DNA of 64,000 nucleotides from contig CAZWKE010000003.1 in the NCBI GenBank assembly GCA_964634205.1, positions 9,268 to 73,267 of the forward strand. The letters are read 5' to 3'. The translations under genes were made by a program, and so were the position numbers. Of this stretch, positions 1 through 64,000 are shown piece after piece; the first letter of the stretch is position 1, and the number at the start of each line of letters is the position of its first letter. The notes under the pieces were generated by a model. The model saw only the letters and a list, made by a program, of their open reading frames with translations, was not told the DNA's origin and searched no databases. Source of the DNA: an uncultured Spirochaetaceae bacterium. GTDB taxonomy: Bacteria > Spirochaetota > Spirochaetia > SZUA-6 > RPPD01.

Positions 1-181
1 CCGTGGGATCCTTGATTTTATTTGCTTTTAACAGCACATCAAGCGGGATATTAAAGCGTTTGGCAATCCGGAACAGGTTGTCGCCTTTTTTGATCTCATA
101 ATAATTGCCGTTGGCATAGCAAAGCGCCAGCACACAAAATAATATAACGACGAGCAAATTCTTTTTTGGTAGTTGTATCAT
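1..181 (-). CDS. LysM domain-containing secreted protein, N-terminal fragment (gene continues past window start)
   Basis: Reverse-complement of 1..181 translates as MIQLPKKNLLVVILFCVLALCYANGNYYEIKKGDNLFRIAKRFNIPLDVLLKANKIKDP. This is a signal peptide followed by a canonical LysM motif. ATG at 181..179 is preceded by a GTAGGTG Shine-Dalgarno-like sequence. No stop inside the window. Confidence 0.5.
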   Translation of the reverse strand, partial: MIQLPKKNLLVVILFCVLALCYANGNYYEIKKGDNLFRIAKRFNIPLDVLLKANKIKDPT

Positions 182-252
182 GGGGACACCTACTCTAATA
201 TTCGGCGTACTCCACGTGAAACTGAAACCGGACGGGAAAATAAAGAAGAAGT

Positions 253-325
253 TCGGGCTGGGGAGACTTGAACTCCCGGCCTCTCGGTCCCGAACCGAGC
301 GCGCTAGCCACTGCGCTACAGCCCG
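253..325 (-). tRNA. tRNA-Pro (anticodon CGG)
   Basis: Reverse complement folds as a cloverleaf. Acceptor CGGGCTG/CAGCCCG; D stem GCGC/GCGC; anticodon stem CTCGG/CCGAG with loop TTCGGGA; T stem GGGAG/CTCCC with loop TTCAAGT; discriminator A. CCA is not encoded. Confidence 0.85.
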
Positions 326-353
326 AAAAAAAAGCCCCCGATTAAGGGGCGGA
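326..353 (-). terminator. Terminator-like hairpin plus U8 in the tRNA-Asp 3' trailer, immediately before tRNA-Pro
   Basis: Minus-strand reading is GCCCC-TTAATC-GGGGC followed by TTTTTTTT. This is a canonical intrinsic-terminator shape. It abuts the tRNA-Pro 5' end, so it may be a partial terminator or a processing signal. Confidence 0.3.
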
Positions 354-428
354 CGGGAGCGACGGGACTTGAACCCGCGATCTCCGGCTTGACAGGCCGG
401 CGCGATAACCAAGCTTCGCTACGCCCCC
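354..428 (-). tRNA. tRNA-Asp (anticodon GTC)
   Basis: Reverse complement GGGGGCGTAGCGAAGCTTGGTTATCGCGCCGGCCTGTCAAGCCGGAGATCGCGGGTTCAAGTCCCGTCGCTCCCG. Acceptor has one G-U pair; D stem GCGA/TCGC; anticodon stem CCGGC/GCCGG with loop CTGTCAA; T stem GCGGG/CCCGT with loop TTCAAGT. Confidence 0.85.
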
Positions 429-439
429 TTTAAAAAGTT

Positions 440-468
440 ACTATAGTCGTACTGTTTGTACTTGTCAA
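440..468 (-). promoter_or_regulatory. Sigma-70 promoter for the tRNA-Asp/tRNA-Pro unit
   Basis: Minus-strand TTGACA (463..468), a 17-nt spacer, then TATAGT (440..445). The tRNA-Asp 5' end lies 11 nt downstream. Confidence 0.55.
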
Positions 469-589
469 GTGTAAAATGAAAAATACCCTGTTTATACGCT
501 TTTGTCAATCATTTAACGGCAATTGACATTTCAGTGCTTTAATGATATTTTAACTGCCTACTATATTATAATCAGAAAAGGGAATTGAA

Positions 590-2248
590 ATGGCATCGAG
601 AGAAATGCGCAGAATTAAGCAAAAGAAAAACCAGGAACAAGCGGAAAAAACAAAGAGTAAATTCGCCACCAACACCTTTTCGGCGATAATCATCCTTATT
701 ATTGTCTTCGGCTTTTTATTTACTTTTTTTCGCGGCGGTTTTCAACCTGCCACACGCATAAGCTTCGGCAGTTATGCGGGGAAAGATATTGTCTGGGAAT
801 ATGACAATTACTTCGGCCGCATGGTTGATACAGATTACAACCAGAGGGAGGAAGCCCTGAAAAGCCAGCTGCAGGCGGCGAAAACCGATGAGGAAAAAGC
901 CAAGATAAAAAAGCAGTTAAACGAGTTTACCATGGGTATGGTAATGCAGCGTGACTTTAAGAAAATCGTTTTTCATGTAGCCGTCCTATTGGAGGCAGAA
1001 AGAAGCGGGGTCAGGGTATCCGATAAACGCGTGCAGCAGGCTGTTGCGGATTTTTTCAGAAGTGAGCTTTTAAAATATGACGAAAAAAGACAGCGGGAAA
1101 ACAAGTTTTTGGATCTGTATGTAAAACACAAGGATTATTTCAGGGAATCAATGCTTGATCTTCAGTATAATTACGATAGGCGCGCACTCCTTGTACCGCC
1201 TTCGCTCGATGCCTTTCAGAGGCAGTACATGTGGGATTTCAGCCGCTTGCTGACCAGCCCCAAAGAGGTTGAATATGCCGCCCGGATCGGCAAAGAACAG
1301 AGAAAATTCGATTTTGTGCTCTTTAACTACGACGATTACCCGATCTCCAAGATCCTGGAATATGTCAACTCGGACCCGGCACATAAAGAAAAGTTTCTTA
1401 CCATAAACCTGAGCAGAATTATCTTCACGGGAAGCAAAGAGGAGGCACAAAGCCTGCGCAGCGATATTATCAACGGGAAAATAAGTTATGAGGAAAAAGC
1501 GGACAAGGTGAAGAAAAAGGATGAATACGCCGCTGATGTTGTGGAACAGTATCCGTATTACTATTATGAGTTGGAAGATATCGTAAAAGACAAGGCAAAA
1601 GCCCTGCTCGACCTGAAAACCGGGGAACTCAGTCGGCCAATCCAGATCGATGAGAAGGGAAATAAATGGATTATCTATCGCTGTGAAAAAGAAGTACAGC
1701 AACCGGATTTTTCAAACCCCAAAATGCAGCATGCGGTAATGGCATACCTGAAGTTCAAAGAGATGTCGACGATTCAGAAGTATTTTGAAGACAGGGCCAA
1801 AGAACTGAAAAAGAACGCCGCCGCCCGCGGGTTTACCGCGGCCTGTAACCGGATGGGAATAACCCACTATACAACGGACTACTTTTCCTTGAACTATGAG
1901 ACATTGAACTTTATTGACGCCACCATCTCGAAGGATGAAACTATTAAGAAGCTGGTGGAACCGGCCATGAAAAACCAGGACTTCTTTATCAAGGCCTTTT
2001 CACTGAAACAAAACCAGGTATCCGATCCCATTCCGCTGGAGAAGAGTATCATCGTGCTGCACCTGACCGATCAACGACAGCTGACACAGGATGAATATGA
2101 GAAGATTGAATCCGCGTATAAGAATTTCGCGGGATACTTTGCTTATACCGACTTAAACAAACTGCTGGTAAAAGATAAAAAGCTTGTGGACAAGGAACAA
2201 GAGGGTATTGCGGCCTATTACAGACTTATGCAATCTTTCAAAAGATAA
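590..2248 (+). CDS. Membrane-anchored periplasmic chaperone, SurA-N/PpiD-like (N-terminal transmembrane helix)
   Basis: 552 aa. Basic N-terminus followed by one hydrophobic helix (AIIILIIVFGFLF). Central region VAVLLEAERSGVRVSDKRVQQAVADF resembles the SurA_N/PpiD chaperone motif. Good RBS AAAAGGGA 8 nt before the ATG. Family assignment is tentative. Confidence 0.4.
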   Translation: MASREMRRIKQKKNQEQAEKTKSKFATNTFSAIIILIIVFGFLFTFFRGGFQPATRISFGSYAGKDIVWEYDNYFGRMVDTDYNQREEALKSQLQAAKTDEEKAKIKKQLNEFTMGMVMQRDFKKIVFHVAVLLEAERSGVRVSDKRVQQAVADFFRSELLKYDEKRQRENKFLDLYVKHKDYFRESMLDLQYNYDRRALLVPPSLDAFQRQYMWDFSRLLTSPKEVEYAARIGKEQRKFDFVLFNYDDYPISKILEYVNSDPAHKEKFLTINLSRIIFTGSKEEAQSLRSDIINGKISYEEKADKVKKKDEYAADVVEQYPYYYYELEDIVKDKAKALLDLKTGELSRPIQIDEKGNKWIIYRCEKEVQQPDFSNPKMQHAVMAYLKFKEMSTIQKYFEDRAKELKKNAAARGFTAACNRMGITHYTTDYFSLNYETLNFIDATISKDETIKKLVEPAMKNQDFFIKAFSLKQNQVSDPIPLEKSIIVLHLTDQRQLTQDEYEKIESAYKNFAGYFAYTDLNKLLVKDKKLVDKEQEGIAAYYRLMQSFKR

Positions 2249-3922
2249 ATGAAGCAGGAAGAACCGGAACTTCTTACTACCGGGAACTCGTTCACTGTAA
2301 AATACAAAGGCAAATTCCTTTATTCCAGCAAAAATCCTCTGGGCAATATCAAGCGGCTGATCTCCGCACTGACAATAAGGGAAAAAACCCTTGTCTTTGT
2401 CCCCGGTCTGGGACTGGGGTACGGCCTGCCGGAGCTCTTGGGGATCCTGCCTCCCGACAGCTACATACTTTGCGTGGAAAGCGATCAAAAACTGATGAAC
2501 CTCTGCCTGCGGACCGGGACGCTTTCCGGCTTACAGGACAAGCGGTTGATACTGCTGCGTACGGACAGCCCGCAGGCTGCAGTAAAAAGCCTTTTGGAAA
2601 TCGGCATACAAAATGTACGCAGGGTGCAAACCGTTGTGTTGTGCGCGGCCTACCATCTTTTCCCCGGTATATACAAAACAATAAGAGACGCGCTTGAAAT
2701 AAAAATAAAATACTATTGGCAGAACAAGATCACCACGATTTTTATGGGCAGGCTGATGGTAAAAAATTATTTCGCCAACCTGCCGCAGCTTTCCCGTATT
2801 CATGATATCAGTGCCCTCACAACGGACCTTCCGATTGTGGTCACAGGCGCCGGTCCCTCCCTTGACCATACCGTTGAGACATTACGGCGGATACGGAAAC
2901 ATGTACTAATTATGGCAACCGATACGGCGTTGAATAATCTGCTTGAACACGGCATCACTCCGGACTTCATCTTCAGTCTGGAAGCACAGTTCGTTAATCT
3001 GGAAGATTTCATCAGCAACAGCCGGTTCGACATTCCGCTTATCTGCGATTTCAGTGTCACCCCCCAGGTATTACGCCGGTTTACCACCGTATATTGTGTT
3101 TCCTCGGAATTCTTCAAACTGCGGATCTTCGATCGTCTGGCGAAAGCGGGGCTGCTGCCTTCGGCCATTCCTCCCCTTGGTTCGGTCGGAAACGCGGCCG
3201 TGTATTGCGCACTTATGGTTACCAGCGGCCCGGTGCTGCTGGCAGGTCTTGATTTTGCGTATGCGGGACAAACGACCCATGCCAAAAGCACATATTTTCA
3301 TAAATTAATGCTGGGAGGCTGCAACCGCCTAACGCCGATTGAGCAGTTCAATTTTACTGCGCTCCTGAAAAGACCGCTGTTTACCGTGGAAGGTAAAAAC
3401 GGCACCCCGCTGCTGACCGATTTGATTTTAAACTCATACGCTGAAAACCTGGGGAACCTGGTATCCATGCACCATAATCGAATCTTTGATATCAACCCTA
3501 CCGGTCTTGACTGCGGTGCCGAGCAATATACGGATAGAGAGCACCTGCAAGCACTGTTGGCACATTTTCAAAAAAAAGCTCCCAATTTGTCTCCCGCGGT
3601 GCGGCCCGGGAAGGCAGCCCATCGCGGCGCCGAAACTATCCTGGAATTCATTGCTCTCGAGGAAAAACTGTTACAGGAGGCCTTGGAAACCATTGAAGCA
3701 CTCCTGGGCAGGCCGGTGAAGGAACAGGACACGTTAAGTGAAGATGAGTATGAAACGGTAAAAGCGGTCGATTATATCTATTTTCACCTGGCTCACAAAA
3801 CCGCTCTGCCGCATTACACCCCAAGCCTGCTGCAGCATATAAAGGCCTTCTGCTATTTTTACCGGACAAAGATGGCCCGTATAAAAAAAGCAATCGCTGA
3901 GGTTACTCCTCAGATGTCTTAA
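2249..3922 (+). CDS. Motility-associated factor / DUF115 (6-hydroxymethylpterin diphosphokinase MptE-like) protein; putative flagellin glycosyltransferase
   Basis: 557 aa. Core LPIVVTGAGPSLD...IMATDTALNNLLEHGITPDFIFSLEAQ matches the Maf/DUF115 signature (GxGPSL followed by the D-T-A block). Translationally coupled to the upstream gene through TAAATG. Confidence 0.6.
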   Translation: MKQEEPELLTTGNSFTVKYKGKFLYSSKNPLGNIKRLISALTIREKTLVFVPGLGLGYGLPELLGILPPDSYILCVESDQKLMNLCLRTGTLSGLQDKRLILLRTDSPQAAVKSLLEIGIQNVRRVQTVVLCAAYHLFPGIYKTIRDALEIKIKYYWQNKITTIFMGRLMVKNYFANLPQLSRIHDISALTTDLPIVVTGAGPSLDHTVETLRRIRKHVLIMATDTALNNLLEHGITPDFIFSLEAQFVNLEDFISNSRFDIPLICDFSVTPQVLRRFTTVYCVSSEFFKLRIFDRLAKAGLLPSAIPPLGSVGNAAVYCALMVTSGPVLLAGLDFAYAGQTTHAKSTYFHKLMLGGCNRLTPIEQFNFTALLKRPLFTVEGKNGTPLLTDLILNSYAENLGNLVSMHHNRIFDINPTGLDCGAEQYTDREHLQALLAHFQKKAPNLSPAVRPGKAAHRGAETILEFIALEEKLLQEALETIEALLGRPVKEQDTLSEDEYETVKAVDYIYFHLAHKTALPHYTPSLLQHIKAFCYFYRTKMARIKKAIAEVTPQMS

Positions 3923-5705
3923 GCACGGAGAGAAACGCACTCTGCGGCAGCTCCACATTCCCGACCATCTTCATGCGCTTTTTGCCTTCCTTTTGCTTTT
4001 CCAGCAGTTTGCGCTTCCTGCTGATATCCCCGCCATAGCATTTGGCGGTGACATCTTTCCTTACCGCCGATATTGTCTCCCGGGCGATGATGCTGCTGCC
4101 GATTGCCCCCTGGATCGGTATCTTAAACTGATGGCGGGGAATTTCATCACGCAGTTTTTTACAGATATGCCGCGCGCGCGCGTAAGCATTTTCCTTGAAC
4201 ACCAGTTGGGACAGGGCATCCACGGGTTTCGCGTTTATCAGGATGTCCAGCTTGACCAGTTCGGTAATACGGTAGCCGATGAGCTCGTAATCAAACGACG
4301 CGTATCCGCGGGTGGAGGACTTCAGCTTATCATAAAAATCAAACAGAACCTCGGCCAGCGGCAGCTCATAATATACCTCTACCCTTTTTTCATCCAGATA
4401 GGTAAGACTCTGCTGCACTCCCCGCTTTTCCAGACAGATTGTCATGATATTCCCCAGGTACTCGGCGGGGGTAATAATCGCCGCCCGGATAAACGGTTCC
4501 TCCGCGCTTTCAACATAAACCGGATCGGGATATTCAAGGGGATTATCAATATTTTTGGTCTCACCGCTTTTTAAGTGTATTTTATAGCGGACCGAGGGAG
4601 CGGTAAACACAATGGAAAGCCCGTATTCACGTTCAATCCTCTCCTGAATAATCTCCAGATGCAGCAGTCCCAGAAAACCGCAGCGAAATCCGAATCCCAA
4701 GGCAACCGAAGAATCCTTTTCAAAAACCAGCGAGGCGTCGTTTAACTTCAGTTTATCCATGGCGGCGGCAAGCTCTTCGTATTCATTGGAATCTACCGGA
4801 TAGATAGAAGAAAATACAACGGGCTTTACCTCGCGAAACCCCTTAACCGCCCGGTTACAGGGATTCTCATCCAAGGTCACCGTATCACCCACCCGCGTAT
4901 CCCGGATGGTCTTGATTCCGGCAATAAAATACCCGACCTCCCCCGCGTGCAGTCCCTTTGATTTTTCCAGGTTAATTTTAAAAATACCGGTTTCTTCAAC
5001 CTTATACACCGTGCCGTTTGACCAGAAACGTATCTCATCATTTTTCTTTATGCTTCCTTCGAACACCCGGATATGCACCACGACCCCACGATACGAATCA
5101 TAATGTGAGTCGAAGATCAGGGCCTTCAGGGGTTCTTTATCCGAACCCTGGGGCGGTGGAATACGCGCCACCATCCCCTCAAGCAGTTCCTCCACACCGC
5201 TGCCCGTTTTGGCGGAAATACAATACGCCGATTCCGCGTCCAGGCCGAGATCATGTTCGATCTGTTTCTTTACATTTTCGATATCGGCTCCCGGCAGATC
5301 GATCTTATTGATCACCGGGATTATTTCCAGATTATGCTCCAGGGCAAGATACATATTGGAAAGGGTCTGTGCCTCCACCCCCTGGGTGGCGTCAACCAAC
5401 AGCAGAGCGCCTTCACAGGCGAAAATGGCCCGTGAAACCTCGTATGAAAAATCCACGTGGCCGGGGGTGTCAACCAGGTTCAGCAGGTAATCATCACCGC
5501 CCTGTGAGCGGTACGGCAGGGAGATGGCCTGGGACTTGATGGTAATACCCCGCTCACGCTCGATATCCATACTGTCAAGGATTTGATCATGAAAGTTCCT
5601 GTCCTCCACAATATGCGAGCGTTGAATAAACCGATCGGCGAGTGTTGACTTCCCGTGGTCGATATGCGCAATAATGCAAAAATTTCTGATATAATTTCTG
5701 TCCAT
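3903..5705 (-). CDS. lepA: Elongation factor 4 (LepA)
   Basis: 600 aa. N-terminus MDRNYIRNFCIIAHIDHGKSTLADRF carries the G1 motif, followed by DTPGH, NKID, and a LepA-type C-terminal domain. Confidence 0.95.
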   Translation of the reverse strand: MDRNYIRNFCIIAHIDHGKSTLADRFIQRSHIVEDRNFHDQILDSMDIERERGITIKSQAISLPYRSQGGDDYLLNLVDTPGHVDFSYEVSRAIFACEGALLLVDATQGVEAQTLSNMYLALEHNLEIIPVINKIDLPGADIENVKKQIEHDLGLDAESAYCISAKTGSGVEELLEGMVARIPPPQGSDKEPLKALIFDSHYDSYRGVVVHIRVFEGSIKKNDEIRFWSNGTVYKVEETGIFKINLEKSKGLHAGEVGYFIAGIKTIRDTRVGDTVTLDENPCNRAVKGFREVKPVVFSSIYPVDSNEYEELAAAMDKLKLNDASLVFEKDSSVALGFGFRCGFLGLLHLEIIQERIEREYGLSIVFTAPSVRYKIHLKSGETKNIDNPLEYPDPVYVESAEEPFIRAAIITPAEYLGNIMTICLEKRGVQQSLTYLDEKRVEVYYELPLAEVLFDFYDKLKSSTRGYASFDYELIGYRITELVKLDILINAKPVDALSQLVFKENAYARARHICKKLRDEIPRHQFKIPIQGAIGSSIIARETISAVRKDVTAKCYGGDISRKRKLLEKQKEGKKRMKMVGNVELPQSAFLSVLKTSEE

Positions 5706-5757
5706 AGTCTTGGATGCCTACTATAAAGAATTATTAATAATTCTGCAACTACGAAGA

Positions 5758-8016
5758 TTACACAAGATCCAGAATTTCGCGGATCTTTTTTTCCAGGGTA
5801 ACGATGGAAAACGGTTTTTGTAAAAAAAACGTCCCTTTTTTAAAGCCGTCTTTTTCTACGTACTCGTTTTCAAAATAGCCGGAGATAAAAAGAATCTTTA
5901 TGTTCGGCCGCAGCGCGAGCAGCCTTTCTGAAAGTTTTATACCGCTTAAATGCGGCATGACGATATCGGTAATCAAAAGATGGATGGGATCTTTATACTG
6001 CTCACAGATCAGCAATGCCTCGCCGGCATTGCTGGCCTCAAGCACATTATACCCGTATTTACCCAGAACCTTATACACCATCTCCCGAAATATGTCCTCA
6101 TCCTCAACCAAGAGGATTGATTCGGTCCCCTTTATAGGTGCCTGCACCTCCGCCGGTTCTTCATCCGGGGCCGCTTCCTCTTCCACCCGGGGCAGATAGA
6201 TATTGAAGTTTGTGCCGACACCCGGCGTGCTCTCAACAAAAATAAAGCCGTCACTTTGTTTTATAATTCCATATGCCGTGGAAAGCCCCAGTCCGGTCCC
6301 CTTGCCGGGAGCCTTTGTGGTAAAAAACGGCTCAAATATCTTCTCTTTTAACTCGTTGGCCATGCCGTGTCCCGTATCGGAAACCCGCAGCAACACATAC
6401 GGTCCGTTCTTTAAACCGATAAACTTTTCCCGGATTTGTTCGGTGATGGTGATATTCAGGCTCTCAATAGTAAGCTTCCCGCCTTCACGCATGGCATCAC
6501 GCGCGTTTAAGGCAAGGTTTATCAGTACCTGTTCAATCTGTACCGGATCGATTTTTACCTGCCAGAGTTTATCGTCCAGAATGGTAAAAAGAAGTATATT
6601 TTCCGGCAGCAGCCGCTTCAGCATTCGCTCCAGGTCCAGGATCAACGTATTAAGATTTATTATTTTCGGCTGCAGCACCTGCCTGCGGGAAAAGGCAAGC
6701 AACTGCTTGGTCAGGATGGCCGCTTTTTTGCCGGCCTTGAGGATGGAAACCACATCATTACGGATGCTGTCGTCTTCACCCACGGTTTCCAGAATAAGAT
6801 CCGAATATCCGATGATGGCGCCAAGCAGATTGTTGAAATCATGGGCAATTCCGCCGGCCAGACGGCCGATACCCTCCATTTTATTGGACTGAATAAGCTG
6901 GGCCTCTATTTTTTTCTGTTCCGTATTATCAATAATATATCCCTTGAACCGCTTCAACTCTCCGCTTTTTAAAAACTCTCCCACAATGTTGGCCGTAATA
7001 TAAAGGGGCTGCCGATTTTTGTTCATGAATTTGGTGTTATACTGTTTTAATCGTTTGTTTTTCTTCAACTGCTCTATCAGACCGTTTTTTTCAAATAATG
7101 CCGGGAAAAACAGTGACAGGTTTTTCTTCTCCACCTGCTCCACCGATTCATATCCCAGGATGGAAGCAAAGGCCTGGTTGCAAATCAGGATGATCCCGCC
7201 CGCGGTCGCTATAAAGTCGCCGGTCAGATCATCCTCGAAAAAATGCCGGTATCGCTCTTCGCTTCTATGGAGGGCCTGTTTGGCAAGCTCATGCGCCGTT
7301 ACGTCGTGGTATACGTAAACCTTCCCCATATTCTGTTCCGTCATACTCATAATGGGTGCCACACTTGATTTAATAAAGCGTTTTTCACCGTTTTTGGTAA
7401 CAAGTTGTTTGAACTGCCTGTTCCTGGTTTTTTCCGGACTTATATCATTCCCCGTATCTATAAATTTGACGATATCATTCAATTTTTTGCCCAGGGCCTT
7501 CGCCCTGTCTACGCCGGTAAAGGCTGCTGCTTTGGGATTAAAAAAACGGATGTTGTCCTCATTATCGGTGACCACCACCGCGTCACCGATACTTTGCAGT
7601 GTGGTAAACAGCAGCTGTTCCCGTTCTTTTATAATATTCTGCGTTTTATGCCGATAAAGCGCTATCTCAATATTGATGTGCAGTTCGCGTTCCTCGAACG
7701 GTTTAAGAATATAGCCGAAGGGCTCGGTTATTTTTGCGCGCTTTAAAGTGGTATTTTCCGCATAGGCGGTTATATAAACGATAGGCACCGCGTAGGTCTT
7801 GAGGATCTCCGCGGCCGCCTCCACCCCGTCCATTTTCCCGCTGAGCTTGATATCCATCAAAACCAGGTCCGGTCGGGATTCCAATACCATCGCAACCGCT
7901 TCTTCACCGGAAGAAGCGATCCCCGGGACCTCATACCCCAGCTTTTCCAGACGCTTTCTCATATCCAAGGAGACAATATTTTCATCTTCTACAATAAATA
8001 TGCGCTTCTTTTCCAT
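5758..8016 (-). CDS. Hybrid sensor histidine kinase / response regulator (REC-PAS-PAS-HisKA-HATPase-REC)
   Basis: 752 aa. N-terminal REC (IFIVEDE...LVLMDIKL). PAS-like repeats. HisKA H-box GGIAHDFNNLL. HATPase G-boxes DTGHGM and GTGLGLS. C-terminal REC (ILLVEDED...LLITDIVMP). No transmembrane segment, so cytoplasmic. Confidence 0.9.
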   Translation of the reverse strand: MEKKRIFIVEDENIVSLDMRKRLEKLGYEVPGIASSGEEAVAMVLESRPDLVLMDIKLSGKMDGVEAAAEILKTYAVPIVYITAYAENTTLKRAKITEPFGYILKPFEERELHINIEIALYRHKTQNIIKEREQLLFTTLQSIGDAVVVTDNEDNIRFFNPKAAAFTGVDRAKALGKKLNDIVKFIDTGNDISPEKTRNRQFKQLVTKNGEKRFIKSSVAPIMSMTEQNMGKVYVYHDVTAHELAKQALHRSEERYRHFFEDDLTGDFIATAGGIILICNQAFASILGYESVEQVEKKNLSLFFPALFEKNGLIEQLKKNKRLKQYNTKFMNKNRQPLYITANIVGEFLKSGELKRFKGYIIDNTEQKKIEAQLIQSNKMEGIGRLAGGIAHDFNNLLGAIIGYSDLILETVGEDDSIRNDVVSILKAGKKAAILTKQLLAFSRRQVLQPKIINLNTLILDLERMLKRLLPENILLFTILDDKLWQVKIDPVQIEQVLINLALNARDAMREGGKLTIESLNITITEQIREKFIGLKNGPYVLLRVSDTGHGMANELKEKIFEPFFTTKAPGKGTGLGLSTAYGIIKQSDGFIFVESTPGVGTNFNIYLPRVEEEAAPDEEPAEVQAPIKGTESILLVEDEDIFREMVYKVLGKYGYNVLEASNAGEALLICEQYKDPIHLLITDIVMPHLSGIKLSERLLALRPNIKILFISGYFENEYVEKDGFKKGTFFLQKPFSIVTLEKKIREILDLV

Positions 8017-8079
8017 AATAATTTAATGATTAATCATCTACTATAAAGAATAACGCGATTATACGAATTGTCAATAATG

Positions 8080-8126
8080 AAAAAAATAGCCTTCTTTTTG
8101 AACACAAAAAGAAGGCCCTCCTTTTT
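8080..8126. terminator. Bidirectional intrinsic terminator downstream of tRNA-Val
   Basis: Stem GCCTTCTTTTT / AAAAAGAAGGC (8089..8116) with loop GAACAC. An A-run lies upstream (T-run on the minus strand) and CCTCCTTTTTAT lies downstream on the plus strand. Confidence 0.6.
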
Positions 8127-8127
8127 A

Positions 8128-8201
8128 TGGGCGACACGGGACTCGAACCTGTGACCCCCAGCGTGTCGAGCTGGTGCTCTAACCAACTGAGCTAGCCGCC
8201 C
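8128..8201 (-). tRNA. tRNA-Val (anticodon GAC)
   Basis: Reverse complement GGGCGGCTAGCTCAGTTGGTTAGAGCACCAGCTCGACACGCTGGGGGTCACAGGTTCGAGTCCCGTGTCGCCCA. D stem GCTC/GAGC; anticodon stem CCAGC/GCTGG with loop TCGACAC; T loop TTCGAGT. The T stem has one mismatch. Confidence 0.75.
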
Positions 8202-8222
8202 TTTAAATAATCATCAGGTGGT

Positions 8223-8251
8223 AGTATTTTAGAAAATTAAAGATTTGTCAA
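8223..8251 (-). promoter_or_regulatory. Putative promoter in the cheY-tRNA-Val spacer
   Basis: Minus-strand TTGACA (8246..8251), 17 nt, then AATACT (8223..8228). The -10 is weak. The tRNA may instead be co-transcribed with the che operon. Confidence 0.3.
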
Positions 8252-8268
8252 GTGAAAGGCCGCAAATT

Positions 8269-8703
8269 TTATTTCAGGGTCATCATTACCCGTTCCAGCA
8301 CCTTCTTACGGTCAAGCGGTTTTACAATATAGTTCTTGGCACCCAACAGGAGTGACTTCTTGACCAGGTCCTGTTTCCCCAGCGCACTGATCATAATAAT
8401 ATTCGCGTTTTTATCGAACTCAATAATCTTTTCCAGCGCGGCCACACCGTCCATAATGGGCATGGTAATATCCATGGTTACCAGGTCAACCTTCGGATAC
8501 AACTCCTTGTATTTTTCCAGGCCTTCTTCGCCGTTGGAGGCGGTCGCCGCGATCTCAAAACCTTCAGAAGTGAGGATCTGACCGATCTGTTTGGTCACAA
8601 ACATAGAGTCGTCAACAATAAGCACGCGAAACGCTTTTCCGTCTTCTCTTAAGCCTTCCGGTTTGCGTTGATTTATATTCGGAAAATCCATCTTTGTTTT
8701 CAT
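8269..8703 (-). CDS. cheY: Chemotaxis response regulator CheY
   Basis: 144 aa single REC domain (VLIVDDS...DLVTMDITMP...KNYIVKP). Strong RBS AAGGAGGA 7 nt upstream. Last gene of the che operon. Confidence 0.9.
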   Translation of the reverse strand: MKTKMDFPNINQRKPEGLREDGKAFRVLIVDDSMFVTKQIGQILTSEGFEIAATASNGEEGLEKYKELYPKVDLVTMDITMPIMDGVAALEKIIEFDKNANIIMISALGKQDLVKKSLLLGAKNYIVKPLDRKKVLERVMMTLK

Positions 8704-8715
8704 GTTAGGTCCTCC

Positions 8716-9180
8716 TTATTTTTTTTCTCGTATCGCGACATTTATTTCGATCTTACCAAATGTTGTTTGGATCGGAACAATCAATGCCTCAATTGCCACG
8801 TCCGTTACCTCCATGTTGCTTCCCGAAAAAATCGCGGGCGGGGTCAAATCAAATTGAAAGCCGATTTCATGCAACTTGGTTACGGCCTGGGCTGTAATCA
8901 TATTAGCCAATTCGGTAATTGTTGCCTTGGCGAGTTCATCATTTTTATCAATTTTTTCACCGTTCATGGCGGAGGCCACCTCTAACGCGGTCTTTTCAGC
9001 CATATCGAACAAAACCCGTCCTTCCACATCACCGGCCAGGCCGACTATCGCGGTTATCCCGAGGACAGGCATGGAACTCGATTTAAGATACAACTCACCG
9101 CGTTTCACCTCCGTCTTCAGAACCTCGGTTAAGATATTAAAGGCCGCTTCTACGAAAGGGTTTATATATTCAACTCTCAT
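8716..9180 (-). CDS. cheX: CheY-P phosphatase CheX
   Basis: 154 aa. Begins MRVEYINPFVEAAFNILTEV, typical of the CheX/CheC-like family. Sits between cheW and cheY as in spirochetes. Confidence 0.8.
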   Translation of the reverse strand: MRVEYINPFVEAAFNILTEVLKTEVKRGELYLKSSSMPVLGITAIVGLAGDVEGRVLFDMAEKTALEVASAMNGEKIDKNDELAKATITELANMITAQAVTKLHEIGFQFDLTPPAIFSGSNMEVTDVAIEALIVPIQTTFGKIEINVAIREKK

Positions 9181-9234
9181 AGTTTTGATTCCTCTCTTTC
9201 ATTATCACTACGGCTACGATTTTACTTTATTAAT

Positions 9235-10566
9235 CTAATCCTTTTCTTTCCTATATGCAATAATCTTTCCTGATTTCACCTCTGAAAATCCCGGGTTTTT
9301 AAGAACCTCATTATCGCCGACAATCAGCAGGCCCCCGCCGGTAAGTTTTTCCTGAAACTGGGTAACAAGTTTCTCCTGCACGGTTTGATTATAAAAAGAA
9401 AGCACATCACGCGCAAGAATAATATCCAACTCGGGCAGGGGGGTCCCATGCAAAATATCATGGTATTCAAATAAAATCAGGTCCTTAACCGCTTTTACAA
9501 ACTGGTAGCCGTCGGTGGTGGCCTGCACATATTTTGCCTCTAAAAAATACTTCGGCACACCCTGGTTCGGGAGCACAAGATTTGGGGCCGCGGAAATATT
9601 CAGCAACTCATGATCGCTGGCCCATACCTTGATCCTCCGGTCCGGATATTTCAACGTTAAAATGCAGGCAATGGAGTAGGGATCATGCCCTTTTCCACAG
9701 TTCGGGCACCATACATCTATGGATCCTTTGGTCGGTGCCGGCACCAATTCTTCCATTTGCTTTCTGTAATCTTCCCCCCACAGCATGTTCGTATATACTG
9801 AATAATACTCCTCCAGAAAGCCTTCCGCGTCTTCCACACTCTCCAGCTGAACCGGTTTTTTCTGTGTTTTGCGCAGTTTTTTCCAGCCGTCCAGACGGCG
9901 CAGGCACCAGTCTCTGTTGATATCGGTAACATAGAAACTCTTAAAGGTGGCAAGCGTTTCAGTGATAAAATCAAATTCCAGTTCATCGCCTGATATTCGC
10001 GCTTTATTTACGGGCCCCTTTTCGGCGGCAGGTGCTTCCTGTATGATGCGCATACGCTCCAGATCATCCTCATCTACGCCGAAAACCCGTTCCACATCAA
10101 GAATGACATAGAGTTTTTTCTTTACCTCCACGACACCGCTGATATATTTCATATTGATATCCGCGAAAAGCGGATGCCGGGGTTGAATGGTAGACGAATC
10201 TATGCCCACGACGTTATCCACGCTGTCTACGATCATACCGATTACGGTTTCATCCAGACGCAGAATAAGGATATCCACCGCATCCTTTTTCCGCTCTTCC
10301 GAATATTCCAGATGAAACATCTTGCGTAAATTGATTATGCTGATGATCTCTCCCCGCAGATTATATACCCCTTCCACATAAGGAGAAGTATTGGGTACAA
10401 TGGTAAAATTCTTTGCCTTGGAGATCTCTTTTACCTTCATGATATCAATGCCGTAATCCCTGCCCGCAAGAGAGAAGGTCACCATTTTAAAGTCGATGTG
10501 AGCCTTTTTTTCCTGTTGTTCCTGCACATCTACCGCAGGTTGTGTCTGGTTTTCAACCGAACTCAT
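9235..10566 (-). CDS. cheW: CheW-CheR fusion protein (CheW3-like): coupling domain plus a CheR-type methyltransferase domain
   Basis: 443 aa. Residues ~25-165 are a CheW domain (VTFSLAGRDYGIDIMKVKEI...LRGEIISIINLRKMF). Residues ~190-443 carry CheR-like blocks; WCPNCGKGHDPYSIA aligns with the CheR SAM-binding loop W-S-A-G-C-S-T-G-E-E-P-Y-S. A CheR-like tail on CheW3 is known in spirochetes. Confidence 0.75.
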   Translation of the reverse strand: MSSVENQTQPAVDVQEQQEKKAHIDFKMVTFSLAGRDYGIDIMKVKEISKAKNFTIVPNTSPYVEGVYNLRGEIISIINLRKMFHLEYSEERKKDAVDILILRLDETVIGMIVDSVDNVVGIDSSTIQPRHPLFADINMKYISGVVEVKKKLYVILDVERVFGVDEDDLERMRIIQEAPAAEKGPVNKARISGDELEFDFITETLATFKSFYVTDINRDWCLRRLDGWKKLRKTQKKPVQLESVEDAEGFLEEYYSVYTNMLWGEDYRKQMEELVPAPTKGSIDVWCPNCGKGHDPYSIACILTLKYPDRRIKVWASDHELLNISAAPNLVLPNQGVPKYFLEAKYVQATTDGYQFVKAVKDLILFEYHDILHGTPLPELDIILARDVLSFYNQTVQEKLVTQFQEKLTGGGLLIVGDNEVLKNPGFSEVKSGKIIAYRKEKD

Positions 10567-10579
10567 ACCTTTATTGTCC

Positions 10580-12853
10580 TTATGATCTTATTGTTTCACG
10601 TTTTTTTCTTTCCGCGATTTCCATCTTCAATCCCAGGTTCAACAGTTCATTCACATCCAGAATCAGGGAAACGGTGCCGTCCCCCAAAATAGTGGCCCCG
10701 GCGATTCCCGGGGATTTGGTAAAACGGTCTTTCAGGGGCTTAATCACCACGTCCTCCTCACCGATGAGAACATCCACAAACAGCCCGACTTTTTTCTCTC
10801 CGCTGCCCACCACTACGACATAATTATATTCCCTCTGCTCATCCGCACCGATATTAAATATTTTGTTCAGACGGATAAGAGAGATGACATCATCCCGCAG
10901 GTTGAACACCTCATAATTGTCTATCCGTTTAATGTCGACTTCCGCTATCCGCAGCGTCTCAAACACCGAGGTAATGGGGATTGCGTATATTTCCTTACCG
11001 ACGCGGACCAAAAGCCCCTGGACGATCGCCAGGGTCAGGGGTATCCTTATGGTGAACTTTGTCCCCTGGTTATAGTTCGACCAGATGGACACATCACCGT
11101 TCATCTTTTCGATCTGTTTCTTAACCACATCCAGTCCTACCCCCCTGCCGGACACATTGGTCACTTTTTTAGCGGTGGAAAACCCGGCTTTGAAAATGAG
11201 ATTGAAGGCCTCAATTTCCGAAAGGCTTTTATCCGGATGAATAGTCCCATTATCGATCGCTTTTTTGCGGATGGCGCCGATGTCAATGCCCATGCCGTCA
11301 TCCTCAATCTCGATAATGACCATATTACCCTCGTTCCTTGCGCGCAGAACAATCGTCCCTTCTTTTTCCTTGCCTTTCTTTTCTCTTCGGGCGGGGTCTT
11401 CTATCCCGTGGTCAATAGAGTTCCTGACACAATGGATGAGCGGATCCAGCAGGTCTTCGATAATCGATTTATCCAGTTCGGTGGACTCTCCTTCGATAAT
11501 AAGGTTCACACTTTTATGCAGGGATTTGGAAAGGTCTCGTACCAACCGCGGAAAACGTGAGAAAATATGGGAGATGGGGACCATGCGTATCTGCATAACC
11601 CCTTCCTGAAGTGCGGAGGTTATCCGGCTGAGACTCTGGGAATTCCCACGGAACTTATTCAATGATTCCTTGTACTGTGAGTCAAACTTCGAGAAAACCG
11701 ATAACAGGTCACCGAACCGGCCTAAAATATTCTTTTTTACCGCTTTAAATGATGTGCCATTTTGAATATCTTCCATAAATCCCGGCAGCGCATCAAACAA
11801 TTCCCGAATCCGATCCTGGAACTGTCCCATAGTATTCTGGAACTCCAGATAATGCGCGCCGAACTGGCTGTTTACCTGGTTGATAGCCGATTTCATAATT
11901 ACGATTTCACTGACAAGGTTTAACAGCGTATCAATACGCTTACTGTCGACACGCAATACCGAGGAACTGATGAACTTATGCTGTGCCTTTTTTATATCCT
12001 TTTCTTCCTCCGCATCACGTTTTTCAATCTCCTGTTTGACGTCGGCAGTTACGGTACTCTTTTTTTCGGACGAAGCACCGGCGCCTCCCTTTAATGTCTC
12101 CACCGAAACCGCTGTGGTAACGTCATTGATGGTACAGAGATTTTTAATTTTAGCCGCGGTTTCCTTTGTTGAGACATAATAGGTTATTTCCGGGAAAAAG
12201 GTATCACTGTAGATTTCTTCAAAACCCGGGAGGGTTTTTAAGACTTTTCCGGCATTCTTCAGGATGGCAAAGACCTGAATACCGCCGACCGTATTCATTG
12301 TATTCAGTTCGTTAAACTCCACGTCTACTTTGTAAATAAACTCCCCCGTACCTGAGTTTTGGCCCAACTCCAGCAGCTCATATTCGGTCAACCCCTGCGT
12401 ATCCTGCTTTTTCTCGGCAGTAGGCGCGGATTTTTCTTCACGGGGCGCTTTTGCCGGTTCATTCACCGATGCCTTTAAGATGGAAATCAGGGGAGCGATA
12501 TCATCATCAAAAACCTGCCCGCTCATTCTTTTTTCCAACATTTCTTTCAACGTATCCACCGACGCCAGCAGGCTGTCTATCACCTTTCCCGTTATTTTTT
12601 TCTTGGCACTGCGCAGACTGTCCAGGACATCTTCGATACTATGGGTAAACTCCGATATCTCACTCATCTGGACCGTGCCGGAACCGCCTTTGAGCGTATG
12701 AGCGGCCCGGAAAAGTTCATCGATGGCGTCTTTATTGCCGGGATCATTTTCCAGTACCAAAAGGTTCTGTTCAAGGATCTCTATCTGGCCCTGGGCCTCC
12801 GCAAAGAAGTCCTTCAGCAACTCTTCGTTCTTTGGATCAAAATAATCACTCAT
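10580..12853 (-). CDS. cheA: Chemotaxis histidine kinase CheA
   Basis: 757 aa. P1 Hpt with phospho-His in HTLKGGSG; P3/P4 HATPase (DDGMGID, GRGVGLDVV); P5 CheW-like C-terminus. Confidence 0.95.
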   Translation of the reverse strand: MSDYFDPKNEELLKDFFAEAQGQIEILEQNLLVLENDPGNKDAIDELFRAAHTLKGGSGTVQMSEISEFTHSIEDVLDSLRSAKKKITGKVIDSLLASVDTLKEMLEKRMSGQVFDDDIAPLISILKASVNEPAKAPREEKSAPTAEKKQDTQGLTEYELLELGQNSGTGEFIYKVDVEFNELNTMNTVGGIQVFAILKNAGKVLKTLPGFEEIYSDTFFPEITYYVSTKETAAKIKNLCTINDVTTAVSVETLKGGAGASSEKKSTVTADVKQEIEKRDAEEEKDIKKAQHKFISSSVLRVDSKRIDTLLNLVSEIVIMKSAINQVNSQFGAHYLEFQNTMGQFQDRIRELFDALPGFMEDIQNGTSFKAVKKNILGRFGDLLSVFSKFDSQYKESLNKFRGNSQSLSRITSALQEGVMQIRMVPISHIFSRFPRLVRDLSKSLHKSVNLIIEGESTELDKSIIEDLLDPLIHCVRNSIDHGIEDPARREKKGKEKEGTIVLRARNEGNMVIIEIEDDGMGIDIGAIRKKAIDNGTIHPDKSLSEIEAFNLIFKAGFSTAKKVTNVSGRGVGLDVVKKQIEKMNGDVSIWSNYNQGTKFTIRIPLTLAIVQGLLVRVGKEIYAIPITSVFETLRIAEVDIKRIDNYEVFNLRDDVISLIRLNKIFNIGADEQREYNYVVVVGSGEKKVGLFVDVLIGEEDVVIKPLKDRFTKSPGIAGATILGDGTVSLILDVNELLNLGLKMEIAERKKRETIRS

Positions 12854-12926
12854 CCTATTTTTATTTTTATATACAAATGTTAATAAGTCAAGTTAAAAAC
12901 ATTTTTATTGAAGCTGTTTTAAATTC

Positions 12927-13682
12927 TTGACACATTCACCGATACCGGTGCATTATGTAATTATCCATATGGTATCTATTGTCGTAGATAACTCTCCCGA
13001 AATCAGGAACTCCTTGTGCTATATTCTCCTCTCGTTCGGTATAAAGGGAATTCCGTGCGCCGACCGGGCGGAGGCCTTAACTATCATCCGTAAGGCTCCC
13101 GAAGAGATCTCATGCGCTGTCGTTGATATAGACCAAAAAGGAACCGGCGGGCTTGAACTGATAGAGGAATTAAAGCGTGAGGTAAAAACAAAAAAAATCA
13201 ACATTATCGTACATACAATACAGTCCGACAGGGAGGCGGTTGTCAAAATGCTGGAGTTGGGAGTAATAGGCTATCTGTTGAAACCGTATAAAGAGAGTGA
13301 AACTCCCGTCAAATTACATAAAATTTTACAACGGGTTGAAGGACAGGAGAAACGCCAACATATCCGCATAACCCCCGATCCGCAGGATTTACTGCGTGCT
13401 CACTTCCATATTCCGGGTTATCCGCACCTTGTTTCCGGCCTGATTGTTAACCTGAGCATGGGGGGCCTTGCCCTGGAACTGTATTCACCGGTTCCCGAAT
13501 CGGTGCTTGCTGAAAACACCCATATTGCTTCCTTACGATTTATCCTTTCCGCAAAAGAGTTGGCTCCCTCCGGTATCATAGTTGTCCGGAACAACAAATA
13601 TCTGGCAGTCAATTTCAGTGCCATAAACCAGGAGGATAGTCTTGTACTGGCCAGGTATATATTTAAAAGAATAGAGGTCTAA
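12927..13682 (+). CDS. REC-PilZ two-domain protein (CheY-like receiver fused to a c-di-GMP-binding PilZ domain); likely true start ATG 12969
   Basis: The track ORF begins at a TTG that is probably a -35 box (TTGACA at 12927). ATG at 12969 gives MVSIVVDNSPEIRN. REC residues are D in AVVDIDQ, T in IVHT, K in LLKPY. C-terminal PilZ motifs are RQHIRI (RxxxR) and NLSMGGLAL (D/NxSxGG). Confidence 0.7.
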   Translation: MTHSPIPVHYVIIHMVSIVVDNSPEIRNSLCYILLSFGIKGIPCADRAEALTIIRKAPEEISCAVVDIDQKGTGGLELIEELKREVKTKKINIIVHTIQSDREAVVKMLELGVIGYLLKPYKESETPVKLHKILQRVEGQEKRQHIRITPDPQDLLRAHFHIPGYPHLVSGLIVNLSMGGLALELYSPVPESVLAENTHIASLRFILSAKELAPSGIIVVRNNKYLAVNFSAINQEDSLVLARYIFKRIEV

Positions 13683-13719
13683 CAACCATTTCAGCATACG
13701 GTTGTTTTTTTATTTTTTT
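13683..13719 (+). terminator. Intrinsic terminator after the REC-PilZ gene
   Basis: CAACC-(12-nt loop)-GGTTG followed by TTTTTTTATTTTTTT. Confidence 0.45.
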
Positions 13720-13753
13720 GTGGATAGAATAGTATAAAAGGAGCATACCTTCC

Positions 13754-14665
13754 ATGAGATTTAAAACCGCGTTAGCAATAAGTTTTCTTTTGCTGTTCCT
13801 CATAGTATGCCAATCCGGGCTTTATGCCCTTGATGTGGGAATACTTTTCAGATTTGAAAATATGGACTTTGCCCCTGATCGAGAAGAATCCGACCATACC
13901 TTCGACGGACTGACCTTTCCCTGGGGAATTTCAATCTTTGCCAGCCACGAAATCGGTGATAACTTTTCCATTACCACCGGCTTTACACAAGATCCTATTC
14001 TCAGGAATATTTCAGCCACTATGGTGAGTTACCGGTACAGCTTTATCAGCATCGGATTGGGTCCGTACTTTGGATTTTTTAACTCCTGGGACCCGCTGAT
14101 CCGCTCGGGGATTAACGCGTCATTACGTATTGATTTTCCCGGAATAATCTTCGCGGAAATAAGGACGGGCAATACCATCGGGAGTCTGTCGAAAGAGGGA
14201 GACTATTCACAGGAAGAAACCTCTCTTCTTGCCGGTTTTCATGTAATGAATGCGATTTGTACCTTTGGGCTTTTGTCCAAAACCTTTACCCTGGTCAAAG
14301 ATTCGTCACAGGTCATAGACAGTCTGGACAAGTATTATTTCAGCACCGACCTCTTTCAAAAAAATGTTCCGTTCAGGGTCCTTCTCACCTTTGCCTACCA
14401 GACCATTTCCAAGACTTTTATTACACCCACAACCACCAGTTCACACACCCTAAGCTCACTTATTATCGGCACAGAGGTGGAAGTGGAACTGGTACGGTTT
14501 TTAAACCTCCTTGTTATAATCGACAGCAGTATTTATACCTTCGGCCAGGACGATCTACTGGGAGTAGAACCGGGAAAAGGTCTGGGGGGATTTCTCTTCA
14601 GCGCTCAAATCGGATTAAAATTAAAAATAGACCAGTTGGTGCAAAAACCTGAAATAGCCGAATAA
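13754..14665 (+). CDS. Hypothetical secreted protein, probable outer-membrane beta-barrel
   Basis: 303 aa. Signal peptide MRFKTALAISFLLLFLIVCQSGLYA. Beta-strand-like hydrophobic/polar alternation throughout. Good RBS AAAAGGAG. Confidence 0.5.
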   Translation: MRFKTALAISFLLLFLIVCQSGLYALDVGILFRFENMDFAPDREESDHTFDGLTFPWGISIFASHEIGDNFSITTGFTQDPILRNISATMVSYRYSFISIGLGPYFGFFNSWDPLIRSGINASLRIDFPGIIFAEIRTGNTIGSLSKEGDYSQEETSLLAGFHVMNAICTFGLLSKTFTLVKDSSQVIDSLDKYYFSTDLFQKNVPFRVLLTFAYQTISKTFITPTTTSSHTLSSLIIGTEVEVELVRFLNLLVIIDSSIYTFGQDDLLGVEPGKGLGGFLFSAQIGLKLKIDQLVQKPEIAE

Positions 14666-14668
14666 AAA

Positions 14669-14700
14669 AAGAGCTGTCCAAGATCTTTGGACAGCTCTTT
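14669..14700. terminator. Bidirectional terminator between convergent genes
   Basis: Perfect 11-bp inverted repeat AGAGCTGTCCA / TGGACAGCTCT, flanked by an A7 run upstream and CTTTTTGTT downstream. Confidence 0.7.
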
Positions 14701-14725
14701 TTGTTATATTAATCTGTTTTGTTTC

Positions 14726-15751
14726 TTATTGGTTTCCCTGAGTATCAGTATTATTACTCTGTTCTTTATACATTTTCTGTTTTTCCAGAAAACGCAGGAT
14801 GTGCAGATTGCCAAGCCGCCTGATCTCAGCCTTCCTTCTGGCCTCTTCACGCTGCTGCATAATCCCCCATACCTGCTCATCATTTATATCAAGATTGAAA
14901 TCCTGCCAGGCCAGGTCGTACTTGACCTTTACATCTTTTACATAGGTTACAAAATCACCGCCGGTCTGTTGCGCGTCACGATAGATAATAATCCCTATGA
15001 ATTTGATAAACGGCTCGCTCTGGGGATAAAGCGGGAATACTCTCAGATCCCTGTCCCGTACATCGCTGATATAATTGGGATTTTCCCATTTCAGCCGTTT
15101 CCATCCGGCATAATTCAAATATCCAAAAAATATGGTCCGTTCCTCACCGTTCTGGTCTTTATAAATCAACCCGATACCGTGTGGAAAGTTCCTGCCGCTG
15201 ACAACCATCTGCATCTCTTTGATGGTGCCGACGTTTTTTATAATACCTTTATTGTCGAATTTATCACCCTTGCCCTTATTCTCATCACCTGCCTTATCCA
15301 TATATGCCGGAATCTCAAAAGGCGGCTTTATGATTGCATATGAATTGAATGCCGGTTCCGGGAAATGAATTCGCACGGCCAGAACCGCTTTACTTTTCAT
15401 GTCCTCGCCCTCAAAATCAGCTGCATTGGCAGTGGTCTGCGCTTCTTTGGCATAGGAATAGATAATATTTTCACGATACTGTGAGGATGAAGCCAGGTCA
15501 ACCTCCCAGTTACCAAGCGCCAGAGAAGTTTTTAACTTGTCCAACTCATCCGCGGGTACTTCAGCCCCGGCCTGGCTGCGGTAATCAACCATGGTGGCCT
15601 GGTTTTCGGTTGGTGTGGTTTCACCTTGTTTGGTTACATCCGCTTTTAAATCATTGAAATCAATGAGTACCTGTGGTTCGGTTACCTGGGCCACAGCCTG
15701 TACACAAATCAACACAAAGAGAACACCGAGCACAAAACATATCTTTTTCAT
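14726..15751 (-). CDS. flaA: Flagellar filament outer-layer (sheath) protein FlaA-like
   Basis: 341 aa. Signal peptide MKKICFVLGVLFVLICVQAVAQ, then ...VLIDFNDLKAD. Size and the N-terminal LIDF motif match spirochete FlaA. Lies next to chemotaxis and flagellin-glycosylation-type genes. Confidence 0.55.
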   Translation of the reverse strand: MKKICFVLGVLFVLICVQAVAQVTEPQVLIDFNDLKADVTKQGETTPTENQATMVDYRSQAGAEVPADELDKLKTSLALGNWEVDLASSSQYRENIIYSYAKEAQTTANAADFEGEDMKSKAVLAVRIHFPEPAFNSYAIIKPPFEIPAYMDKAGDENKGKGDKFDNKGIIKNVGTIKEMQMVVSGRNFPHGIGLIYKDQNGEERTIFFGYLNYAGWKRLKWENPNYISDVRDRDLRVFPLYPQSEPFIKFIGIIIYRDAQQTGGDFVTYVKDVKVKYDLAWQDFNLDINDEQVWGIMQQREEARRKAEIRRLGNLHILRFLEKQKMYKEQSNNTDTQGNQ

Positions 15752-15788
15752 TTTTTGCTCCTTTTATTAAAGTCTTTCTAGGTCTAAA

Positions 15789-15816
15789 ATTATAATCACC
15801 CTAAATATTTTGTCAA
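15789..15816 (-). promoter_or_regulatory. Near-consensus sigma-70 promoter for the flaA-like gene
   Basis: Minus-strand TTGACA (15811..15816), 16 nt, TATAAT (15789..15794). Then about 30 nt to RBS AAAAGGAG and the ATG at 15751. Confidence 0.6.
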
Positions 15817-15855
15817 CGAATTTATTTTTTTTTTAAAATCCTGTAAAATTCTGAT

Positions 15856-16497
15856 TTACTCTATAATATCCGCTGAAAAAACAATACCGTTCTCGAAATC
15901 CGCGCTCGATTTCAGACCGGCGCAGTATTCCAGCAACGGATTGTTTTTCAGTGCGGCCACGTATCTTCCCAAATCAGTAATATCGGTGATGATAAAATCC
16001 TTCAAGTATTTATAAAAATGCAGTCTGTTCGCTTCCGAGTAATTGGATACCTGGTGTCCCTCTATAAAAACAACCACCTTTTTTACATCAGGAAAATTAT
16101 AGAGTACACTGTCCGCAAATGCCTGAAGAATCTGTCGCGGCGAAATAAGTACCAGTTTGTTTATTTTAAAAATTCCGTTGGAAAAATTTACATAGAGAAT
16201 ATGATCATGAAGAATAGCGGATTTTATTTTTGTATCCACGGGTATTACCGGCAGGTTCTCGTACTTATAGGGGCCGGATACAATCTCATTCACCAACATC
16301 ATGACATTTGCCTCTTCACTTCCCAAATCAGGGAGAAAGCGCTCCTCCCCCACTACCTTGGTTTTTCCCACATGCGGGAAAAAGAGTACGCGACGCACCC
16401 AATTTTCCGAAAATACGAAAAAAAAGAGCGAAACCAGAAATACCACACCCAATAATCCCATAAATATAATAGGAACAAATTTAGAATATATTTTCAC
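15856..16497 (-). CDS. GerMN domain-containing protein (amidase-associated)
   Basis: 213 aa. N-terminal transmembrane helix. C-terminal region ILYVNFSNGIF...SPRQILQAFADSVLYNFPDVKKVVVFIEGHQV resembles the GerMN fold, which is commonly paired with cell-wall amidases. Confidence 0.45.
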   Translation of the reverse strand: MKIYSKFVPIIFMGLLGVVFLVSLFFFVFSENWVRRVLFFPHVGKTKVVGEERFLPDLGSEEANVMMLVNEIVSGPYKYENLPVIPVDTKIKSAILHDHILYVNFSNGIFKINKLVLISPRQILQAFADSVLYNFPDVKKVVVFIEGHQVSNYSEANRLHFYKYLKDFIITDITDLGRYVAALKNNPLLEYCAGLKSSADFENGIVFSADIIE

Positions 16498-16500
16498 GTT

Positions 16501-17529
16501 CTACTCCGTAAATGCTTTTGACTTCTCAAACTTTTCAATAAATGAGCCGACGCCATTATATATCGCCTGGGACAGTTTCTTCAAGTGGTTTTCGCTTGTT
16601 AATGCAAGGGCTTCTTCTTTGTTTGATACAAATCCTATTTCAATAAGAATAGAAGGCATCTTGGCCTTGCGGACGACAAACCATCGCCCTTCCTTCAACC
16701 CCCTGTTTTCACTGGATTTACCGATCACCGCATTCAGGGAATCAAGGATGTCTTTGGCCAGGATGACACTCTCCCATGTATATTCCTCCTCCCTCATGCT
16801 GTTTAAGATGGGAATGATATCCTCATGTTCGTCGCTATATGCCGTGGGTTCAATCAACTCACGTCTGTGTGTCGGCGTCAGATACCAGACCTCAAATCCA
16901 TTGGCCTGTCTGTTCGCGGATGAGTTGGCATGAATGGAGATATATATAATCGCCTCATTCTTTTTTGTCGGTATATTATTGGCAATTTCCGGACGCTTTT
17001 CCAGGGAGATAAACTCGTCACGGTCGCGCGTAAGCTTGACAATCTTATTAGGATATTTATTGGTAAGCATTTTGTAAAGAAGCAATGATATGCGCAATAC
17101 CACGTCTTTTTCCGCTACCGTTACCTTTTTCCCGTTTACCGTATATGAATATGAGGCCCCGGGATCCTTGCCCCCGTGACCCGCATCGATCACGATGGCC
17201 GCAACCCGGTAATACGGAGTCTCCGACGGTTTATTAAAAAAATCCTTGATTATGGCGGCCGTCTCGTCCGGGATCAGTACCGCGCCCTTTTTCCTGATAA
17301 TTCCCGCCGTATTCACCTTTTTCATATAATTCAAAAGGACCCACGGCGCGCCGATTTTAAAAACCACCCTGTCCGTGTTTTTTATCAGCACACCGGTATC
17401 GAGCATATAATCCCACTCCAGAGAGACTTTTAATTCCTTTATAAAAGATTGTAACTCAATATACTCCGCCCGGAGGGTGAATAAGGAAAGTAAAAATAAA
17501 ATAACAACCAGGCTAATTCGCTTTTTCAT
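16501..17529 (-). CDS. N-acetylmuramoyl-L-alanine amidase (Amidase_3 family, AmiC-like)
   Basis: 342 aa. Signal peptide. Zinc-binding active-site motif AAIVIDAGHGGKDPGA. Also ISIHAN. Confidence 0.85.
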   Translation of the reverse strand: MKKRISLVVILFLLSLFTLRAEYIELQSFIKELKVSLEWDYMLDTGVLIKNTDRVVFKIGAPWVLLNYMKKVNTAGIIRKKGAVLIPDETAAIIKDFFNKPSETPYYRVAAIVIDAGHGGKDPGASYSYTVNGKKVTVAEKDVVLRISLLLYKMLTNKYPNKIVKLTRDRDEFISLEKRPEIANNIPTKKNEAIIYISIHANSSANRQANGFEVWYLTPTHRRELIEPTAYSDEHEDIIPILNSMREEEYTWESVILAKDILDSLNAVIGKSSENRGLKEGRWFVVRKAKMPSILIEIGFVSNKEEALALTSENHLKKLSQAIYNGVGSFIEKFEKSKAFTE

Positions 17530-19123
17530 CCGCCGCTCCCTTTCTCCGCTTCTTTAGAAGAGTATCGATAACATAAACCCCACCCTGGATGCCGCCTCTG
17601 CAAAAGGCATCCCAGAAAAGCCTTCCCAACACAATCATATTATCGGTAACAGCGGCGGTAAGGTGTACCCCGGTATACCGGGTAACCATTTCGAGGGCCT
17701 TGCCGATGGGCACGCCGTGCCAGTCATGCGCATGCTCTCTTTCGACAGCCGGCAGGGCAAGAATCGCCATCTTCTCCGGTACGCGGCCGGGCATATCGTT
17801 CCACAGCGGCCGCATGCGGGTCAAAGCCTCCCGGTTTGTCCGGTCTTCGATTATAAAGCAGGCTACACCCGGCGTCCCGTTTCCCAAAAGAAACTCATCG
17901 GTCTCAGGCCTGTCCGCCTTAAGGCGCAGAAAAATCCTCCGTAAAGCGTCTTGTGCCGCGGCAACCGCACGCCGCCGGTTGCCCGCCTTGGAAATGATAT
18001 TTCCGCATTTTTCCACGTTATTCCTGGGAAAGCACACCTTGCTGCCCGGTGCAACCCGTAAAAACAGGTCCATTACTCCCGGCAGGTTTCCGGCCTCGTC
18101 TGTACCGTAAATCGCCCGTATCTCACCGGGTATGGATATAAAGGCCCGTTCAGCGGAAACACAATGGTAGTTTGGTTCGAGAGAAAGGGGGGGCAGGCCC
18201 ACCGCGATGCGCATGGCTGCTTCCGTTACCCGCACACCATAGGCGTAGGGAAATGTCCAACCCGACATGTATCCGCCGGAAAGCCGTGCCGCGATCTCTC
18301 CCACCACCGGCCCTTGCCCCGAGAGTTTGATATCTCCCTTTGCCGCCCCGTTTGTAATACCCAATGCTTTTATGCCCTGACAAAATACCTTTTCTACAGC
18401 GGAAACGGTTGCCCGGTTATAGGCGGTGGGCATGGTATGTCCCATCTCTACAAAATACGGTGAAAAGCGGATATCCCTGTCCGCCACCCCGCATACGGTT
18501 ATTTCCCCTTTATAGACGATGGCATCAAGACTGAATTCAGGTCCCTCCACATACTCCTCGATTATTACCTTGTGAGATCGGGAATACATAAATCCCCGGG
18601 ACACCGCCTGCCGCAACTGATCGGGTGACTCGGCTTTCACCACTCCCCGTGCGCCCATATTATCCGCCGGTTTCACCACAACCGGGAAGCGGAGCTCGCC
18701 CTCCAGTTCCGCAAGCCGGGTTTCCTCGGTGATACACCGGAAATCCGGGCTGGGGACATGATTTGCTTTAAACACCTCCCGCATTCTTACCTTGTCGGTC
18801 GCGTCCAGGGCAACCTCATAAGGAATACCCGGCAGACCAAGGCGCTCGGCGGCATACGCCACACTGGTTGAAAAATCCGTACCCGCGGTAAATACCCCGT
18901 CCAATCCGTTTTCCCGGGCATAACGTTTTAGTACCCCTGTTATCTCTTCCGTGTGCCTGAGGTCTATATGCTCAAAAAAATCCGCATACTCCCTCCCGGG
19001 CACCTTGCTGCTGCCGTCAATCAAAATAACACGCCAGCCCAGTTCTCGTGCAATGCGCAGGGAGGGCAGCTGCATAATACCGCCCCCCAAAATGGCAATC
19101 GTTTTTTCATCGGCACCGCTCAC
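17513..19123 (-). CDS. ATP-grasp domain enzyme with a ~150-aa C-terminal extension
   Basis: 536 aa. Glycine-rich N-terminus TIAILGGGIMQL. Central ATP-grasp region (PVVVKPADNMGARGV ... IEEYVEGPEFSLDAIV). Overlaps the neighbours at both ends, indicating an operon. Confidence 0.65.
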   Translation of the reverse strand: MSGADEKTIAILGGGIMQLPSLRIARELGWRVILIDGSSKVPGREYADFFEHIDLRHTEEITGVLKRYARENGLDGVFTAGTDFSTSVAYAAERLGLPGIPYEVALDATDKVRMREVFKANHVPSPDFRCITEETRLAELEGELRFPVVVKPADNMGARGVVKAESPDQLRQAVSRGFMYSRSHKVIIEEYVEGPEFSLDAIVYKGEITVCGVADRDIRFSPYFVEMGHTMPTAYNRATVSAVEKVFCQGIKALGITNGAAKGDIKLSGQGPVVGEIAARLSGGYMSGWTFPYAYGVRVTEAAMRIAVGLPPLSLEPNYHCVSAERAFISIPGEIRAIYGTDEAGNLPGVMDLFLRVAPGSKVCFPRNNVEKCGNIISKAGNRRRAVAAAQDALRRIFLRLKADRPETDEFLLGNGTPGVACFIIEDRTNREALTRMRPLWNDMPGRVPEKMAILALPAVEREHAHDWHGVPIGKALEMVTRYTGVHLTAAVTDNMIVLGRLFWDAFCRGGIQGGVYVIDTLLKKRRKGAADEKAN

Positions 19124-20934
19124 CCGGCGTCCCCCCTTTTCACCGCATATACCTCAAAAGTATCTCCGAGTCCGAACACTCGGCTTACCGCCGAAAATAG
19201 TTTCGCACACCATTTTCCCGGCAGGCCGGGGAGCGCTTTTCCCTTGAAAAATCTTTCCCCGTGATGCCCGGTAATATATATTTTTTTTACCGTGAAACCG
19301 AATCCCGCAAGCTGTTTTTTGATTTTTGCCGGGTGCCAGACGGTATAGTGATCCGGCGGACTCTTTTCCAGAAACCGACGCATGTTCTTCCGGGCCGAGA
19401 TCCCCGCCGCCGAAGGCGTGGAAAAAGCCAGGATTCCACCGGGCTTTAAAAGCAGGCTGATATGCTTCAGTATGGCAAACGGATTTTGAAAATGCTCCAG
19501 TACAAACCACATACTCACTCCATCGAAAAGGGCGCGGTTTTTCTTGACATACATATCACCGTCTTTCCCAAAATCCAACTCTTCACAGGAAATTCCGAGT
19601 GTCTCCCTGACATACCGTACGGCGGCGCCGCTGATATCCAGACCACGCGCCGCTATATTCCGGGCGGCCGCCTCCTTGAGAAACGGCCCGTAGGCGCAAC
19701 CGATATCCAATAAGCGCGGGTGTTCCTTATTTTCCCTCCATAATCTTTTAATAACACGCAGCCGCCTCCTGCCCTGTTGCCGGATACATGCAAAGTCCTG
19801 CAGATAGGTCCTGCCGTACTGTTTCCGATACTCTTTGAAAAAGTAGTCCCGGTTGTAGTACTGCTTTTTTTCCAGGAAAAAAAGTCCGTAGATCATGCCG
19901 CAGTGCGAACAAGCGAAATATGTCTTGGCCGGAAAGCGGGCCGACACCCTGTTGCCCCGATGATGACAAAGCGGGCAGACGGCTGAACCGCTGAATTCCC
20001 GGCCCTGCAGATGTGTGATTATGGCCGGCCGCGTGCGAGGGTCCCGCGGCGGGTAGCGAAGCAACAGCCGCTTAAAACGCTGTTCATTCTTTAACAGGGC
20101 CCGAAGGCGTTTCAGATTCGGTTTTCGTATGCCGATCTCGGGAAATCCCGCCTCCCGACTGAGCCTCCGGTGATACGGCGTCGGATTAAAACTAATCACC
20201 GGAACGCCAAGAGCCAGTGCCTCATAACAGGTAAGGCCGAAATGCGTAAATACAAGATCGTACTCCCGGATAAGACCTTGCAGATCACCCCTGTTTTTAT
20301 ACACGGTGACACCCTGCGGCCATTTGGTGTGTTTAAACAAAGGCCCCTGGACCACGGCTATTTCCGCGGGCCTGAACACCCCCTGTTCAAGGAGTTCCCG
20401 CAGCAGTACCGGCGATAATTGACACGGGTCTTCTCCGCCGAAACTCAACAACACCCGTTTGAAGGGATGGTGCATACTCCGCCGGGCGGCGGTGTGTAAC
20501 CGGGGTTCATAGGGGATGACAATATTGGGAGTGCTTCTCTTCGCTGTTCCGGGCAGCGTATCTATCAGGTAGGGGAACAGGTCCCGGGCGGCACCACCCT
20601 CATCCAGGCCGACAACCGGTGCTTGTTCCCTATACATTGAAAACAACGACCGCGGGGTGCGCCTGCCGTCCAGTACAATGCACTTTAATTTTGCGGCGGG
20701 CGGCAACTGTTTTACCAGGTACCGGTGTTCGGCCTGCGAAACGGGCAGTACGCTCAGGGATTTATCCGGGGGAAGCAAAAGCAGGGCCCCGGTGCCGAAC
20801 AGACGCACATGGTCCATACAACGTTTGAAATGTCCCATTCCTTCTCCCTGCCCGACCCGTGGGACAAAAAGGACCCGCCTCATTCGGCTTGCGGTACTGC
20901 TGCCTGCCAAAGCTCTGTGTGCGTTTTCAGCCAT
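19120..20934 (-). CDS. Fusion protein: PseG-like UDP-sugar hydrolase (GT28-type) + zinc ribbon + class I SAM-dependent methyltransferase
   Basis: 604 aa. N-terminal VLFVPRVGQGEGMGHFKRC matches the PseG GxGHxxR motif. Middle segment CPLCHHRGN...CSHCG is a 4-Cys ribbon. C-terminal LLDIGCAYGPFLKEAAARNIAARGLDIS is SAM-methyltransferase motif I, followed by ILAFSTP. Confidence 0.6.
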   Translation of the reverse strand: MAENAHRALAGSSTASRMRRVLFVPRVGQGEGMGHFKRCMDHVRLFGTGALLLLPPDKSLSVLPVSQAEHRYLVKQLPPAAKLKCIVLDGRRTPRSLFSMYREQAPVVGLDEGGAARDLFPYLIDTLPGTAKRSTPNIVIPYEPRLHTAARRSMHHPFKRVLLSFGGEDPCQLSPVLLRELLEQGVFRPAEIAVVQGPLFKHTKWPQGVTVYKNRGDLQGLIREYDLVFTHFGLTCYEALALGVPVISFNPTPYHRRLSREAGFPEIGIRKPNLKRLRALLKNEQRFKRLLLRYPPRDPRTRPAIITHLQGREFSGSAVCPLCHHRGNRVSARFPAKTYFACSHCGMIYGLFFLEKKQYYNRDYFFKEYRKQYGRTYLQDFACIRQQGRRRLRVIKRLWRENKEHPRLLDIGCAYGPFLKEAAARNIAARGLDISGAAVRYVRETLGISCEELDFGKDGDMYVKKNRALFDGVSMWFVLEHFQNPFAILKHISLLLKPGGILAFSTPSAAGISARKNMRRFLEKSPPDHYTVWHPAKIKKQLAGFGFTVKKIYITGHHGERFFKGKALPGLPGKWCAKLFSAVSRVFGLGDTFEVYAVKRGDAG

Positions 20935-21599
20935 TGTACAAGTTCTACAGTTTCTATGGGTTTGTGTCTATAGAGTGCCGTATACACAGCATGGATTATT
21001 TTGAAATCTGCGGCCGTATCCAACGTTACCCGCGCCCGGGGAAGCCGGCACTCCGGCGGACAAGGGGGTTCATGTACCGAGAACTCAGTTTTATGCTTCA
21101 GAATATAAGGGGTAACATGTTCATGATCATATGGATCCGTTGTTTTTTCACGGGCGGCAAACAAGGCCCGGGCCTCTACCACCTCAACCCCCGTTCCCAG
21201 TGGCGCGCCTTCAAACCTGCTGAAATCCGTACTGTGTTGCTGATGGTACTCCAGGTTGCGCCGGGTCAGCTCCGCCGAAACAAGGGGATTGTCTCCGGTT
21301 GCCCTGACAATCCGGGTTACGCCGAAATGCCCGGCCGCCCGGCAGTATCGTTCCAGGACATCAAGCGAAGGCCCGGCAAACAGGTGAAACTGCCATTTCT
21401 CCGCGTACCGTTTCAGGGCCGAGGCGCTCTCTGCATCGGTAAGCAGGGCATGCACATCAACCGCCACCCGGCCAAGGGCCTGCATAGCATGCTCGATGAC
21501 CGTGAGTCCAGCCAGTTCCAGCAGGGCTTTCCCGGGCAGGCGTTTTGATTTCAATCGTACCTGTAAAAATATACCACTTTTCATTCCGGATCTTCCCAT
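20880..21599 (-). CDS. CMP-nonulosonic acid cytidylyltransferase (NeuA/PseF/KdsB family)
   Basis: 239 aa. N-terminal GIFLQVRLKSKRLPGKALLELAGLTVIEH fits the cytidylyltransferase P-loop pattern (ARxxSxRLPxK). Confidence 0.75.
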   Translation of the reverse strand: MGRSGMKSGIFLQVRLKSKRLPGKALLELAGLTVIEHAMQALGRVAVDVHALLTDAESASALKRYAEKWQFHLFAGPSLDVLERYCRAAGHFGVTRIVRATGDNPLVSAELTRRNLEYHQQHSTDFSRFEGAPLGTGVEVVEARALFAAREKTTDPYDHEHVTPYILKHKTEFSVHEPPCPPECRLPRARVTLDTAADFKIIHAVYTALYRHKPIETVELVQWLKTHTELWQAAVPQAE

Positions 21600-22546
21600 A
21601 ACTCGATCAGACTCTTTGCGTCCCTTCTGAATCTGTATTTATTCAGGATTACCCACTTTCGTACGTTGAGGAACTCTTTCAGGGAGGTAATAATCCCGGT
21701 ATTCGATTTTATCATGTAGCGGAAAAAATGCCTGAACGGCAGCACCCCGCGGTCGCTTCTGAAATCCACACACAGGTTTTTCAGGTAAAACAGTTTATAG
21801 CTTTCATCGGGGGTGTTGTCCTCAAAGGACAACTCATAATTGTAATGAAACAGCAGGGAAGTATTACAGACAATATTTTCTCCCCATAGAAAACACCTGA
21901 AACCAAAATCGGCCTTCTGCCAGAAAGGGGTGGTGATATTCCCGTCGAATCCGCCGCACAAACGGTATTTTTCCTTATTATAAATACCGCAGTAATCGAA
22001 GGCGAACAGGCTTTTCATACCGTCGCGCAGGGGGTTCCACGGGATGATTTTAAAGGCCTTCTTTTCATACCCCGGTGTCTGGATACTGGGGATTGTATCA
22101 CCTTTTTTATTTTTCAGAATGGGAACCGTACATAGTGCGTTTTGGTGCAGGATTTTTTCCAGTACCCGTGCGGCAAGCGAGCTTTGGGATATCTTCATAT
22201 CGTTCCAGATGATAAACACCAAGCGGGACATGGCCTCTTCTATTCCGATATTCACTTTTTCCCCGGCGGTGCATTTTTCATGCAGCAAGAGAAACCGGAC
22301 ATTGGGATAGCGGCGGGAGAGGCTCTCCACATCATACGCAATATCCGGCCCCTCAATGAAGATAACCTCAAGGGACTCTTTCCGGGGCAGATCGTTGAAT
22401 ACATCATGCTGGAACAGCCTGCCCCCCCGGTTTAAGATGACGATCGAGACGGGAAAAAGGTATTTGCTTACGCGGGGTTTCGGCGCTCCGCCCATTACCG
22501 TATAGGATATTTGCGGGCGTTTAAAAATTGTAGGTGTAGTACTCAT
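21581..22546 (-). CDS. Glycosyltransferase-like protein (degenerate GT-A/GT2 fold)
   Basis: 321 aa. FPVSIVILNRGG...QHDVFNDL resembles a GT2 N-terminus. No clear DXD motif. In an operon with the sugar-nucleotide enzymes. Confidence 0.35.
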   Translation of the reverse strand: MSTTPTIFKRPQISYTVMGGAPKPRVSKYLFPVSIVILNRGGRLFQHDVFNDLPRKESLEVIFIEGPDIAYDVESLSRRYPNVRFLLLHEKCTAGEKVNIGIEEAMSRLVFIIWNDMKISQSSLAARVLEKILHQNALCTVPILKNKKGDTIPSIQTPGYEKKAFKIIPWNPLRDGMKSLFAFDYCGIYNKEKYRLCGGFDGNITTPFWQKADFGFRCFLWGENIVCNTSLLFHYNYELSFEDNTPDESYKLFYLKNLCVDFRSDRGVLPFRHFFRYMIKSNTGIITSLKEFLNVRKWVILNKYRFRRDAKSLIELWEDPE

Positions 22547-24014
22547 CGCATTCTTTACAGATATCGGGATATTCTTCCTTTAAATGCCGGAGATAAAAAT
22601 CGTTGCCCCGGTCCCAGATAACGGCCGGGTCATCCTGTAAAAGATTGCCCAGAACATGCTGCTTGTTGATGTCCTCCCTGCAGAGGCTGACACTGCCGTC
22701 CAGAAAAACCGCAATGTCCCGTTTAATATGCCAGCAGGGAAAACGTTTCAGGGGTGAAAGGTCCGTTACCCTGTACTGCGGCAGAAAACCGGAAAAATAA
22801 TCATACTTTTGAATAATAATATTTTCCGTGGTTTGTTTCCATTGCTTATAGAATTTTTCAAGCTCATCCTCATTCTGCTGCATACGCACGGCCTGGACAA
22901 ATACATTTCGACCGAAGGTCTCAAGCAGTATTTTGGTATTTTCCATGGCCTCGGCAAAACCCTGCCCACGCAAGGTGTTGTAACACGCTTCACTGATCGC
23001 ATCCAGCGAAACAATCCAGCGGCAGCGATCACGTACATTGCCGCTTAATGACTGCAGGGCCTTCGCGTCCCATCCCAGGGCGGATGTCTCAATTACCAGT
23101 TTGAAGGACGGTATCTCGCATACTTTTTCGATTAGCTCATATGCCTTGCTGTGCAGCGAATGCTCGCCCCATAACGAAAAGCCGATGACCGCGTCCTCAC
23201 AGAATCCCCGTATTTTCTCCAGTATTTTTTCAAAATCCTCCGGGGCCATTTCACCCTTTTTCCCCAGCATATCGGGTCTGAATTTGGGGTACGGACAGTA
23301 TGAGCATTGCTGCGCGCAGCCCTCCACGGTCTGAACCAGAAAATAAACGGGCAGCGTGCGTAATATTTCCTTGTGTTCCTGTAAGGCCTTCAGTATTTCC
23401 TGTTCCGAAAACGCCCCGTACTCCGCCAGCCGTTTTAATAAAAAGAAATTCCTTCTGCAGTCCGCGGACAGGCCGGCACGCAGCAGACGCAGGTCAACGG
23501 GAGATATCTCGGTCTCCAGGTCAAATGAGTTGATGTCCTTCTTTATCAGCTCAAACAGGCTGTTCCGGTCCGGTACCGTGATTTCATCTTCACCCAGCAG
23601 GTTCAGCAAGGGCGTTAGAATATAGGGTTTCAGGATTTCCGGGGTAAGTCCGTAGGGATACCCGTCGGCAAAGGTGTAATCCGCAAAATAGGTCTTATGA
23701 TTCGCGTACATGCGTTTTGTGATCTCACTGTTCAAAAACATACAGTCCGCGTAGAAATAAAAAATATTATCAAACCCCTCGGCCTTTTCTTTTATTCGGC
23801 GCAGCATTTCTCCCGTGGTCCAATGCTCATCCTGCAGGGACTCATACTGTTTTAATTCCCTGCAGGGTGAAGAAAGCAGAACCAGGGTCTTTTCGACCTC
23901 CGGGAGGCTCCCGATGTATTCTTTCACAAAATCAAGGGGGGTCTTCCCGCTCCGCACGTTTTCAAGGGCATAGGGAGAGAGATTAATTCCGTTTACTATG
24001 GCTATATTTTTCAT
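22521..24014 (-). CDS. Radical SAM / SPASM-domain enzyme with a ~220-aa N-terminal extra domain
   Basis: 497 aa. 4Fe-4S cluster motif CAQQCSYC (CxxxCxxC) at about residue 225. C-terminal Cys-rich auxiliary-cluster region CWHIKRD...SLCRED...CKECDEY. The N-terminal 220 aa precede the radical SAM core. Confidence 0.7.
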   Translation of the reverse strand: MKNIAIVNGINLSPYALENVRSGKTPLDFVKEYIGSLPEVEKTLVLLSSPCRELKQYESLQDEHWTTGEMLRRIKEKAEGFDNIFYFYADCMFLNSEITKRMYANHKTYFADYTFADGYPYGLTPEILKPYILTPLLNLLGEDEITVPDRNSLFELIKKDINSFDLETEISPVDLRLLRAGLSADCRRNFFLLKRLAEYGAFSEQEILKALQEHKEILRTLPVYFLVQTVEGCAQQCSYCPYPKFRPDMLGKKGEMAPEDFEKILEKIRGFCEDAVIGFSLWGEHSLHSKAYELIEKVCEIPSFKLVIETSALGWDAKALQSLSGNVRDRCRWIVSLDAISEACYNTLRGQGFAEAMENTKILLETFGRNVFVQAVRMQQNEDELEKFYKQWKQTTENIIIQKYDYFSGFLPQYRVTDLSPLKRFPCWHIKRDIAVFLDGSVSLCREDINKQHVLGNLLQDDPAVIWDRGNDFYLRHLKEEYPDICKECDEYYTYNF

Positions 24015-24073
24015 CTCTTATAGATTATATCGACAGGCGGACACTTATGCTGAATAACTCAAACGCAAACGAT

Positions 24074-27000
24074 TTATTTCTCCGGAATGAGTTCCAGAAT
24101 AAGTTCAACCTCACCGCGCGAGAGTTTGGTGGCCCTGGCAATCTCCTGAACCGACCAGCCCTGATGGGCGAGTTTCACTACCGTCTGCCGTTTATCACTT
24201 GAAGGGGCCCCACGGTCCTTTTTGGTCTGGGCCACCTCTTCCTTGATCAGACTTTCCAAAAGTCGCAGCTGTTCCTGGGCCTGGGTATTTACCTGTTCCA
24301 GCCTTGTCTCGGCCCGGGCCAGCCATTCCCTGGCGATATTCAGTTTGTCCATCCGTGCCTCAAGCTCCAGAATCAGGTGATCAATACCTTCCATTTTATC
24401 GACCACGGCGTCGGTCTTTTCCTTGTTGGCGCTGATAAGCTCAATCTCCGCTTTCAGTTCCTTTATCAGGGAGGGTATCCCCTTCATTTCCTTCTGCATT
24501 TCACCTAATGATTTGTCAAGACCGGTGAGCTTTTGAAAATTCTTATCCACTCCCTGGGTCGTGCTGTCCAGTACCTTCTTTTTCTGTTCCAGGCGGGCAA
24601 AACGGGTATCTACCTCTTTTTCCAGATCTTCGAGTGTTCTCATTTTCAGCTCCAGCTCCTGGACCGCATCGTAATTTGTAGTAATATTCACAATCTTGGC
24701 GTCTATTTCATGTGAGATGGAAATAAGGCGTTTAAAATCGGTTTCCATGCTGTTGATACGCTTTTTCTCGGTCACAAATTCCCTGACCTTGGCGGACATA
24801 TCATCCACGAGCTTTCTAGTGGTGACAAACTCTTTGTTGATGGCGTCCACGTCCTTTTTATACGCCGATATCTTGACGAGCTCCTTTTTCATGGAGTCGA
24901 TATCACTCTCAAGGTTGATTTTAAGTGTATCCGCCCGTTCAAATATTTTTGTCTGGGCCACAAAATTCTTCTGCTGTTTTTCTATCTCGCTTAATCCCTG
25001 CCCCAGACCGGAGGCCTTTTCCACCAGTCTATCAAGCTCATCCTTTAGGTGCGCCCTTTCCTTGGTGGTCGCGTCTATCAGATCGTTCTTCTGTTCCGCA
25101 AAATTCTTTTCCAGCGTCGTAAAGGTGGTGGAAAACAGGGTTTCCAACTCGGTTTGACGCTCCACAAAACTATGCTGCAGTGAGTTCAAAGCCGAATTAA
25201 ACGTTTCTTCCAATTCCTGCCGGCGTTCATCAACATCCTGTTTCAGGGTATTAATTCTTGCCGACGAATCCTCTGTCAGTCCGGAAAGCTTTTCAGATAT
25301 ATCCTGCTCCGAATCCTGGTATTTCTGCAGTATTTCCTCGTGCCACTGGCGGGCTTCCTCCGTAGTGCCGGAGAAGTAAGCGGAAAGCTTTTCCCGGGAA
25401 TTCTTGAAATTCTCCTCAAGCTGCTTAATATTTTGCTGTACGTCGATTTTCCCGTCTTCCAGCGCCTTGAACATCGAGGCAATATACCCGTTAATCTCAG
25501 CCTGGGTGCTGTCCAGTTTGGTATCGATAGCCTCGCGCAGCTCCGCTTCCTTTTCCTGCATGGCCCGGCCGGCCGCGCTTTCGATGCTGCGGATATTTTC
25601 CTGTTTGATGGTTTCGATCTTGGTGGAGACCTCTTCCTGGAACTCTTCTATTACCTTTCGCAGTGCGTCACTGCGCTCCCTGAAATCATTAAAGAAATCA
25701 TCCTCAAGTACGCTTAATTTCCCTGATACATTTTCGTACGCCCTGGTTTTCAAGGTATTTATTTCAGCTTCGATATTCTCAATTTCTTCCCGGTAATTCT
25801 CCAGCTCCGCGGCCGCCCTGGATTTCTCCGCACTGCGTTCATCCGCCAAAAGCTTGTTAAAATCGCTGAAATCATGCCTGATCTTCTCCGTGATCCCATC
25901 CATATAATCACGCAGGGATTTTTCCATGGATTCAATATCCACATTACAGTCTTCAAGTTTTTTAAATTTAAAGGAAATCTCCTCTTCATAGGTTCCCAGC
26001 CGCTCTTCTACGCCTTTTGTATACTCATCCATTTCCGCGGCCGCCTGCTCCCGGGCAAGCCTGGTCTGATGAAAATCCTCTTCGTATTTTTGTATGCTCC
26101 GAGCGATTTCGGTCTTCCTGTGCTCGAAGGCCTGTACCATGGATTCTATATTCTCGTTTATTTCAGTCCGCGTCACGTCTATTTTGGAGTCGATAAACTC
26201 ACGCAGCTCATGTTCCTTTTCTTCCAAAGTATCCGCCGCCATACTTTCGATCGTCGTATTATTCTCCTGTTTAATCTGTTCAATCCGCGTCAACACCTCT
26301 TCCTGGAACTTATCCAGGCTGGTTTGGACGGCCAGGCTTCGTTCCTTAAAATCGGCAAAGAAATCATCTTCCAGGATTTGCAGCTTTTCGGATACATTTT
26401 CATATGCCGTGGTTTTCAGCGCCTTTACCTCGGAATCGATACCCTCTATCTCGTTTCGTATCCGGGAAAGCTCCCGGTCGGCCTTGGCGGTTTCCGCCGA
26501 GCGTTCTTCTTCCAGACGGTTTCCAAAGTCTGAAAAATCACTTTTGATCTTATCGCTGACACCCGCCATATACGCGCGCAGTGATTTTTCAAGCTCTTCA
26601 ATATCTACATTGCAATCTTTTAGTCTCTGGAACTTATAGGCAAGCTCTTCATCATAGGTTTCCAGCCGTTGTTCCACGTTTTTGGTAAAATCTTCCATTT
26701 CCAGCGATACACTTTCCTGGGTATCCCTGGCCCGGTTTAAGAAATCGGTCATACCGGCGCTGACCTCATTTTCCAGATCACGCAGCTTGGCGGAAATCTG
26801 TCGTTTCAGGTCCTTCATCTGTTTGTCCAGTTCCACGTGCCAAACGTTTGCGTCGGAACGCAGTACCCCGAACATCTCCCCGATCTCTTTCTTCTTGGTA
26901 TCAAGGTCGGTATTCACCCGCTTGAAGTATTCCTCGATTTCATAAGCCTGCTCCCTGGCCTTTTTATCGATAGACTCTTGCAGGTTATGGAACACCTCAT

Positions 27001-27940
27001 CATTAAAGGTCTCTCCCCGTACCGCCGCCTTTTCCAGCTGCTCATGGAACATCTTTTCGATTCGGGTGTACTGCTCCTTAAAATCCTCGATCTTTGCGGC
27101 ATACTCCGCATCAAGAGCCTGTGAAGTATCGTGAACCGTCTCCAGCATGGTTCGCAGCTCCAGGGTGATCTTTTCCTGTTCCTCCTGCGCACCGCTGATA
27201 ACCGCGCCGGTTTCGGAAGAAAGCTCGCTGATCCCCTGTTTTCTACGCTTGATGATCTCTTCATCCAGGCCGGACAGGAGTTCCCGATAGGCCTTTTCAG
27301 CGGTTTTCACCACCTCTGATCTGCGTTCCTCAAGCTTTTTCACGTACCCCGCCACACCGGTGACATTCTGTTCGATTATATGCAGATTTTGTTCAAGTTC
27401 CTCAATGCTGTCGCGATGTGTATCAAGCAGTTTTTTACGGATCTTATCCAGTTCAAGCCTGTTTTTCTCCGTAGATTTAGTCAGCGCGTTCTCCAGGGAC
27501 GTTTCCAGTTTGGTGATACGGTGCGAGACATCTTTTACCTGTGAACCTACCCGGTCGATAAAAACCGATTCATCCTTGATACGCGAAAGATTCTCATCAA
27601 CCCTGCCGGACATGGCGACAAGCTCATTTAACGTACCCGCGTAATTGTCTACGGTGGCTTTCATATTTTTGAAATCACCCTCTTTGGCCTTTAGGGCTTC
27701 TTCAAAAGTGAGAATCCGCTTTAAAACCTCTCTGCTCTTTTTCAGATTAAGATCCAGATCGACCGCGATATCATTAATCTCAACGGTTTTTTCCTTGATA
27801 AACACGGATATTTCTTCTTTCAGTTTGTCCGAAAAGCGTTTTACCTTTTCCAGACTTCTGTTGCGCTTATCAAGCGTTCTAAAGAGGATTACAATAATAA
27901 TAACTACCAAAAATGTAGGCAGGCTGAAAGTGTAGTCCAT
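24074..27940 (-). CDS. Giant membrane-anchored coiled-coil protein with a C-terminal helix-turn-helix
   Basis: 1288 aa. N-terminal transmembrane helix FSLPTFLVVIIIVILF. About 1150 aa of charged heptad-like sequence (E/K/L-rich). C-terminus LAHQGWSVQEIARATKLSRGEVELILEL is HTH-like. Very strong RBS GGGAGGGGAG. Confidence 0.55.
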   Translation of the reverse strand: MDYTFSLPTFLVVIIIVILFRTLDKRNRSLEKVKRFSDKLKEEISVFIKEKTVEINDIAVDLDLNLKKSREVLKRILTFEEALKAKEGDFKNMKATVDNYAGTLNELVAMSGRVDENLSRIKDESVFIDRVGSQVKDVSHRITKLETSLENALTKSTEKNRLELDKIRKKLLDTHRDSIEELEQNLHIIEQNVTGVAGYVKKLEERRSEVVKTAEKAYRELLSGLDEEIIKRRKQGISELSSETGAVISGAQEEQEKITLELRTMLETVHDTSQALDAEYAAKIEDFKEQYTRIEKMFHEQLEKAAVRGETFNDEVFHNLQESIDKKAREQAYEIEEYFKRVNTDLDTKKKEIGEMFGVLRSDANVWHVELDKQMKDLKRQISAKLRDLENEVSAGMTDFLNRARDTQESVSLEMEDFTKNVEQRLETYDEELAYKFQRLKDCNVDIEELEKSLRAYMAGVSDKIKSDFSDFGNRLEEERSAETAKADRELSRIRNEIEGIDSEVKALKTTAYENVSEKLQILEDDFFADFKERSLAVQTSLDKFQEEVLTRIEQIKQENNTTIESMAADTLEEKEHELREFIDSKIDVTRTEINENIESMVQAFEHRKTEIARSIQKYEEDFHQTRLAREQAAAEMDEYTKGVEERLGTYEEEISFKFKKLEDCNVDIESMEKSLRDYMDGITEKIRHDFSDFNKLLADERSAEKSRAAAELENYREEIENIEAEINTLKTRAYENVSGKLSVLEDDFFNDFRERSDALRKVIEEFQEEVSTKIETIKQENIRSIESAAGRAMQEKEAELREAIDTKLDSTQAEINGYIASMFKALEDGKIDVQQNIKQLEENFKNSREKLSAYFSGTTEEARQWHEEILQKYQDSEQDISEKLSGLTEDSSARINTLKQDVDERRQELEETFNSALNSLQHSFVERQTELETLFSTTFTTLEKNFAEQKNDLIDATTKERAHLKDELDRLVEKASGLGQGLSEIEKQQKNFVAQTKIFERADTLKINLESDIDSMKKELVKISAYKKDVDAINKEFVTTRKLVDDMSAKVREFVTEKKRINSMETDFKRLISISHEIDAKIVNITTNYDAVQELELKMRTLEDLEKEVDTRFARLEQKKKVLDSTTQGVDKNFQKLTGLDKSLGEMQKEMKGIPSLIKELKAEIELISANKEKTDAVVDKMEGIDHLILELEARMDKLNIAREWLARAETRLEQVNTQAQEQLRLLESLIKEEVAQTKKDRGAPSSDKRQTVVKLAHQGWSVQEIARATKLSRGEVELILELIPEK
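25370..26701 (-). repeat. Diverged in-frame tandem duplication (2 x ~666 bp, 2 x ~222 aa) inside the giant gene
   Basis: Protein residues 414-635 and 636-857 align colinearly (EMEDFTKNVEQRLETYDEELAYKFQRLKDCNVDIEELEKSLRAYM versus EMDEYTKGVEERLGTYEEEISFKFKKLEDCNVDIESMEKSLRDYM, roughly 50% identity). DNA identity is only partial, so the duplication is ancient. Confidence 0.8.
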
Positions 27941-27984
27941 TGCTCCCCTCCCATGGGATATTTGTCTTTTATATTATCTCACCC

Positions 27985-28047
27985 TATACGTATTGTCAAT
28001 TATTTTTTTAACATTTTTCTATTATACGTATTGTAACCGACAATAGG
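27985..28047. promoter_or_regulatory. Operator-like cluster with the TATTGT/ACAATA half-site
   Basis: TATACGTATTGTCAAT at 27985..28000. TATACGTATTGT-AACCG-ACAATA at 28023..28045, a perfect TATTGT-N5-ACAATA palindrome carrying the same TATACG prefix. The inverse half-site TTGACAATA recurs at 28094..28102. Confidence 0.5.
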
Positions 28048-28060
28048 TATCCCGACCTCA

Positions 28061-28090
28061 ATTTTACAATATTTTACAATTTTTTACACC
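28061..28090 (+). promoter_or_regulatory. Three tandem 10-bp direct repeats abutting the -35 box: OmpR/PhoB-type response-regulator binding-site architecture
   Basis: ATTTTACAAT, ATTTTACAAT, TTTTTACACC at a 10-bp period. They end 3 nt before TTGACA at 28094. Confidence 0.5.
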
Positions 28091-28093
28091 AGG

Positions 28094-28127
28094 TTGACAA
28101 TAGTGGGCGAAAGCAGGGTATTATATA
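28094..28127 (+). promoter_or_regulatory. Sigma-70-like promoter for the HK/RR operon
   Basis: TTGACA (28094..28099), spacer 19 (or 18), then TATTAT (28119..28124). Confidence 0.4.
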
Positions 28128-28142
28128 AGTACGAGGGATCGA

Positions 28143-30068
28143 TTGAAGGCCCGTAAAAAAAGAATACATAGCATGCACCTCATTATCATTCTGGCCGCGG
28201 TCATCATTATTCCCGGAATAATACTTGGGATATTGGCCTTGCGCGCGATCGAAAGAGAAGAAGCATATATCGAAAAAAATTTTACTCTGACCCTGACGTC
28301 CGAAGTAAACAGCGCGGTCACCCTGGTGGATAATGAAATGAAAGCCGTCCGGGATGAGTTGTCCGCCGTGATCCGTTTCCCGGAAGAACGGAATGCCGCC
28401 CTTGCGCTGCAAAAGATGCGGCAGGATTCCTCTCTGATCGGCCTCCCCTTCCTGCTTTCATCGCATCGCGTGGTAGTCTATCCCCCCCGCACGAAGCCCC
28501 CTTCGCAGGAAGAGTCTCTGCTTGAAAAACAGAACCGGGAGCTGTTTGAAGACACGGTTTCCATTCCGGTCTATAAGAACATCGTCAAGGAGTATAAAGA
28601 CACCATTTTAAATGAAGACGTACAGTCCACAGCCCCGAATCAGGCACCGGCCGAAGCGGTCCCGCAGAAAGGGGACAATGCGCCCAGGCAAAGCGAATCG
28701 GCCAAAGCCCTGCAGGAGGAGATTGAGACACAACAGGCGATAAACCGCTTTAACAATTCCGAACCCCTGCGTCAGAAGATTTATAAACAGGCCAGGGAAC
28801 AGGGGCAGGAGGTACTGGTAAGAAATATTATTCTTCCGGCGGACAATTCCGACGCACTGAACAAACAGTGGTCATACTTCATCCTGGAATCCCATACCTT
28901 CAGCCAGATTATCGGGAAGGCCTCCCGGGGAATTATCCCCCGTTTTATCGAAGACAAGCTGTACCTGTTATACTGGAAGAAAAATACGCGGGACTCGGTT
29001 GTAGGGTGTGTGATCGATATCGATGCTTTAAAGCAGCGCCTGCTGCAGGTCATGCCCCGGGTATTTTCACAGACCCGCATCCTGGTGATCCTTGATGAAA
29101 AAGCCAAACCCCTGGTTGTTCCCGAGGGAGAAGAACAGCGGCAGTGGTTTACCCCTTTTGCCGCGCAGGAAATTTCAGAGCTCTTGCCCCGCTGGGAAAT
29201 TGCCGCGTATCTTACCAATCCGAACGTCATCAGGGACAAAGCCCAGTCGACCGCGCTGGTACTATGGATTTTGATCGCGTTTCTGCTTGTGGCCCTGTTT
29301 CTGGGCGGGGTGTTTTTGACCGGGCTGCTGATGGGCCAAATGAAGCTGGCCCAACAAAAAACCAATTTTGTGGCCAATGTTTCCCATGAACTGAAAACAC
29401 CGCTGACCTCCCTGCGTTTGTTTGCCGAGTTATTACGTGACAACAGGCAGCCTGACGCGGCAAAACGTAAGCAGTACCTGGAAACCATGGTTTCCGAAAC
29501 CGAGCGCCTTACCCGGCTTATCAATAATGTACTGGATTTTACGCGGATGGGAAAAGGGAAAAGAAACTATCACCCGCGGCCGTGCGATATCGGCGGATTA
29601 TGCGAAGATATAATCCGGGCTCAGCGGGCACGCTTGGAACATAAAGGGTTTACCGTAAAAATCACCTGCCCTGCGGGGCCGGTCACGGCCCGTATTGATG
29701 AAGAAGCCCTAAAACAGGTTATGATCAACCTGTTGTCAAACGCGGAAAAGTATTCCGGGAACAGAAAAAGTATTGAGGTAACAGTATCCCGGGACACAAA
29801 CAATGTCATCATTAATATTCTGGACAGGGGACCGGGCATTCCCCCGAGACTTTCGGAAAAGATCTTCAAAGAGTTTTACCGGGTGGACGATTCCCTGACG
29901 GCCGCGGTGAGCGGCAGCGGCCTGGGACTGTCCATCTCCAGAAAAATATTGCGTGACCATGGTGGTGACATCCGCTACCTCCCGCGCAGCGGGGGAGGAA
30001 GCCGTTTCCGGATTTTTATACCAAAGGGAGAAAACGAGCATGCGAAAACAAAAGATTCTCATTATTGA
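28143..30068 (+). CDS. Sensor histidine kinase (two transmembrane helices with a large periplasmic domain)
   Basis: 641 aa from the TTG at 28143 (with a GAGGGA Shine-Dalgarno); alternative ATG at 28173. Transmembrane helices at about residues 12-35 and 370-395. HisKA H-box VSHELKTPLTSL. HATPase motifs DRGPGIP and GSGLGLSI. Confidence 0.85.
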   Translation: MKARKKRIHSMHLIIILAAVIIIPGIILGILALRAIEREEAYIEKNFTLTLTSEVNSAVTLVDNEMKAVRDELSAVIRFPEERNAALALQKMRQDSSLIGLPFLLSSHRVVVYPPRTKPPSQEESLLEKQNRELFEDTVSIPVYKNIVKEYKDTILNEDVQSTAPNQAPAEAVPQKGDNAPRQSESAKALQEEIETQQAINRFNNSEPLRQKIYKQAREQGQEVLVRNIILPADNSDALNKQWSYFILESHTFSQIIGKASRGIIPRFIEDKLYLLYWKKNTRDSVVGCVIDIDALKQRLLQVMPRVFSQTRILVILDEKAKPLVVPEGEEQRQWFTPFAAQEISELLPRWEIAAYLTNPNVIRDKAQSTALVLWILIAFLLVALFLGGVFLTGLLMGQMKLAQQKTNFVANVSHELKTPLTSLRLFAELLRDNRQPDAAKRKQYLETMVSETERLTRLINNVLDFTRMGKGKRNYHPRPCDIGGLCEDIIRAQRARLEHKGFTVKITCPAGPVTARIDEEALKQVMINLLSNAEKYSGNRKSIEVTVSRDTNNVIINILDRGPGIPPRLSEKIFKEFYRVDDSLTAAVSGSGLGLSISRKILRDHGGDIRYLPRSGGGSRFRIFIPKGENEHAKTKDSHY

Positions 30069-30738
30069 AGACGATCGTGCCATTATCACGGGCATACGCG
30101 ACCTTTTGCAAAGTGAGCACTACGCCGTTTCCATTGCTTACGACGGCAGGACGGCCCTGGAACGCTACCGGCAGGACAGACCTGACCTGGTGCTGTTGGA
30201 TATCATGATCCCCGAAAAAAGCGGGTATGAGGTATGTAAAGAAATCCGCAAAACGGACCGTGCCACACCGATTGTTATGCTGACAGCCAAATCGCAGGAG
30301 GTGGATAAGGTAGTGGGCTTTGACCTGGGCGCGGACGATTACGTCGTCAAACCATTCGGGGTGCAGGAACTGCTTGCCCGCATCCGCACCTGTCTGCGCC
30401 GCAGCAGTCCGCAGGAAAAGCATCCCGACAATAGTGAAATCAGTTTCGGCAACGTCCGGATTAATCCCAAAACGCTTCAGGGCAGAAAGGGCAAAGAGGA
30501 GTTTCCCCTGGTACAGCGCGAGGTTGACCTGCTGCGCTATTTTCTGGATCACGAAGGCGAGGTGCTGGACCGGTTTGCCCTTTTGGACAAGATTTGGGGA
30601 TTGAGTTACGGCGGTACCACCCGCACCCTGGACCAGCACATCTCCAAACTGCGCCGGAAGATTGAGGATGATCCGGCCCGGCCCAGACATATCATCACTG
30701 TCCATACCGTGGGGTACAAATTCAGCAGAGGCGCATAG
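30040..30738 (+). CDS. OmpR-family response regulator (REC + winged-helix)
   Basis: Starts at ATG 30040 (MRKQKILIIEDD) after RBS AAAGGGAG. The track ORF extends upstream without support. DLVLLDIMIP carries the phospho-Asp. C-terminal VHTVGYKF is an OmpR-type wing. Overlaps the HK 3' end by 29 bp. Confidence 0.85.
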   Translation: MRKQKILIIEDDRAIITGIRDLLQSEHYAVSIAYDGRTALERYRQDRPDLVLLDIMIPEKSGYEVCKEIRKTDRATPIVMLTAKSQEVDKVVGFDLGADDYVVKPFGVQELLARIRTCLRRSSPQEKHPDNSEISFGNVRINPKTLQGRKGKEEFPLVQREVDLLRYFLDHEGEVLDRFALLDKIWGLSYGGTTRTLDQHISKLRRKIEDDPARPRHIITVHTVGYKFSRGA

Positions 30739-31082
30739 GCGGCAGTCACCTGATAAATTTGCATTTGTCCGTCCGATTGAACATTATTGCCAATATGATC
30801 ACCACCAAAGGGAGCAAAAAAGCCTTTCACAACCGGGGCAAAGGGCTGTTTTCCTATGACAACCTGTTTTTTTCAGCTTGCTTTTACCCCTTGCCATTGT
30901 TCTTCCCGCTTTTATCATCAACTTTTCGCTGGAACTTGTCATCGCTGTTGTCCTGCTGTTGGGTTCGCTTGCGTTCCGTGTTTTCTCTATTGTCCCGAAG
31001 GTTTCCTGTTCGCACTGCAAAGCAAAAGGCGCGTGCCCGCAATACTCACTGCTGCATGCGGTCCGAAAAACATTAATGGCCG

Positions 31083-32117
31083 TTACAGCTTCCGGCAGGA
31101 ATCGCGGATAACCGGTTCGGCCTCCAGAACGGTTTCACGCGGGCAATGCTCGGCCGAAACGTGGGCCAGAATTTTTTTTACCGCAAGTTCCGCCAGTCCG
31201 GCGTAATCCTGCTTTACGGTGGTTATTCCCGGGACATAGTGCTTTGAGATAAAGATATCATCAAACCCCGTCACGCTGATATCACCGGGTACGGAGAAGC
31301 CTGCCTTAAAAACCTGTTTTATGGCCCCTAAGGCCAGGGTATCATTCATGCACATGACCGCACTGGGCCGGTCTTTCAACCGCAGAATCTGTTCCATGCT
31401 TGAGGCCCCGCTGTCCACAAGGTAACGGCCGCAGACGATCCATTCATCCCGTATTTCCAGATTGTGCGCGGCAAGTTTCTCCTTGAACACCTCTATCTTT
31501 TCTTCGGTGATAAGGAATCCCCTGTCGCCCGTGATCAGCCCGATCTTCTTGTGATTGCACGAAAGTACATAATCGATGATTTTGGCAAATGCTTTCCTTT
31601 CATCAGTGCGGACTATATAGCAGTTGTTGATATCGATTTTGCTGTTGATAAACACCACGGGGACCCTCTCGCTTAAGGACCTTATTTCCTTTAAAAATGA
31701 GGATTTGGGATTTTTCTGGTTGGCCTTGCCGCCGAGAAAAATAAAGCCGTCCACCTGTCTTTTCTCGATCAAATGCAGCAGTTCGGTCTCATTTTCCTGC
31801 CAGCTGTTGATTATACCGAACAACAGGGTATAGCCGACGGAGGTACAGAACAGTTCCGCCTCATTACAGATGGTGACAAAAAAAGGGTTGGAAAGCTCCT
31901 CTACCAACATGCCGATAGTGTTCGAAACACGATTACAAAGCGCCCGGGCAATAAGGTTGGGTTCATAATTGCACTCATCAATAACCCGCTGGACCTTTTC
32001 CCGGGTATCTTCCCTCACGTTCAGTTTGCCGGTCAACACCCGGGAGACCGTGGCGATGGACACACCTGCCCTTCTGGCGATATCATAGATGGTAATATGA
32101 TCCTTCAGCAGGCTCAT
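31083..32117 (-). CDS. LacI-family transcriptional regulator
   Basis: 344 aa. N-terminal HTH ITIYDIARRAGVSIATVSRVLTG. Followed by a periplasmic-binding-protein-like sugar-binding fold. Confidence 0.85.
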   Translation of the reverse strand: MSLLKDHITIYDIARRAGVSIATVSRVLTGKLNVREDTREKVQRVIDECNYEPNLIARALCNRVSNTIGMLVEELSNPFFVTICNEAELFCTSVGYTLLFGIINSWQENETELLHLIEKRQVDGFIFLGGKANQKNPKSSFLKEIRSLSERVPVVFINSKIDINNCYIVRTDERKAFAKIIDYVLSCNHKKIGLITGDRGFLITEEKIEVFKEKLAAHNLEIRDEWIVCGRYLVDSGASSMEQILRLKDRPSAVMCMNDTLALGAIKQVFKAGFSVPGDISVTGFDDIFISKHYVPGITTVKQDYAGLAELAVKKILAHVSAEHCPRETVLEAEPVIRDSCRKL

Positions 32118-32167
32118 ACCTTAATTGTACACCGTGTTGCCGTGTTATATCAAGAAATTAATACCGT

Positions 32168-32202
32168 ATAAAACTGATGCCGGGGGCCCGGATCAGGCCC
32201 CC
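32168..32202 (-). terminator. Putative terminator downstream of htrA
   Basis: GC-rich 7-bp stem GGGGGCC / GGCCCCC (32182..32202). On the minus strand a T-run follows after 8 nt. Confidence 0.35.
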
Positions 32203-32208
32203 ACAAGC

Positions 32209-33756
32209 TTATTTTACCACTCCCAAAATAACCTCATTTCCTTCCCGGTACACCCGAAACAGTACCTCCTCGGACGAGGAATCATTGAGGCCTTTATAGA
32301 AATCCATTACGGTATTGATCTTTGTCTTGTTGATTTTCACTACCACGTCCCCCTGGCGCAGTCCGGCCAGTCCCGCGGGTGCCTTGGCGATGACATTACC
32401 GATCACCACCCCGTTCATGCCGTCGGGCAGGTTAAGGCGCTTACGGATGTCGTCATTAATCCGCAAAGGCACCATCCCCGGCCAGAGATTGGTGTTCGAC
32501 TGCACCTTGTCTTCATCGGCCCGCACGGTCAGGGTGACATGCAGCTTCATTTCTTTACCGTACCGGATAATCACAAACGGAACATTCTGCCCCGGCGGAA
32601 TATTCCCCACGATCGAGGTCAGATGCGTGGCATCCTTTATATCGGTCTTGTCCACCTTTATTACCAGGTCTCCCGGGAGGATACCGGCTTTGTATGCCGG
32701 TGAGTTCTTGAACAGGTTCAACACCAGCGCACCCTTTTTCCCCGTGATCTCCAGGTCTTCGGGCACACCGGGATAATAGTCCGGATTCGGGTCGCCTATC
32801 TGTACCCCCAGCCAGCCGTATTCAACCTTTCCCTTGGTCATAAAATCATTGATTACCTTTTTGGCATTGTTTATGGGGATGGCGAATCCCAGTCCGATAC
32901 TCTGCCCGGTACGGGAGGCGATCCAGGTGTTTATGCCGATAACCTCACCTTTGATATTAAGCAGCGCGCCGCCCGAGTTCCCCTGGTTGATGCTGGCGTC
33001 GGTCTGGATATAATCGGTAAAATTGGCGATACCGGACGTCCCCCCGCCGAAGGCATCGTCCGCTCTTCTTCCCAGGGCGCTTACCACCCCGACGGTAAAG
33101 GACGATTCGAATCCAAGCGGATTGCCAATGGCCAGCGCCCAGTCTCCTACCTGAACCTTATCCGAATCACCGATCAGCGCCACGGGGACATCGCCGTTGG
33201 CTTCAAACTCTATCAACGCCAGGTCGGTGCGCGGATCTTTGCCGACTATCCGTGCGGCAAACTCCCTGCCGTCATGAAGCTTTACACTGATTTCATCCGC
33301 ATGGCCGACCACATGGTTGTTGGTGATTACATATACCTTGTTGCCGGATTTTTGCACAATTACGCCCGAACCGAGGCCGGGGCGTTTATATTCATATTCT
33401 TTTTTGTTATTCTTCTGATCGGGTTTCCCGTTTTCATTGAAATCGAAAAAATACTCCCACGGTGAGTCCGAATCCGGCATCCGCTGCTTCACCACTTCAA
33501 CCACATTTATCTCCACCACCACCGGCAGCCCGATATTGGCGACGTTGCGAAAGGAGTATTGAATATCCTCCAGTACGGCCATACCCTGCTTGACGTTATC
33601 ATAATCCTTGGCAAAGGCGCGGCTTAAATTCCCTCCGCCGCCCGAGCAGGAATAGATAATCGCGGTTGAGATGACAAAACCCAATATCATTGATACAAGA
33701 GCTACATTAAAAATAAGAAATTTCTTTGAATAGAAAATACTTGGTCTACGCTTCAT
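32209..33756 (-). CDS. htrA: Periplasmic serine endoprotease DegP/HtrA (trypsin-like domain + 2 PDZ)
   Basis: 515 aa. Transmembrane/signal N-terminus. Catalytic His in HVVGHAD, Asp in DLALI, and GNSGGAL serine motif. Two C-terminal PDZ domains. Confidence 0.9.
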   Translation of the reverse strand: MKRRPSIFYSKKFLIFNVALVSMILGFVISTAIIYSCSGGGGNLSRAFAKDYDNVKQGMAVLEDIQYSFRNVANIGLPVVVEINVVEVVKQRMPDSDSPWEYFFDFNENGKPDQKNNKKEYEYKRPGLGSGVIVQKSGNKVYVITNNHVVGHADEISVKLHDGREFAARIVGKDPRTDLALIEFEANGDVPVALIGDSDKVQVGDWALAIGNPLGFESSFTVGVVSALGRRADDAFGGGTSGIANFTDYIQTDASINQGNSGGALLNIKGEVIGINTWIASRTGQSIGLGFAIPINNAKKVINDFMTKGKVEYGWLGVQIGDPNPDYYPGVPEDLEITGKKGALVLNLFKNSPAYKAGILPGDLVIKVDKTDIKDATHLTSIVGNIPPGQNVPFVIIRYGKEMKLHVTLTVRADEDKVQSNTNLWPGMVPLRINDDIRKRLNLPDGMNGVVIGNVIAKAPAGLAGLRQGDVVVKINKTKINTVMDFYKGLNDSSSEEVLFRVYREGNEVILGVVK

Positions 33757-33890
33757 GATTACACACCTCCGTCTCCTCTTATCATATTAAACAAAATATT
33801 CCTCTAAAAGTAACAGTTCTTCCTTTCTCTATAAAAAATAACAATATTTCAGGATAAAAATCAATATGTAGTGAATGTTCAAAATGCGAA

Positions 33891-35462
33891 TTACTGTACC
33901 GGAAAAGATACCTCAAAACAGGCACCACCCTGCGGTCTGTTGTATACGCCGATGCTGCCGTCGTAGCTTTCCACGATAACCTTGACGATCGACAGGCCCA
34001 GACCGGTGTGTTGGTTCTCACCGCCGTTTTTCTGCCGGAATGAAAAAAACCGTTCAAAAATCTTTTCCCGATGTTCATCGGGAATACCCGGTCCGTTGTC
34101 ACTGACGCGAACAAGCGCGTTTCCGTTATTTTGCTCCAGGGAAAGCTCTACGGTCCCGTTTTTTTCGGAAAAACTAATGGCGTTATCGATGATGTTTTCC
34201 AAGACCTGGGCAATCCGTTCCGGAGAAGCGGGGACGGTCACCGGTTCCTCGGGGATATGAAGGCTAAACGCAATTGTCCTGTGACGCATCTTGAACGCTT
34301 CGGCCACATGCAGGCACAGGGTATTCATGTGGACGGGCTCCTTTGATTCCTGGGCCAGACTGGCGTCGATCTTGGTTATCTCCCGCGCACCGGTGAGTAA
34401 TCGCTCCATTCTGGCGACATCTTTCTGGATCATCTTCAGGAATTTTATGCGTTCCCGGTTCTCATCGGTCATCAGCGCGATGTCCGTTGCCGAACGGATG
34501 GAGGCCAGGGGGTTTTTAAATTCATGAGAAATGTCCGCGGCAAAGGATTCGATAAAGCTGAGATGCTGTTCCAGCCTGCTGGTAAGGGAGGTCAGGGAGC
34601 GGGACAGGTCCCCGATCTCATCCATACGGTGTGTCTGCCTGATATGCCTGGTAAGCCGCCCGCTATGGTCAAGCACCGCCTCGGCCTCCTTTCTCAGCTT
34701 GTCAAGCGGACGCGCGATGGTGCCGGACAATACTATGCTTAATACAATGGCCGCGAATATTGAATAGAGGAAAACCTTGACAATTCCCTGACGCACTTCA
34801 TAGAGGTCTACCAGTATCCTGTAGGTGGATTGAGAAACCAGGACCACGCCCACCACCGAATTAAAACTGCGGATGGGAATGGCGCTGTAAAGGATGATCG
34901 ACTGTTGGCCGCCGATTGCGTACCGCGTGGTGGCCCCGTATCTCCCCTCAAGGGCGGCCTTGATTTCCGGACCTAAGAGGGGTTTACCGAAGGTATAATA
35001 ATCCGCGGTTTCCAATTCCGGCTTGGGGGGACCGTACCAATCACGGAAAAGGCGTATCGGGGTGAGGAAAAGATCGTACACCCAGTTCGGCCGCTCCCCT
35101 TGCGGCTGTCTTTGTTCGGCATAACCCTCGGTAGCCGGTGTCGTGATCTCTTTCTTCTGAAACAGAGCACTGGAATCCGCCAGCAGATTGCCCTGCTCGT
35201 CAACGATCCTCAGCCTGGACTTCATTCTCCCCTTAAGCCGCTTCAATAAATTTTGCGCGGTATCCTGTTCCAGAAAACCGCGATCGGCCAGGGCGGCGGC
35301 CAGAATTCTTCCCTGCTGCACCATATCATCTTCCTGTGCTTTCAGAAGCTGTTTTTCATAGACATCAAGAAAAAACACCGCGCTTACCGGCACAATAACC
35401 AGCAGCAGGTTAAAGGCAAGAAGCCGCCAAACAATACGGGAAAAAAATCTCAGTAGTCTCAT
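33891..35462 (-). CDS. Sensor histidine kinase (EnvZ/CpxA-like: 2 TM, HAMP, HisKA, HATPase)
   Basis: 523 aa. Two transmembrane helices. H-box ISHEFKNPLASI. HATPase motifs DNGPGIP and GLGLSIV. Confidence 0.85.
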   Translation of the reverse strand: MRLLRFFSRIVWRLLAFNLLLVIVPVSAVFFLDVYEKQLLKAQEDDMVQQGRILAAALADRGFLEQDTAQNLLKRLKGRMKSRLRIVDEQGNLLADSSALFQKKEITTPATEGYAEQRQPQGERPNWVYDLFLTPIRLFRDWYGPPKPELETADYYTFGKPLLGPEIKAALEGRYGATTRYAIGGQQSIILYSAIPIRSFNSVVGVVLVSQSTYRILVDLYEVRQGIVKVFLYSIFAAIVLSIVLSGTIARPLDKLRKEAEAVLDHSGRLTRHIRQTHRMDEIGDLSRSLTSLTSRLEQHLSFIESFAADISHEFKNPLASIRSATDIALMTDENRERIKFLKMIQKDVARMERLLTGAREITKIDASLAQESKEPVHMNTLCLHVAEAFKMRHRTIAFSLHIPEEPVTVPASPERIAQVLENIIDNAISFSEKNGTVELSLEQNNGNALVRVSDNGPGIPDEHREKIFERFFSFRQKNGGENQHTGLGLSIVKVIVESYDGSIGVYNRPQGGACFEVSFPVQ

Positions 35463-36160
35463 GCGGGGTTCTCTAAGCGATAACGGTATCCCAAACCGTA
35501 TACGGTCTCGATATAAGAGAAGCTTTCATCAACCGCCATAAACTTTTTCCGCAGGCGTTTGATATGACTGTCTATGGTGCGGTCACTCACAAAAATATTA
35601 TCAGGGTAGGCCTCTTCCATCAGTTGGCTGCGGGTCTTGACAATTCCGGGGTGTTTGATCAGGGACTGCAAAAGCATAAACTCGGTAATGGTCAGGGGGA
35701 GTGAGGCCTTCTTCCATTTTGCCGTATAGCGCTGTAAATCAAGCTCCAGACTGTCAACCAAAAGGCGTTGCGTGATGTCATCTGTTTTTTCCGAGAGGGC
35801 AAGACGGCGAAACAGTACCTTTACCCGTGTTACCAGTTCGCGCATTGAAAACGGTTTGCACAGATAATCGTCCGCGCCGATCTCAAGCCCCAGCACCCGG
35901 TCGAACTCTTCGTCCTTTGAGGTAAGAAATATTATAGGCAGGTGTTCGGTGACCGCCCGCAGTTTCCGGCACAACTGCAGACCGTCCATCATGGGCATGA
36001 TGATATCAAGGATCAACAGGTCCGGCATATTCCGGCCGAAGGCCTCCCAAGCCTCCTGTCCATTGGCATACGTCTCGGCGCTGAATCCTTCTTTTATTAA
36101 TGCATAGGCCACGGTTTCGCGAATATTTTTTTCATCATCGACTATCGCTACTTTATACAA
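35459..36160 (-). CDS. OmpR-family response regulator
   Basis: 233 aa. MYKVAIVDDE, LLILDIIMP, and a winged-helix C-terminus (YGLGYRY). Its start overlaps the HK stop by 4 bp. Confidence 0.85.
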   Translation of the reverse strand: MYKVAIVDDEKNIRETVAYALIKEGFSAETYANGQEAWEAFGRNMPDLLILDIIMPMMDGLQLCRKLRAVTEHLPIIFLTSKDEEFDRVLGLEIGADDYLCKPFSMRELVTRVKVLFRRLALSEKTDDITQRLLVDSLELDLQRYTAKWKKASLPLTITEFMLLQSLIKHPGIVKTRSQLMEEAYPDNIFVSDRTIDSHIKRLRKKFMAVDESFSYIETVYGLGYRYRLENPA

Positions 36161-36269
36161 TACTACCGTCCTCCTTTTGCCTAGTTACTATATCATAGAG
36201 AAAATAGTTCTCCAAGTAAGCATAATAACTTCCATATTATTTTCATAGTTTGCCTTATTTTCTCCATAT

Positions 36270-36524
36270 TTGCATGCTATAACGGGCACCTTGAGAGGTT
36301 TGATGATGAAACGATTTCTAATACTGTTTACCGCGATGCTTTTTCTCTGTGCGGCGCTGTTACCATGCTTCGGGGCGGATCAGAATAACGACGGCTCACC
36401 GTCCATACACGATGGGCTGCAGTTTGATAAAATATTCATTGCCCTCGGTCTTTTTGGGGTGATATCGGCCGCATTTTTTAACTGGGAGAGCCGGTCAAAA
36501 AACAAGAAAAACAAAAAATCATAA
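36270..36524 (+). CDS. Small hypothetical protein with a hydrophobic N-terminus
   Basis: 84 aa, or about 73 aa from the internal MMKRFLILFTAMLF. Predicted signal peptide or transmembrane helix, a second hydrophobic stretch, and a lysine-rich tail. No homology recognised. Confidence 0.3.
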   Translation: MHAITGTLRGLMMKRFLILFTAMLFLCAALLPCFGADQNNDGSPSIHDGLQFDKIFIALGLFGVISAAFFNWESRSKNKKNKKS

Positions 36525-36566
36525 GTAGTGGTCCAAACCGTGGACCCGGGAAAAGCGGTTTGCCAT

Positions 36567-36821
36567 TTACTTCAACTGAGAGTACGGACAGCGCGGCGCG
36601 TGACTCTTTCCTATGCGGTACAATCCCCGCAAGGTATCGTTTTTATGCTCCACCCGGTATCCCATGTTTTTTAACTTTAACAGCAGTATTTTCCTACGGG
36701 CTTTACTATTCCAACAGGCGGGACAGACACCGATTGTGGCGGACTCTCCTGATTCCAGGGAGATAACCGCTATCATGGCTCTGCCCTGATTAATGGCGTC
36801 TTTTCGCGGCATCAACATTGT
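36567..36821 (-). CDS. Hypothetical small Cys-containing protein (start trimmed to an internal Met)
   Basis: The track ORF 36567..36905 overlaps the VanZ-like gene. The internal Met at 36821 gives about 84 aa with CPACW...CPY cysteines. No recognisable family. This may not be a real gene (see findings). Confidence 0.2.
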   Translation of the reverse strand, partial: TMLMPRKDAINQGRAMIAVISLESGESATIGVCPACWNSKARRKILLLKLKNMGYRVEHKNDTLRGLYRIGKSHAPRCPYSQLK

Positions 36822-36838
36822 GACACACCTCCTCCCGC

Positions 36839-37228
36839 CTATCCTCCGGTTATAACCCGGGCGGGTACCGCTCGTGAAACAAGAGATCCCAGGAGACAAC
36901 CGCAAAAATCCATCACGGCATCCAGTACTTCAGGGCTCCTTCCCGTATATGCCTGCAGCAGTTCGATCCCAATCCCCCAGAGGGTGCAGAACAGTACCGA
37001 AAACAGCAGTGCCCCGCCCGCCGACGGTTTTTTTAGATAAAAAAAGAAATAGGCCGATATACCGAGAAAAAAATACGCGGATGCGTGAAGCAGTTTGTCC
37101 AGATTGGGAATATCCGATTGCGGGATCGCCAGTGTCGGCAGCAGGGAGACGATAAGAATGAAAACCGCTCCGAGGGGAAACAGAATATTAATAAGCAGAT
37201 GAAAACTTTTTTTTCTCAGGTTCCTCAT
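36839..37228 (-). CDS. VanZ-like family membrane protein
   Basis: 129 aa, 3-4 transmembrane helices. Contains DKLLHASAYFFLG and GIGIELLQAYTGR, typical VanZ blocks. Confidence 0.5.
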   Translation of the reverse strand: MRNLRKKSFHLLINILFPLGAVFILIVSLLPTLAIPQSDIPNLDKLLHASAYFFLGISAYFFFYLKKPSAGGALLFSVLFCTLWGIGIELLQAYTGRSPEVLDAVMDFCGCLLGSLVSRAVPARVITGG

Positions 37229-37326
37229 GCCCAGTCCACTATACTCCGGACGATAAAAGCTCCGGCCCTATGATTTACGGACAAGCCGCCCAACAGAAGC
37301 GTCAGTACCGGATTTGACGCCGTTTT

Positions 37327-38034
37327 TTATGCCTCTTCGGTGATAAGCAGAATCTTGGGGTCAAGCTTCAGGTGCAGGTCCTGCGTATCGGCCAGGTCAT
37401 GGTCTTTTTTCAGCTCCAGCCGGATGTGCCCCTTGGCCGGATTCATGGTGATTAGGATCGCGGTTTTATCGATATACGGCAGGAAGACAGTCGGGATACC
37501 ACGCTCATCCGTTTCATACTCTTCATCAGGGAGGGAAGCACTGAACCATAACTCCAGCTGCAGCCGGGCCGCAAACTGTTTCAGCCTGTCAAAATCATCG
37601 GGGTCACCTTGCGAAAACGAATACCCGTCAAAAATAATACAATCGGCGGCAAACGCGCCCTGCGAAATCATTGACTCAAGGCTTTTTATAATCTGCTCGA
37701 TTGAAATCCCCTGCTGGCTGAAATTCATGATGACGCGGTTTTTGATGATCTCATCATGGATTTGCATGGCTTCTTCCAGATTGCGTCTTCCGGCAATCTC
37801 CTGGAAAATATCTTCATACCAGGAGATAATGTGTGAGGTATTGCTGGAAAAAGAAACATGGATGACATGCTTCCCCTGGAATAGCTGGTCCGTGGCAATA
37901 TGTACAAGACATGCGGTTTTACCCACCCCATTGCGTGCCGCAATTATCCCGATATTACCTTTTCCCACACCCCCGTGCGTGGATTTTTCAAAAATACGCA
38001 ATGGACTTTTCTTTATAAGCTCGGCTTTTACCAT
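37327..38034 (-). CDS. KaiC-like RecA-superfamily ATPase (COG0467-type), standalone
   Basis: 235 aa. Walker A GIIAARNGVGKTACL. Walker B-like ADCIIFDGYSF. Starts 24 bp downstream of the fusA stop on the same strand. Confidence 0.5.
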   Translation of the reverse strand: MVKAELIKKSPLRIFEKSTHGGVGKGNIGIIAARNGVGKTACLVHIATDQLFQGKHVIHVSFSSNTSHIISWYEDIFQEIAGRRNLEEAMQIHDEIIKNRVIMNFSQQGISIEQIIKSLESMISQGAFAADCIIFDGYSFSQGDPDDFDRLKQFAARLQLELWFSASLPDEEYETDERGIPTVFLPYIDKTAILITMNPAKGHIRLELKKDHDLADTQDLHLKLDPKILLITEEA

Positions 38035-38058
38035 AATCGTTGTCTCTCCTTTTTTTGG

Positions 38059-40134
38059 CTAATTTTTCTTTTTCTGTGCCTCATGCTCTTTGATTAATTG
38101 TTCCGATATGCTTTGCGGGGTCCTTCCGTACCGCAGGAATTCCATGCTGAACTCGGCCTTTCCCTGTGAGATGGAGCGCAATACCGTTGAATAGCCGAAC
38201 ATTTCACTTAACGGCACCTCAGCCTCGATTTGAGAGAAGGCGGTATCTTCGGTTGTGCTTACGATCATCCCCCTGCGCTGGTTTATACTGGCAAACACAT
38301 TCCCCTGGAACTCATTGGGGCTTTCAACCACTACCTTCATAATGGGCTCAAGGATTACCGGGGCCGCCTTTCGGTATATTTCACGGAACGCACTGATTGC
38401 GGCCTGCTGAAATGCGATATCCGAAGAGTCAACCGGATGGTAACTTCCGTCATTAATGGTCACCTTCAGCCCAACCACGGGGAATCCCAACAGGGCGCCT
38501 TCCTGCAGGGCTTTACGGAAGCCCTTGTCACACGACGGGATGTATTCATTGGGAATAACCCCACCTTTGATCGCGTCCACAAACAGATATTCCTCTTCTT
38601 CACAAGGTTCGATAAATCCGGCCACGCGCGCGAACTGCCCCGCGCCGCCGGTCTGTTTCTTGTGAGTATAGTTGAACTCGACCTTTCTGGTGATGGTCTC
38701 CCGGTAGGCAACCTGCGGCATCCCGGTTTCAAGCTCCACCTTATACTCCCGCTTCATCCGCTCCAGATAGACATCCAGGTGCAGCTCACCCATCCCCTTG
38801 ATAATGGTCTCGTTCGATTCGGGGTCCACATAACTTTGAAAGGTGGGATCTTCCTTGGAAAAGCGGTTTATGGCCTTGGACATATTATCTTCCGATTTTT
38901 TGTCCTTGGGTTTTACGGCCAGGGAGATTACCGGTTGGGGAACAAACATTGAGGTCATGGAATAGTTCATCGCGCTGTCTGTAAAGGTATCCCCCGAGGC
39001 ACAGTCTATGCCGAACAGGGCCACAATATCACCGCTGGGCGCGCTCTCAATATCTTCCATATTATCAGCATGCATACGTACCAGCCTGCCGACGCGAAAC
39101 TTTTTTTGCGCCCGGGAATTATACAGCTCAACACCCTTTTTTATTTCTCCCTGGTAAATACGGATGTAGGTAAGCTGTCCGTACTGACCGTCTTCCAGCT
39201 TAAAGGCCAGGGCCACAGGGGGAAGGGATTTCTCGGATTTCAGTTCAACCGTGGCCTCGTTGTTATCCAGGTCCAGGGCCGTATTCTGTACCTCCGTTGG
39301 GTCGGGCAGAAAAGCAATAACCGCGTCGATCAGCGGCTGCACGCCGATGTTTTTATACGCCGAACCCATAAACACCGGGGTAAGCCGGCACTGTAGTGTG
39401 CCCGCACGTACGGCCTGTATTATCTGTTCGGGGGTCACCGAGCCCTCAAGATAACCTTCGGCCAGTTCATCGGAAAACATGGAAGCCGCATCTAAGAGCG
39501 CTTCGTGTTTTTCATTGGCATCCTGCTGCAGCTCCTGCGGTATCTCTTCGATCCGCATCTCACTGCCGCCGGCACCGTCAAAATATACGGCCTTCATCCT
39601 GACCAGATCCACCACACCCACAAATTTGTCCTCAAGTCCAATGGGAAGCTGCATCAGCACGGCGTTATGCCCCAGCTTTTCATGCAACTGATTTTTTACC
39701 TTCAGCGGATCGGCACCGACCCGGTCACATTTGTTCACAAACGCGATCCTGGGGACGTTATAGCGTTTCAACTGCCTGTCCACGGTGATGGACTGGGACT
39801 GAACCCCTCCGACCGCGCAGAGTACCAGAATGGCACCGTCTAAAACACGCAGCGCCCGTTCCACCTCTATGGTAAAATCAACGTGCCCCGGGGTGTCGAT
39901 AATGTTGATGGAATGTTTTTTCCACTCAACATTGGTGGCGGCGGAAGCAATGGTAATGCCCCTCTCCCGTTCCAGGGCCATTGAGTCCATGGTAGCCCCC
40001 ACTCCGTCCTTTCCCCGCACCTCGTGCATGGCGTGGATTTTCTTACAATAATAGAGAATCCGCTCGGTGAGTGTTGTCTTGCCCGAATCGATATGGGCAC
40101 TGATTCCGATATTGCGCATATTTTGATTGTTCAT
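38059..40134 (-). CDS. fusA: Elongation factor G
   Basis: 691 aa. Begins [29 protein letters not shown], then DTPGHVDF and NKCDR. All five EF-G domains present. Confidence 0.95.
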
Positions 40135-40239
40135 TTGTAGTCCCTGATGTATAGTTTCCTTTATTTGGTTTGTCTGTGAATTACCTTGGTGAAGCGGATA
40201 ATATAATAAGCTTCAGCCACAAAGTCAAGTCTCATCATC

Positions 40240-41481
40240 TTAAAAATTCCTCCCAAACACACCCTGTGTTTTTTTAAGGATTAAATCCACGTCAAGCGGT
40301 TTAATCAGGTAACTGTTTACGCCGAAACTGATGGCCTTTATGATGGTATTACGTTGTGAAACCGTGGAAAGAATGATAATGGGCATCCTCATCCCCTTTT
40401 TTTGAAGATAATCCATTACACCGAATCCGTCTATACCCGGCATTAATATATCCAAAAACACCAGGTCAAAGCGCTTTTTTTCACAGGCAAGGATGAACTC
40501 GGTGCCGTTGTTATATTTGTACACCGTCACGCCCGTTTCGGCAAAGGCGGACTCAATCAGCTCCTGAATGAACTCATCATCATCCACCACCGCGATATCC
40601 ACCGGTTTCTCATTTACCTCAATCTCGCTGTGGAACTTCAGTTCAAGACCCGATTCACCCTGTTCACCGCTTTGTTTCGCACTCACCAGATCCTGTTTTA
40701 AAACGGACTTTCCCTCCGGTACAAAGCGGGACACATTCAAATCAAAGATCCGGTCCATTATCTGCTCCAGACGCTGGGCCGTCTCGATTCCCTCATAATC
40801 CTTTTCCGCCTCCAGAAAGGATTTCACGGACGCGGAGTTGGTCAGCACTTTAACGGTGTTTTTTGCCGATCCGGTTGCGTCAAGAATGGTATCGAACAGA
40901 AAGTGAAGCTTCCGGTTGTCACCGGTGGTAAACTTCAGATCGGAGAGGATAATCAGCACCTTGGGCCGGCTTACCCTGAAAATCTGAATGAGCTCGAGGA
41001 TTTTAAACTTCAGTATCTCTATCTTATCTGTATTAAGACCTTTGGCAATCTCGATGAAAAGCACGTTCTCATTAAAATGGACATCCACAATACAGGGGGC
41101 CTTCTCCACCGAAAGGGGCAGCTGTAACGCCTCCGACAAGGACGTCACCAATACGTCCACCTTTATCGGTTTGGGGATTATTTTTATGATGTTGTTTTTC
41201 TTCATATACGCCATATCCATCACCGCATCCGCCGAGGCAATAACGACAACGGGGATATCTTTCACCGCAGGGCTCCGGCTCTTTTTTTCTATTATTTCAG
41301 TGCCTTTCAGCCGGGACAGATGAAAATCCATCACGATCACGTCAGGCTGGGTACTATATATTTTTGAAAGGCCGTCCAGACCGTTCAGGGCAAAAACCAC
41401 CCCCAATCCCAGTCTTCCGCATTTTTCCTTGAGATATTCCCGGAGCAATGGAGATTCATCTATCACAAGTACCTGTTTCAT
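40240..41481 (-). CDS. Dual-receiver response regulator (REC - central STAS-like domain - REC)
   Basis: 413 aa. REC1 has VLVIDESP...VIVMDFHL. REC2 has IAVVDDDEF...DLVFLDILMPGIDG. The central ~160 aa has a SpoIIAA/STAS-like pattern. Confidence 0.65.
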   Translation of the reverse strand: MKQVLVIDESPLLREYLKEKCGRLGLGVVFALNGLDGLSKIYSTQPDVIVMDFHLSRLKGTEIIEKKSRSPAVKDIPVVVIASADAVMDMAYMKKNNIIKIIPKPIKVDVLVTSLSEALQLPLSVEKAPCIVDVHFNENVLFIEIAKGLNTDKIEILKFKILELIQIFRVSRPKVLIILSDLKFTTGDNRKLHFLFDTILDATGSAKNTVKVLTNSASVKSFLEAEKDYEGIETAQRLEQIMDRIFDLNVSRFVPEGKSVLKQDLVSAKQSGEQGESGLELKFHSEIEVNEKPVDIAVVDDDEFIQELIESAFAETGVTVYKYNNGTEFILACEKKRFDLVFLDILMPGIDGFGVMDYLQKKGMRMPIIILSTVSQRNTIIKAISFGVNSYLIKPLDVDLILKKTQGVFGRNF

Positions 41482-41582
41482 ATTTACACTGTATACATTT
41501 AAGATAGTAAGATAAAGTGCTTTTACAAAATTTTCTTTTTACGGGGATGCAAGGTGGGTAAAATACCGCAGGAAGTAAAAAA

Positions 41583-41915
41583 TCAGTGAAAGGACTTTGT
41601 AAACCTGTCCCACAGGGTAAAAAGCGCTTTTTTTTGCGAACGCTCCGGTGCTCCGCCGCTCTTTATCAGTGCCGATAAATACTCCTCAACATCATGCGCC
41701 CTTTCCGATACTTTTCCAAACCCGAAACTTGCCCCGGTACCGCTCAGTTTATGCAGTTCCATATGCAGTCTCAGGGCGGCCTCTCCGTCCCAGGCGTTAC
41801 CCCGCAACAGGGCTATATCCCGTTCCATTTCCCGTATGCGTGCCGGTAGTTTGGCACAAAACTTGTTTTTCAGACTCTGCAGCTTCTTTACCGCCGCAAT
41901 TTTTTCATCATTCAT
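41583..41915 (-). CDS. Hpt (histidine phosphotransfer) domain protein
   Basis: 110 aa. Conserved [15 protein letters not shown] (HxLKG-type phosphohistidine helix). Confidence 0.65.
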
Positions 41916-42302
41916 TCAGCGTTTTTCCCAAATCTTCTTTATCACGTCCGCCAGGGTAAGCGGGTCAAAAGGCTTAAAAATAACATCCAGCGCTCCAAGT
42001 TTCCGATACTCGGCAACCTCCTTGGGCTGCACCTTGGCGGTTAAAAAAATAACAGGGGCGGATGATGTCGTTTCAAGTTTTCGCAAGGCCTTGAAGGTAC
42101 TGACTCCGTCCATATCGGGCATCATCACATCCAGAATAATGAGATCGGGTTTAAACTGCGTCACGACACCCAAAGCCTCCCTGCCGTAGGTGCAGATATA
42201 CACGGTAAAACCGCCCACCTCCTCAAGGGCCAATCTTGCGATCTCCTGAATATCGGGGTCGTCCTCCACGTAGAGTATTTTTTGTAAGGGCTGCTTTGGC
42301 AT
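41916..42302 (-). CDS. Single-domain response regulator (CheY-like receiver)
   Basis: 128 aa. [35 protein letters not shown]. Its stop abuts the Hpt start. Confidence 0.85.
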
Positions 42303-42314
42303 ACGGGGAAACTC

Positions 42315-43640
42315 CTATAGCAGCTCGGCGGCCAGTTCGGCCAGATCGCTTCTTTCGGATTTCAACAGGGTGACATGCCCAAAAAGCGATTGGCCCTTAA
42401 ACGCATCCACCAGATAGGTGAGCCCGTTGGAATTGGCATCCAGGTAGGGGCTGTCAATCTGATACGGGTCTCCCGTAAGCACCATCTTTGAGTTCTCGCC
42501 GGCGCGTGAAACGATTGTTTTGATTTCATGCGGAGTAAGATTTTGGGCCTCATCAATGATGATAAACTGGGAAGGCAGAGAGCGCCCCCTGATGTGTGAG
42601 AGCGCCTCAAGCTCAATCATGTTATTGCTGAGAAGCTGTTCCATACTTTTTATAGACTGGCTTTTATAGACACTGAGAATATATTCCAGGTTGTCAAACA
42701 GCGGCTGCATCCAGTGGGAGAGTTTTTCCGATTTGGCCCCCGGAAGATACCCGATATCCTTGCCCAGGGGGATTACCGGCCTGCTGACCATTACGCGGCT
42801 GTATTTTTTCTCCTCAAGCACCTTATGCAGTCCTGCCGCAATTGCCAGCAGTGTTTTACCGGTCCCGGCTTTTCCCATAATCGTTGCCAGGGTAACCGAA
42901 TCATCAAGCAGGATTTCCAGCACCATGCGCTGCCGTTCATTCAACGGTTTTATACCGCAGACAGACAGGGAAGAACTCTTTACATACCGCAATTCCCTTC
43001 TCCCGCCGTCATACTGGGCAAACTCGGTCTCTGAAACGTCCTTCTGATTAAGGACCACAAATTCATTGGGGGTAAACTCATCATGCCATTCAATATACCC
43101 CTTCTTTTTTAACACATTCATGGTTTCCGCTGAAATATCCACTTCCCGCACACCGGTATACAGCGCATTGATGTCCACCTTTTGTTTTTCATAATCCACC
43201 GCCTTGATTCCCATGGCCGTGGCCTTTATGCGCGCATTGATGTCTTTGGACACAAAAAACACGTGCTTTCCCTCCCGCTGCAGCTTGTAAGCGGTCAACA
43301 GAATTTTATTGTCGTTTTTTTCCAGGTCGATATCGATGGGAATGGTTTTATCATAATGCAGCTCCACCCGCAGCAGCGAACCGTTATCCATCTTAATCCC
43401 CTTGTTTATATCCCCGTGTTTGCTGATTCCGTCCAGAAAGCGGATGGCCTCCCTGGCATTACGTCCCCGCTCATCGCTGTATGATTTAAGGCGGTCAAGC
43501 TCCTCCAGCACGGTGAGGGGAATTACTATTTCATTGTCCCGGAAAGAGTAGATGGCGTCATGCTTATGAATAAAAATATTGGTGTCTATGACAAACGTCT
43601 TTACATTCTTCAATACACACTCCAACTGCGGATAAAACAA
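42315..43640 (-). CDS. PIN-PhoH (YlaK-like) ATPase
   Basis: 441 aa. N-terminal PIN-like region (FVIDTNIFIH). C-terminal PhoH P-loop [19 protein letters not shown] and a DEAQN Walker B. Confidence 0.85.
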   Translation of the reverse strand: MFYPQLECVLKNVKTFVIDTNIFIHKHDAIYSFRDNEIVIPLTVLEELDRLKSYSDERGRNAREAIRFLDGISKHGDINKGIKMDNGSLLRVELHYDKTIPIDIDLEKNDNKILLTAYKLQREGKHVFFVSKDINARIKATAMGIKAVDYEKQKVDINALYTGVREVDISAETMNVLKKKGYIEWHDEFTPNEFVVLNQKDVSETEFAQYDGGRRELRYVKSSSLSVCGIKPLNERQRMVLEILLDDSVTLATIMGKAGTGKTLLAIAAGLHKVLEEKKYSRVMVSRPVIPLGKDIGYLPGAKSEKLSHWMQPLFDNLEYILSVYKSQSIKSMEQLLSNNMIELEALSHIRGRSLPSQFIIIDEAQNLTPHEIKTIVSRAGENSKMVLTGDPYQIDSPYLDANSNGLTYLVDAFKGQSLFGHVTLLKSERSDLAELAAELL

Positions 43641-43665
43641 AGCTTACTATGATTCATCTAAAATT

Positions 43666-44331
43666 TCAATTTGTTTTGATAATTGAGAGTAAAAACTTTT
43701 CCAGATCATGGTAATATTTAAAGGTCAGATCGGCAATACTGGCTTTAAAGGGTTTATGACTGAGATGCGCTGTTTTTATTCCCACCCGCGAAGCACCCAC
43801 AATATCATACTGATAATTGTTCCCCACATACAGGGTTTCCTCCGCGGAGGTATGCAGCCGGCGCAGCAGCTCCAGGAAAGGCTGTGGGTGCGGTTTCAAA
43901 TAACCGGTTTCTTCCGAGGAAAATGCACAGTCCCAGATGCCTTCCAACTTCAGGTGATTCAGTTTTTTTTGCACGGGAAGGTCTGAAAGCACCCCAATTC
44001 TTATATCCATTTTTTTGAGTTTTAATAAAATTTCTTTCACCCCGGGATAAGGCTTTATATGACAAAAAACCTCCGGCCACTGTGAATATATGATTTTTGT
44101 AATACGCTGCCGGGCCTTTTCTTCTGAAATACGCATACGCTGTGCCAGCAGATGGGATTGCAGCGCATAGAAATCTTTTACGTCGCGATGATGTCTGATC
44201 TGTTTTCTCACTATTCTGAAATTATTAATAAACCGGAGGTTGTGCACAACCAGCGGAATTGAGGCAAAGAACATTTTATAATCCGGGTAAAGAGTTCCGT
44301 CGATGTCAAAGGCAACCGCTTTTATCTGCAT
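43666..44331 (-). CDS. HAD-superfamily hydrolase
   Basis: 221 aa. Motif I AVAFDIDGTLY. Confidence 0.8.
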   Translation of the reverse strand: MQIKAVAFDIDGTLYPDYKMFFASIPLVVHNLRFINNFRIVRKQIRHHRDVKDFYALQSHLLAQRMRISEEKARQRITKIIYSQWPEVFCHIKPYPGVKEILLKLKKMDIRIGVLSDLPVQKKLNHLKLEGIWDCAFSSEETGYLKPHPQPFLELLRRLHTSAEETLYVGNNYQYDIVGASRVGIKTAHLSHKPFKASIADLTFKYYHDLEKFLLSIIKTN

Positions 44332-44416
44332 ATGAATATCAACCTGTATGTTATACTGAACGACCTACACGATAATATACCGAGGCAAATGCAAAAATCA
44401 ATATCTTTTTTAAATT

Positions 44417-45709
44417 TTACGGTGTATCGGGCGAAAAAACGCCGGAGGCATTGATCCTTACCAGGTGTATAAAATCATCCCGGTAGAGAGAAATAAACTC
44501 GTCAATCGTCTTTTCCTTGTGTTGATCCAATTCAACCAAGCGGAACCCCCCGCTTTCATCAAAATAGGGGAACAGCACCGCCACATGAAAATGGCTGTGC
44601 ATCAGTGGATTTTTCGGGTATATCATATTCACCGAGCCAAGGTAGAAATTCCCCGGTTCCGCGGCCGCAAGGATAAACATAATCAGTTTCAAATGTTTTA
44701 CCTGGTAGCCGCTGTCCTCCCGGTACTGAAAAAATTTGACGGAACGCACATCCGCGGCCTCAAATGACGGCGCAACCTGTGAACGCGCCTCCTCCAGGCC
44801 GGCGGCCAGGTTCCTGGTCCAGTCCAGTCCGAAGTAAAGATCACGATATTTGTAATACTCCTTGTTCCACCTGTTTCCGCGCAGGGTTTCATGTTTTTGT
44901 TTCAGGGTGTTGATATCTATATAAGAACCCGCCAGCGGCTTATAGAACCCGTCCACAACCCATTTTGCAAAGCCCGAGCAGTTAAATCCATGAGGATTCT
45001 CCTGGCGGTCTCCCGATTCGATAAAGACAAAATCCCCTTTGCTGTTCTGCGCTCCGTCTTCCACCTCTTTTACGCGGCCGTGCAGGGTCAGTATTTTCTC
45101 AAGCACATTTCCGACATCCCGGTAATCCTCACTTTTCCCCTGATACAGGATAAGCTGCCAATCGATACTGTTCTCGGTGAGCCTGACAACCTTTAAAAAG
45201 GGTTCAAACATCAGCACCGTAAAATCTATCGGCAGGATGATATTCCTGTATACGGGTTCATTAAAAAGAAAAACCTCCAATACACAACGCTGACCATCCG
45301 GTACGATTTTAAGATAACAGTACGGTTCATTGCGCAGCACAACTTTCATCCATTGAAACGTGCCGTTTTCCATGCTGCGCTTGATAATATAGGTACCCTG
45401 GGAGTCCAGGTGAAATCCTTTTTCCGTTTCCGTGATAAACGAATAAAACAGGTCGCGGCCCCTGATGAACTTTTCGAATTTAACCCGGTAGTCCTTTCCC
45501 CAGACGGGAAAGTATTGTACGCTTTGCCTGACATCCAGAAGGGACTCCAGCACTTCATCCTTTATCTGCCGACGAATCTCGTAGTTTTCCGGAAAGTTGA
45601 AAAATTCGGCACCGAAGGAATCCTGTGTATAAGCCGTAATATTCGAAACACCGGCCCGGAAGCAAAGAAACAAAAATAATAGATATAAAAACACCCGCTT
45701 TTTTTGCAT
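44417..45709 (-). CDS. Hypothetical secreted protein
   Basis: 430 aa. Signal peptide MQKKRVFLYLLFLFLCFRAGVS. No recognised domain. Confidence 0.45.
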   Translation of the reverse strand: MQKKRVFLYLLFLFLCFRAGVSNITAYTQDSFGAEFFNFPENYEIRRQIKDEVLESLLDVRQSVQYFPVWGKDYRVKFEKFIRGRDLFYSFITETEKGFHLDSQGTYIIKRSMENGTFQWMKVVLRNEPYCYLKIVPDGQRCVLEVFLFNEPVYRNIILPIDFTVLMFEPFLKVVRLTENSIDWQLILYQGKSEDYRDVGNVLEKILTLHGRVKEVEDGAQNSKGDFVFIESGDRQENPHGFNCSGFAKWVVDGFYKPLAGSYIDINTLKQKHETLRGNRWNKEYYKYRDLYFGLDWTRNLAAGLEEARSQVAPSFEAADVRSVKFFQYREDSGYQVKHLKLIMFILAAAEPGNFYLGSVNMIYPKNPLMHSHFHVAVLFPYFDESGGFRLVELDQHKEKTIDEFISLYRDDFIHLVRINASGVFSPDTP

Positions 45710-45740
45710 ATACTTATGTTTCGGCTGCCGCCGGGGAAAG

Positions 45741-46058
45741 CTAACTCTTTTTATCTTTTATACGCAGCAGAAGATCCAGCAATTGATTCCTGATCATCTG
45801 AATATCGATCTCCGCGTCATGCGGTTCAGCGGTTATTTCCGCCCAGATTCTCTTTTTTGCGCCTTCGATGGTATAGCGTTTTGTATGAAGAAGATGTTTC
45901 AGCCGGTAAAGCAGCCGTACATCCCGTCCGGAATATACTCTCCTGCCGCTGAGGCTTTTAGCCGGTGAAAGAAAAGAAAACTCTTTTTCCCAATAGCGAA
46001 TCACATGTTGTTTTACCTCGAGCAGTTTGCTTACCTGGCCGATCGAATATTTTTTCAT
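45741..46058 (-). CDS. MerR-family transcriptional regulator
   Basis: 105 aa. N-terminal HTH YSIGQVSKLLEVKQHVIRYWEKEF. Its start overlaps the der stop (ATGA). Confidence 0.7.
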   Translation of the reverse strand: MKKYSIGQVSKLLEVKQHVIRYWEKEFSFLSPAKSLSGRRVYSGRDVRLLYRLKHLLHTKRYTIEGAKKRIWAEITAEPHDAEIDIQMIRNQLLDLLLRIKDKKS

Positions 46059-47446
46059 TTTTTGTCGTGTACTGCTTTTCGGAGCTCTATATCAAACGGG
46101 ACCAGAGAAAATCCCAGTTCCCGGCGTATCTTGTTCTTTAAATACTGCGTATAGCTCTGCGGGTAGCCGCGCAGTATATTGAGGAAAAAAATGAATTTTA
46201 TCGGATTCACACTTACCTGTGTGGCATAGCGTATCTTCAACCGTCTTTTGTTTCCGGGGATCACGTACGCCTTGGTCCACTCCGCCAGCTTCTTGTTCAG
46301 CCGCGAGGTATCCACCCTTTTGTGCAGCAGGTGCCACACCTCTACAACGGTTTTTATAAGCTTATCCGTACCCATACCCTGTTTTGCCGAAAGCGGGATA
46401 ATAGGGACAAAATCCATAACAGGGAATAAGAACCGGATCCTGTCTTTAAACGCCTGCAGCCGGTTGGGCATCTCCGGCAGCAGGTCCCATTTATTCAGCA
46501 CCAGGATCAGGCCCTTGGCCCTTTTCACCACCAGCATACAGATCTTTTTGTCCTGCTCGCTTAATCCTTCCAGCGCGTCGATGAGGAGGGCGACCACGTC
46601 GCATTCATCAATGGATTTGATGGCCCTGTTTACGGAATAGTACTCCACCGCTTCACTGATTTTTTTCTTGCGGCGGATTCCCGCGGTATCAAGAACCCGG
46701 ATCCTTCTCTGTTTAAAGGTAAACACACCCTCGATGATATCACGCGTGGTTCCGGGAACAGCCGATACAATAGACCGCTCCTCACCCAACAAGTGGTTTA
46801 CCAGGGTTGACTTCCCCGTATTCGGTTTTCCCAGCACCGCAAGCTTTATCTCGGATTCCCGTGCCTCTGCGGGTTTGGCCCCGTCCGCGGCCGACTTTTT
46901 GCCGCTGACCATGCGCACGATCTGCTTTTTTAACAGGTCGATATTGCGTCCGTGCTCCGCCGAAATACCGATAACATGCGAAAATCCCCATTGGTATTTA
47001 TCATACATCTCGGCTTCATGTACCGGGTCATCGATCTTGTTTACCACCAAAATGATCTTATCCGAGTAGGGCCGCAGCATCTCAACAAAGGCCTGGTCTT
47101 CCCCTGTGGTAAGATGGGCGTCACTTAACAACAAGGCCACCTCTGCCGATTTTATCAGCTGCAGACTTTTTTCAATTATCTTTTGATTAAGTTCATCTTT
47201 TTGCAGGGTAAACCCGCCCGTATCGGTAAGCAGGACCTTTACATCCTCCAGGGTACATTCCTTTTCCACGGCGTCCCGTGTCACCCCCGGCATGGAATGG
47301 GTAATTGCTCTCCGTGCTCCCAGCAAACGGTTAAAAAGAGTGGATTTCCCCACGTTCGGGCGGCCCAGAATAACGATACGGGGGAGATCAAGGTTAATAG
47401 GAGACGAGATCAAACTTGGCCTCCATCCAGTCCCGCACATAATCAT
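46055..47446 (-). CDS. der: Ribosome-biogenesis GTPase Der (EngA), tandem GTPase domains + KH
   Basis: 463 aa. G1 motif GRPNVGKST in domain 1, GKPNTGKST in domain 2, and a KH-like C-terminus. The first candidate starts (ATG 47446/47440 or TTG) overlap the ptsI 3' end by 20-50 bp. Confidence 0.9.
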   Translation of the reverse strand: MIMCGTGWRPSLISSPINLDLPRIVILGRPNVGKSTLFNRLLGARRAITHSMPGVTRDAVEKECTLEDVKVLLTDTGGFTLQKDELNQKIIEKSLQLIKSAEVALLLSDAHLTTGEDQAFVEMLRPYSDKIILVVNKIDDPVHEAEMYDKYQWGFSHVIGISAEHGRNIDLLKKQIVRMVSGKKSAADGAKPAEARESEIKLAVLGKPNTGKSTLVNHLLGEERSIVSAVPGTTRDIIEGVFTFKQRRIRVLDTAGIRRKKKISEAVEYYSVNRAIKSIDECDVVALLIDALEGLSEQDKKICMLVVKRAKGLILVLNKWDLLPEMPNRLQAFKDRIRFLFPVMDFVPIIPLSAKQGMGTDKLIKTVVEVWHLLHKRVDTSRLNKKLAEWTKAYVIPGNKRRLKIRYATQVSVNPIKFIFFLNILRGYPQSYTQYLKNKIRRELGFSLVPFDIELRKAVHDKK

Positions 47447-49136
47447 CGATATCCTGAGAGAACGTCATCTTCATTATGGTATTCACCAGCTCTTTTGCTT
47501 CCTTCATACTGACCGAACGTATGATACGCTTTATCTCGGGAATACTAAAGGCACTCATACTGAACTGATCAAGCCCCAAACCCAGAAGCACAACCGTGGC
47601 AAAGGGATCACCCGCCATTTCCCCGCACATGCCGACCGGTATTCCGGCCGCGTGCGCGTTGTCAATAACCATTTTGATCAGTCGTAATACACCCGGATGA
47701 AACGGCTCATAAAGGTAGGCGATCCTCTCATTGTTCCTGTCCACCGCGATGGTATATTGGATAAGGTCGTTTGTTCCGATAGAAAAAAAATCAACCTTTT
47801 GCGCCAGGATTTCCGAAATCAGCGCTGCCGAAGGTACCTCGATCATGACCCCTACGGGAATGTCCTCTTTAAAGGGGATCTTCGCGCTTCTCAGCTCCTT
47901 TTTCAACTGGTGCCAGATATCCAGTGTTTTCAAGAGTTCCTCAATACCGGAGATCATGGGGAACATTATCTTTAAATTTCCGTACACCGAGGCCCGCAGC
48001 ATGGCCCGCAGCTGCGCCTTGAATATTTCGGGCTTGGCCAGGCAAAAACGGACCGCACGCCAACCCAGAATCGGATTGTCCTCTGCCCCCACATCAAATC
48101 CCGGCATCACCTTTTCTCCCCCCAGATCCAGGGTACGAATGGTGACACTTCTTCCCTTCATTGTCTCGAGCACGGTACGGTAGGTTCGAAGCTGTTCTTC
48201 CTCACTGGGGAAACTGTTCGGCGTCATATAAAGGAATTCCGAGCGAAAAAGCCCGATACCGTCCGCCCCGTGGGCCAGTACGGCCTCCACTTCCGCTGTT
48301 ACCTCGATATTTGCCTCCAGGCTGATAACACGCTTGTCCGTGGTTTCCGGTTTCATCCGGTTTAATATCAGGAGATCCTGTTCATGCTTCTGCCATTTTA
48401 CCTGTGAGCTTTTATATTCACGCGTTGTTTTTTTATCCGGATTGACAATCACCACGCCCTGGTTTCCGTCTACAATAATGGTATCACCGTCCGCCACACT
48501 CTGACTGACATTAGAGAGTCCCAAAACCGCGGGAATGGCGAAAGACTTGGCGATAATGGCCGTGTGTGATGTTTTACTCCCCAGATCAAGGGCGATTGCC
48601 TTGACCATTGATTTGTTCATACTGATGGCGTCGGAGGGCAGCAGGTTGTGCGCCACAATAATTACCTCTTCGGACAGATCGGCCAAAGAGATGCGCTCAT
48701 GTAATAATAGGTGACGCATCACGCGTTGGGAGACGTCGTGAATATCAGTGGAACGCTCTTTCAGATAGCTGTCGGACGAAGAGTTGACCTTTTCAATGAT
48801 GGTCTCTATGACCTGCAGCAAGATCCACTCCACATTCAATTTTTTTTCTTTTACTTTTTTCCCTATATCCTCTTTGAATACCGGATCGTTCAACATGAGA
48901 ACATGGGAATCAAGCAGTTTCTTTTCTTCGTCGGCCATTTGGGGGGCATATTTTTTTTTCATATGAAGTATTTCACCGATTGCATTCTCCACGGCCGCGA
49001 AAAAACGCTCTAGTTCTCCTTTAACTTGGCCTGCACTGATGGTATACTTGGGAACGGAAAGTTTTTCTTCCTTAAATAGATAGACTTTTCCTTCCACTAT
49101 ACCCGGTGAAACCGAAATACCTTTGTAAATCTCCAT
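47394..49136 (-). CDS. ptsI: Phosphoenolpyruvate-protein phosphotransferase (PTS enzyme I)
   Basis: 580 aa. Phospho-His region GSKTSHTAIIAKSF. PEP-utilizing TIM barrel with ...GTNDLIQYT.... Confidence 0.9.
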   Translation of the reverse strand: MEIYKGISVSPGIVEGKVYLFKEEKLSVPKYTISAGQVKGELERFFAAVENAIGEILHMKKKYAPQMADEEKKLLDSHVLMLNDPVFKEDIGKKVKEKKLNVEWILLQVIETIIEKVNSSSDSYLKERSTDIHDVSQRVMRHLLLHERISLADLSEEVIIVAHNLLPSDAISMNKSMVKAIALDLGSKTSHTAIIAKSFAIPAVLGLSNVSQSVADGDTIIVDGNQGVVIVNPDKKTTREYKSSQVKWQKHEQDLLILNRMKPETTDKRVISLEANIEVTAEVEAVLAHGADGIGLFRSEFLYMTPNSFPSEEEQLRTYRTVLETMKGRSVTIRTLDLGGEKVMPGFDVGAEDNPILGWRAVRFCLAKPEIFKAQLRAMLRASVYGNLKIMFPMISGIEELLKTLDIWHQLKKELRSAKIPFKEDIPVGVMIEVPSAALISEILAQKVDFFSIGTNDLIQYTIAVDRNNERIAYLYEPFHPGVLRLIKMVIDNAHAAGIPVGMCGEMAGDPFATVVLLGLGLDQFSMSAFSIPEIKRIIRSVSMKEAKELVNTIMKMTFSQDIDDYVRDWMEAKFDLVSY

Positions 49137-49277
49137 TTGATCTTTAGTATAGATGGTTTTTTTTACCCTGTCAAACTAAAGAAATTGCCGTAAACTCATT
49201 GGATACGCCGACCCTGCGCTTGAAGACAACCATAATCCGGCATAGAATATTGGTATATAATTCAAAGGAGGCACTTT

Positions 49278-50366
49278 ATGATCGAGGAAATTTTAAACAA
49301 CTGGCTTCAATATGTTATTTTCGGCAGCCTGCTCGCCGGTTCCTTTATTGTCGGTTTTCTACTGCATTATCTCATTGTCTTGCTCATCAAGCTTTTTACC
49401 CGGAAAACCGAGACGAATATCGACAATATCATAGTCAGACACATGAAGGGTCCGCTGAAACTGCTGTTACCGGTTGTACTTTTCAATCTTGTACTTCCCT
49501 ATGTACATATAAACAAACAGGCCATGGATGTAATCCGCGAATTGTTTATTATCTTATTCATCATCGCCTTCGCCTGGATTCTGACAAAAGTGACCTCCAT
49601 TTTAACCGACAGCATGAAGCAGAGGTACCGCGTGGATGTTAAGGACAACCTACATGCCAGGAAAATACAGACCCAGATGCAGGTGTTAAAGAGGATTGTC
49701 AGTATAATCATCTATATTATTACCATCGCGGTAATCCTGATGCGTTTTGAGGCGATAAGACAACTGGGAACCACCCTCCTTGCCTCGGCCGGTATTGTCG
49801 GCCTGATCCTGGGTTTCGCCGCACAGAAAACACTTTCCACGCTTGTGGCGGGGTTCCAGCTTGCCTTCACCCAGCCCATTCGTATTGATGACGTGGTGAT
49901 TGTGGAAAACGAATGGGGCCGGATCGAAGAGATCACCCTGACCTATGTTGTGGTGAAGATATGGGATTTACGGCGGCTGGTCGTTCCCATCACCTATTTC
50001 ATCGATCATCCTTTTCAGAACTGGACCAGGGTTTCGGCCGAGATCATCGGCACCGTTTATCTTTATTGTGATTATACCATCCCGCTTGAAGCGGTGCGCC
50101 GAAAACTGCGGGAGGTCTGCGAAGCCTCCGAGATTTGGGATAAGAAGGTCTGTGTGCTGCAGGTTACCGCGGCCAAAGAAAAAACGGTAGAGCTGCGTGC
50201 CCTGGTAAGCGCGACGGACGCGGGTCAGTGCTGGGACCTGCGCTGCAATGTACGGGAAAAGCTTTTGGACTTTATTCAAAAAGAGTACGGCGGGCATCTG
50301 CCCAAGGTCAGGGCATTTCTGGAGAAGAACGAATTCCAAAAAGGTATATCCGGGGAACACACCTGA
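49278..50366 (+). CDS. Mechanosensitive ion channel (MscS family)
   Basis: 362 aa. Several N-terminal transmembrane helices. MscS core GFAAQKTLSTLVAGFQLAFTQPIRIDDVV. RBS AAAGGAGG. Confidence 0.8.
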   Translation: MIEEILNNWLQYVIFGSLLAGSFIVGFLLHYLIVLLIKLFTRKTETNIDNIIVRHMKGPLKLLLPVVLFNLVLPYVHINKQAMDVIRELFIILFIIAFAWILTKVTSILTDSMKQRYRVDVKDNLHARKIQTQMQVLKRIVSIIIYIITIAVILMRFEAIRQLGTTLLASAGIVGLILGFAAQKTLSTLVAGFQLAFTQPIRIDDVVIVENEWGRIEEITLTYVVVKIWDLRRLVVPITYFIDHPFQNWTRVSAEIIGTVYLYCDYTIPLEAVRRKLREVCEASEIWDKKVCVLQVTAAKEKTVELRALVSATDAGQCWDLRCNVREKLLDFIQKEYGGHLPKVRAFLEKNEFQKGISGEHT

Positions 50367-50447
50367 TTCCCTTTTCTATTGATTTTTTTCCCACTCCCTG
50401 CGGCGGGAGCTTGAACAGACCCGGTATTATAAGTACCATAAGGTCAG

Positions 50448-51152
50448 ATGCCGTATACGATTTTGATTGTGGATGACGATAGAATATTCAGGAGTGAGTT
50501 CAGGGAGGTCCTGGAAGACAAATACGAGGTTTTTGAGGCGGCGGGAGGGGAACAGGCGCTTGAGATCTTAAGTCAGCCCAATATTGTGGACCTCGTACTT
50601 CTGGATATTAAAATGCCCGGCATGCAGGGCACGGAAGTATTGAGTAAAATAAAATCAATCAGCCCGTCAGTGCTGATTGTCATGCTGACCGGTTACGGCA
50701 CCAAGGAAATCATTATCGAATCGCTGCGCGCGCATGCTGATGATTTTCTGGAAAAGCCGCTTCAGATTCAAAGCGCCTTGCAGCGAATCAATAAATTATT
50801 AGGTACAAAACAAAAGTATGTGGCGGGGGTTATCAATAAAATCAAGTATGCGATTGAAAAAAACTTCCACAAAAACATCAGTTTGAAACAGGCATCTGAA
50901 ATCGTATGTTTAAGTCCAAAATACATTTCCCGGATTTTTAAGGAACATACCGGCGTGGGATTCAATGAATACAAACTGGAGTTAAAGGTAACCCGGGCCA
51001 AGGAACTGCTTCAGGGAACCGATCTGAATATAAATCAGATTTCAGACAGAATAGGCTATATGAATGTTGAATCCTTTATCCGCATATTCAAGCGAATAAC
51101 CGGATACACCCCTACGAGTTACCGTAATAAAAAAATACCCGTACCAAAATGA
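50448..51152 (+). CDS. Response regulator with AraC-type HTH output
   Basis: 234 aa. REC (ILIVDDDRIF, LVLLDIKMPG) plus an AraC HTH (ICLSPKYISRIFKEHTGVGFNEYK...). Confidence 0.85.
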   Translation: MPYTILIVDDDRIFRSEFREVLEDKYEVFEAAGGEQALEILSQPNIVDLVLLDIKMPGMQGTEVLSKIKSISPSVLIVMLTGYGTKEIIIESLRAHADDFLEKPLQIQSALQRINKLLGTKQKYVAGVINKIKYAIEKNFHKNISLKQASEIVCLSPKYISRIFKEHTGVGFNEYKLELKVTRAKELLQGTDLNINQISDRIGYMNVESFIRIFKRITGYTPTSYRNKKIPVPK

Positions 51153-52255
51153 GCCTGCCGACTAATGCGATTATTGATAATAAGGAAAATCTTAACGGTA
51201 TTTTCGCTGTCCTCGTGGATTTGATAAACGCACCCGCCGTATTATGCGGTGTGGACGGAAGTATCCGCAAGATGAACACCGCAGCCGCCAAGAATCTCGG
51301 ATTTCCCGCCTCAAGACTTGATATACGTCAGACTGCGGAAAACAACCAGGCGGATACCTCCCTGTCCGTTCTTGTACAGAGGATAAGTACAATTTTCGAA
51401 AAGACGCTTAGGGGAACCGCTGTAAACCAAACCGCATATCGTTTTGAGAATGCAAAAATCAAACAATCGGCCTTCACCTTCTATGCTGTTCCCGTACAAA
51501 AAGACAGCGTCACTACCGCTGTTCTCATAACATGGACAAAAAAATCCGGGCCGCTTGCGCGGGTTAGACGGGAAGAACCGGGGTATTTCAGAACTATCGA
51601 AACCCTGGCCGCTATCGTGGCCCACGAACTGCGCAATCCACTGGGGGTAATTCGGACGGCGCTTTATAATGTACGAAGGAAAAACAAGCAGGGCAACCTG
51701 CAAAAACACCTTGATAACATAGAAAAAAAAATAGAAGAGAGCGAGCGTATCATAAACAATCTTTTAGCCTACTCACGCATAAAAAAACCTGTCATGAAAA
51801 AAATCCATCTTTATAATTTTCTAACAGAGTGCATCACAACCTTTGGCGTACAACATTGCAGTTCCGGTATAAAAATAAAAACAGAGCTTTCAGGATTAAG
51901 CGATGTACACTTTACCCTTGATCCTTTTCAAATCCGGGAGGTGCTGACGAATGTGCTGGATAATGCCTGTGGGGCCTTGCAAAATAAGGCCGGAGAGATC
52001 ATAATCAAAGGGGAGCAGGTTCCCCCGGATATGATAGTGCTTTCCGTTTCGGATAATGGTGAAGGCATAGACAGTTTTGATTTGGATGAGGTTTTTTTGC
52101 CCTTCTTCACCAGAAAGTCCAAAGGCACCGGACTGGGGCTTACTATCAGCCGGGAGCTTATTAATCTACACGGAGGGACAATAGGCATCAGCAGCCAAAA
52201 GGGCCAGGGGACCAGTGTCCGGATAACGCTGCCGAACGGGAAGTTGTCGGCCTAA
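51149..52255 (+). CDS. Cytoplasmic sensor histidine kinase
   Basis: 368 aa, no transmembrane segment. H-box VAHELRNPLGVI. HATPase motifs DNGEGID and GTGLGLTIS. Translationally coupled to the upstream RR. Confidence 0.85.
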   Translation: MSLPTNAIIDNKENLNGIFAVLVDLINAPAVLCGVDGSIRKMNTAAAKNLGFPASRLDIRQTAENNQADTSLSVLVQRISTIFEKTLRGTAVNQTAYRFENAKIKQSAFTFYAVPVQKDSVTTAVLITWTKKSGPLARVRREEPGYFRTIETLAAIVAHELRNPLGVIRTALYNVRRKNKQGNLQKHLDNIEKKIEESERIINNLLAYSRIKKPVMKKIHLYNFLTECITTFGVQHCSSGIKIKTELSGLSDVHFTLDPFQIREVLTNVLDNACGALQNKAGEIIIKGEQVPPDMIVLSVSDNGEGIDSFDLDEVFLPFFTRKSKGTGLGLTISRELINLHGGTIGISSQKGQGTSVRITLPNGKLSA

Positions 52256-52268
52256 AGGAGGAAAATGC

Positions 52269-55121
52269 ATGTTTAGTTTTTTGGGGTTCATCTGGGTTCT
52301 ACTGGGCGCCCTACCGCTTATTATCACCTTCACAAAAATTAAGAAACTGGAAAAAAACCGGATCTCCCGCCGGGTAAAGATTGGGGTTATTATCTTTCTG
52401 CTTGATATCGCCCTGCTTGTTATCCTGAATGTATTCCTGTATTACTATACGGATATTCTCTGGTTTATCAATCTGGGATTTGAACGAAGATTTCTTACCT
52501 TTATTTTTGCCCAGACCGCGTTGTTTGGTGTAGGATTTGCAGTTGCCTTCGTTTTCCTCTATGCCAATCTACGCTACTCCATCAGAAAACTGTCCGCGCC
52601 CCGTTACAAGGGCGCCTACCTTGGCGGGGTTTTTATCATCGCCATCTTCCACGGTATTGCGGCAAGCGGATTGTGGTATAAATATCTGCTTTTTGCCAAC
52701 CAGGTACCGGGACAGGTAACAGACCCGCTTTGGCATATGTCGATCGGATTTTATATGTTCAGCCTGCCGTTCTATACCATGGTGCTGCACTGGGTACTGT
52801 GGCTCATCATAACGGCCCTCATCATAAACCTCGTGCCTCTTTTTGTCACCAGACAGATTATGGAAAAGGATTACCTGCGGTCCGAGACCTTCAAACAAAA
52901 AGCCACACATCTCAAATTTCAGTGGCTGTTTCTGTTTGCCCTGGTGTTTTTTATTTACGCGGCCTTTTCCTATCTGAACATCTTCAAACTGATGCTGGGT
53001 AGGCACGGTGTGTTAAGCGGGGTGGATTACGTTGATAACAACTTCCGGGTCCTGGGGTTGGCGGTAACCATAATCGTATACATCGGGCTGGGGCTGCTGC
53101 TTTTTCTCTGCCTTTTCCTCCCCCGGTTGCGGCGGCTTCTGATAAAAAAGCGCTTCAGCCAGGTGCACGGCCGGGAGATGTTTGCCCCGCGCGTTTTTAT
53201 TTTTCCGGCGGCTGTTTTTGCCCTGCTTATCACCTTTAATTTCATCATCCCGGCACTCATGGAAAGCCTGGTGGTAAAACCCAATGAGATTACCTTGGAA
53301 AAACCCTATATCCAAAACAGCATTAACTTTACCAGGCGCGCCTATAATATCCACGGCGGTTCAATGGAAGAGAAAATGTACGATGTAAATCCGACAATCG
53401 ACGAAGACGTCATCAACATGAATCGCAGTACGCTGAATAATATTCGCTTATGGGACTGGCGCGCTTTGATGGACAATCTGAAAGAGCAGCAGGAAATACG
53501 GTTGTACTACTCGTTTCATGATGTGGATATCGACCGCTACACCATCAACGGGCAGTACCGCCAGGTAATGCTTTCGGTCCGCGAAATGGACAAACGCAAC
53601 CTGGATGTCAACTCCCGCACGTGGGTCAGCTCGAAGTTGAAATACACACACGGGATGGGCCTGGTACTGCTTGCGGCCCATGAAATATCAGCGGACGGGA
53701 AACCCAAGCTGTTGATCAAGAGTATTCCCCCTGAAAGCAGTATATCGCTTGCCGTCACCAAACCGCAGGTCTACTACGGGGAAGAAACAAACGACCAGGT
53801 GTATGTGCATTCCACCGAGCAGGAGTTTGATTACCCGCGCGGAGACACGAATGTGTATACCCAGTACAACGGTAAAGGTGGTGTCAATATCAGCTCGCTC
53901 TTAAACCGCTTTGCCTATGCCTGGAAGTTTGACGATTACCGGCTGCTTTTTTCCTCATATTTTACCAAGAAGACAAAGGTGCTTTTCAGGCGCAATATCC
54001 TGGAGAGAATGCGGACCATCGCCCCGTTTTTAATACCGGATGCCGATCCGTACGCAGTCCTGACCGATGACGGCAGGATCGTGTATATCATTGATGCGTA
54101 CTTTGTCTCTGACGGGTATCCGTACGCGGAAAAATATAACGGGGTACTCACCCCCTTCCACGGCATCAACTATATCAGAAATTCCGTCAAGGTCACGGTT
54201 GACGCCTACAACGGCAATATAACCTTCTACACAATGGATGATAAGGATATCCTGCTGGCAACTCATCGCAAGATCTTTCCGGAACTGTTTCGCCCTTTCA
54301 GTGAAATGCCGCAGGATATAAAGAAACATATCCGCTACCCGGAAGGTCTTTTTACCATTCAGGCTGAAATTTACAGCACCTACCACATGGAGGACCCCGA
54401 AGTATTTTATCAGCGTGAAGATGTCTGGACCTTTGCCACCGAACGGTACCGCAAGGATTTTCAGATGGTAATCCCTTATTATGTGATGATCCAGTTTCCC
54501 GGGGACAAGGGGGTGGAGTTTGTCCTTATGGTGCCCTTTACGCCGAAGAACAAGAACGTCATCAATGCCTGGATGGCCGGCAGGTGCGATCTTCCCCATT
54601 ACGGAGAACTTGTTGTTTACAAATTCCCGAAAGGGGTTGAAGTGCTGGGACCCAGGCAGATCGAGGCCAGGATCGATCAGAATACCCAGATGTCCCAGGA
54701 CATGACCCTGTGGGGCCAGCGCGGTTCGGAGGTTATCCGCGGGAACCTGCTGGCCATACCATTGTTCGGCAAAACAGCGCTTTCCATATTCTATGCCGAA
54801 CCGATCTTTTTACAGGCGGAAGACGCCAAACTTCCGGAGCTAAAGCGGGTGGCGCTGGGAGACCAGGGATCAGTGGTCTGGGACCAGGATTTTAACGTGG
54901 CGCTGCGGAAACTTTTGGGAAAGTTCAGCGAGAACGCGGTAGCGCCGCAGCAGGAAAGTATGAAACCCGAAAGCACCGTTTCCGCAAGCAGGCTGAAATC
55001 ATTGGTGCGGGAGATTCAGAGCGCGCTGGATTCATATACATCACTGACCGGACAGGGAAAGTTTGCGGAAGCGGGGAAATACCTGGATAAAATAAAGAAG
55101 CTGATTGGAGAACAAAAATAA
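52269..55121 (+). CDS. UPF0182-family large polytopic membrane protein
   Basis: 950 aa. About 7 N-terminal transmembrane helices, then a large soluble domain. The N-terminal YYTDILWFINLGFERRFLTFIFAQTALF matches the UPF0182 signature (YTDxLWFxxLGYxxVFxT) recalled from memory. Confidence 0.5.
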   Translation: MFSFLGFIWVLLGALPLIITFTKIKKLEKNRISRRVKIGVIIFLLDIALLVILNVFLYYYTDILWFINLGFERRFLTFIFAQTALFGVGFAVAFVFLYANLRYSIRKLSAPRYKGAYLGGVFIIAIFHGIAASGLWYKYLLFANQVPGQVTDPLWHMSIGFYMFSLPFYTMVLHWVLWLIITALIINLVPLFVTRQIMEKDYLRSETFKQKATHLKFQWLFLFALVFFIYAAFSYLNIFKLMLGRHGVLSGVDYVDNNFRVLGLAVTIIVYIGLGLLLFLCLFLPRLRRLLIKKRFSQVHGREMFAPRVFIFPAAVFALLITFNFIIPALMESLVVKPNEITLEKPYIQNSINFTRRAYNIHGGSMEEKMYDVNPTIDEDVINMNRSTLNNIRLWDWRALMDNLKEQQEIRLYYSFHDVDIDRYTINGQYRQVMLSVREMDKRNLDVNSRTWVSSKLKYTHGMGLVLLAAHEISADGKPKLLIKSIPPESSISLAVTKPQVYYGEETNDQVYVHSTEQEFDYPRGDTNVYTQYNGKGGVNISSLLNRFAYAWKFDDYRLLFSSYFTKKTKVLFRRNILERMRTIAPFLIPDADPYAVLTDDGRIVYIIDAYFVSDGYPYAEKYNGVLTPFHGINYIRNSVKVTVDAYNGNITFYTMDDKDILLATHRKIFPELFRPFSEMPQDIKKHIRYPEGLFTIQAEIYSTYHMEDPEVFYQREDVWTFATERYRKDFQMVIPYYVMIQFPGDKGVEFVLMVPFTPKNKNVINAWMAGRCDLPHYGELVVYKFPKGVEVLGPRQIEARIDQNTQMSQDMTLWGQRGSEVIRGNLLAIPLFGKTALSIFYAEPIFLQAEDAKLPELKRVALGDQGSVVWDQDFNVALRKLLGKFSENAVAPQQESMKPESTVSASRLKSLVREIQSALDSYTSLTGQGKFAEAGKYLDKIKKLIGEQK

Positions 55122-55140
55122 AAGGAGCGGCCCTGTATCT

Positions 55141-55299
55141 ATGCGCTATCGTTGCAGTATCTGTGATTATCTGTACGTTCCCGACGGGAACGGGGATTCG
55201 GACAAACAAAGCCGGTCCCGGTCGTTTTGGGACCTTCCCGATGACTGGAAATGTCCGAAATGCGGCGCGGGCAAGGCCGGGTTTGTGGAAGTACCCTGA
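55141..55299 (+). CDS. Rubredoxin
   Basis: 52 aa from ATG 55141. MRYRCSICDYLYVP...DWKCPKCGAGKAGF has two CxxC pairs at rubredoxin spacing. The track ORF start at 55105 is a TTG inside the upstream gene. Confidence 0.8.
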   Translation: MRYRCSICDYLYVPDGNGDSDKQSRSRSFWDLPDDWKCPKCGAGKAGFVEVP

Positions 55300-55453
55300 C
55301 ACAGCGGTAGGGTTTCAGACCTCGCGGGATGCCGTAACATGGTTAAGGACAGGGGCTGTATGGAAAACAGTCAGTGAAAACAGGAAAATGATCAATAATT
55401 ATAGATTTTTTATCTAGTACATTAGTGATGTAACGGAGGTAAATGTACACCAA

Positions 55454-57313
55454 ATGAATGACAACCTGAATCCCGACAAAAACAGACAAGAACAAACTCC
55501 AAGACCGGGAGGACTATCCAATACATGGAAAATAATCGGTGTGGTGCTGTTAATCACCCTGCTCTTTCCCTGGATCAGTACCTATCTTATGGGTGGGCAG
55601 AACACCATCAGTTACAGCGATTTCAAGCAGGCGGTAAAGGACGGGAATATAAAACAGATTACCATGAAGGGGGACCAGATCACGGGATTGTACAAGGGAA
55701 GTTCCAAGCCCGGAGGAGAAAAGAATTTTGTTACCTATCTTCCGGCCTATACGGATACCGAACTGTCCGGTTTGTTGGATTCCGCAAAGGTTGAGGTATA
55801 CACCGAATCCTCACAGGGGACACCCTGGCTGGCAATCCTGATAAATTTTCTCCCATTGCTGCTGATCTTCGGCTTTTTCTATTATTCCTACCGCCGCATG
55901 CAGGGACAAAGCAACCAGATATTCGGTGTGGGAAAAAGCAGGGCCAAGCTGTATGACCGTAAAAAGGTTACCACCACCTTTAAAGACGTGGGGGGTATCG
56001 AACAGGTGAAGGAAGAGCTTTCTGAGATCATTTCCTATCTGAAGAACCCGGAGCGTTACCGCAAAATCGGGGCCAGGGCACCGAAAGGCGTGCTCCTGGT
56101 CGGCCAGCCGGGAACGGGGAAGACTCTTTTGGCGCGGGCGGTGGCCGGTGAGGCCGATGTCCCCTTCTTCAGTGTGACCGGTTCGGATTTTATGGAAATG
56201 TTTGTCGGTGTGGGGGCATCCCGTGTGCGCAGTCTGTTTGTCGACGCCAAACGAAACTCCCCCAGTATTATTTTTATCGATGAACTCGACTCGATCGGCA
56301 GGCACCGGGGTGCGGGCCTGGGAGGCGGACATGATGAACGGGAGCAAACCTTAAACCAGCTTCTGTCGGAAATGGACGGGTTTGAACCGAATGAAAGTAC
56401 GGTGATAATCGCCGCCACCAACCGGCCGGATATTCTGGATCCGGCGCTGCTGCGTCCCGGACGATTTGACCGCAGAATTTCCGTTGACCTGCCCACCTTA
56501 AGCGAACGGAAGTCGATTCTGGAGCTGCACGCGCGTAACAAGCCCATGCAAAAGAACGTGGATCTGACTGAAACCGCCCAGGGCACCCCGGGATTCAGCG
56601 GTGCCGACCTGTTCAACCTGTTAAACGAGGCCGCACTGCTTGCGGCCCGGAAAAATAAGGACACCATCGGGCCGGAAGAAATGTCTGACGCCAAAGACAA
56701 GATTATCATGGGGCTGGAGCGGACAAACCTGGTATTAAACGATAATGAGAAAAAACTTATTGCATATCATGAGTCCGGCCATACAATCCTGGCCGCCATT
56801 CTGCCCAATGCCGATCCCATCCATAAGGTTTCCCTGATCCCGCGCAGCATGAGCCTGGGGGTGACCCAACAGCTGCCGGAAAAAGACCGCTATATCTTTG
56901 AAAAGAAATACCTGCTTGATAAACTGACCATAATGATGGGCGGTCGGGTGTCCGAGGAGCTGTTCTTTAAGACCGTTACCAGCGGCGCGGAAAATGATCT
57001 GCGAGAAGCCACAAAAATAGCCCGCAAGATGGTCCTGCAATGGGGCATGGGCAAAGGCATGAACAATATCTCATTGGGAAACGGTCATGAGCATGTTTTC
57101 CTGGGAGAGGAAATCGGCAGACCGCGCGAATACAGTGAAGAAACAGCCCGTGAAATAGACGCCGGCATCAAGTCCATTTTGGACGGTGTCTATAAAAAAG
57201 CCAAGGACTTGATTGAAAAGAACAGCAAGCGGCTTGAAACACTGGCCGCTGCCCTGCTGAAAAAAGAAGTACTCACGGGAAAAGAAGTCTTACGGATTAT
57301 TAACAAGAAATAA
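55454..57313 (+). CDS. ftsH: ATP-dependent zinc metalloprotease FtsH
   Basis: 619 aa. Two transmembrane helices. AAA+ Walker A GQPGTGKT. Second region of homology. HESGH zinc site. Confidence 0.95.
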
Positions 57314-57539
57314 AACAGAATAGATCCCCCCTCAAAAACACTGTTATCCCCTAAGAATAAAATCAACAAAAAGGCGAAATCACTCATTGGTGGATACCCA
57401 CCGCGGCGGTAGCTTACATATAAAGGCAACCTGCCACCTGTAAGCCTTGTGATGTGAACTCAGATTTATTCTAACTGCCTGGGAGAGCGGCACGTTTCCC
57501 GTTGGGAAATACGATTCTATACTTAAGGAGGGCCTTATA

Positions 57540-59255
57540 ATGAAAAGGCTGATTTTCTTATTGTTTATTTTGGCAGGCACCTGGGCATTTATTTCATGTC
57601 CGGCCAAAGGGGAAGCGGGGATACAGGGACTGACTCCCAAGAATTCCGTAGTGATTTCCGGTGTACTATGGAGTGCCCCATCGAACTTCAATCCGTTTGA
57701 TTCAAGCGGTCAGGTTGCCGGTAAATACCAGATTGTGTATGAGAACCTCTGTCATTACGATATGTTCAAGGGACAGCTTACCCCCTGGCTGGCGACATCC
57801 TGGGAATGGAGCTCCCCTAATGTATTTCTGATTAAACTGCGCAAGGGAGTGAAATGGACCGACGGGCAGAAGTTTACCGCCGATGATGTTATCTATACGT
57901 TTGAGGCGGCCAAAGACATTCCCGCCGTCACCTGGTCAAGCATATGGGACTGGACAAAATCATTTCAAAAGGTCGACGACTATACGGTAAAAGTGACCTT
58001 CGAGAAACCGCATTACCATGAATGGATCCAGCAATTGTATACAGTCCCCATCGTGCCGAAGCACGTCTGGGGTGATAAAAGCGGAAAGACCATTGAAACC
58101 TCCACCAATACTGATCCCAACATGGTGGTAACGGGTGCGTATACATTCGGGGCGGCCCTGGCCGATAAGATGATCTGGAAACGCAACGACAACTGGTGGG
58201 GAAACAGTGTGTTCGGCGCCCCAAAACCCAAATATATTGTTTTTCCGGTCAGTTACAGCAACAATGTAGCCATGGGTTCGGCCATGAAGGGCGAGCTTGA
58301 CCTGGCCAACAGCTATCTGCCGGGACTTTCGAAGATCAAGAACGATTACGGGTTAAAAACCTTTTACAAGAACAAACCCTATCATATGCCGGCAAATGTT
58401 GCCGTGCTTTTCCTCAATACCACAAAAAAACCCATGGATAATGTGATGTTCAGAAAAGCGCTGGCATACGCCATTAATCCGGATCTCATCGTCAACAATG
58501 TGTACGGCGGCCAGGTACAGCAGTCAAATCCTGAGGGGCTTTTGAATATCCCGTCATGGATGAGGTACTACGATAAGAAAGCTGCCGAGAAATACGGCAT
58601 CAGTTACGATCCGGCCAAGGCCAAGGCCATTCTGGACAAACTTGGGTTCAAGGACGTCAACGGCGACGGCTACAGGGAAGACGCAAACGGAAAACCGATG
58701 GAGTTCGACCTTATTGTTCCCAGCGGATGGACGGACTGGATGGACTCAATTAAAGTTATTGCCAAAAGCGCCCAGGCTGTGGGTATCAAAATCAATCCCA
58801 CCTTCCCGGATTACGGCCTGTACTGGGACCAGTTGACCGGGGGCAAATTCGATATGGCGATAAATAATTTCGGTTCATCCATATCCCCTACCCCCTTTAC
58901 CTACTGGAACTGGGTGGCAAACAGCCGCATCAACCGGGACAAGGTCGATACGGGGAATTTCGGCCGTTATAAAAACCAGAAGCTGTTTAAACTGATCGAT
59001 CAGTTTAATACCACCAAACTGGATTCCGACCAGGGGATAAAGATCGCCTCACAGATCGAAACGATCCTGATGCAGGAAATGCCCAGTATCCCCATCTGGT
59101 ATAACGGATTGTGGGCGGCCATGAGTGAGAAAAACTGGACGAACTGGCCCGATGCCCAACACACCCAAAACGGTATTCCCTGTGCATGGGGACATTATTT
59201 CTCATTCGGCGGATACGAGATGCTTCTCAACCTGAAACCGGTAGGGAAAAAGTAA
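57540..59255 (+). CDS. ABC transporter substrate-binding protein, family 5 (oligopeptide/nickel, OppA-like)
   Basis: 571 aa. Signal peptide MKRLIFLLFILAGTWAFISC. SBP_bac_5-like length and composition. RBS AAGGAGGG. Confidence 0.8.
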   Translation: MKRLIFLLFILAGTWAFISCPAKGEAGIQGLTPKNSVVISGVLWSAPSNFNPFDSSGQVAGKYQIVYENLCHYDMFKGQLTPWLATSWEWSSPNVFLIKLRKGVKWTDGQKFTADDVIYTFEAAKDIPAVTWSSIWDWTKSFQKVDDYTVKVTFEKPHYHEWIQQLYTVPIVPKHVWGDKSGKTIETSTNTDPNMVVTGAYTFGAALADKMIWKRNDNWWGNSVFGAPKPKYIVFPVSYSNNVAMGSAMKGELDLANSYLPGLSKIKNDYGLKTFYKNKPYHMPANVAVLFLNTTKKPMDNVMFRKALAYAINPDLIVNNVYGGQVQQSNPEGLLNIPSWMRYYDKKAAEKYGISYDPAKAKAILDKLGFKDVNGDGYREDANGKPMEFDLIVPSGWTDWMDSIKVIAKSAQAVGIKINPTFPDYGLYWDQLTGGKFDMAINNFGSSISPTPFTYWNWVANSRINRDKVDTGNFGRYKNQKLFKLIDQFNTTKLDSDQGIKIASQIETILMQEMPSIPIWYNGLWAAMSEKNWTNWPDAQHTQNGIPCAWGHYFSFGGYEMLLNLKPVGKK

Positions 59256-59263
59256 CATTCATA

Positions 59264-59300
59264 AAACTACCTTATGGCAATGCCATAAGGTAGTTTTTAT
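59264..59300 (+). terminator. Intra-operon terminator/attenuator between the SBP and permease genes
   Basis: Perfect 13-bp inverted repeat CTACCTTATGGCA / TGCCATAAGGTAG (59267..59293) followed by TTTTTAT. Confidence 0.6.
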
Positions 59301-59318
59301 ATAATTAAGGGGATATCC

Positions 59319-60311
59319 ATGGGAAAATATTTTAGAAAAAAGGTTCTGGTCTATCTCATCACTTTTGTTCTGGCAATCACCATAAACTGGATGATTCCGC
59401 GGGCCATGCCCGGAAACCCCATTCAAATCATGCTGTCGCGGATTACCGTCACACCTGATACAAAGGCAAAAATGCAAACCTATTATAAAGAACTCTTCGG
59501 CCTGGACAAACCCTGGACCATACAGTATTTGAACTACTGGAAGAGTATTTTCACGGGGAACCTCGGCAGGAGCATTTCTTTCGGGCTTAGGCCGGTAGGA
59601 GATATTTTGTCAAACGCGGTAATTTTTGACTTTCTATTAATGTTTCCGGCCCTCTTATTAAGTTTTATCTTCGGCAACAAGCTCGGGGCCGTGTCCGGGG
59701 TCAACAAACGCGTTGACAATATCCTTATGCCTGTTTTTTATTTTTTGACCTCGGCTCCCTATTTCTGGTTCGCCGTAATCTTAAGCTTTATCTTCGGTAT
59801 GCAGTTGAACATATTTCCCCTTGGGGGAGCATACGGACAGTTTGTCCTGCCGGGATTTTCCCTGCACTTTATCCTTGATTTTTTGTACCACTGGTTTCTG
59901 CCGTTTATGTCCCTCTTCGCGATCATGCTGGGACAATGGGCCATCGGCATGCGCAATATGATTATTTATGAAATGGGAACAAATTATTCACGGTTTATGG
60001 AAGCCATGGGAAGCCGCCGCGGGCTTATCCGCCGCTACGCCTATAGAAACGGGATACTGCCCCAGGTAACCGGATTGGGTATCCGGTTAGGACAGTTTAT
60101 CGGTGGTGCGCTGGCTACTGAAATTGTGTTTCAATATCCCGGCCTGGGGTACATCCTGTTCCGCGCCATAATTGATCAGGATTATTTTCTGCTGCAGGGT
60201 ATCTTCCTGTTTATCATCCTGTTGATGCTGGTGGCAAACTTCACCGTGGATATTATCTATATGTTCCTTGACCCGCGGGTACGGGTCTCCTTTTCAGGAG
60301 GATCACAATGA
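59319..60311 (+). CDS. ABC transporter permease (OppB/DppB-like)
   Basis: 330 aa, 6 transmembrane helices. Binding-protein-dependent transport signature region. Confidence 0.8.
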   Translation: MGKYFRKKVLVYLITFVLAITINWMIPRAMPGNPIQIMLSRITVTPDTKAKMQTYYKELFGLDKPWTIQYLNYWKSIFTGNLGRSISFGLRPVGDILSNAVIFDFLLMFPALLLSFIFGNKLGAVSGVNKRVDNILMPVFYFLTSAPYFWFAVILSFIFGMQLNIFPLGGAYGQFVLPGFSLHFILDFLYHWFLPFMSLFAIMLGQWAIGMRNMIIYEMGTNYSRFMEAMGSRRGLIRRYAYRNGILPQVTGLGIRLGQFIGGALATEIVFQYPGLGYILFRAIIDQDYFLLQGIFLFIILLMLVANFTVDIIYMFLDPRVRVSFSGGSQ

Positions 60312-61186
60312 GATCCGGAAAGGAAATATCAGCTTACTTGAAAAATCATCCCAACCTCTATTTTACGGTACATAATAAAAAGGTGGTCCTGGGACTCAGT
60401 ATGTTTCTTTTTTTCGCTTTACTCGCGCTGTTGGGGACGCTTCTTACTCCCTATAACTATTCGGATATCGCCGGCGGCAGCGCCCTACCGCCGAACGCGA
60501 AACATATTTTGGGCACAACCCAACTGGGAGAGGATGTTTTTTCACAGGTCATCTATGGATTACGGGCCACCTTCATAACCGGGCTGATCGCCGGCGGACT
60601 GGCCACACTGATCGGAATCTCGGTAGGATTTTTGGCCGGCTATTACGGCGGCAGTCTACTGGATGAAGGTCTGATGATGATCACCAATATCATGCTTGTC
60701 ATCCCGATCATTGCGGTACTGGTCATCATATCGGCCTACCTGCGCCACCTGTCCGTCTTTATCCAGGCCCTGATCATCGGTTCATACAACTGGCCGTGGG
60801 TGGCCAGGGCGGTCCGCGCCCAAACACTGGCCATAAAGAACAATCCGTATGTGAACCTGTCCCATATCTCATCCATTCCCATATCACGCATTATTCGCGA
60901 GGACATAGCCTTCAACATGTTCTCTTATATCTTCATGGCCTTTATCTTACAGTTTTCCGGGAGTGTACTGGCAGCCGCTACTTTGGATTTTATCGGGGTC
61001 GGACCCACCCAGGGCATCTCATTGGGATTAATCATGCGTTTTGCCATCCTGGCGGGCGCCATTCTCCACGGGTACTGGTGGTGGATGATCATTCCCGGGT
61101 TGATACTGACGCTCCTTATTGTATCACTGTATTTGATCAACACGGGCTTGGATGAAGTATTCAATCCCCGTCTGCGTGAATTATGA
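60308..61186 (+). CDS. ABC transporter permease (OppC/DppC-like)
   Basis: 292 aa. Overlaps the previous gene by 4 bp. Confidence 0.8.
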   Translation: MRSGKEISAYLKNHPNLYFTVHNKKVVLGLSMFLFFALLALLGTLLTPYNYSDIAGGSALPPNAKHILGTTQLGEDVFSQVIYGLRATFITGLIAGGLATLIGISVGFLAGYYGGSLLDEGLMMITNIMLVIPIIAVLVIISAYLRHLSVFIQALIIGSYNWPWVARAVRAQTLAIKNNPYVNLSHISSIPISRIIREDIAFNMFSYIFMAFILQFSGSVLAAATLDFIGVGPTQGISLGLIMRFAILAGAILHGYWWWMIIPGLILTLLIVSLYLINTGLDEVFNPRLREL

Positions 61187-61195
61187 GGAGGTCCT

Positions 61196-62200
61196 ATGCC
61201 TGAAAAAATCCTTGAGGTAAAACAGCTGAAAATTTATTACCGCACCCTGCAAGGTTTTGTGAAAGCGGTGGACGGGATCAGTTTTGCGATGGAGCGTGGG
61301 CAGATTGTCGGACTGGCCGGTGAATCGGGGTGTGGGAAAACCACCTTTTGTAACGGATTAATCCTGCGAAAAAAACCCATGCAGTATATGGGCGGCAAAG
61401 CCCTGCTGCTTGGCCATGACCTTATGAGTGCAAACAAAGCGGAGATGCGCAAACTGCGCTATACAAATATTTCCCTTATTCCGCAGTCGGCCATGGACTC
61501 CTTTTCCCCGACAAAAAAAATCAAGACACTTGTTTCCGACCTGGTAAGACAGCATCATATTGAAGCGGACAGTGATTTTTTTCGGAAGGTGAAAGAACGC
61601 TTTGCGCAGGTTAACTTGACACCTGATGTACTGGACAGTTATCCCATTGAGCTGTCGGGCGGCATGAAACAACGCGTATTGATGGTCATTGCCACCATGA
61701 TGAATCCCGATCTGCTGGTTGCCGATGAAATCAGCTCGGCGTTGGATGTTACCTCACAGCGCTTTGTATGTAAACTGCTGGTAGATTTTTTACGTAAAAA
61801 ATTCGTAGGGTCGGTACTGTTTATTACCCATGATCTGTCCATTCTCTACCAGATCGCCGCTAAGATCATTATCATGTACGCCGGCCATCTTGTCGAGGTG
61901 GCGCCGACCAAAGATATTATCCATGCCCCCAAGCATCCCTATACCAAGGCCCTGATCACTTCACTGCCCCGGATCGGGGTTCGATTCAAGGACCATAAGC
62001 TGCGGGGAATAGGGGGCGTTCCGCCCAAGCTGCTGGAGATCGGTCCGGGGTGCCGCTTCCGGTTTCGCTGCCCTTTTGCCGACGAAATTTGTGAACAAAA
62101 AACGCCTCCGGTGGAAAATATAAACAGGGAGCACAGCATTATGTGCCATCATTGGAAAAAGATAGACAGGAACGAACATGAACACAGTACAAAACGATAA
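61196..62200 (+). CDS. ABC transporter ATP-binding protein (OppD-like)
   Basis: 334 aa. Walker A GESGCGKTT, signature LSGGMKQR, and an oligopeptide-ABC C-terminal extension. Confidence 0.85.
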   Translation: MPEKILEVKQLKIYYRTLQGFVKAVDGISFAMERGQIVGLAGESGCGKTTFCNGLILRKKPMQYMGGKALLLGHDLMSANKAEMRKLRYTNISLIPQSAMDSFSPTKKIKTLVSDLVRQHHIEADSDFFRKVKERFAQVNLTPDVLDSYPIELSGGMKQRVLMVIATMMNPDLLVADEISSALDVTSQRFVCKLLVDFLRKKFVGSVLFITHDLSILYQIAAKIIIMYAGHLVEVAPTKDIIHAPKHPYTKALITSLPRIGVRFKDHKLRGIGGVPPKLLEIGPGCRFRFRCPFADEICEQKTPPVENINREHSIMCHHWKKIDRNEHEHSTKR

Positions 62201-63131
62201 CCATAACACGATAATGGAACTTAAAGATGTCACCAAGGTATTCCGCAGGGGATTTTTCAGGAAAGAAAATATTTATGCCGTAGACCATATCAGTTTCAAT
62301 CTGTATCGGGGAAACATCGTCTCTTTAATCGGTGAGAGCGGCAGCGGCAAGACCACCACCGGAAAGATGATTTTAAAACTTTTGAAACCGACCTCGGGAA
62401 ACATCTATTACCGCGGCCGTGACATAAACCTGATAAAAAGCGCCCGGCAGAAAGTGGAATATTACAAGGATGTACAGGCCGTTTTTCAGGAACCGTTTGC
62501 CTCGTTTAATCCTCTTTTTCGGGTAGACCGTATCTTTGATATGGTATTTTCCAGTCTGCTGCCGGAGATAAAATCCCATGACGAGCGCGAAGAACAGGTA
62601 CATACGGTACTGCGAAGTGTGCATCTGGAACCCAGGGAGGTCCTGCAGAAATACCCACACCAGCTCAGCGGAGGCCAGCTGCAGCGCCTGCTGATTGCCA
62701 GGGCGTTACTGCTTCATGCGCGGGTACTGGTGGCCGATGAGCTGATCAGTATGCTTGACGCCTCCACCCGCGTAGGGGTATTGAACCTGCTCGGCGAACT
62801 GGCATACCGGAAAGGGCTTGCCGTTATTTTTATCACCCATGATCTTTCCCTGGGGTTCTATATGAGTGATAAATCATTAATCATGTACAACGGCAGGCTG
62901 GTCGAAACCGGGGATACGGAAAAGGTATATAATGAGGCGGTCCACCCTTATACCAAACTTTTGCTTAATTCCGTACCGGACATCGGCTTCAGGTGGAACA
63001 TGGATAAAGCGTTCAATCCGGAACATATTGTAAGCGACATCGATGACTTTTATAATAAAAACAGAAACCGTTACCCAAAGGGTTTGGTACAAACCGGTGA
63101 CGGAGATCATAAGGTAATGTATACACTATAA
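62178..63131 (+). CDS. ABC transporter ATP-binding protein (OppF-like)
   Basis: 317 aa. Walker A GESGSGKTT, signature LSGGQLQR. Confidence 0.85.
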   Translation: MNTVQNDNHNTIMELKDVTKVFRRGFFRKENIYAVDHISFNLYRGNIVSLIGESGSGKTTTGKMILKLLKPTSGNIYYRGRDINLIKSARQKVEYYKDVQAVFQEPFASFNPLFRVDRIFDMVFSSLLPEIKSHDEREEQVHTVLRSVHLEPREVLQKYPHQLSGGQLQRLLIARALLLHARVLVADELISMLDASTRVGVLNLLGELAYRKGLAVIFITHDLSLGFYMSDKSLIMYNGRLVETGDTEKVYNEAVHPYTKLLLNSVPDIGFRWNMDKAFNPEHIVSDIDDFYNKNRNRYPKGLVQTGDGDHKVMYTL

Positions 63132-63142
63132 GGGAGGAAGGT

Positions 63143-63973
63143 ATGAGTGACGCAGTTTTTAAGAAGGTAAGGCTGCACAATGGCGTGGAAATGCCCGCGG
63201 TGGGGTTGGGCGTGTTTCTGATAAAACCGGGCCGGGAAGCCGAGCAGGCGGTGGAAACCGCGCTGCAGGCGGGGTACCGCAGTATCGATACGGCTACCTT
63301 TTATGATAACGAAGCCGACGTGGGCCGGGCAATACAGAGGAGCAGCATCCCCCGTGAAGAAATCTTTGTTACCACAAAAGTATGGCCCACAGACCAGGGG
63401 TATGAAGAGACGCTTGCTGCCTTCAGGCGCAGCCTGGACCGTTTGGATATGGAGTACATTGATCTGTACCTTATTCATTGGCCCCGTGAATCAAAAAGCA
63501 GGGACACCTGGCGGGCGCTTGAAACCATCTATAATAACAAGCAGGCCAGGGCCATCGGGGTAAGCAACTATACAACAACCCATCTTGAGAAGCTGAAGCA
63601 GTTCTGGGGAATCTCCCCCATGGTCAACCAGATTGAATATCACCCCTATTTACAGCAGCCGGAATTAGTCCGCTACTGTACCGCCAATAATATCCGGGTC
63701 GAAGCCTGGAGCCCGTTGATGCGGGGGAAGGTGCTGCATGACACGGTGATAACCGCGCTGGCCGCGAAATACAACAGATCGCCGGCCCAGGTAACCCTGC
63801 GCTGGGAGCTGCAAAAGGGGCTGTTGGTGATTCCCAAGTCGGTACACGAAAAGAGAATGGTCGAAAACAAGACCCTGTTCGATTTTGAAATAGGGGCCGC
63901 GGACATGGAAAAGATAGACGCGCTGGACAGGAATGAACGGATCGGTCCGGACCCGCACGATATCAACTTTTAA
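63143..63973 (+). CDS. Aldo/keto reductase (2,5-diketo-D-gluconate reductase-like)
   Basis: 276 aa. Contains GYRSIDTA, LIHWP and IPKS motifs typical of the AKR family. Confidence 0.85.
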   Translation: MSDAVFKKVRLHNGVEMPAVGLGVFLIKPGREAEQAVETALQAGYRSIDTATFYDNEADVGRAIQRSSIPREEIFVTTKVWPTDQGYEETLAAFRRSLDRLDMEYIDLYLIHWPRESKSRDTWRALETIYNNKQARAIGVSNYTTTHLEKLKQFWGISPMVNQIEYHPYLQQPELVRYCTANNIRVEAWSPLMRGKVLHDTVITALAAKYNRSPAQVTLRWELQKGLLVIPKSVHEKRMVENKTLFDFEIGAADMEKIDALDRNERIGPDPHDINF

Positions 63974-64000
63974 AGCGGCGTAATGGAAACACCATTTTCA

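Follow-up and report, generated by a model that had tools for sequence, protein, structure and literature searches.

A phased TTTAC repeat array conserved upstream of a kinase/regulator operon in uncultured spirochaetes, and its candidate role in autoregulation

Genes flanking the spacer

The intergenic spacer described here lies in a 64-kb stretch of DNA (the window) from an uncultured Spirochaetaceae bacterium, and separates a giant coiled-coil gene from a divergently transcribed kinase/regulator operon (Table 1). An earlier reading of the same DNA, made from the letters alone (the original prediction), had described the neighbors as a giant protein with a transmembrane (TM) segment and coiled coil, a histidine kinase, and an OmpR-type regulator. 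Domain matches agree with these descriptions, and every motif it had listed was re-read from the sequence at its position; a repeat search returned them as well.

Table 1. Coordinates of genes and sequence features in the window
Feature	Position	Strand	Basis or remark
Giant membrane-anchored coiled-coil gene, 1288 aa, SpiroCoCo family	24074..27940	-	NCBIfam/Pfam matches
Intergenic spacer, 202 bp	27941-28142		between giant coiled-coil gene (-) and kinase/regulator operon (+)
Giant-gene leader: SD GGGAGGGGAG 27943-27952, 10-bp palindrome TCCCATGGGA 27949-27958	27941..27968	-	alignments
Predicted sigma-70-type promoter: TTGACA 27999..27994, 17-nt spacer, TAATAT 27976..27971	27971..27999	-	consensus scan, 10/12 matches
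12-mer TATACGTATTGT copy 1, overlapping -35 and spacer of giant-gene promoter	27985..27996	+	repeat search
A-tract block directly upstream of giant-gene -35, UP-element-like	28000..28026	-	AAAAAAATAATTGACAA invariant in 4 lineages
12-mer copy 2 (28023-28034) and inverted third copy, forming palindrome	28023..28051	.	lineage-specific
Four tandem half-sites: TTTAC at 28063, 28073, 28083 and TTGAC(A) at 28094	28060..28101	+	conserved at 10/10 loci
-10-like hexamer TATTAT, 19 nt after TTGACA	28119..28124	+	aligns with TAGTAT of L001 and L016
SD GAGGGA 28133-28138 and TTG start 28143 of kinase	28133..28145	+	read from sequence
Sensor histidine kinase (HisKA + HATPase_c), large uncharacterised N-terminal domain	28143..30068	+	domain matches
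OmpR/PhoB-family response regulator (REC + Trans_reg_C winged helix)	30040..30738	+	domain matches
Second OmpR-family regulator, adjacent kinase/HtrA-like protease cluster	35459..36160		5 kb away
Fourth box copy TATACGAATTGTCAAT (TTGACAATTCGTATA on minus strand), upstream of hybrid histidine kinase gene (5758..8016, -)	8060..8075	-	

By its scores, the giant protein is a member of the SpiroCoCo family, with 316.5 bits to NCBIfam model SpiroCoCo_C (cut-off 125) and 206.8 bits to SpiroCoCo_N (cut-off 75). It also passes the cut-off of Pfam family DUF6115 (29.9 bits, cut-off 27), while its 25 bits to DUF2802 fall under the cut-off of 33.5. A literature search on SpiroCoCo and LA_3659 found no paper using the name.

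The 641-aa form of the kinase, which is the output of public gene callers (P0001), begins at TTG 28143; an alternative start is the ATG at 28173. Its Lys/Arg-rich N-terminal stretch is homologous to that of its orthologs. Full-length orthologs are present in uncultured Spirochaetaceae/Spirochaetales, and full-length relatives occur in several phyla.

The closest solved structure to the regulator is RegX3 (2oqr, E = 2e-55). Its recognition-helix region, GGTTRTLDQHIAKLRQKIEDDP, is invariant among spirochaete orthologs save for one Ser/Ala position (SKLRRK in the window), and the second regulator of the window differs from GGTTRTLDQHIAKLRQKIEDDP in this region. No NCBIfam equivalog model passes its cut-off for the regulator at 30040..30738, which scores 158 bits to CpxR (cut-off 341), 198.8 to PhoB (296.2), and 179.8 to OmpR (331); assignment as an ortholog of any of the three was therefore rejected.

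Lineages compared and estimates of chance

Ten distinct lineages were compared, namely the window itself, L001, L002, L003, L016, L018-21, L022, L023, L024, and L025. They derive from 14 loci with the exact pattern described below plus the window and L024, with duplicates merged (L003 = L015; L016 = L017). A metagenome scan with the kinase sensor domain yielded one locus only, identical to L003, and further loci came from protein look-ups. Kinase identity to the window is 61-69% for L001, L002, L003, L016, L018-21, L022, and L023, 44% for L024, and 41% for L025. One additional locus, L028, belongs to the same organism as the window (100% identity) and carries no strain-level information about the palindrome discussed below. 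Chance estimates for the spacer come from 2000 dinucleotide-preserving shuffles of its 202 bp.

A phased TTTAC array conserved with the kinase/regulator operon

Just upstream of the kinase, ATTTTACAAT occurs at 28061-28070 and again at 28071-28080, followed by TTTTTACACC at 28081-28090 and by TTGACA at 28094-28099, within TTGACAATA, which extends to 28102. The four half-sites are spaced 10, 10, and 11 bp apart. Three identical 6-mers phased at 10/11 bp were seen in none of the 2000 shuffles, and three such 5-mers in one. The original prediction was to be judged in part by whether its motifs occur at background frequency, and on this point the window gives a divided answer: single copies of ATTTTACAAT with at most one mismatch are at background (9 seen, 8.15 expected in 64 kb), whereas the exact triple TTTAC-N5-TTTAC-N5-TTTAC has its sole occurrence here.

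The same arrangement, TTTAC three times and then nTGACA 11 bp on, lies just 5' of the kinase/regulator operon at all ten orthologous spirochaete loci. TTTAC is invariant at 30 of 30 sites and TGACA at 10 of 10 loci, while the flanks of the array are not conserved and cannot be aligned on either side across the ten lineages. The consensus across lineages is TTTTACA(a/t)T. L024 keeps an 11-bp phase throughout, and all other lineages a 10-bp one. In the 14 fetched loci that match the exact triple pattern it occurs once per locus, always directly 5' of the kinase, and the array is still present where kinase identity has dropped to 41-44% (L024, L025). In the non-spirochaete homologs L026 and L027, whose kinase sits within an ARPP-1/VWA operon, no TTTAC array was found. 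The comparison thus bears out, as a footprint in ten orthologous loci, the earlier observation that phased 10-bp repeats beside TTGACA resemble an activator array of the OmpR/PhoB family.

A position weight matrix built from ortholog sites only finds tandem pairs at 28060-28101 in the 64-kb window, scoring 21-25 bits, plus one weak intragenic pair; about 0.9 tandem pairs are expected per shuffle. Single half-sites are common, with 154 at 7 bits or better in the window.

Phased T-tracts might need no dedicated protein and stimulate the promoter simply as curved DNA or as an UP-like element. Runs of four to six T every 10 bp do lie directly 5' of the promoter, and the giant-gene promoter carries a similar conserved A-tract block. 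For such a function, however, a T-tract alone would suffice, yet the AC that follows it is invariant in 30 of 30 sites; the fourth unit has no T-tract and yet keeps an invariant TGACA; and L024 retains the motif at an 11-bp phase. We therefore consider this explanation very unlikely.

What lies upstream of the array varies. It is the giant gene in the window, L001, and L016; a gene for a 65-72-aa membrane protein followed by the giant gene in L002, L003, L018, and L023; an ankyrin-repeat gene in L022; and unrelated genes in L024 and L025 (PNP_UDP_1 is among the upstream neighbors seen). L022 is the informative case, for there the array is found with the kinase and the upstream region of the SpiroCoCo operon has none, and the array must therefore be assigned to the kinase/regulator operon. 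Judged by these alignments, the phased TTTAC repeats are a constrained element that travels with that operon.

Which regulator the array may serve

The neighboring two-component regulator is the natural candidate to dock at the array, and self-regulation is probably its function, judging from position and conservation. The pentamer itself has a known counterpart. The box recognized by CpxR in the enterobacterial CpxRA system is GTAAA-N5-6-GTAAA (PMC9600279), which on the other strand is the TTTAC-N5-TTTAC of the array, with the same 10-11-bp periodicity; the motif is present exactly, three times in phase, on the minus strand of the spacer. The regulator here belongs to the same OmpR/PhoB family as CpxR. 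It is, however, not a CpxR ortholog, the array has three TTTAC units and an invariant TGACA in place of two units, and the sensor domain of the kinase is a different and uncharacterised one. The cpxRA operon regulates its own expression, and DegP/HtrA is a classical target of CpxR-type systems.

These parallels could equally be turned toward another OmpR-family protein such as the regulator at 35459..36160, in which case the array would mediate cross-regulation rather than autoregulation. Besides the CpxR-box core, this second kinase/regulator pair and an HtrA-like protease lie only 2-8 kb away, and they are syntenic in L016 and L023. Against this, the array is kept in L018, L022, L024, and L025, where the fetched flanks contain no protease or second system; the recognition helix of 35459..36160 differs; and neither regulator of the window reaches the CpxR cut-off (158 against 341 bits for the adjacent one). 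A TTTAC array was also looked for upstream of the second regulator operon and not found. Control by a regulator other than the adjacent one is accordingly improbable in our judgment.

Promoter geometry of the kinase/regulator operon

The original prediction took TTGACA at 28094 for a -35 box. It does adjoin the repeats, but its spacing is not that of a canonical -35: a consensus scan found no plus-strand promoter pairing it with a 16-18-nt spacer, and with no -10 at that distance we rejected the assignment. We searched instead 13-24 nt past nTGACA for hexamers with at least four of six matches to TATAAT, requiring A at the second position and T at the sixth. All ten loci have a -10-like hexamer 19-21 nt past nTGACA, and it is the only one passing in that range; L024 has an extra one at 17 nt. 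This places the invariant TGACA 2-4 bp farther upstream than a normal -35 would lie. We read this invariant fourth repeat as a half-site of the regulator that would substitute for the -35.

Compared with L001 and L016, the window has lost some 40-60 nt of kinase leader, including an invariant TATACT element and the ancestral ATG, and for this reason the array is only 50 bp from the start codon. Translation from TTG 28143 would leave a leader of just some 12 nt, counted from the transcription start suggested by the hexamer.

A separate conserved promoter predicted for the giant gene

About 30 nt of the giant-gene leader are almost invariant in four lineages, and L001, L016, and L002 keep both the -35 and its spacing. 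RNAalifold was applied to the ortholog leaders in search of a conserved hairpin, and found no consensus pairs. The A-tract block upstream of the -35 may serve as an UP element. In L002 some 400 bp, with a whole small gene among them, separate this promoter module from the array, from which it follows that the giant-gene promoter and the array are independent modules.

The two modules account for much of what had been taken as a single class of operator built from TATTGT/ACAATA sites. Box A of that class, TATTGTCAA (27991-99), is the reverse complement of TTGACAATA and consists of the minus-strand -35 plus 3 nt, while box C is repeat 4 of the array. The class as such is not upheld.

The palindrome and its 12-mer boxes

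The remaining repeats lie in and around the non-conserved middle of the spacer. TATACGTATTGTCAAT is found at 27985-28000, and the 12-mer TATACGTATTGT recurs at 28023-28034; the TATACG part of its first copy is not conserved in relatives. The palindrome TATTGT-AACCG-ACAATA at 28029-28045 is longer than originally described, as it extends to ATACGTATTGT-AACCG-ACAATAGGTAT at 28024-28050, with 11-nt arms complementary at 10 of 11 positions. The centers of its half-sites are about one helical turn apart, as in operators of dimeric helix-turn-helix (HTH) proteins. By itself the perfect 6+6 palindrome is trivial, since 46% of shuffles contain one with a loop of at most 10. Arms of 11 nt with at most one mismatch occur in 2.6% of shuffles, and an exact direct repeat of at least 12 nt in 0.35%. 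For ACAATWSGTATA with at most one mismatch, 64 kb hold four matches against 0.83 expected, a count reached in one of 100 shuffles. All four are intergenic, three of them in this spacer and the fourth at 8060-8075, where the box is again fused to TTGACA on the coding strand of the downstream hybrid kinase gene.

Conservation gives a different picture. The palindrome is absent from L001, L016, L002, L018, and L023; an equivalent palindrome of other sequence was sought at the ortholog loci and none was found. It falls in the one stretch of the spacer that shows no conservation (28027-28061). TATTGT-N5-ACAATA has no other convincing copy in the 64-kb window, where the full palindrome is unique.

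Nor does the palindrome look like an RNA element. It could fold (z = -3.2), but it lies upstream of both predicted promoters (-10 hexamers at 27971-27976 and 28119-28124), and is therefore probably not transcribed, and it has no T-run and is not terminator-like. The spacer region holds no terminator-like site, and an Rfam search of it gave no match with E < 0.2. We rejected two further candidates. As extra half-sites for the regulator, the arms score 8.7 bits (left) and -1.3 bits (right), and single half-sites are as common as noted above. The LacI-family neighbor, whose gene is conserved in L016, L023, and L028, was rejected as binder because the gene is kept where the palindrome is absent, and because the odd center is wrong for it; LacI operators are even palindromes centered on CG.

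The boxes might nonetheless form a species-specific operator, through which a dimeric regulator would repress the giant-gene promoter, whose -35 and spacer copy 1 overlaps, and at least one more, that of the hybrid kinase gene (8060-8075). The exact duplication of the 12-mer and the intergenic excess of ACAATWSGTATA favor this, as does the like fusion of the 8060-8075 copy to a TTGACA upstream of a gene. The odd-centered geometry of 17/27 bp suits dimeric HTH proteins. On the other side, the boxes are conserved in no relative, copies 1 and 4 have no partner half-site, no small HTH gene is adjacent, the LacI-family neighbor persists in L016 and L023 where the palindrome is absent, and the scan spans just 64 kb of the genome. 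We regard such an operator as rather unlikely, while granting it some weight. The 12-mer duplication and the near-copy at 8060-8075 exceed chance, so that the palindrome may yet have a function. Its absence elsewhere is tempered by the distance of the relatives (at most 69% kinase identity), since binding sites turn over at such distances. Most likely, to judge from its distribution, the palindrome with its 12-mer duplicate arose recently in this lineage and is either non-functional or a young operator. Its function is doubtful.

The C-terminal tail of the giant protein

The last 40 or so residues of the giant protein are predicted to form an HTH-like three-helix bundle (AF2, pLDDT about 85-88). 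Foldseek relates this tail to HTH domains of the LuxR/NarL/GerE, Pax, and resolvase types, with probability 0.99, E = 0.08-0.7, and rmsd 0.5-1.7 A over 33-41 residues. The idea that this tail binds the palindrome is thus sound as to the predicted fold. It fares poorly as to the binder, for the C-terminal 140 aa are 85-88% identical in L002 and L018, with the HTH near-invariant, and both lineages lack the palindrome. A near-invariant tail in lineages without the site makes it a poor candidate.

The only characterised relative of this tail domain is DUF2802 of FipA, a protein of polar-flagellate gamma-proteobacteria. FipA has the same layout as the giant protein, with a TM helix at the N terminus, then a coiled coil, and a small helical domain at the C terminus; its DUF2802 domain binds FlhF, not DNA (PMC11620751). 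The giant protein is, however, about eight times longer, and its DUF2802 score stays below the Pfam cut-off (25 against 33.5).

In the original prediction these elements made up a two-input switch, with an HTH protein on TATTGT/ACAATA and the OmpR-type regulator on the repeats jointly controlling an operon of the giant gene and glycosylation genes. The longer arms (10 of 11 positions, matched by 2.6% of shuffles), three copies of ACAATWSGTAT within 70 bp with one more at 8060, and the predicted three-helix HTH of the tail all speak for it. Yet a conserved -35 and repeat 4 account for two of its three half-site locations, relatives whose tails are 85-88% identical (L002, L018) have no palindrome, the Foldseek E-values are only 0.08-0.7, the comparable FipA domain binds a protein, and the repeats segregate with the kinase rather than with the giant gene. 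The glycosylation genes do not help: downstream of the giant gene in the window are radical-SAM, cytidylyltransferase, methyltransferase/GT, ATP-grasp, amidase, and FlaA genes, but these are not syntenic in relatives, and the giant gene of L002 and L018 is followed by a convergent gene, so that the glycosylation link is not conserved. With its palindromic half absent from all relatives and unsupported, the two-input switch now seems highly improbable.

A coupling of the two transcription units deserves mention. Of the eight lineages with at least 61% kinase identity (the window included), seven have the kinase/regulator pair next to the SpiroCoCo gene in divergent orientation, and the eighth has a single gene between them. 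The two could form a conserved functional unit in which the array regulator governs the giant, cytoskeleton-like protein too, while a new palindromic operator, copied at the -35 of the giant gene and at 8060, adds a species-specific input. We think this unlikely to be so; if true, it would show a new regulatory input arising within a conserved divergent promoter.

Proposed arrangement and comparison with known systems

The positions of the motifs, their conservation and spacing, and the families of the genes are matters of observation. On their basis we favor, with fair but by no means full confidence, a reading in which the spacer holds two independent promoter modules placed back-to-back, the palindrome is not a second input, and the array is bound by a regulator and autoregulatory. 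The plus-strand module would be an activator-dependent promoter of the kinase/regulator operon, whose four half-sites (TTTAC three times and TGAC(A)) would span roughly -70 to -33 from a start placed by its hexamer only. The phosphorylated OmpR/PhoB-type regulator (30040..30738) would bind them head-to-tail as two dimers, the promoter-proximal half-site replacing a properly spaced -35, and would recruit RNA polymerase, giving positive autoregulation. Here we infer both the identity of the binder and the choice of activation over repression. The minus-strand module would be a strong sigma-70-type promoter of the SpiroCoCo gene, composed of the A-tract/UP-like block, TTGACA, 17 nt, TAATAT, and the invariant leader; its start, too, is placed from the hexamer only. 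A non-conserved spacer with the palindrome and the 12-mer duplicate would join the two.

The kinase-operon promoter resembles several described for this regulator family. In the work of Makino and Blanco on E. coli PhoB, tandem repeats reportedly have a period of about 11 bp with the proximal repeat in the -35 region, and pho box promoters are said to have no correctly placed -35 and hence to depend on phosphorylated PhoB. The 19-21 nt between TGACA and the -10-like hexamer fit this logic of a proximal repeat acting as the -35. The unit itself differs (CTGTCAT for PhoB, TTTACA here), as does the number of units, the regulator falls under the PhoB cut-off (198.8 against 296.2), and nothing links the locus to phosphate genes. 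OmpR sites at ompF and ompC consist of tandem 10-bp half-sites, GTTACA/TTTAC-like, bound by dimers head-to-tail and abutting the -35. Several contiguous 10-bp half-sites likewise lie upstream of the promoter here, in a single four-half-site array, but the regulator is not an OmpR ortholog (179.8 against 331), and the context of the array appears, unlike that of ompF/ompC, to be dedicated to autoregulation. SenX3-RegX3 of mycobacteria, an autoregulated OmpR/PhoB-type system, supplies the best solved-structure match to the regulator; it belongs to another phylum and has another sensor kinase, and the comparison made here is of the proteins.

Sequence comparison leads us to read the locus as two unrelated promoters placed back-to-back, one of the OmpR/PhoB type, autoregulated and with a CpxR-like core, the other the conserved promoter of the giant gene. 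The original prediction appears half right in this light, its repeat array being real and its palindrome part unsupported. The regulatory logic itself is textbook knowledge. The comparison does tell apart the selected and unselected parts of a visually rich intergenic region, and it holds a caution, in that a half-site containing TTGACA in a divergent region is often just one of the two -35 boxes. For an uncharacterised kinase/regulator family of uncultured spirochaetes, it provides a concrete candidate DNA target, TTTTACA three times followed by TGACA.

Leader and variation of the SpiroCoCo gene

The leader of SpiroCoCo, the giant coiled-coil gene, reads ACAAATATCCCATGGGAGGGGAGCAATG and is near-invariant at the DNA level across four lineages in which the kinases are just 66-69% identical. 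This conservation exceeds that of any element flagged in the original prediction. The leader has a GGA-rich Shine-Dalgarno sequence and contains a perfect 10-bp palindrome, TCCCATGGGA. It is a candidate region that could act as a site of post-transcriptional control.

Comparison of the SpiroCoCo proteins from the window and from L002, another spirochaete locus, found near-identity across the first ~95 aligned residues, and the last 140 aa of SpiroCoCo proteins show 85-88% identity. The length difference of ~290 aa between the two results from internal coiled-coil repeat blocks gained or lost.

Elsewhere in the window lies a near-copy, TATACGAATTGTCAAT, of box A, the motif overlapping the SpiroCoCo -35 (15/16 identical). 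Its minus-strand reading is TTGACAATTCGTATA, as for box A. The neighboring hybrid kinase has the domain order REC-PAS-HisKA-HATPase-REC.

Kinase leader and array

In orthologs, an additional 40-130 nt separate the -10-like hexamer from the kinase start codon. This segment contains an invariant TATACT, with a T(G/A/T)G(A/C)A-like hexamer 17 nt upstream of it, and the pair is possibly a second promoter. The window has neither the additional segment nor the ancestral ATG, and its kinase now starts at TTG 28143 or ATG 28173. RNA structure prediction on the ortholog kinase leaders found no conserved fold.

The array upstream of the kinase varies by lineage. All four units are at 11-bp phase in L024, versus 10/10/11 elsewhere. 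The L018-L021 lineage has one further TTTTTTACAAT unit, located 31 bp upstream of its array. Separately, in five lineages an inserted small gene for a 65-72-aa predicted membrane protein separates the array from the SpiroCoCo promoter; the gene is absent from the window, L001, and L016. Its -35, TTGAC(T), abuts repeat 1, the first TTTAC unit, in all five carrying lineages (~7 bp in L002 and L003).

Kinase family outside spirochaetes

The kinase family extends far beyond spirochaetes, with full-length homologs at 40-47% identity in Aminicenantes, Omnitrophota, and Eisenbacteria. In two ENA-assembly contigs (L026 and L027), the homolog is found immediately 3' of ARPP-1 (PF20208); in L026, a VWA gene separates the two. 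The TTTAC array is not present at either of these kinase loci.

Neighboring gene clusters

The gene order of a second two-component cluster, which lies downstream of the first system, is kept in L016 and L023, as well as in L028, from the same organism as the window. Its HtrA/DegP-like protease has the domains Trypsin_2-PDZ-PDZ. The region upstream of this cluster carries ATGGA-type repeats, which are not of the TTTAC type.

On the other side of SpiroCoCo lies a motility neighborhood that encodes CheY, CheX, CheW-CheR, CheA, FlaA, and an amidase. ATP-grasp, methyltransferase/glycosyltransferase, cytidylyltransferase, and radical-SAM/SPASM genes occur within the same interval, and these may represent a flagellin-modification set.

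Positions of the features and compared regions
Feature	Position	Remark
Box A near-copy	window 8060-8075	intergenic, upstream of hybrid kinase gene 5758..8016; beside tRNA-Val (8128-8201)
Motility neighborhood	window 8269-24014	
FlaA	window 14726..15751	spirochaete flagellar sheath protein
SpiroCoCo proteins compared	window 24074-27940; L002 2408-5410	
SpiroCoCo leader	window 27941-27968	
Leader palindrome	window 27949-27958	
Kinase leaders compared	window 28125-28175; L001 1440-1520; L016 1990-2070; L002 5896-5962	
Second cluster	window 31083-36160	minus strand; in a row, OmpR-type regulator (second), HAMP kinase, HtrA/DegP-like protease, LacI-family regulator
Second-cluster upstream region	window 36161-36300	
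Extra array unit	L018 3828-3838	
65-72-aa membrane-protein gene	L002 5570-5767; L003; L018 3579-3797; L022 1243-1440; L023 3492-3689	
Kinase homologs with ARPP-1	L026 489-4917; L027 1950-5112
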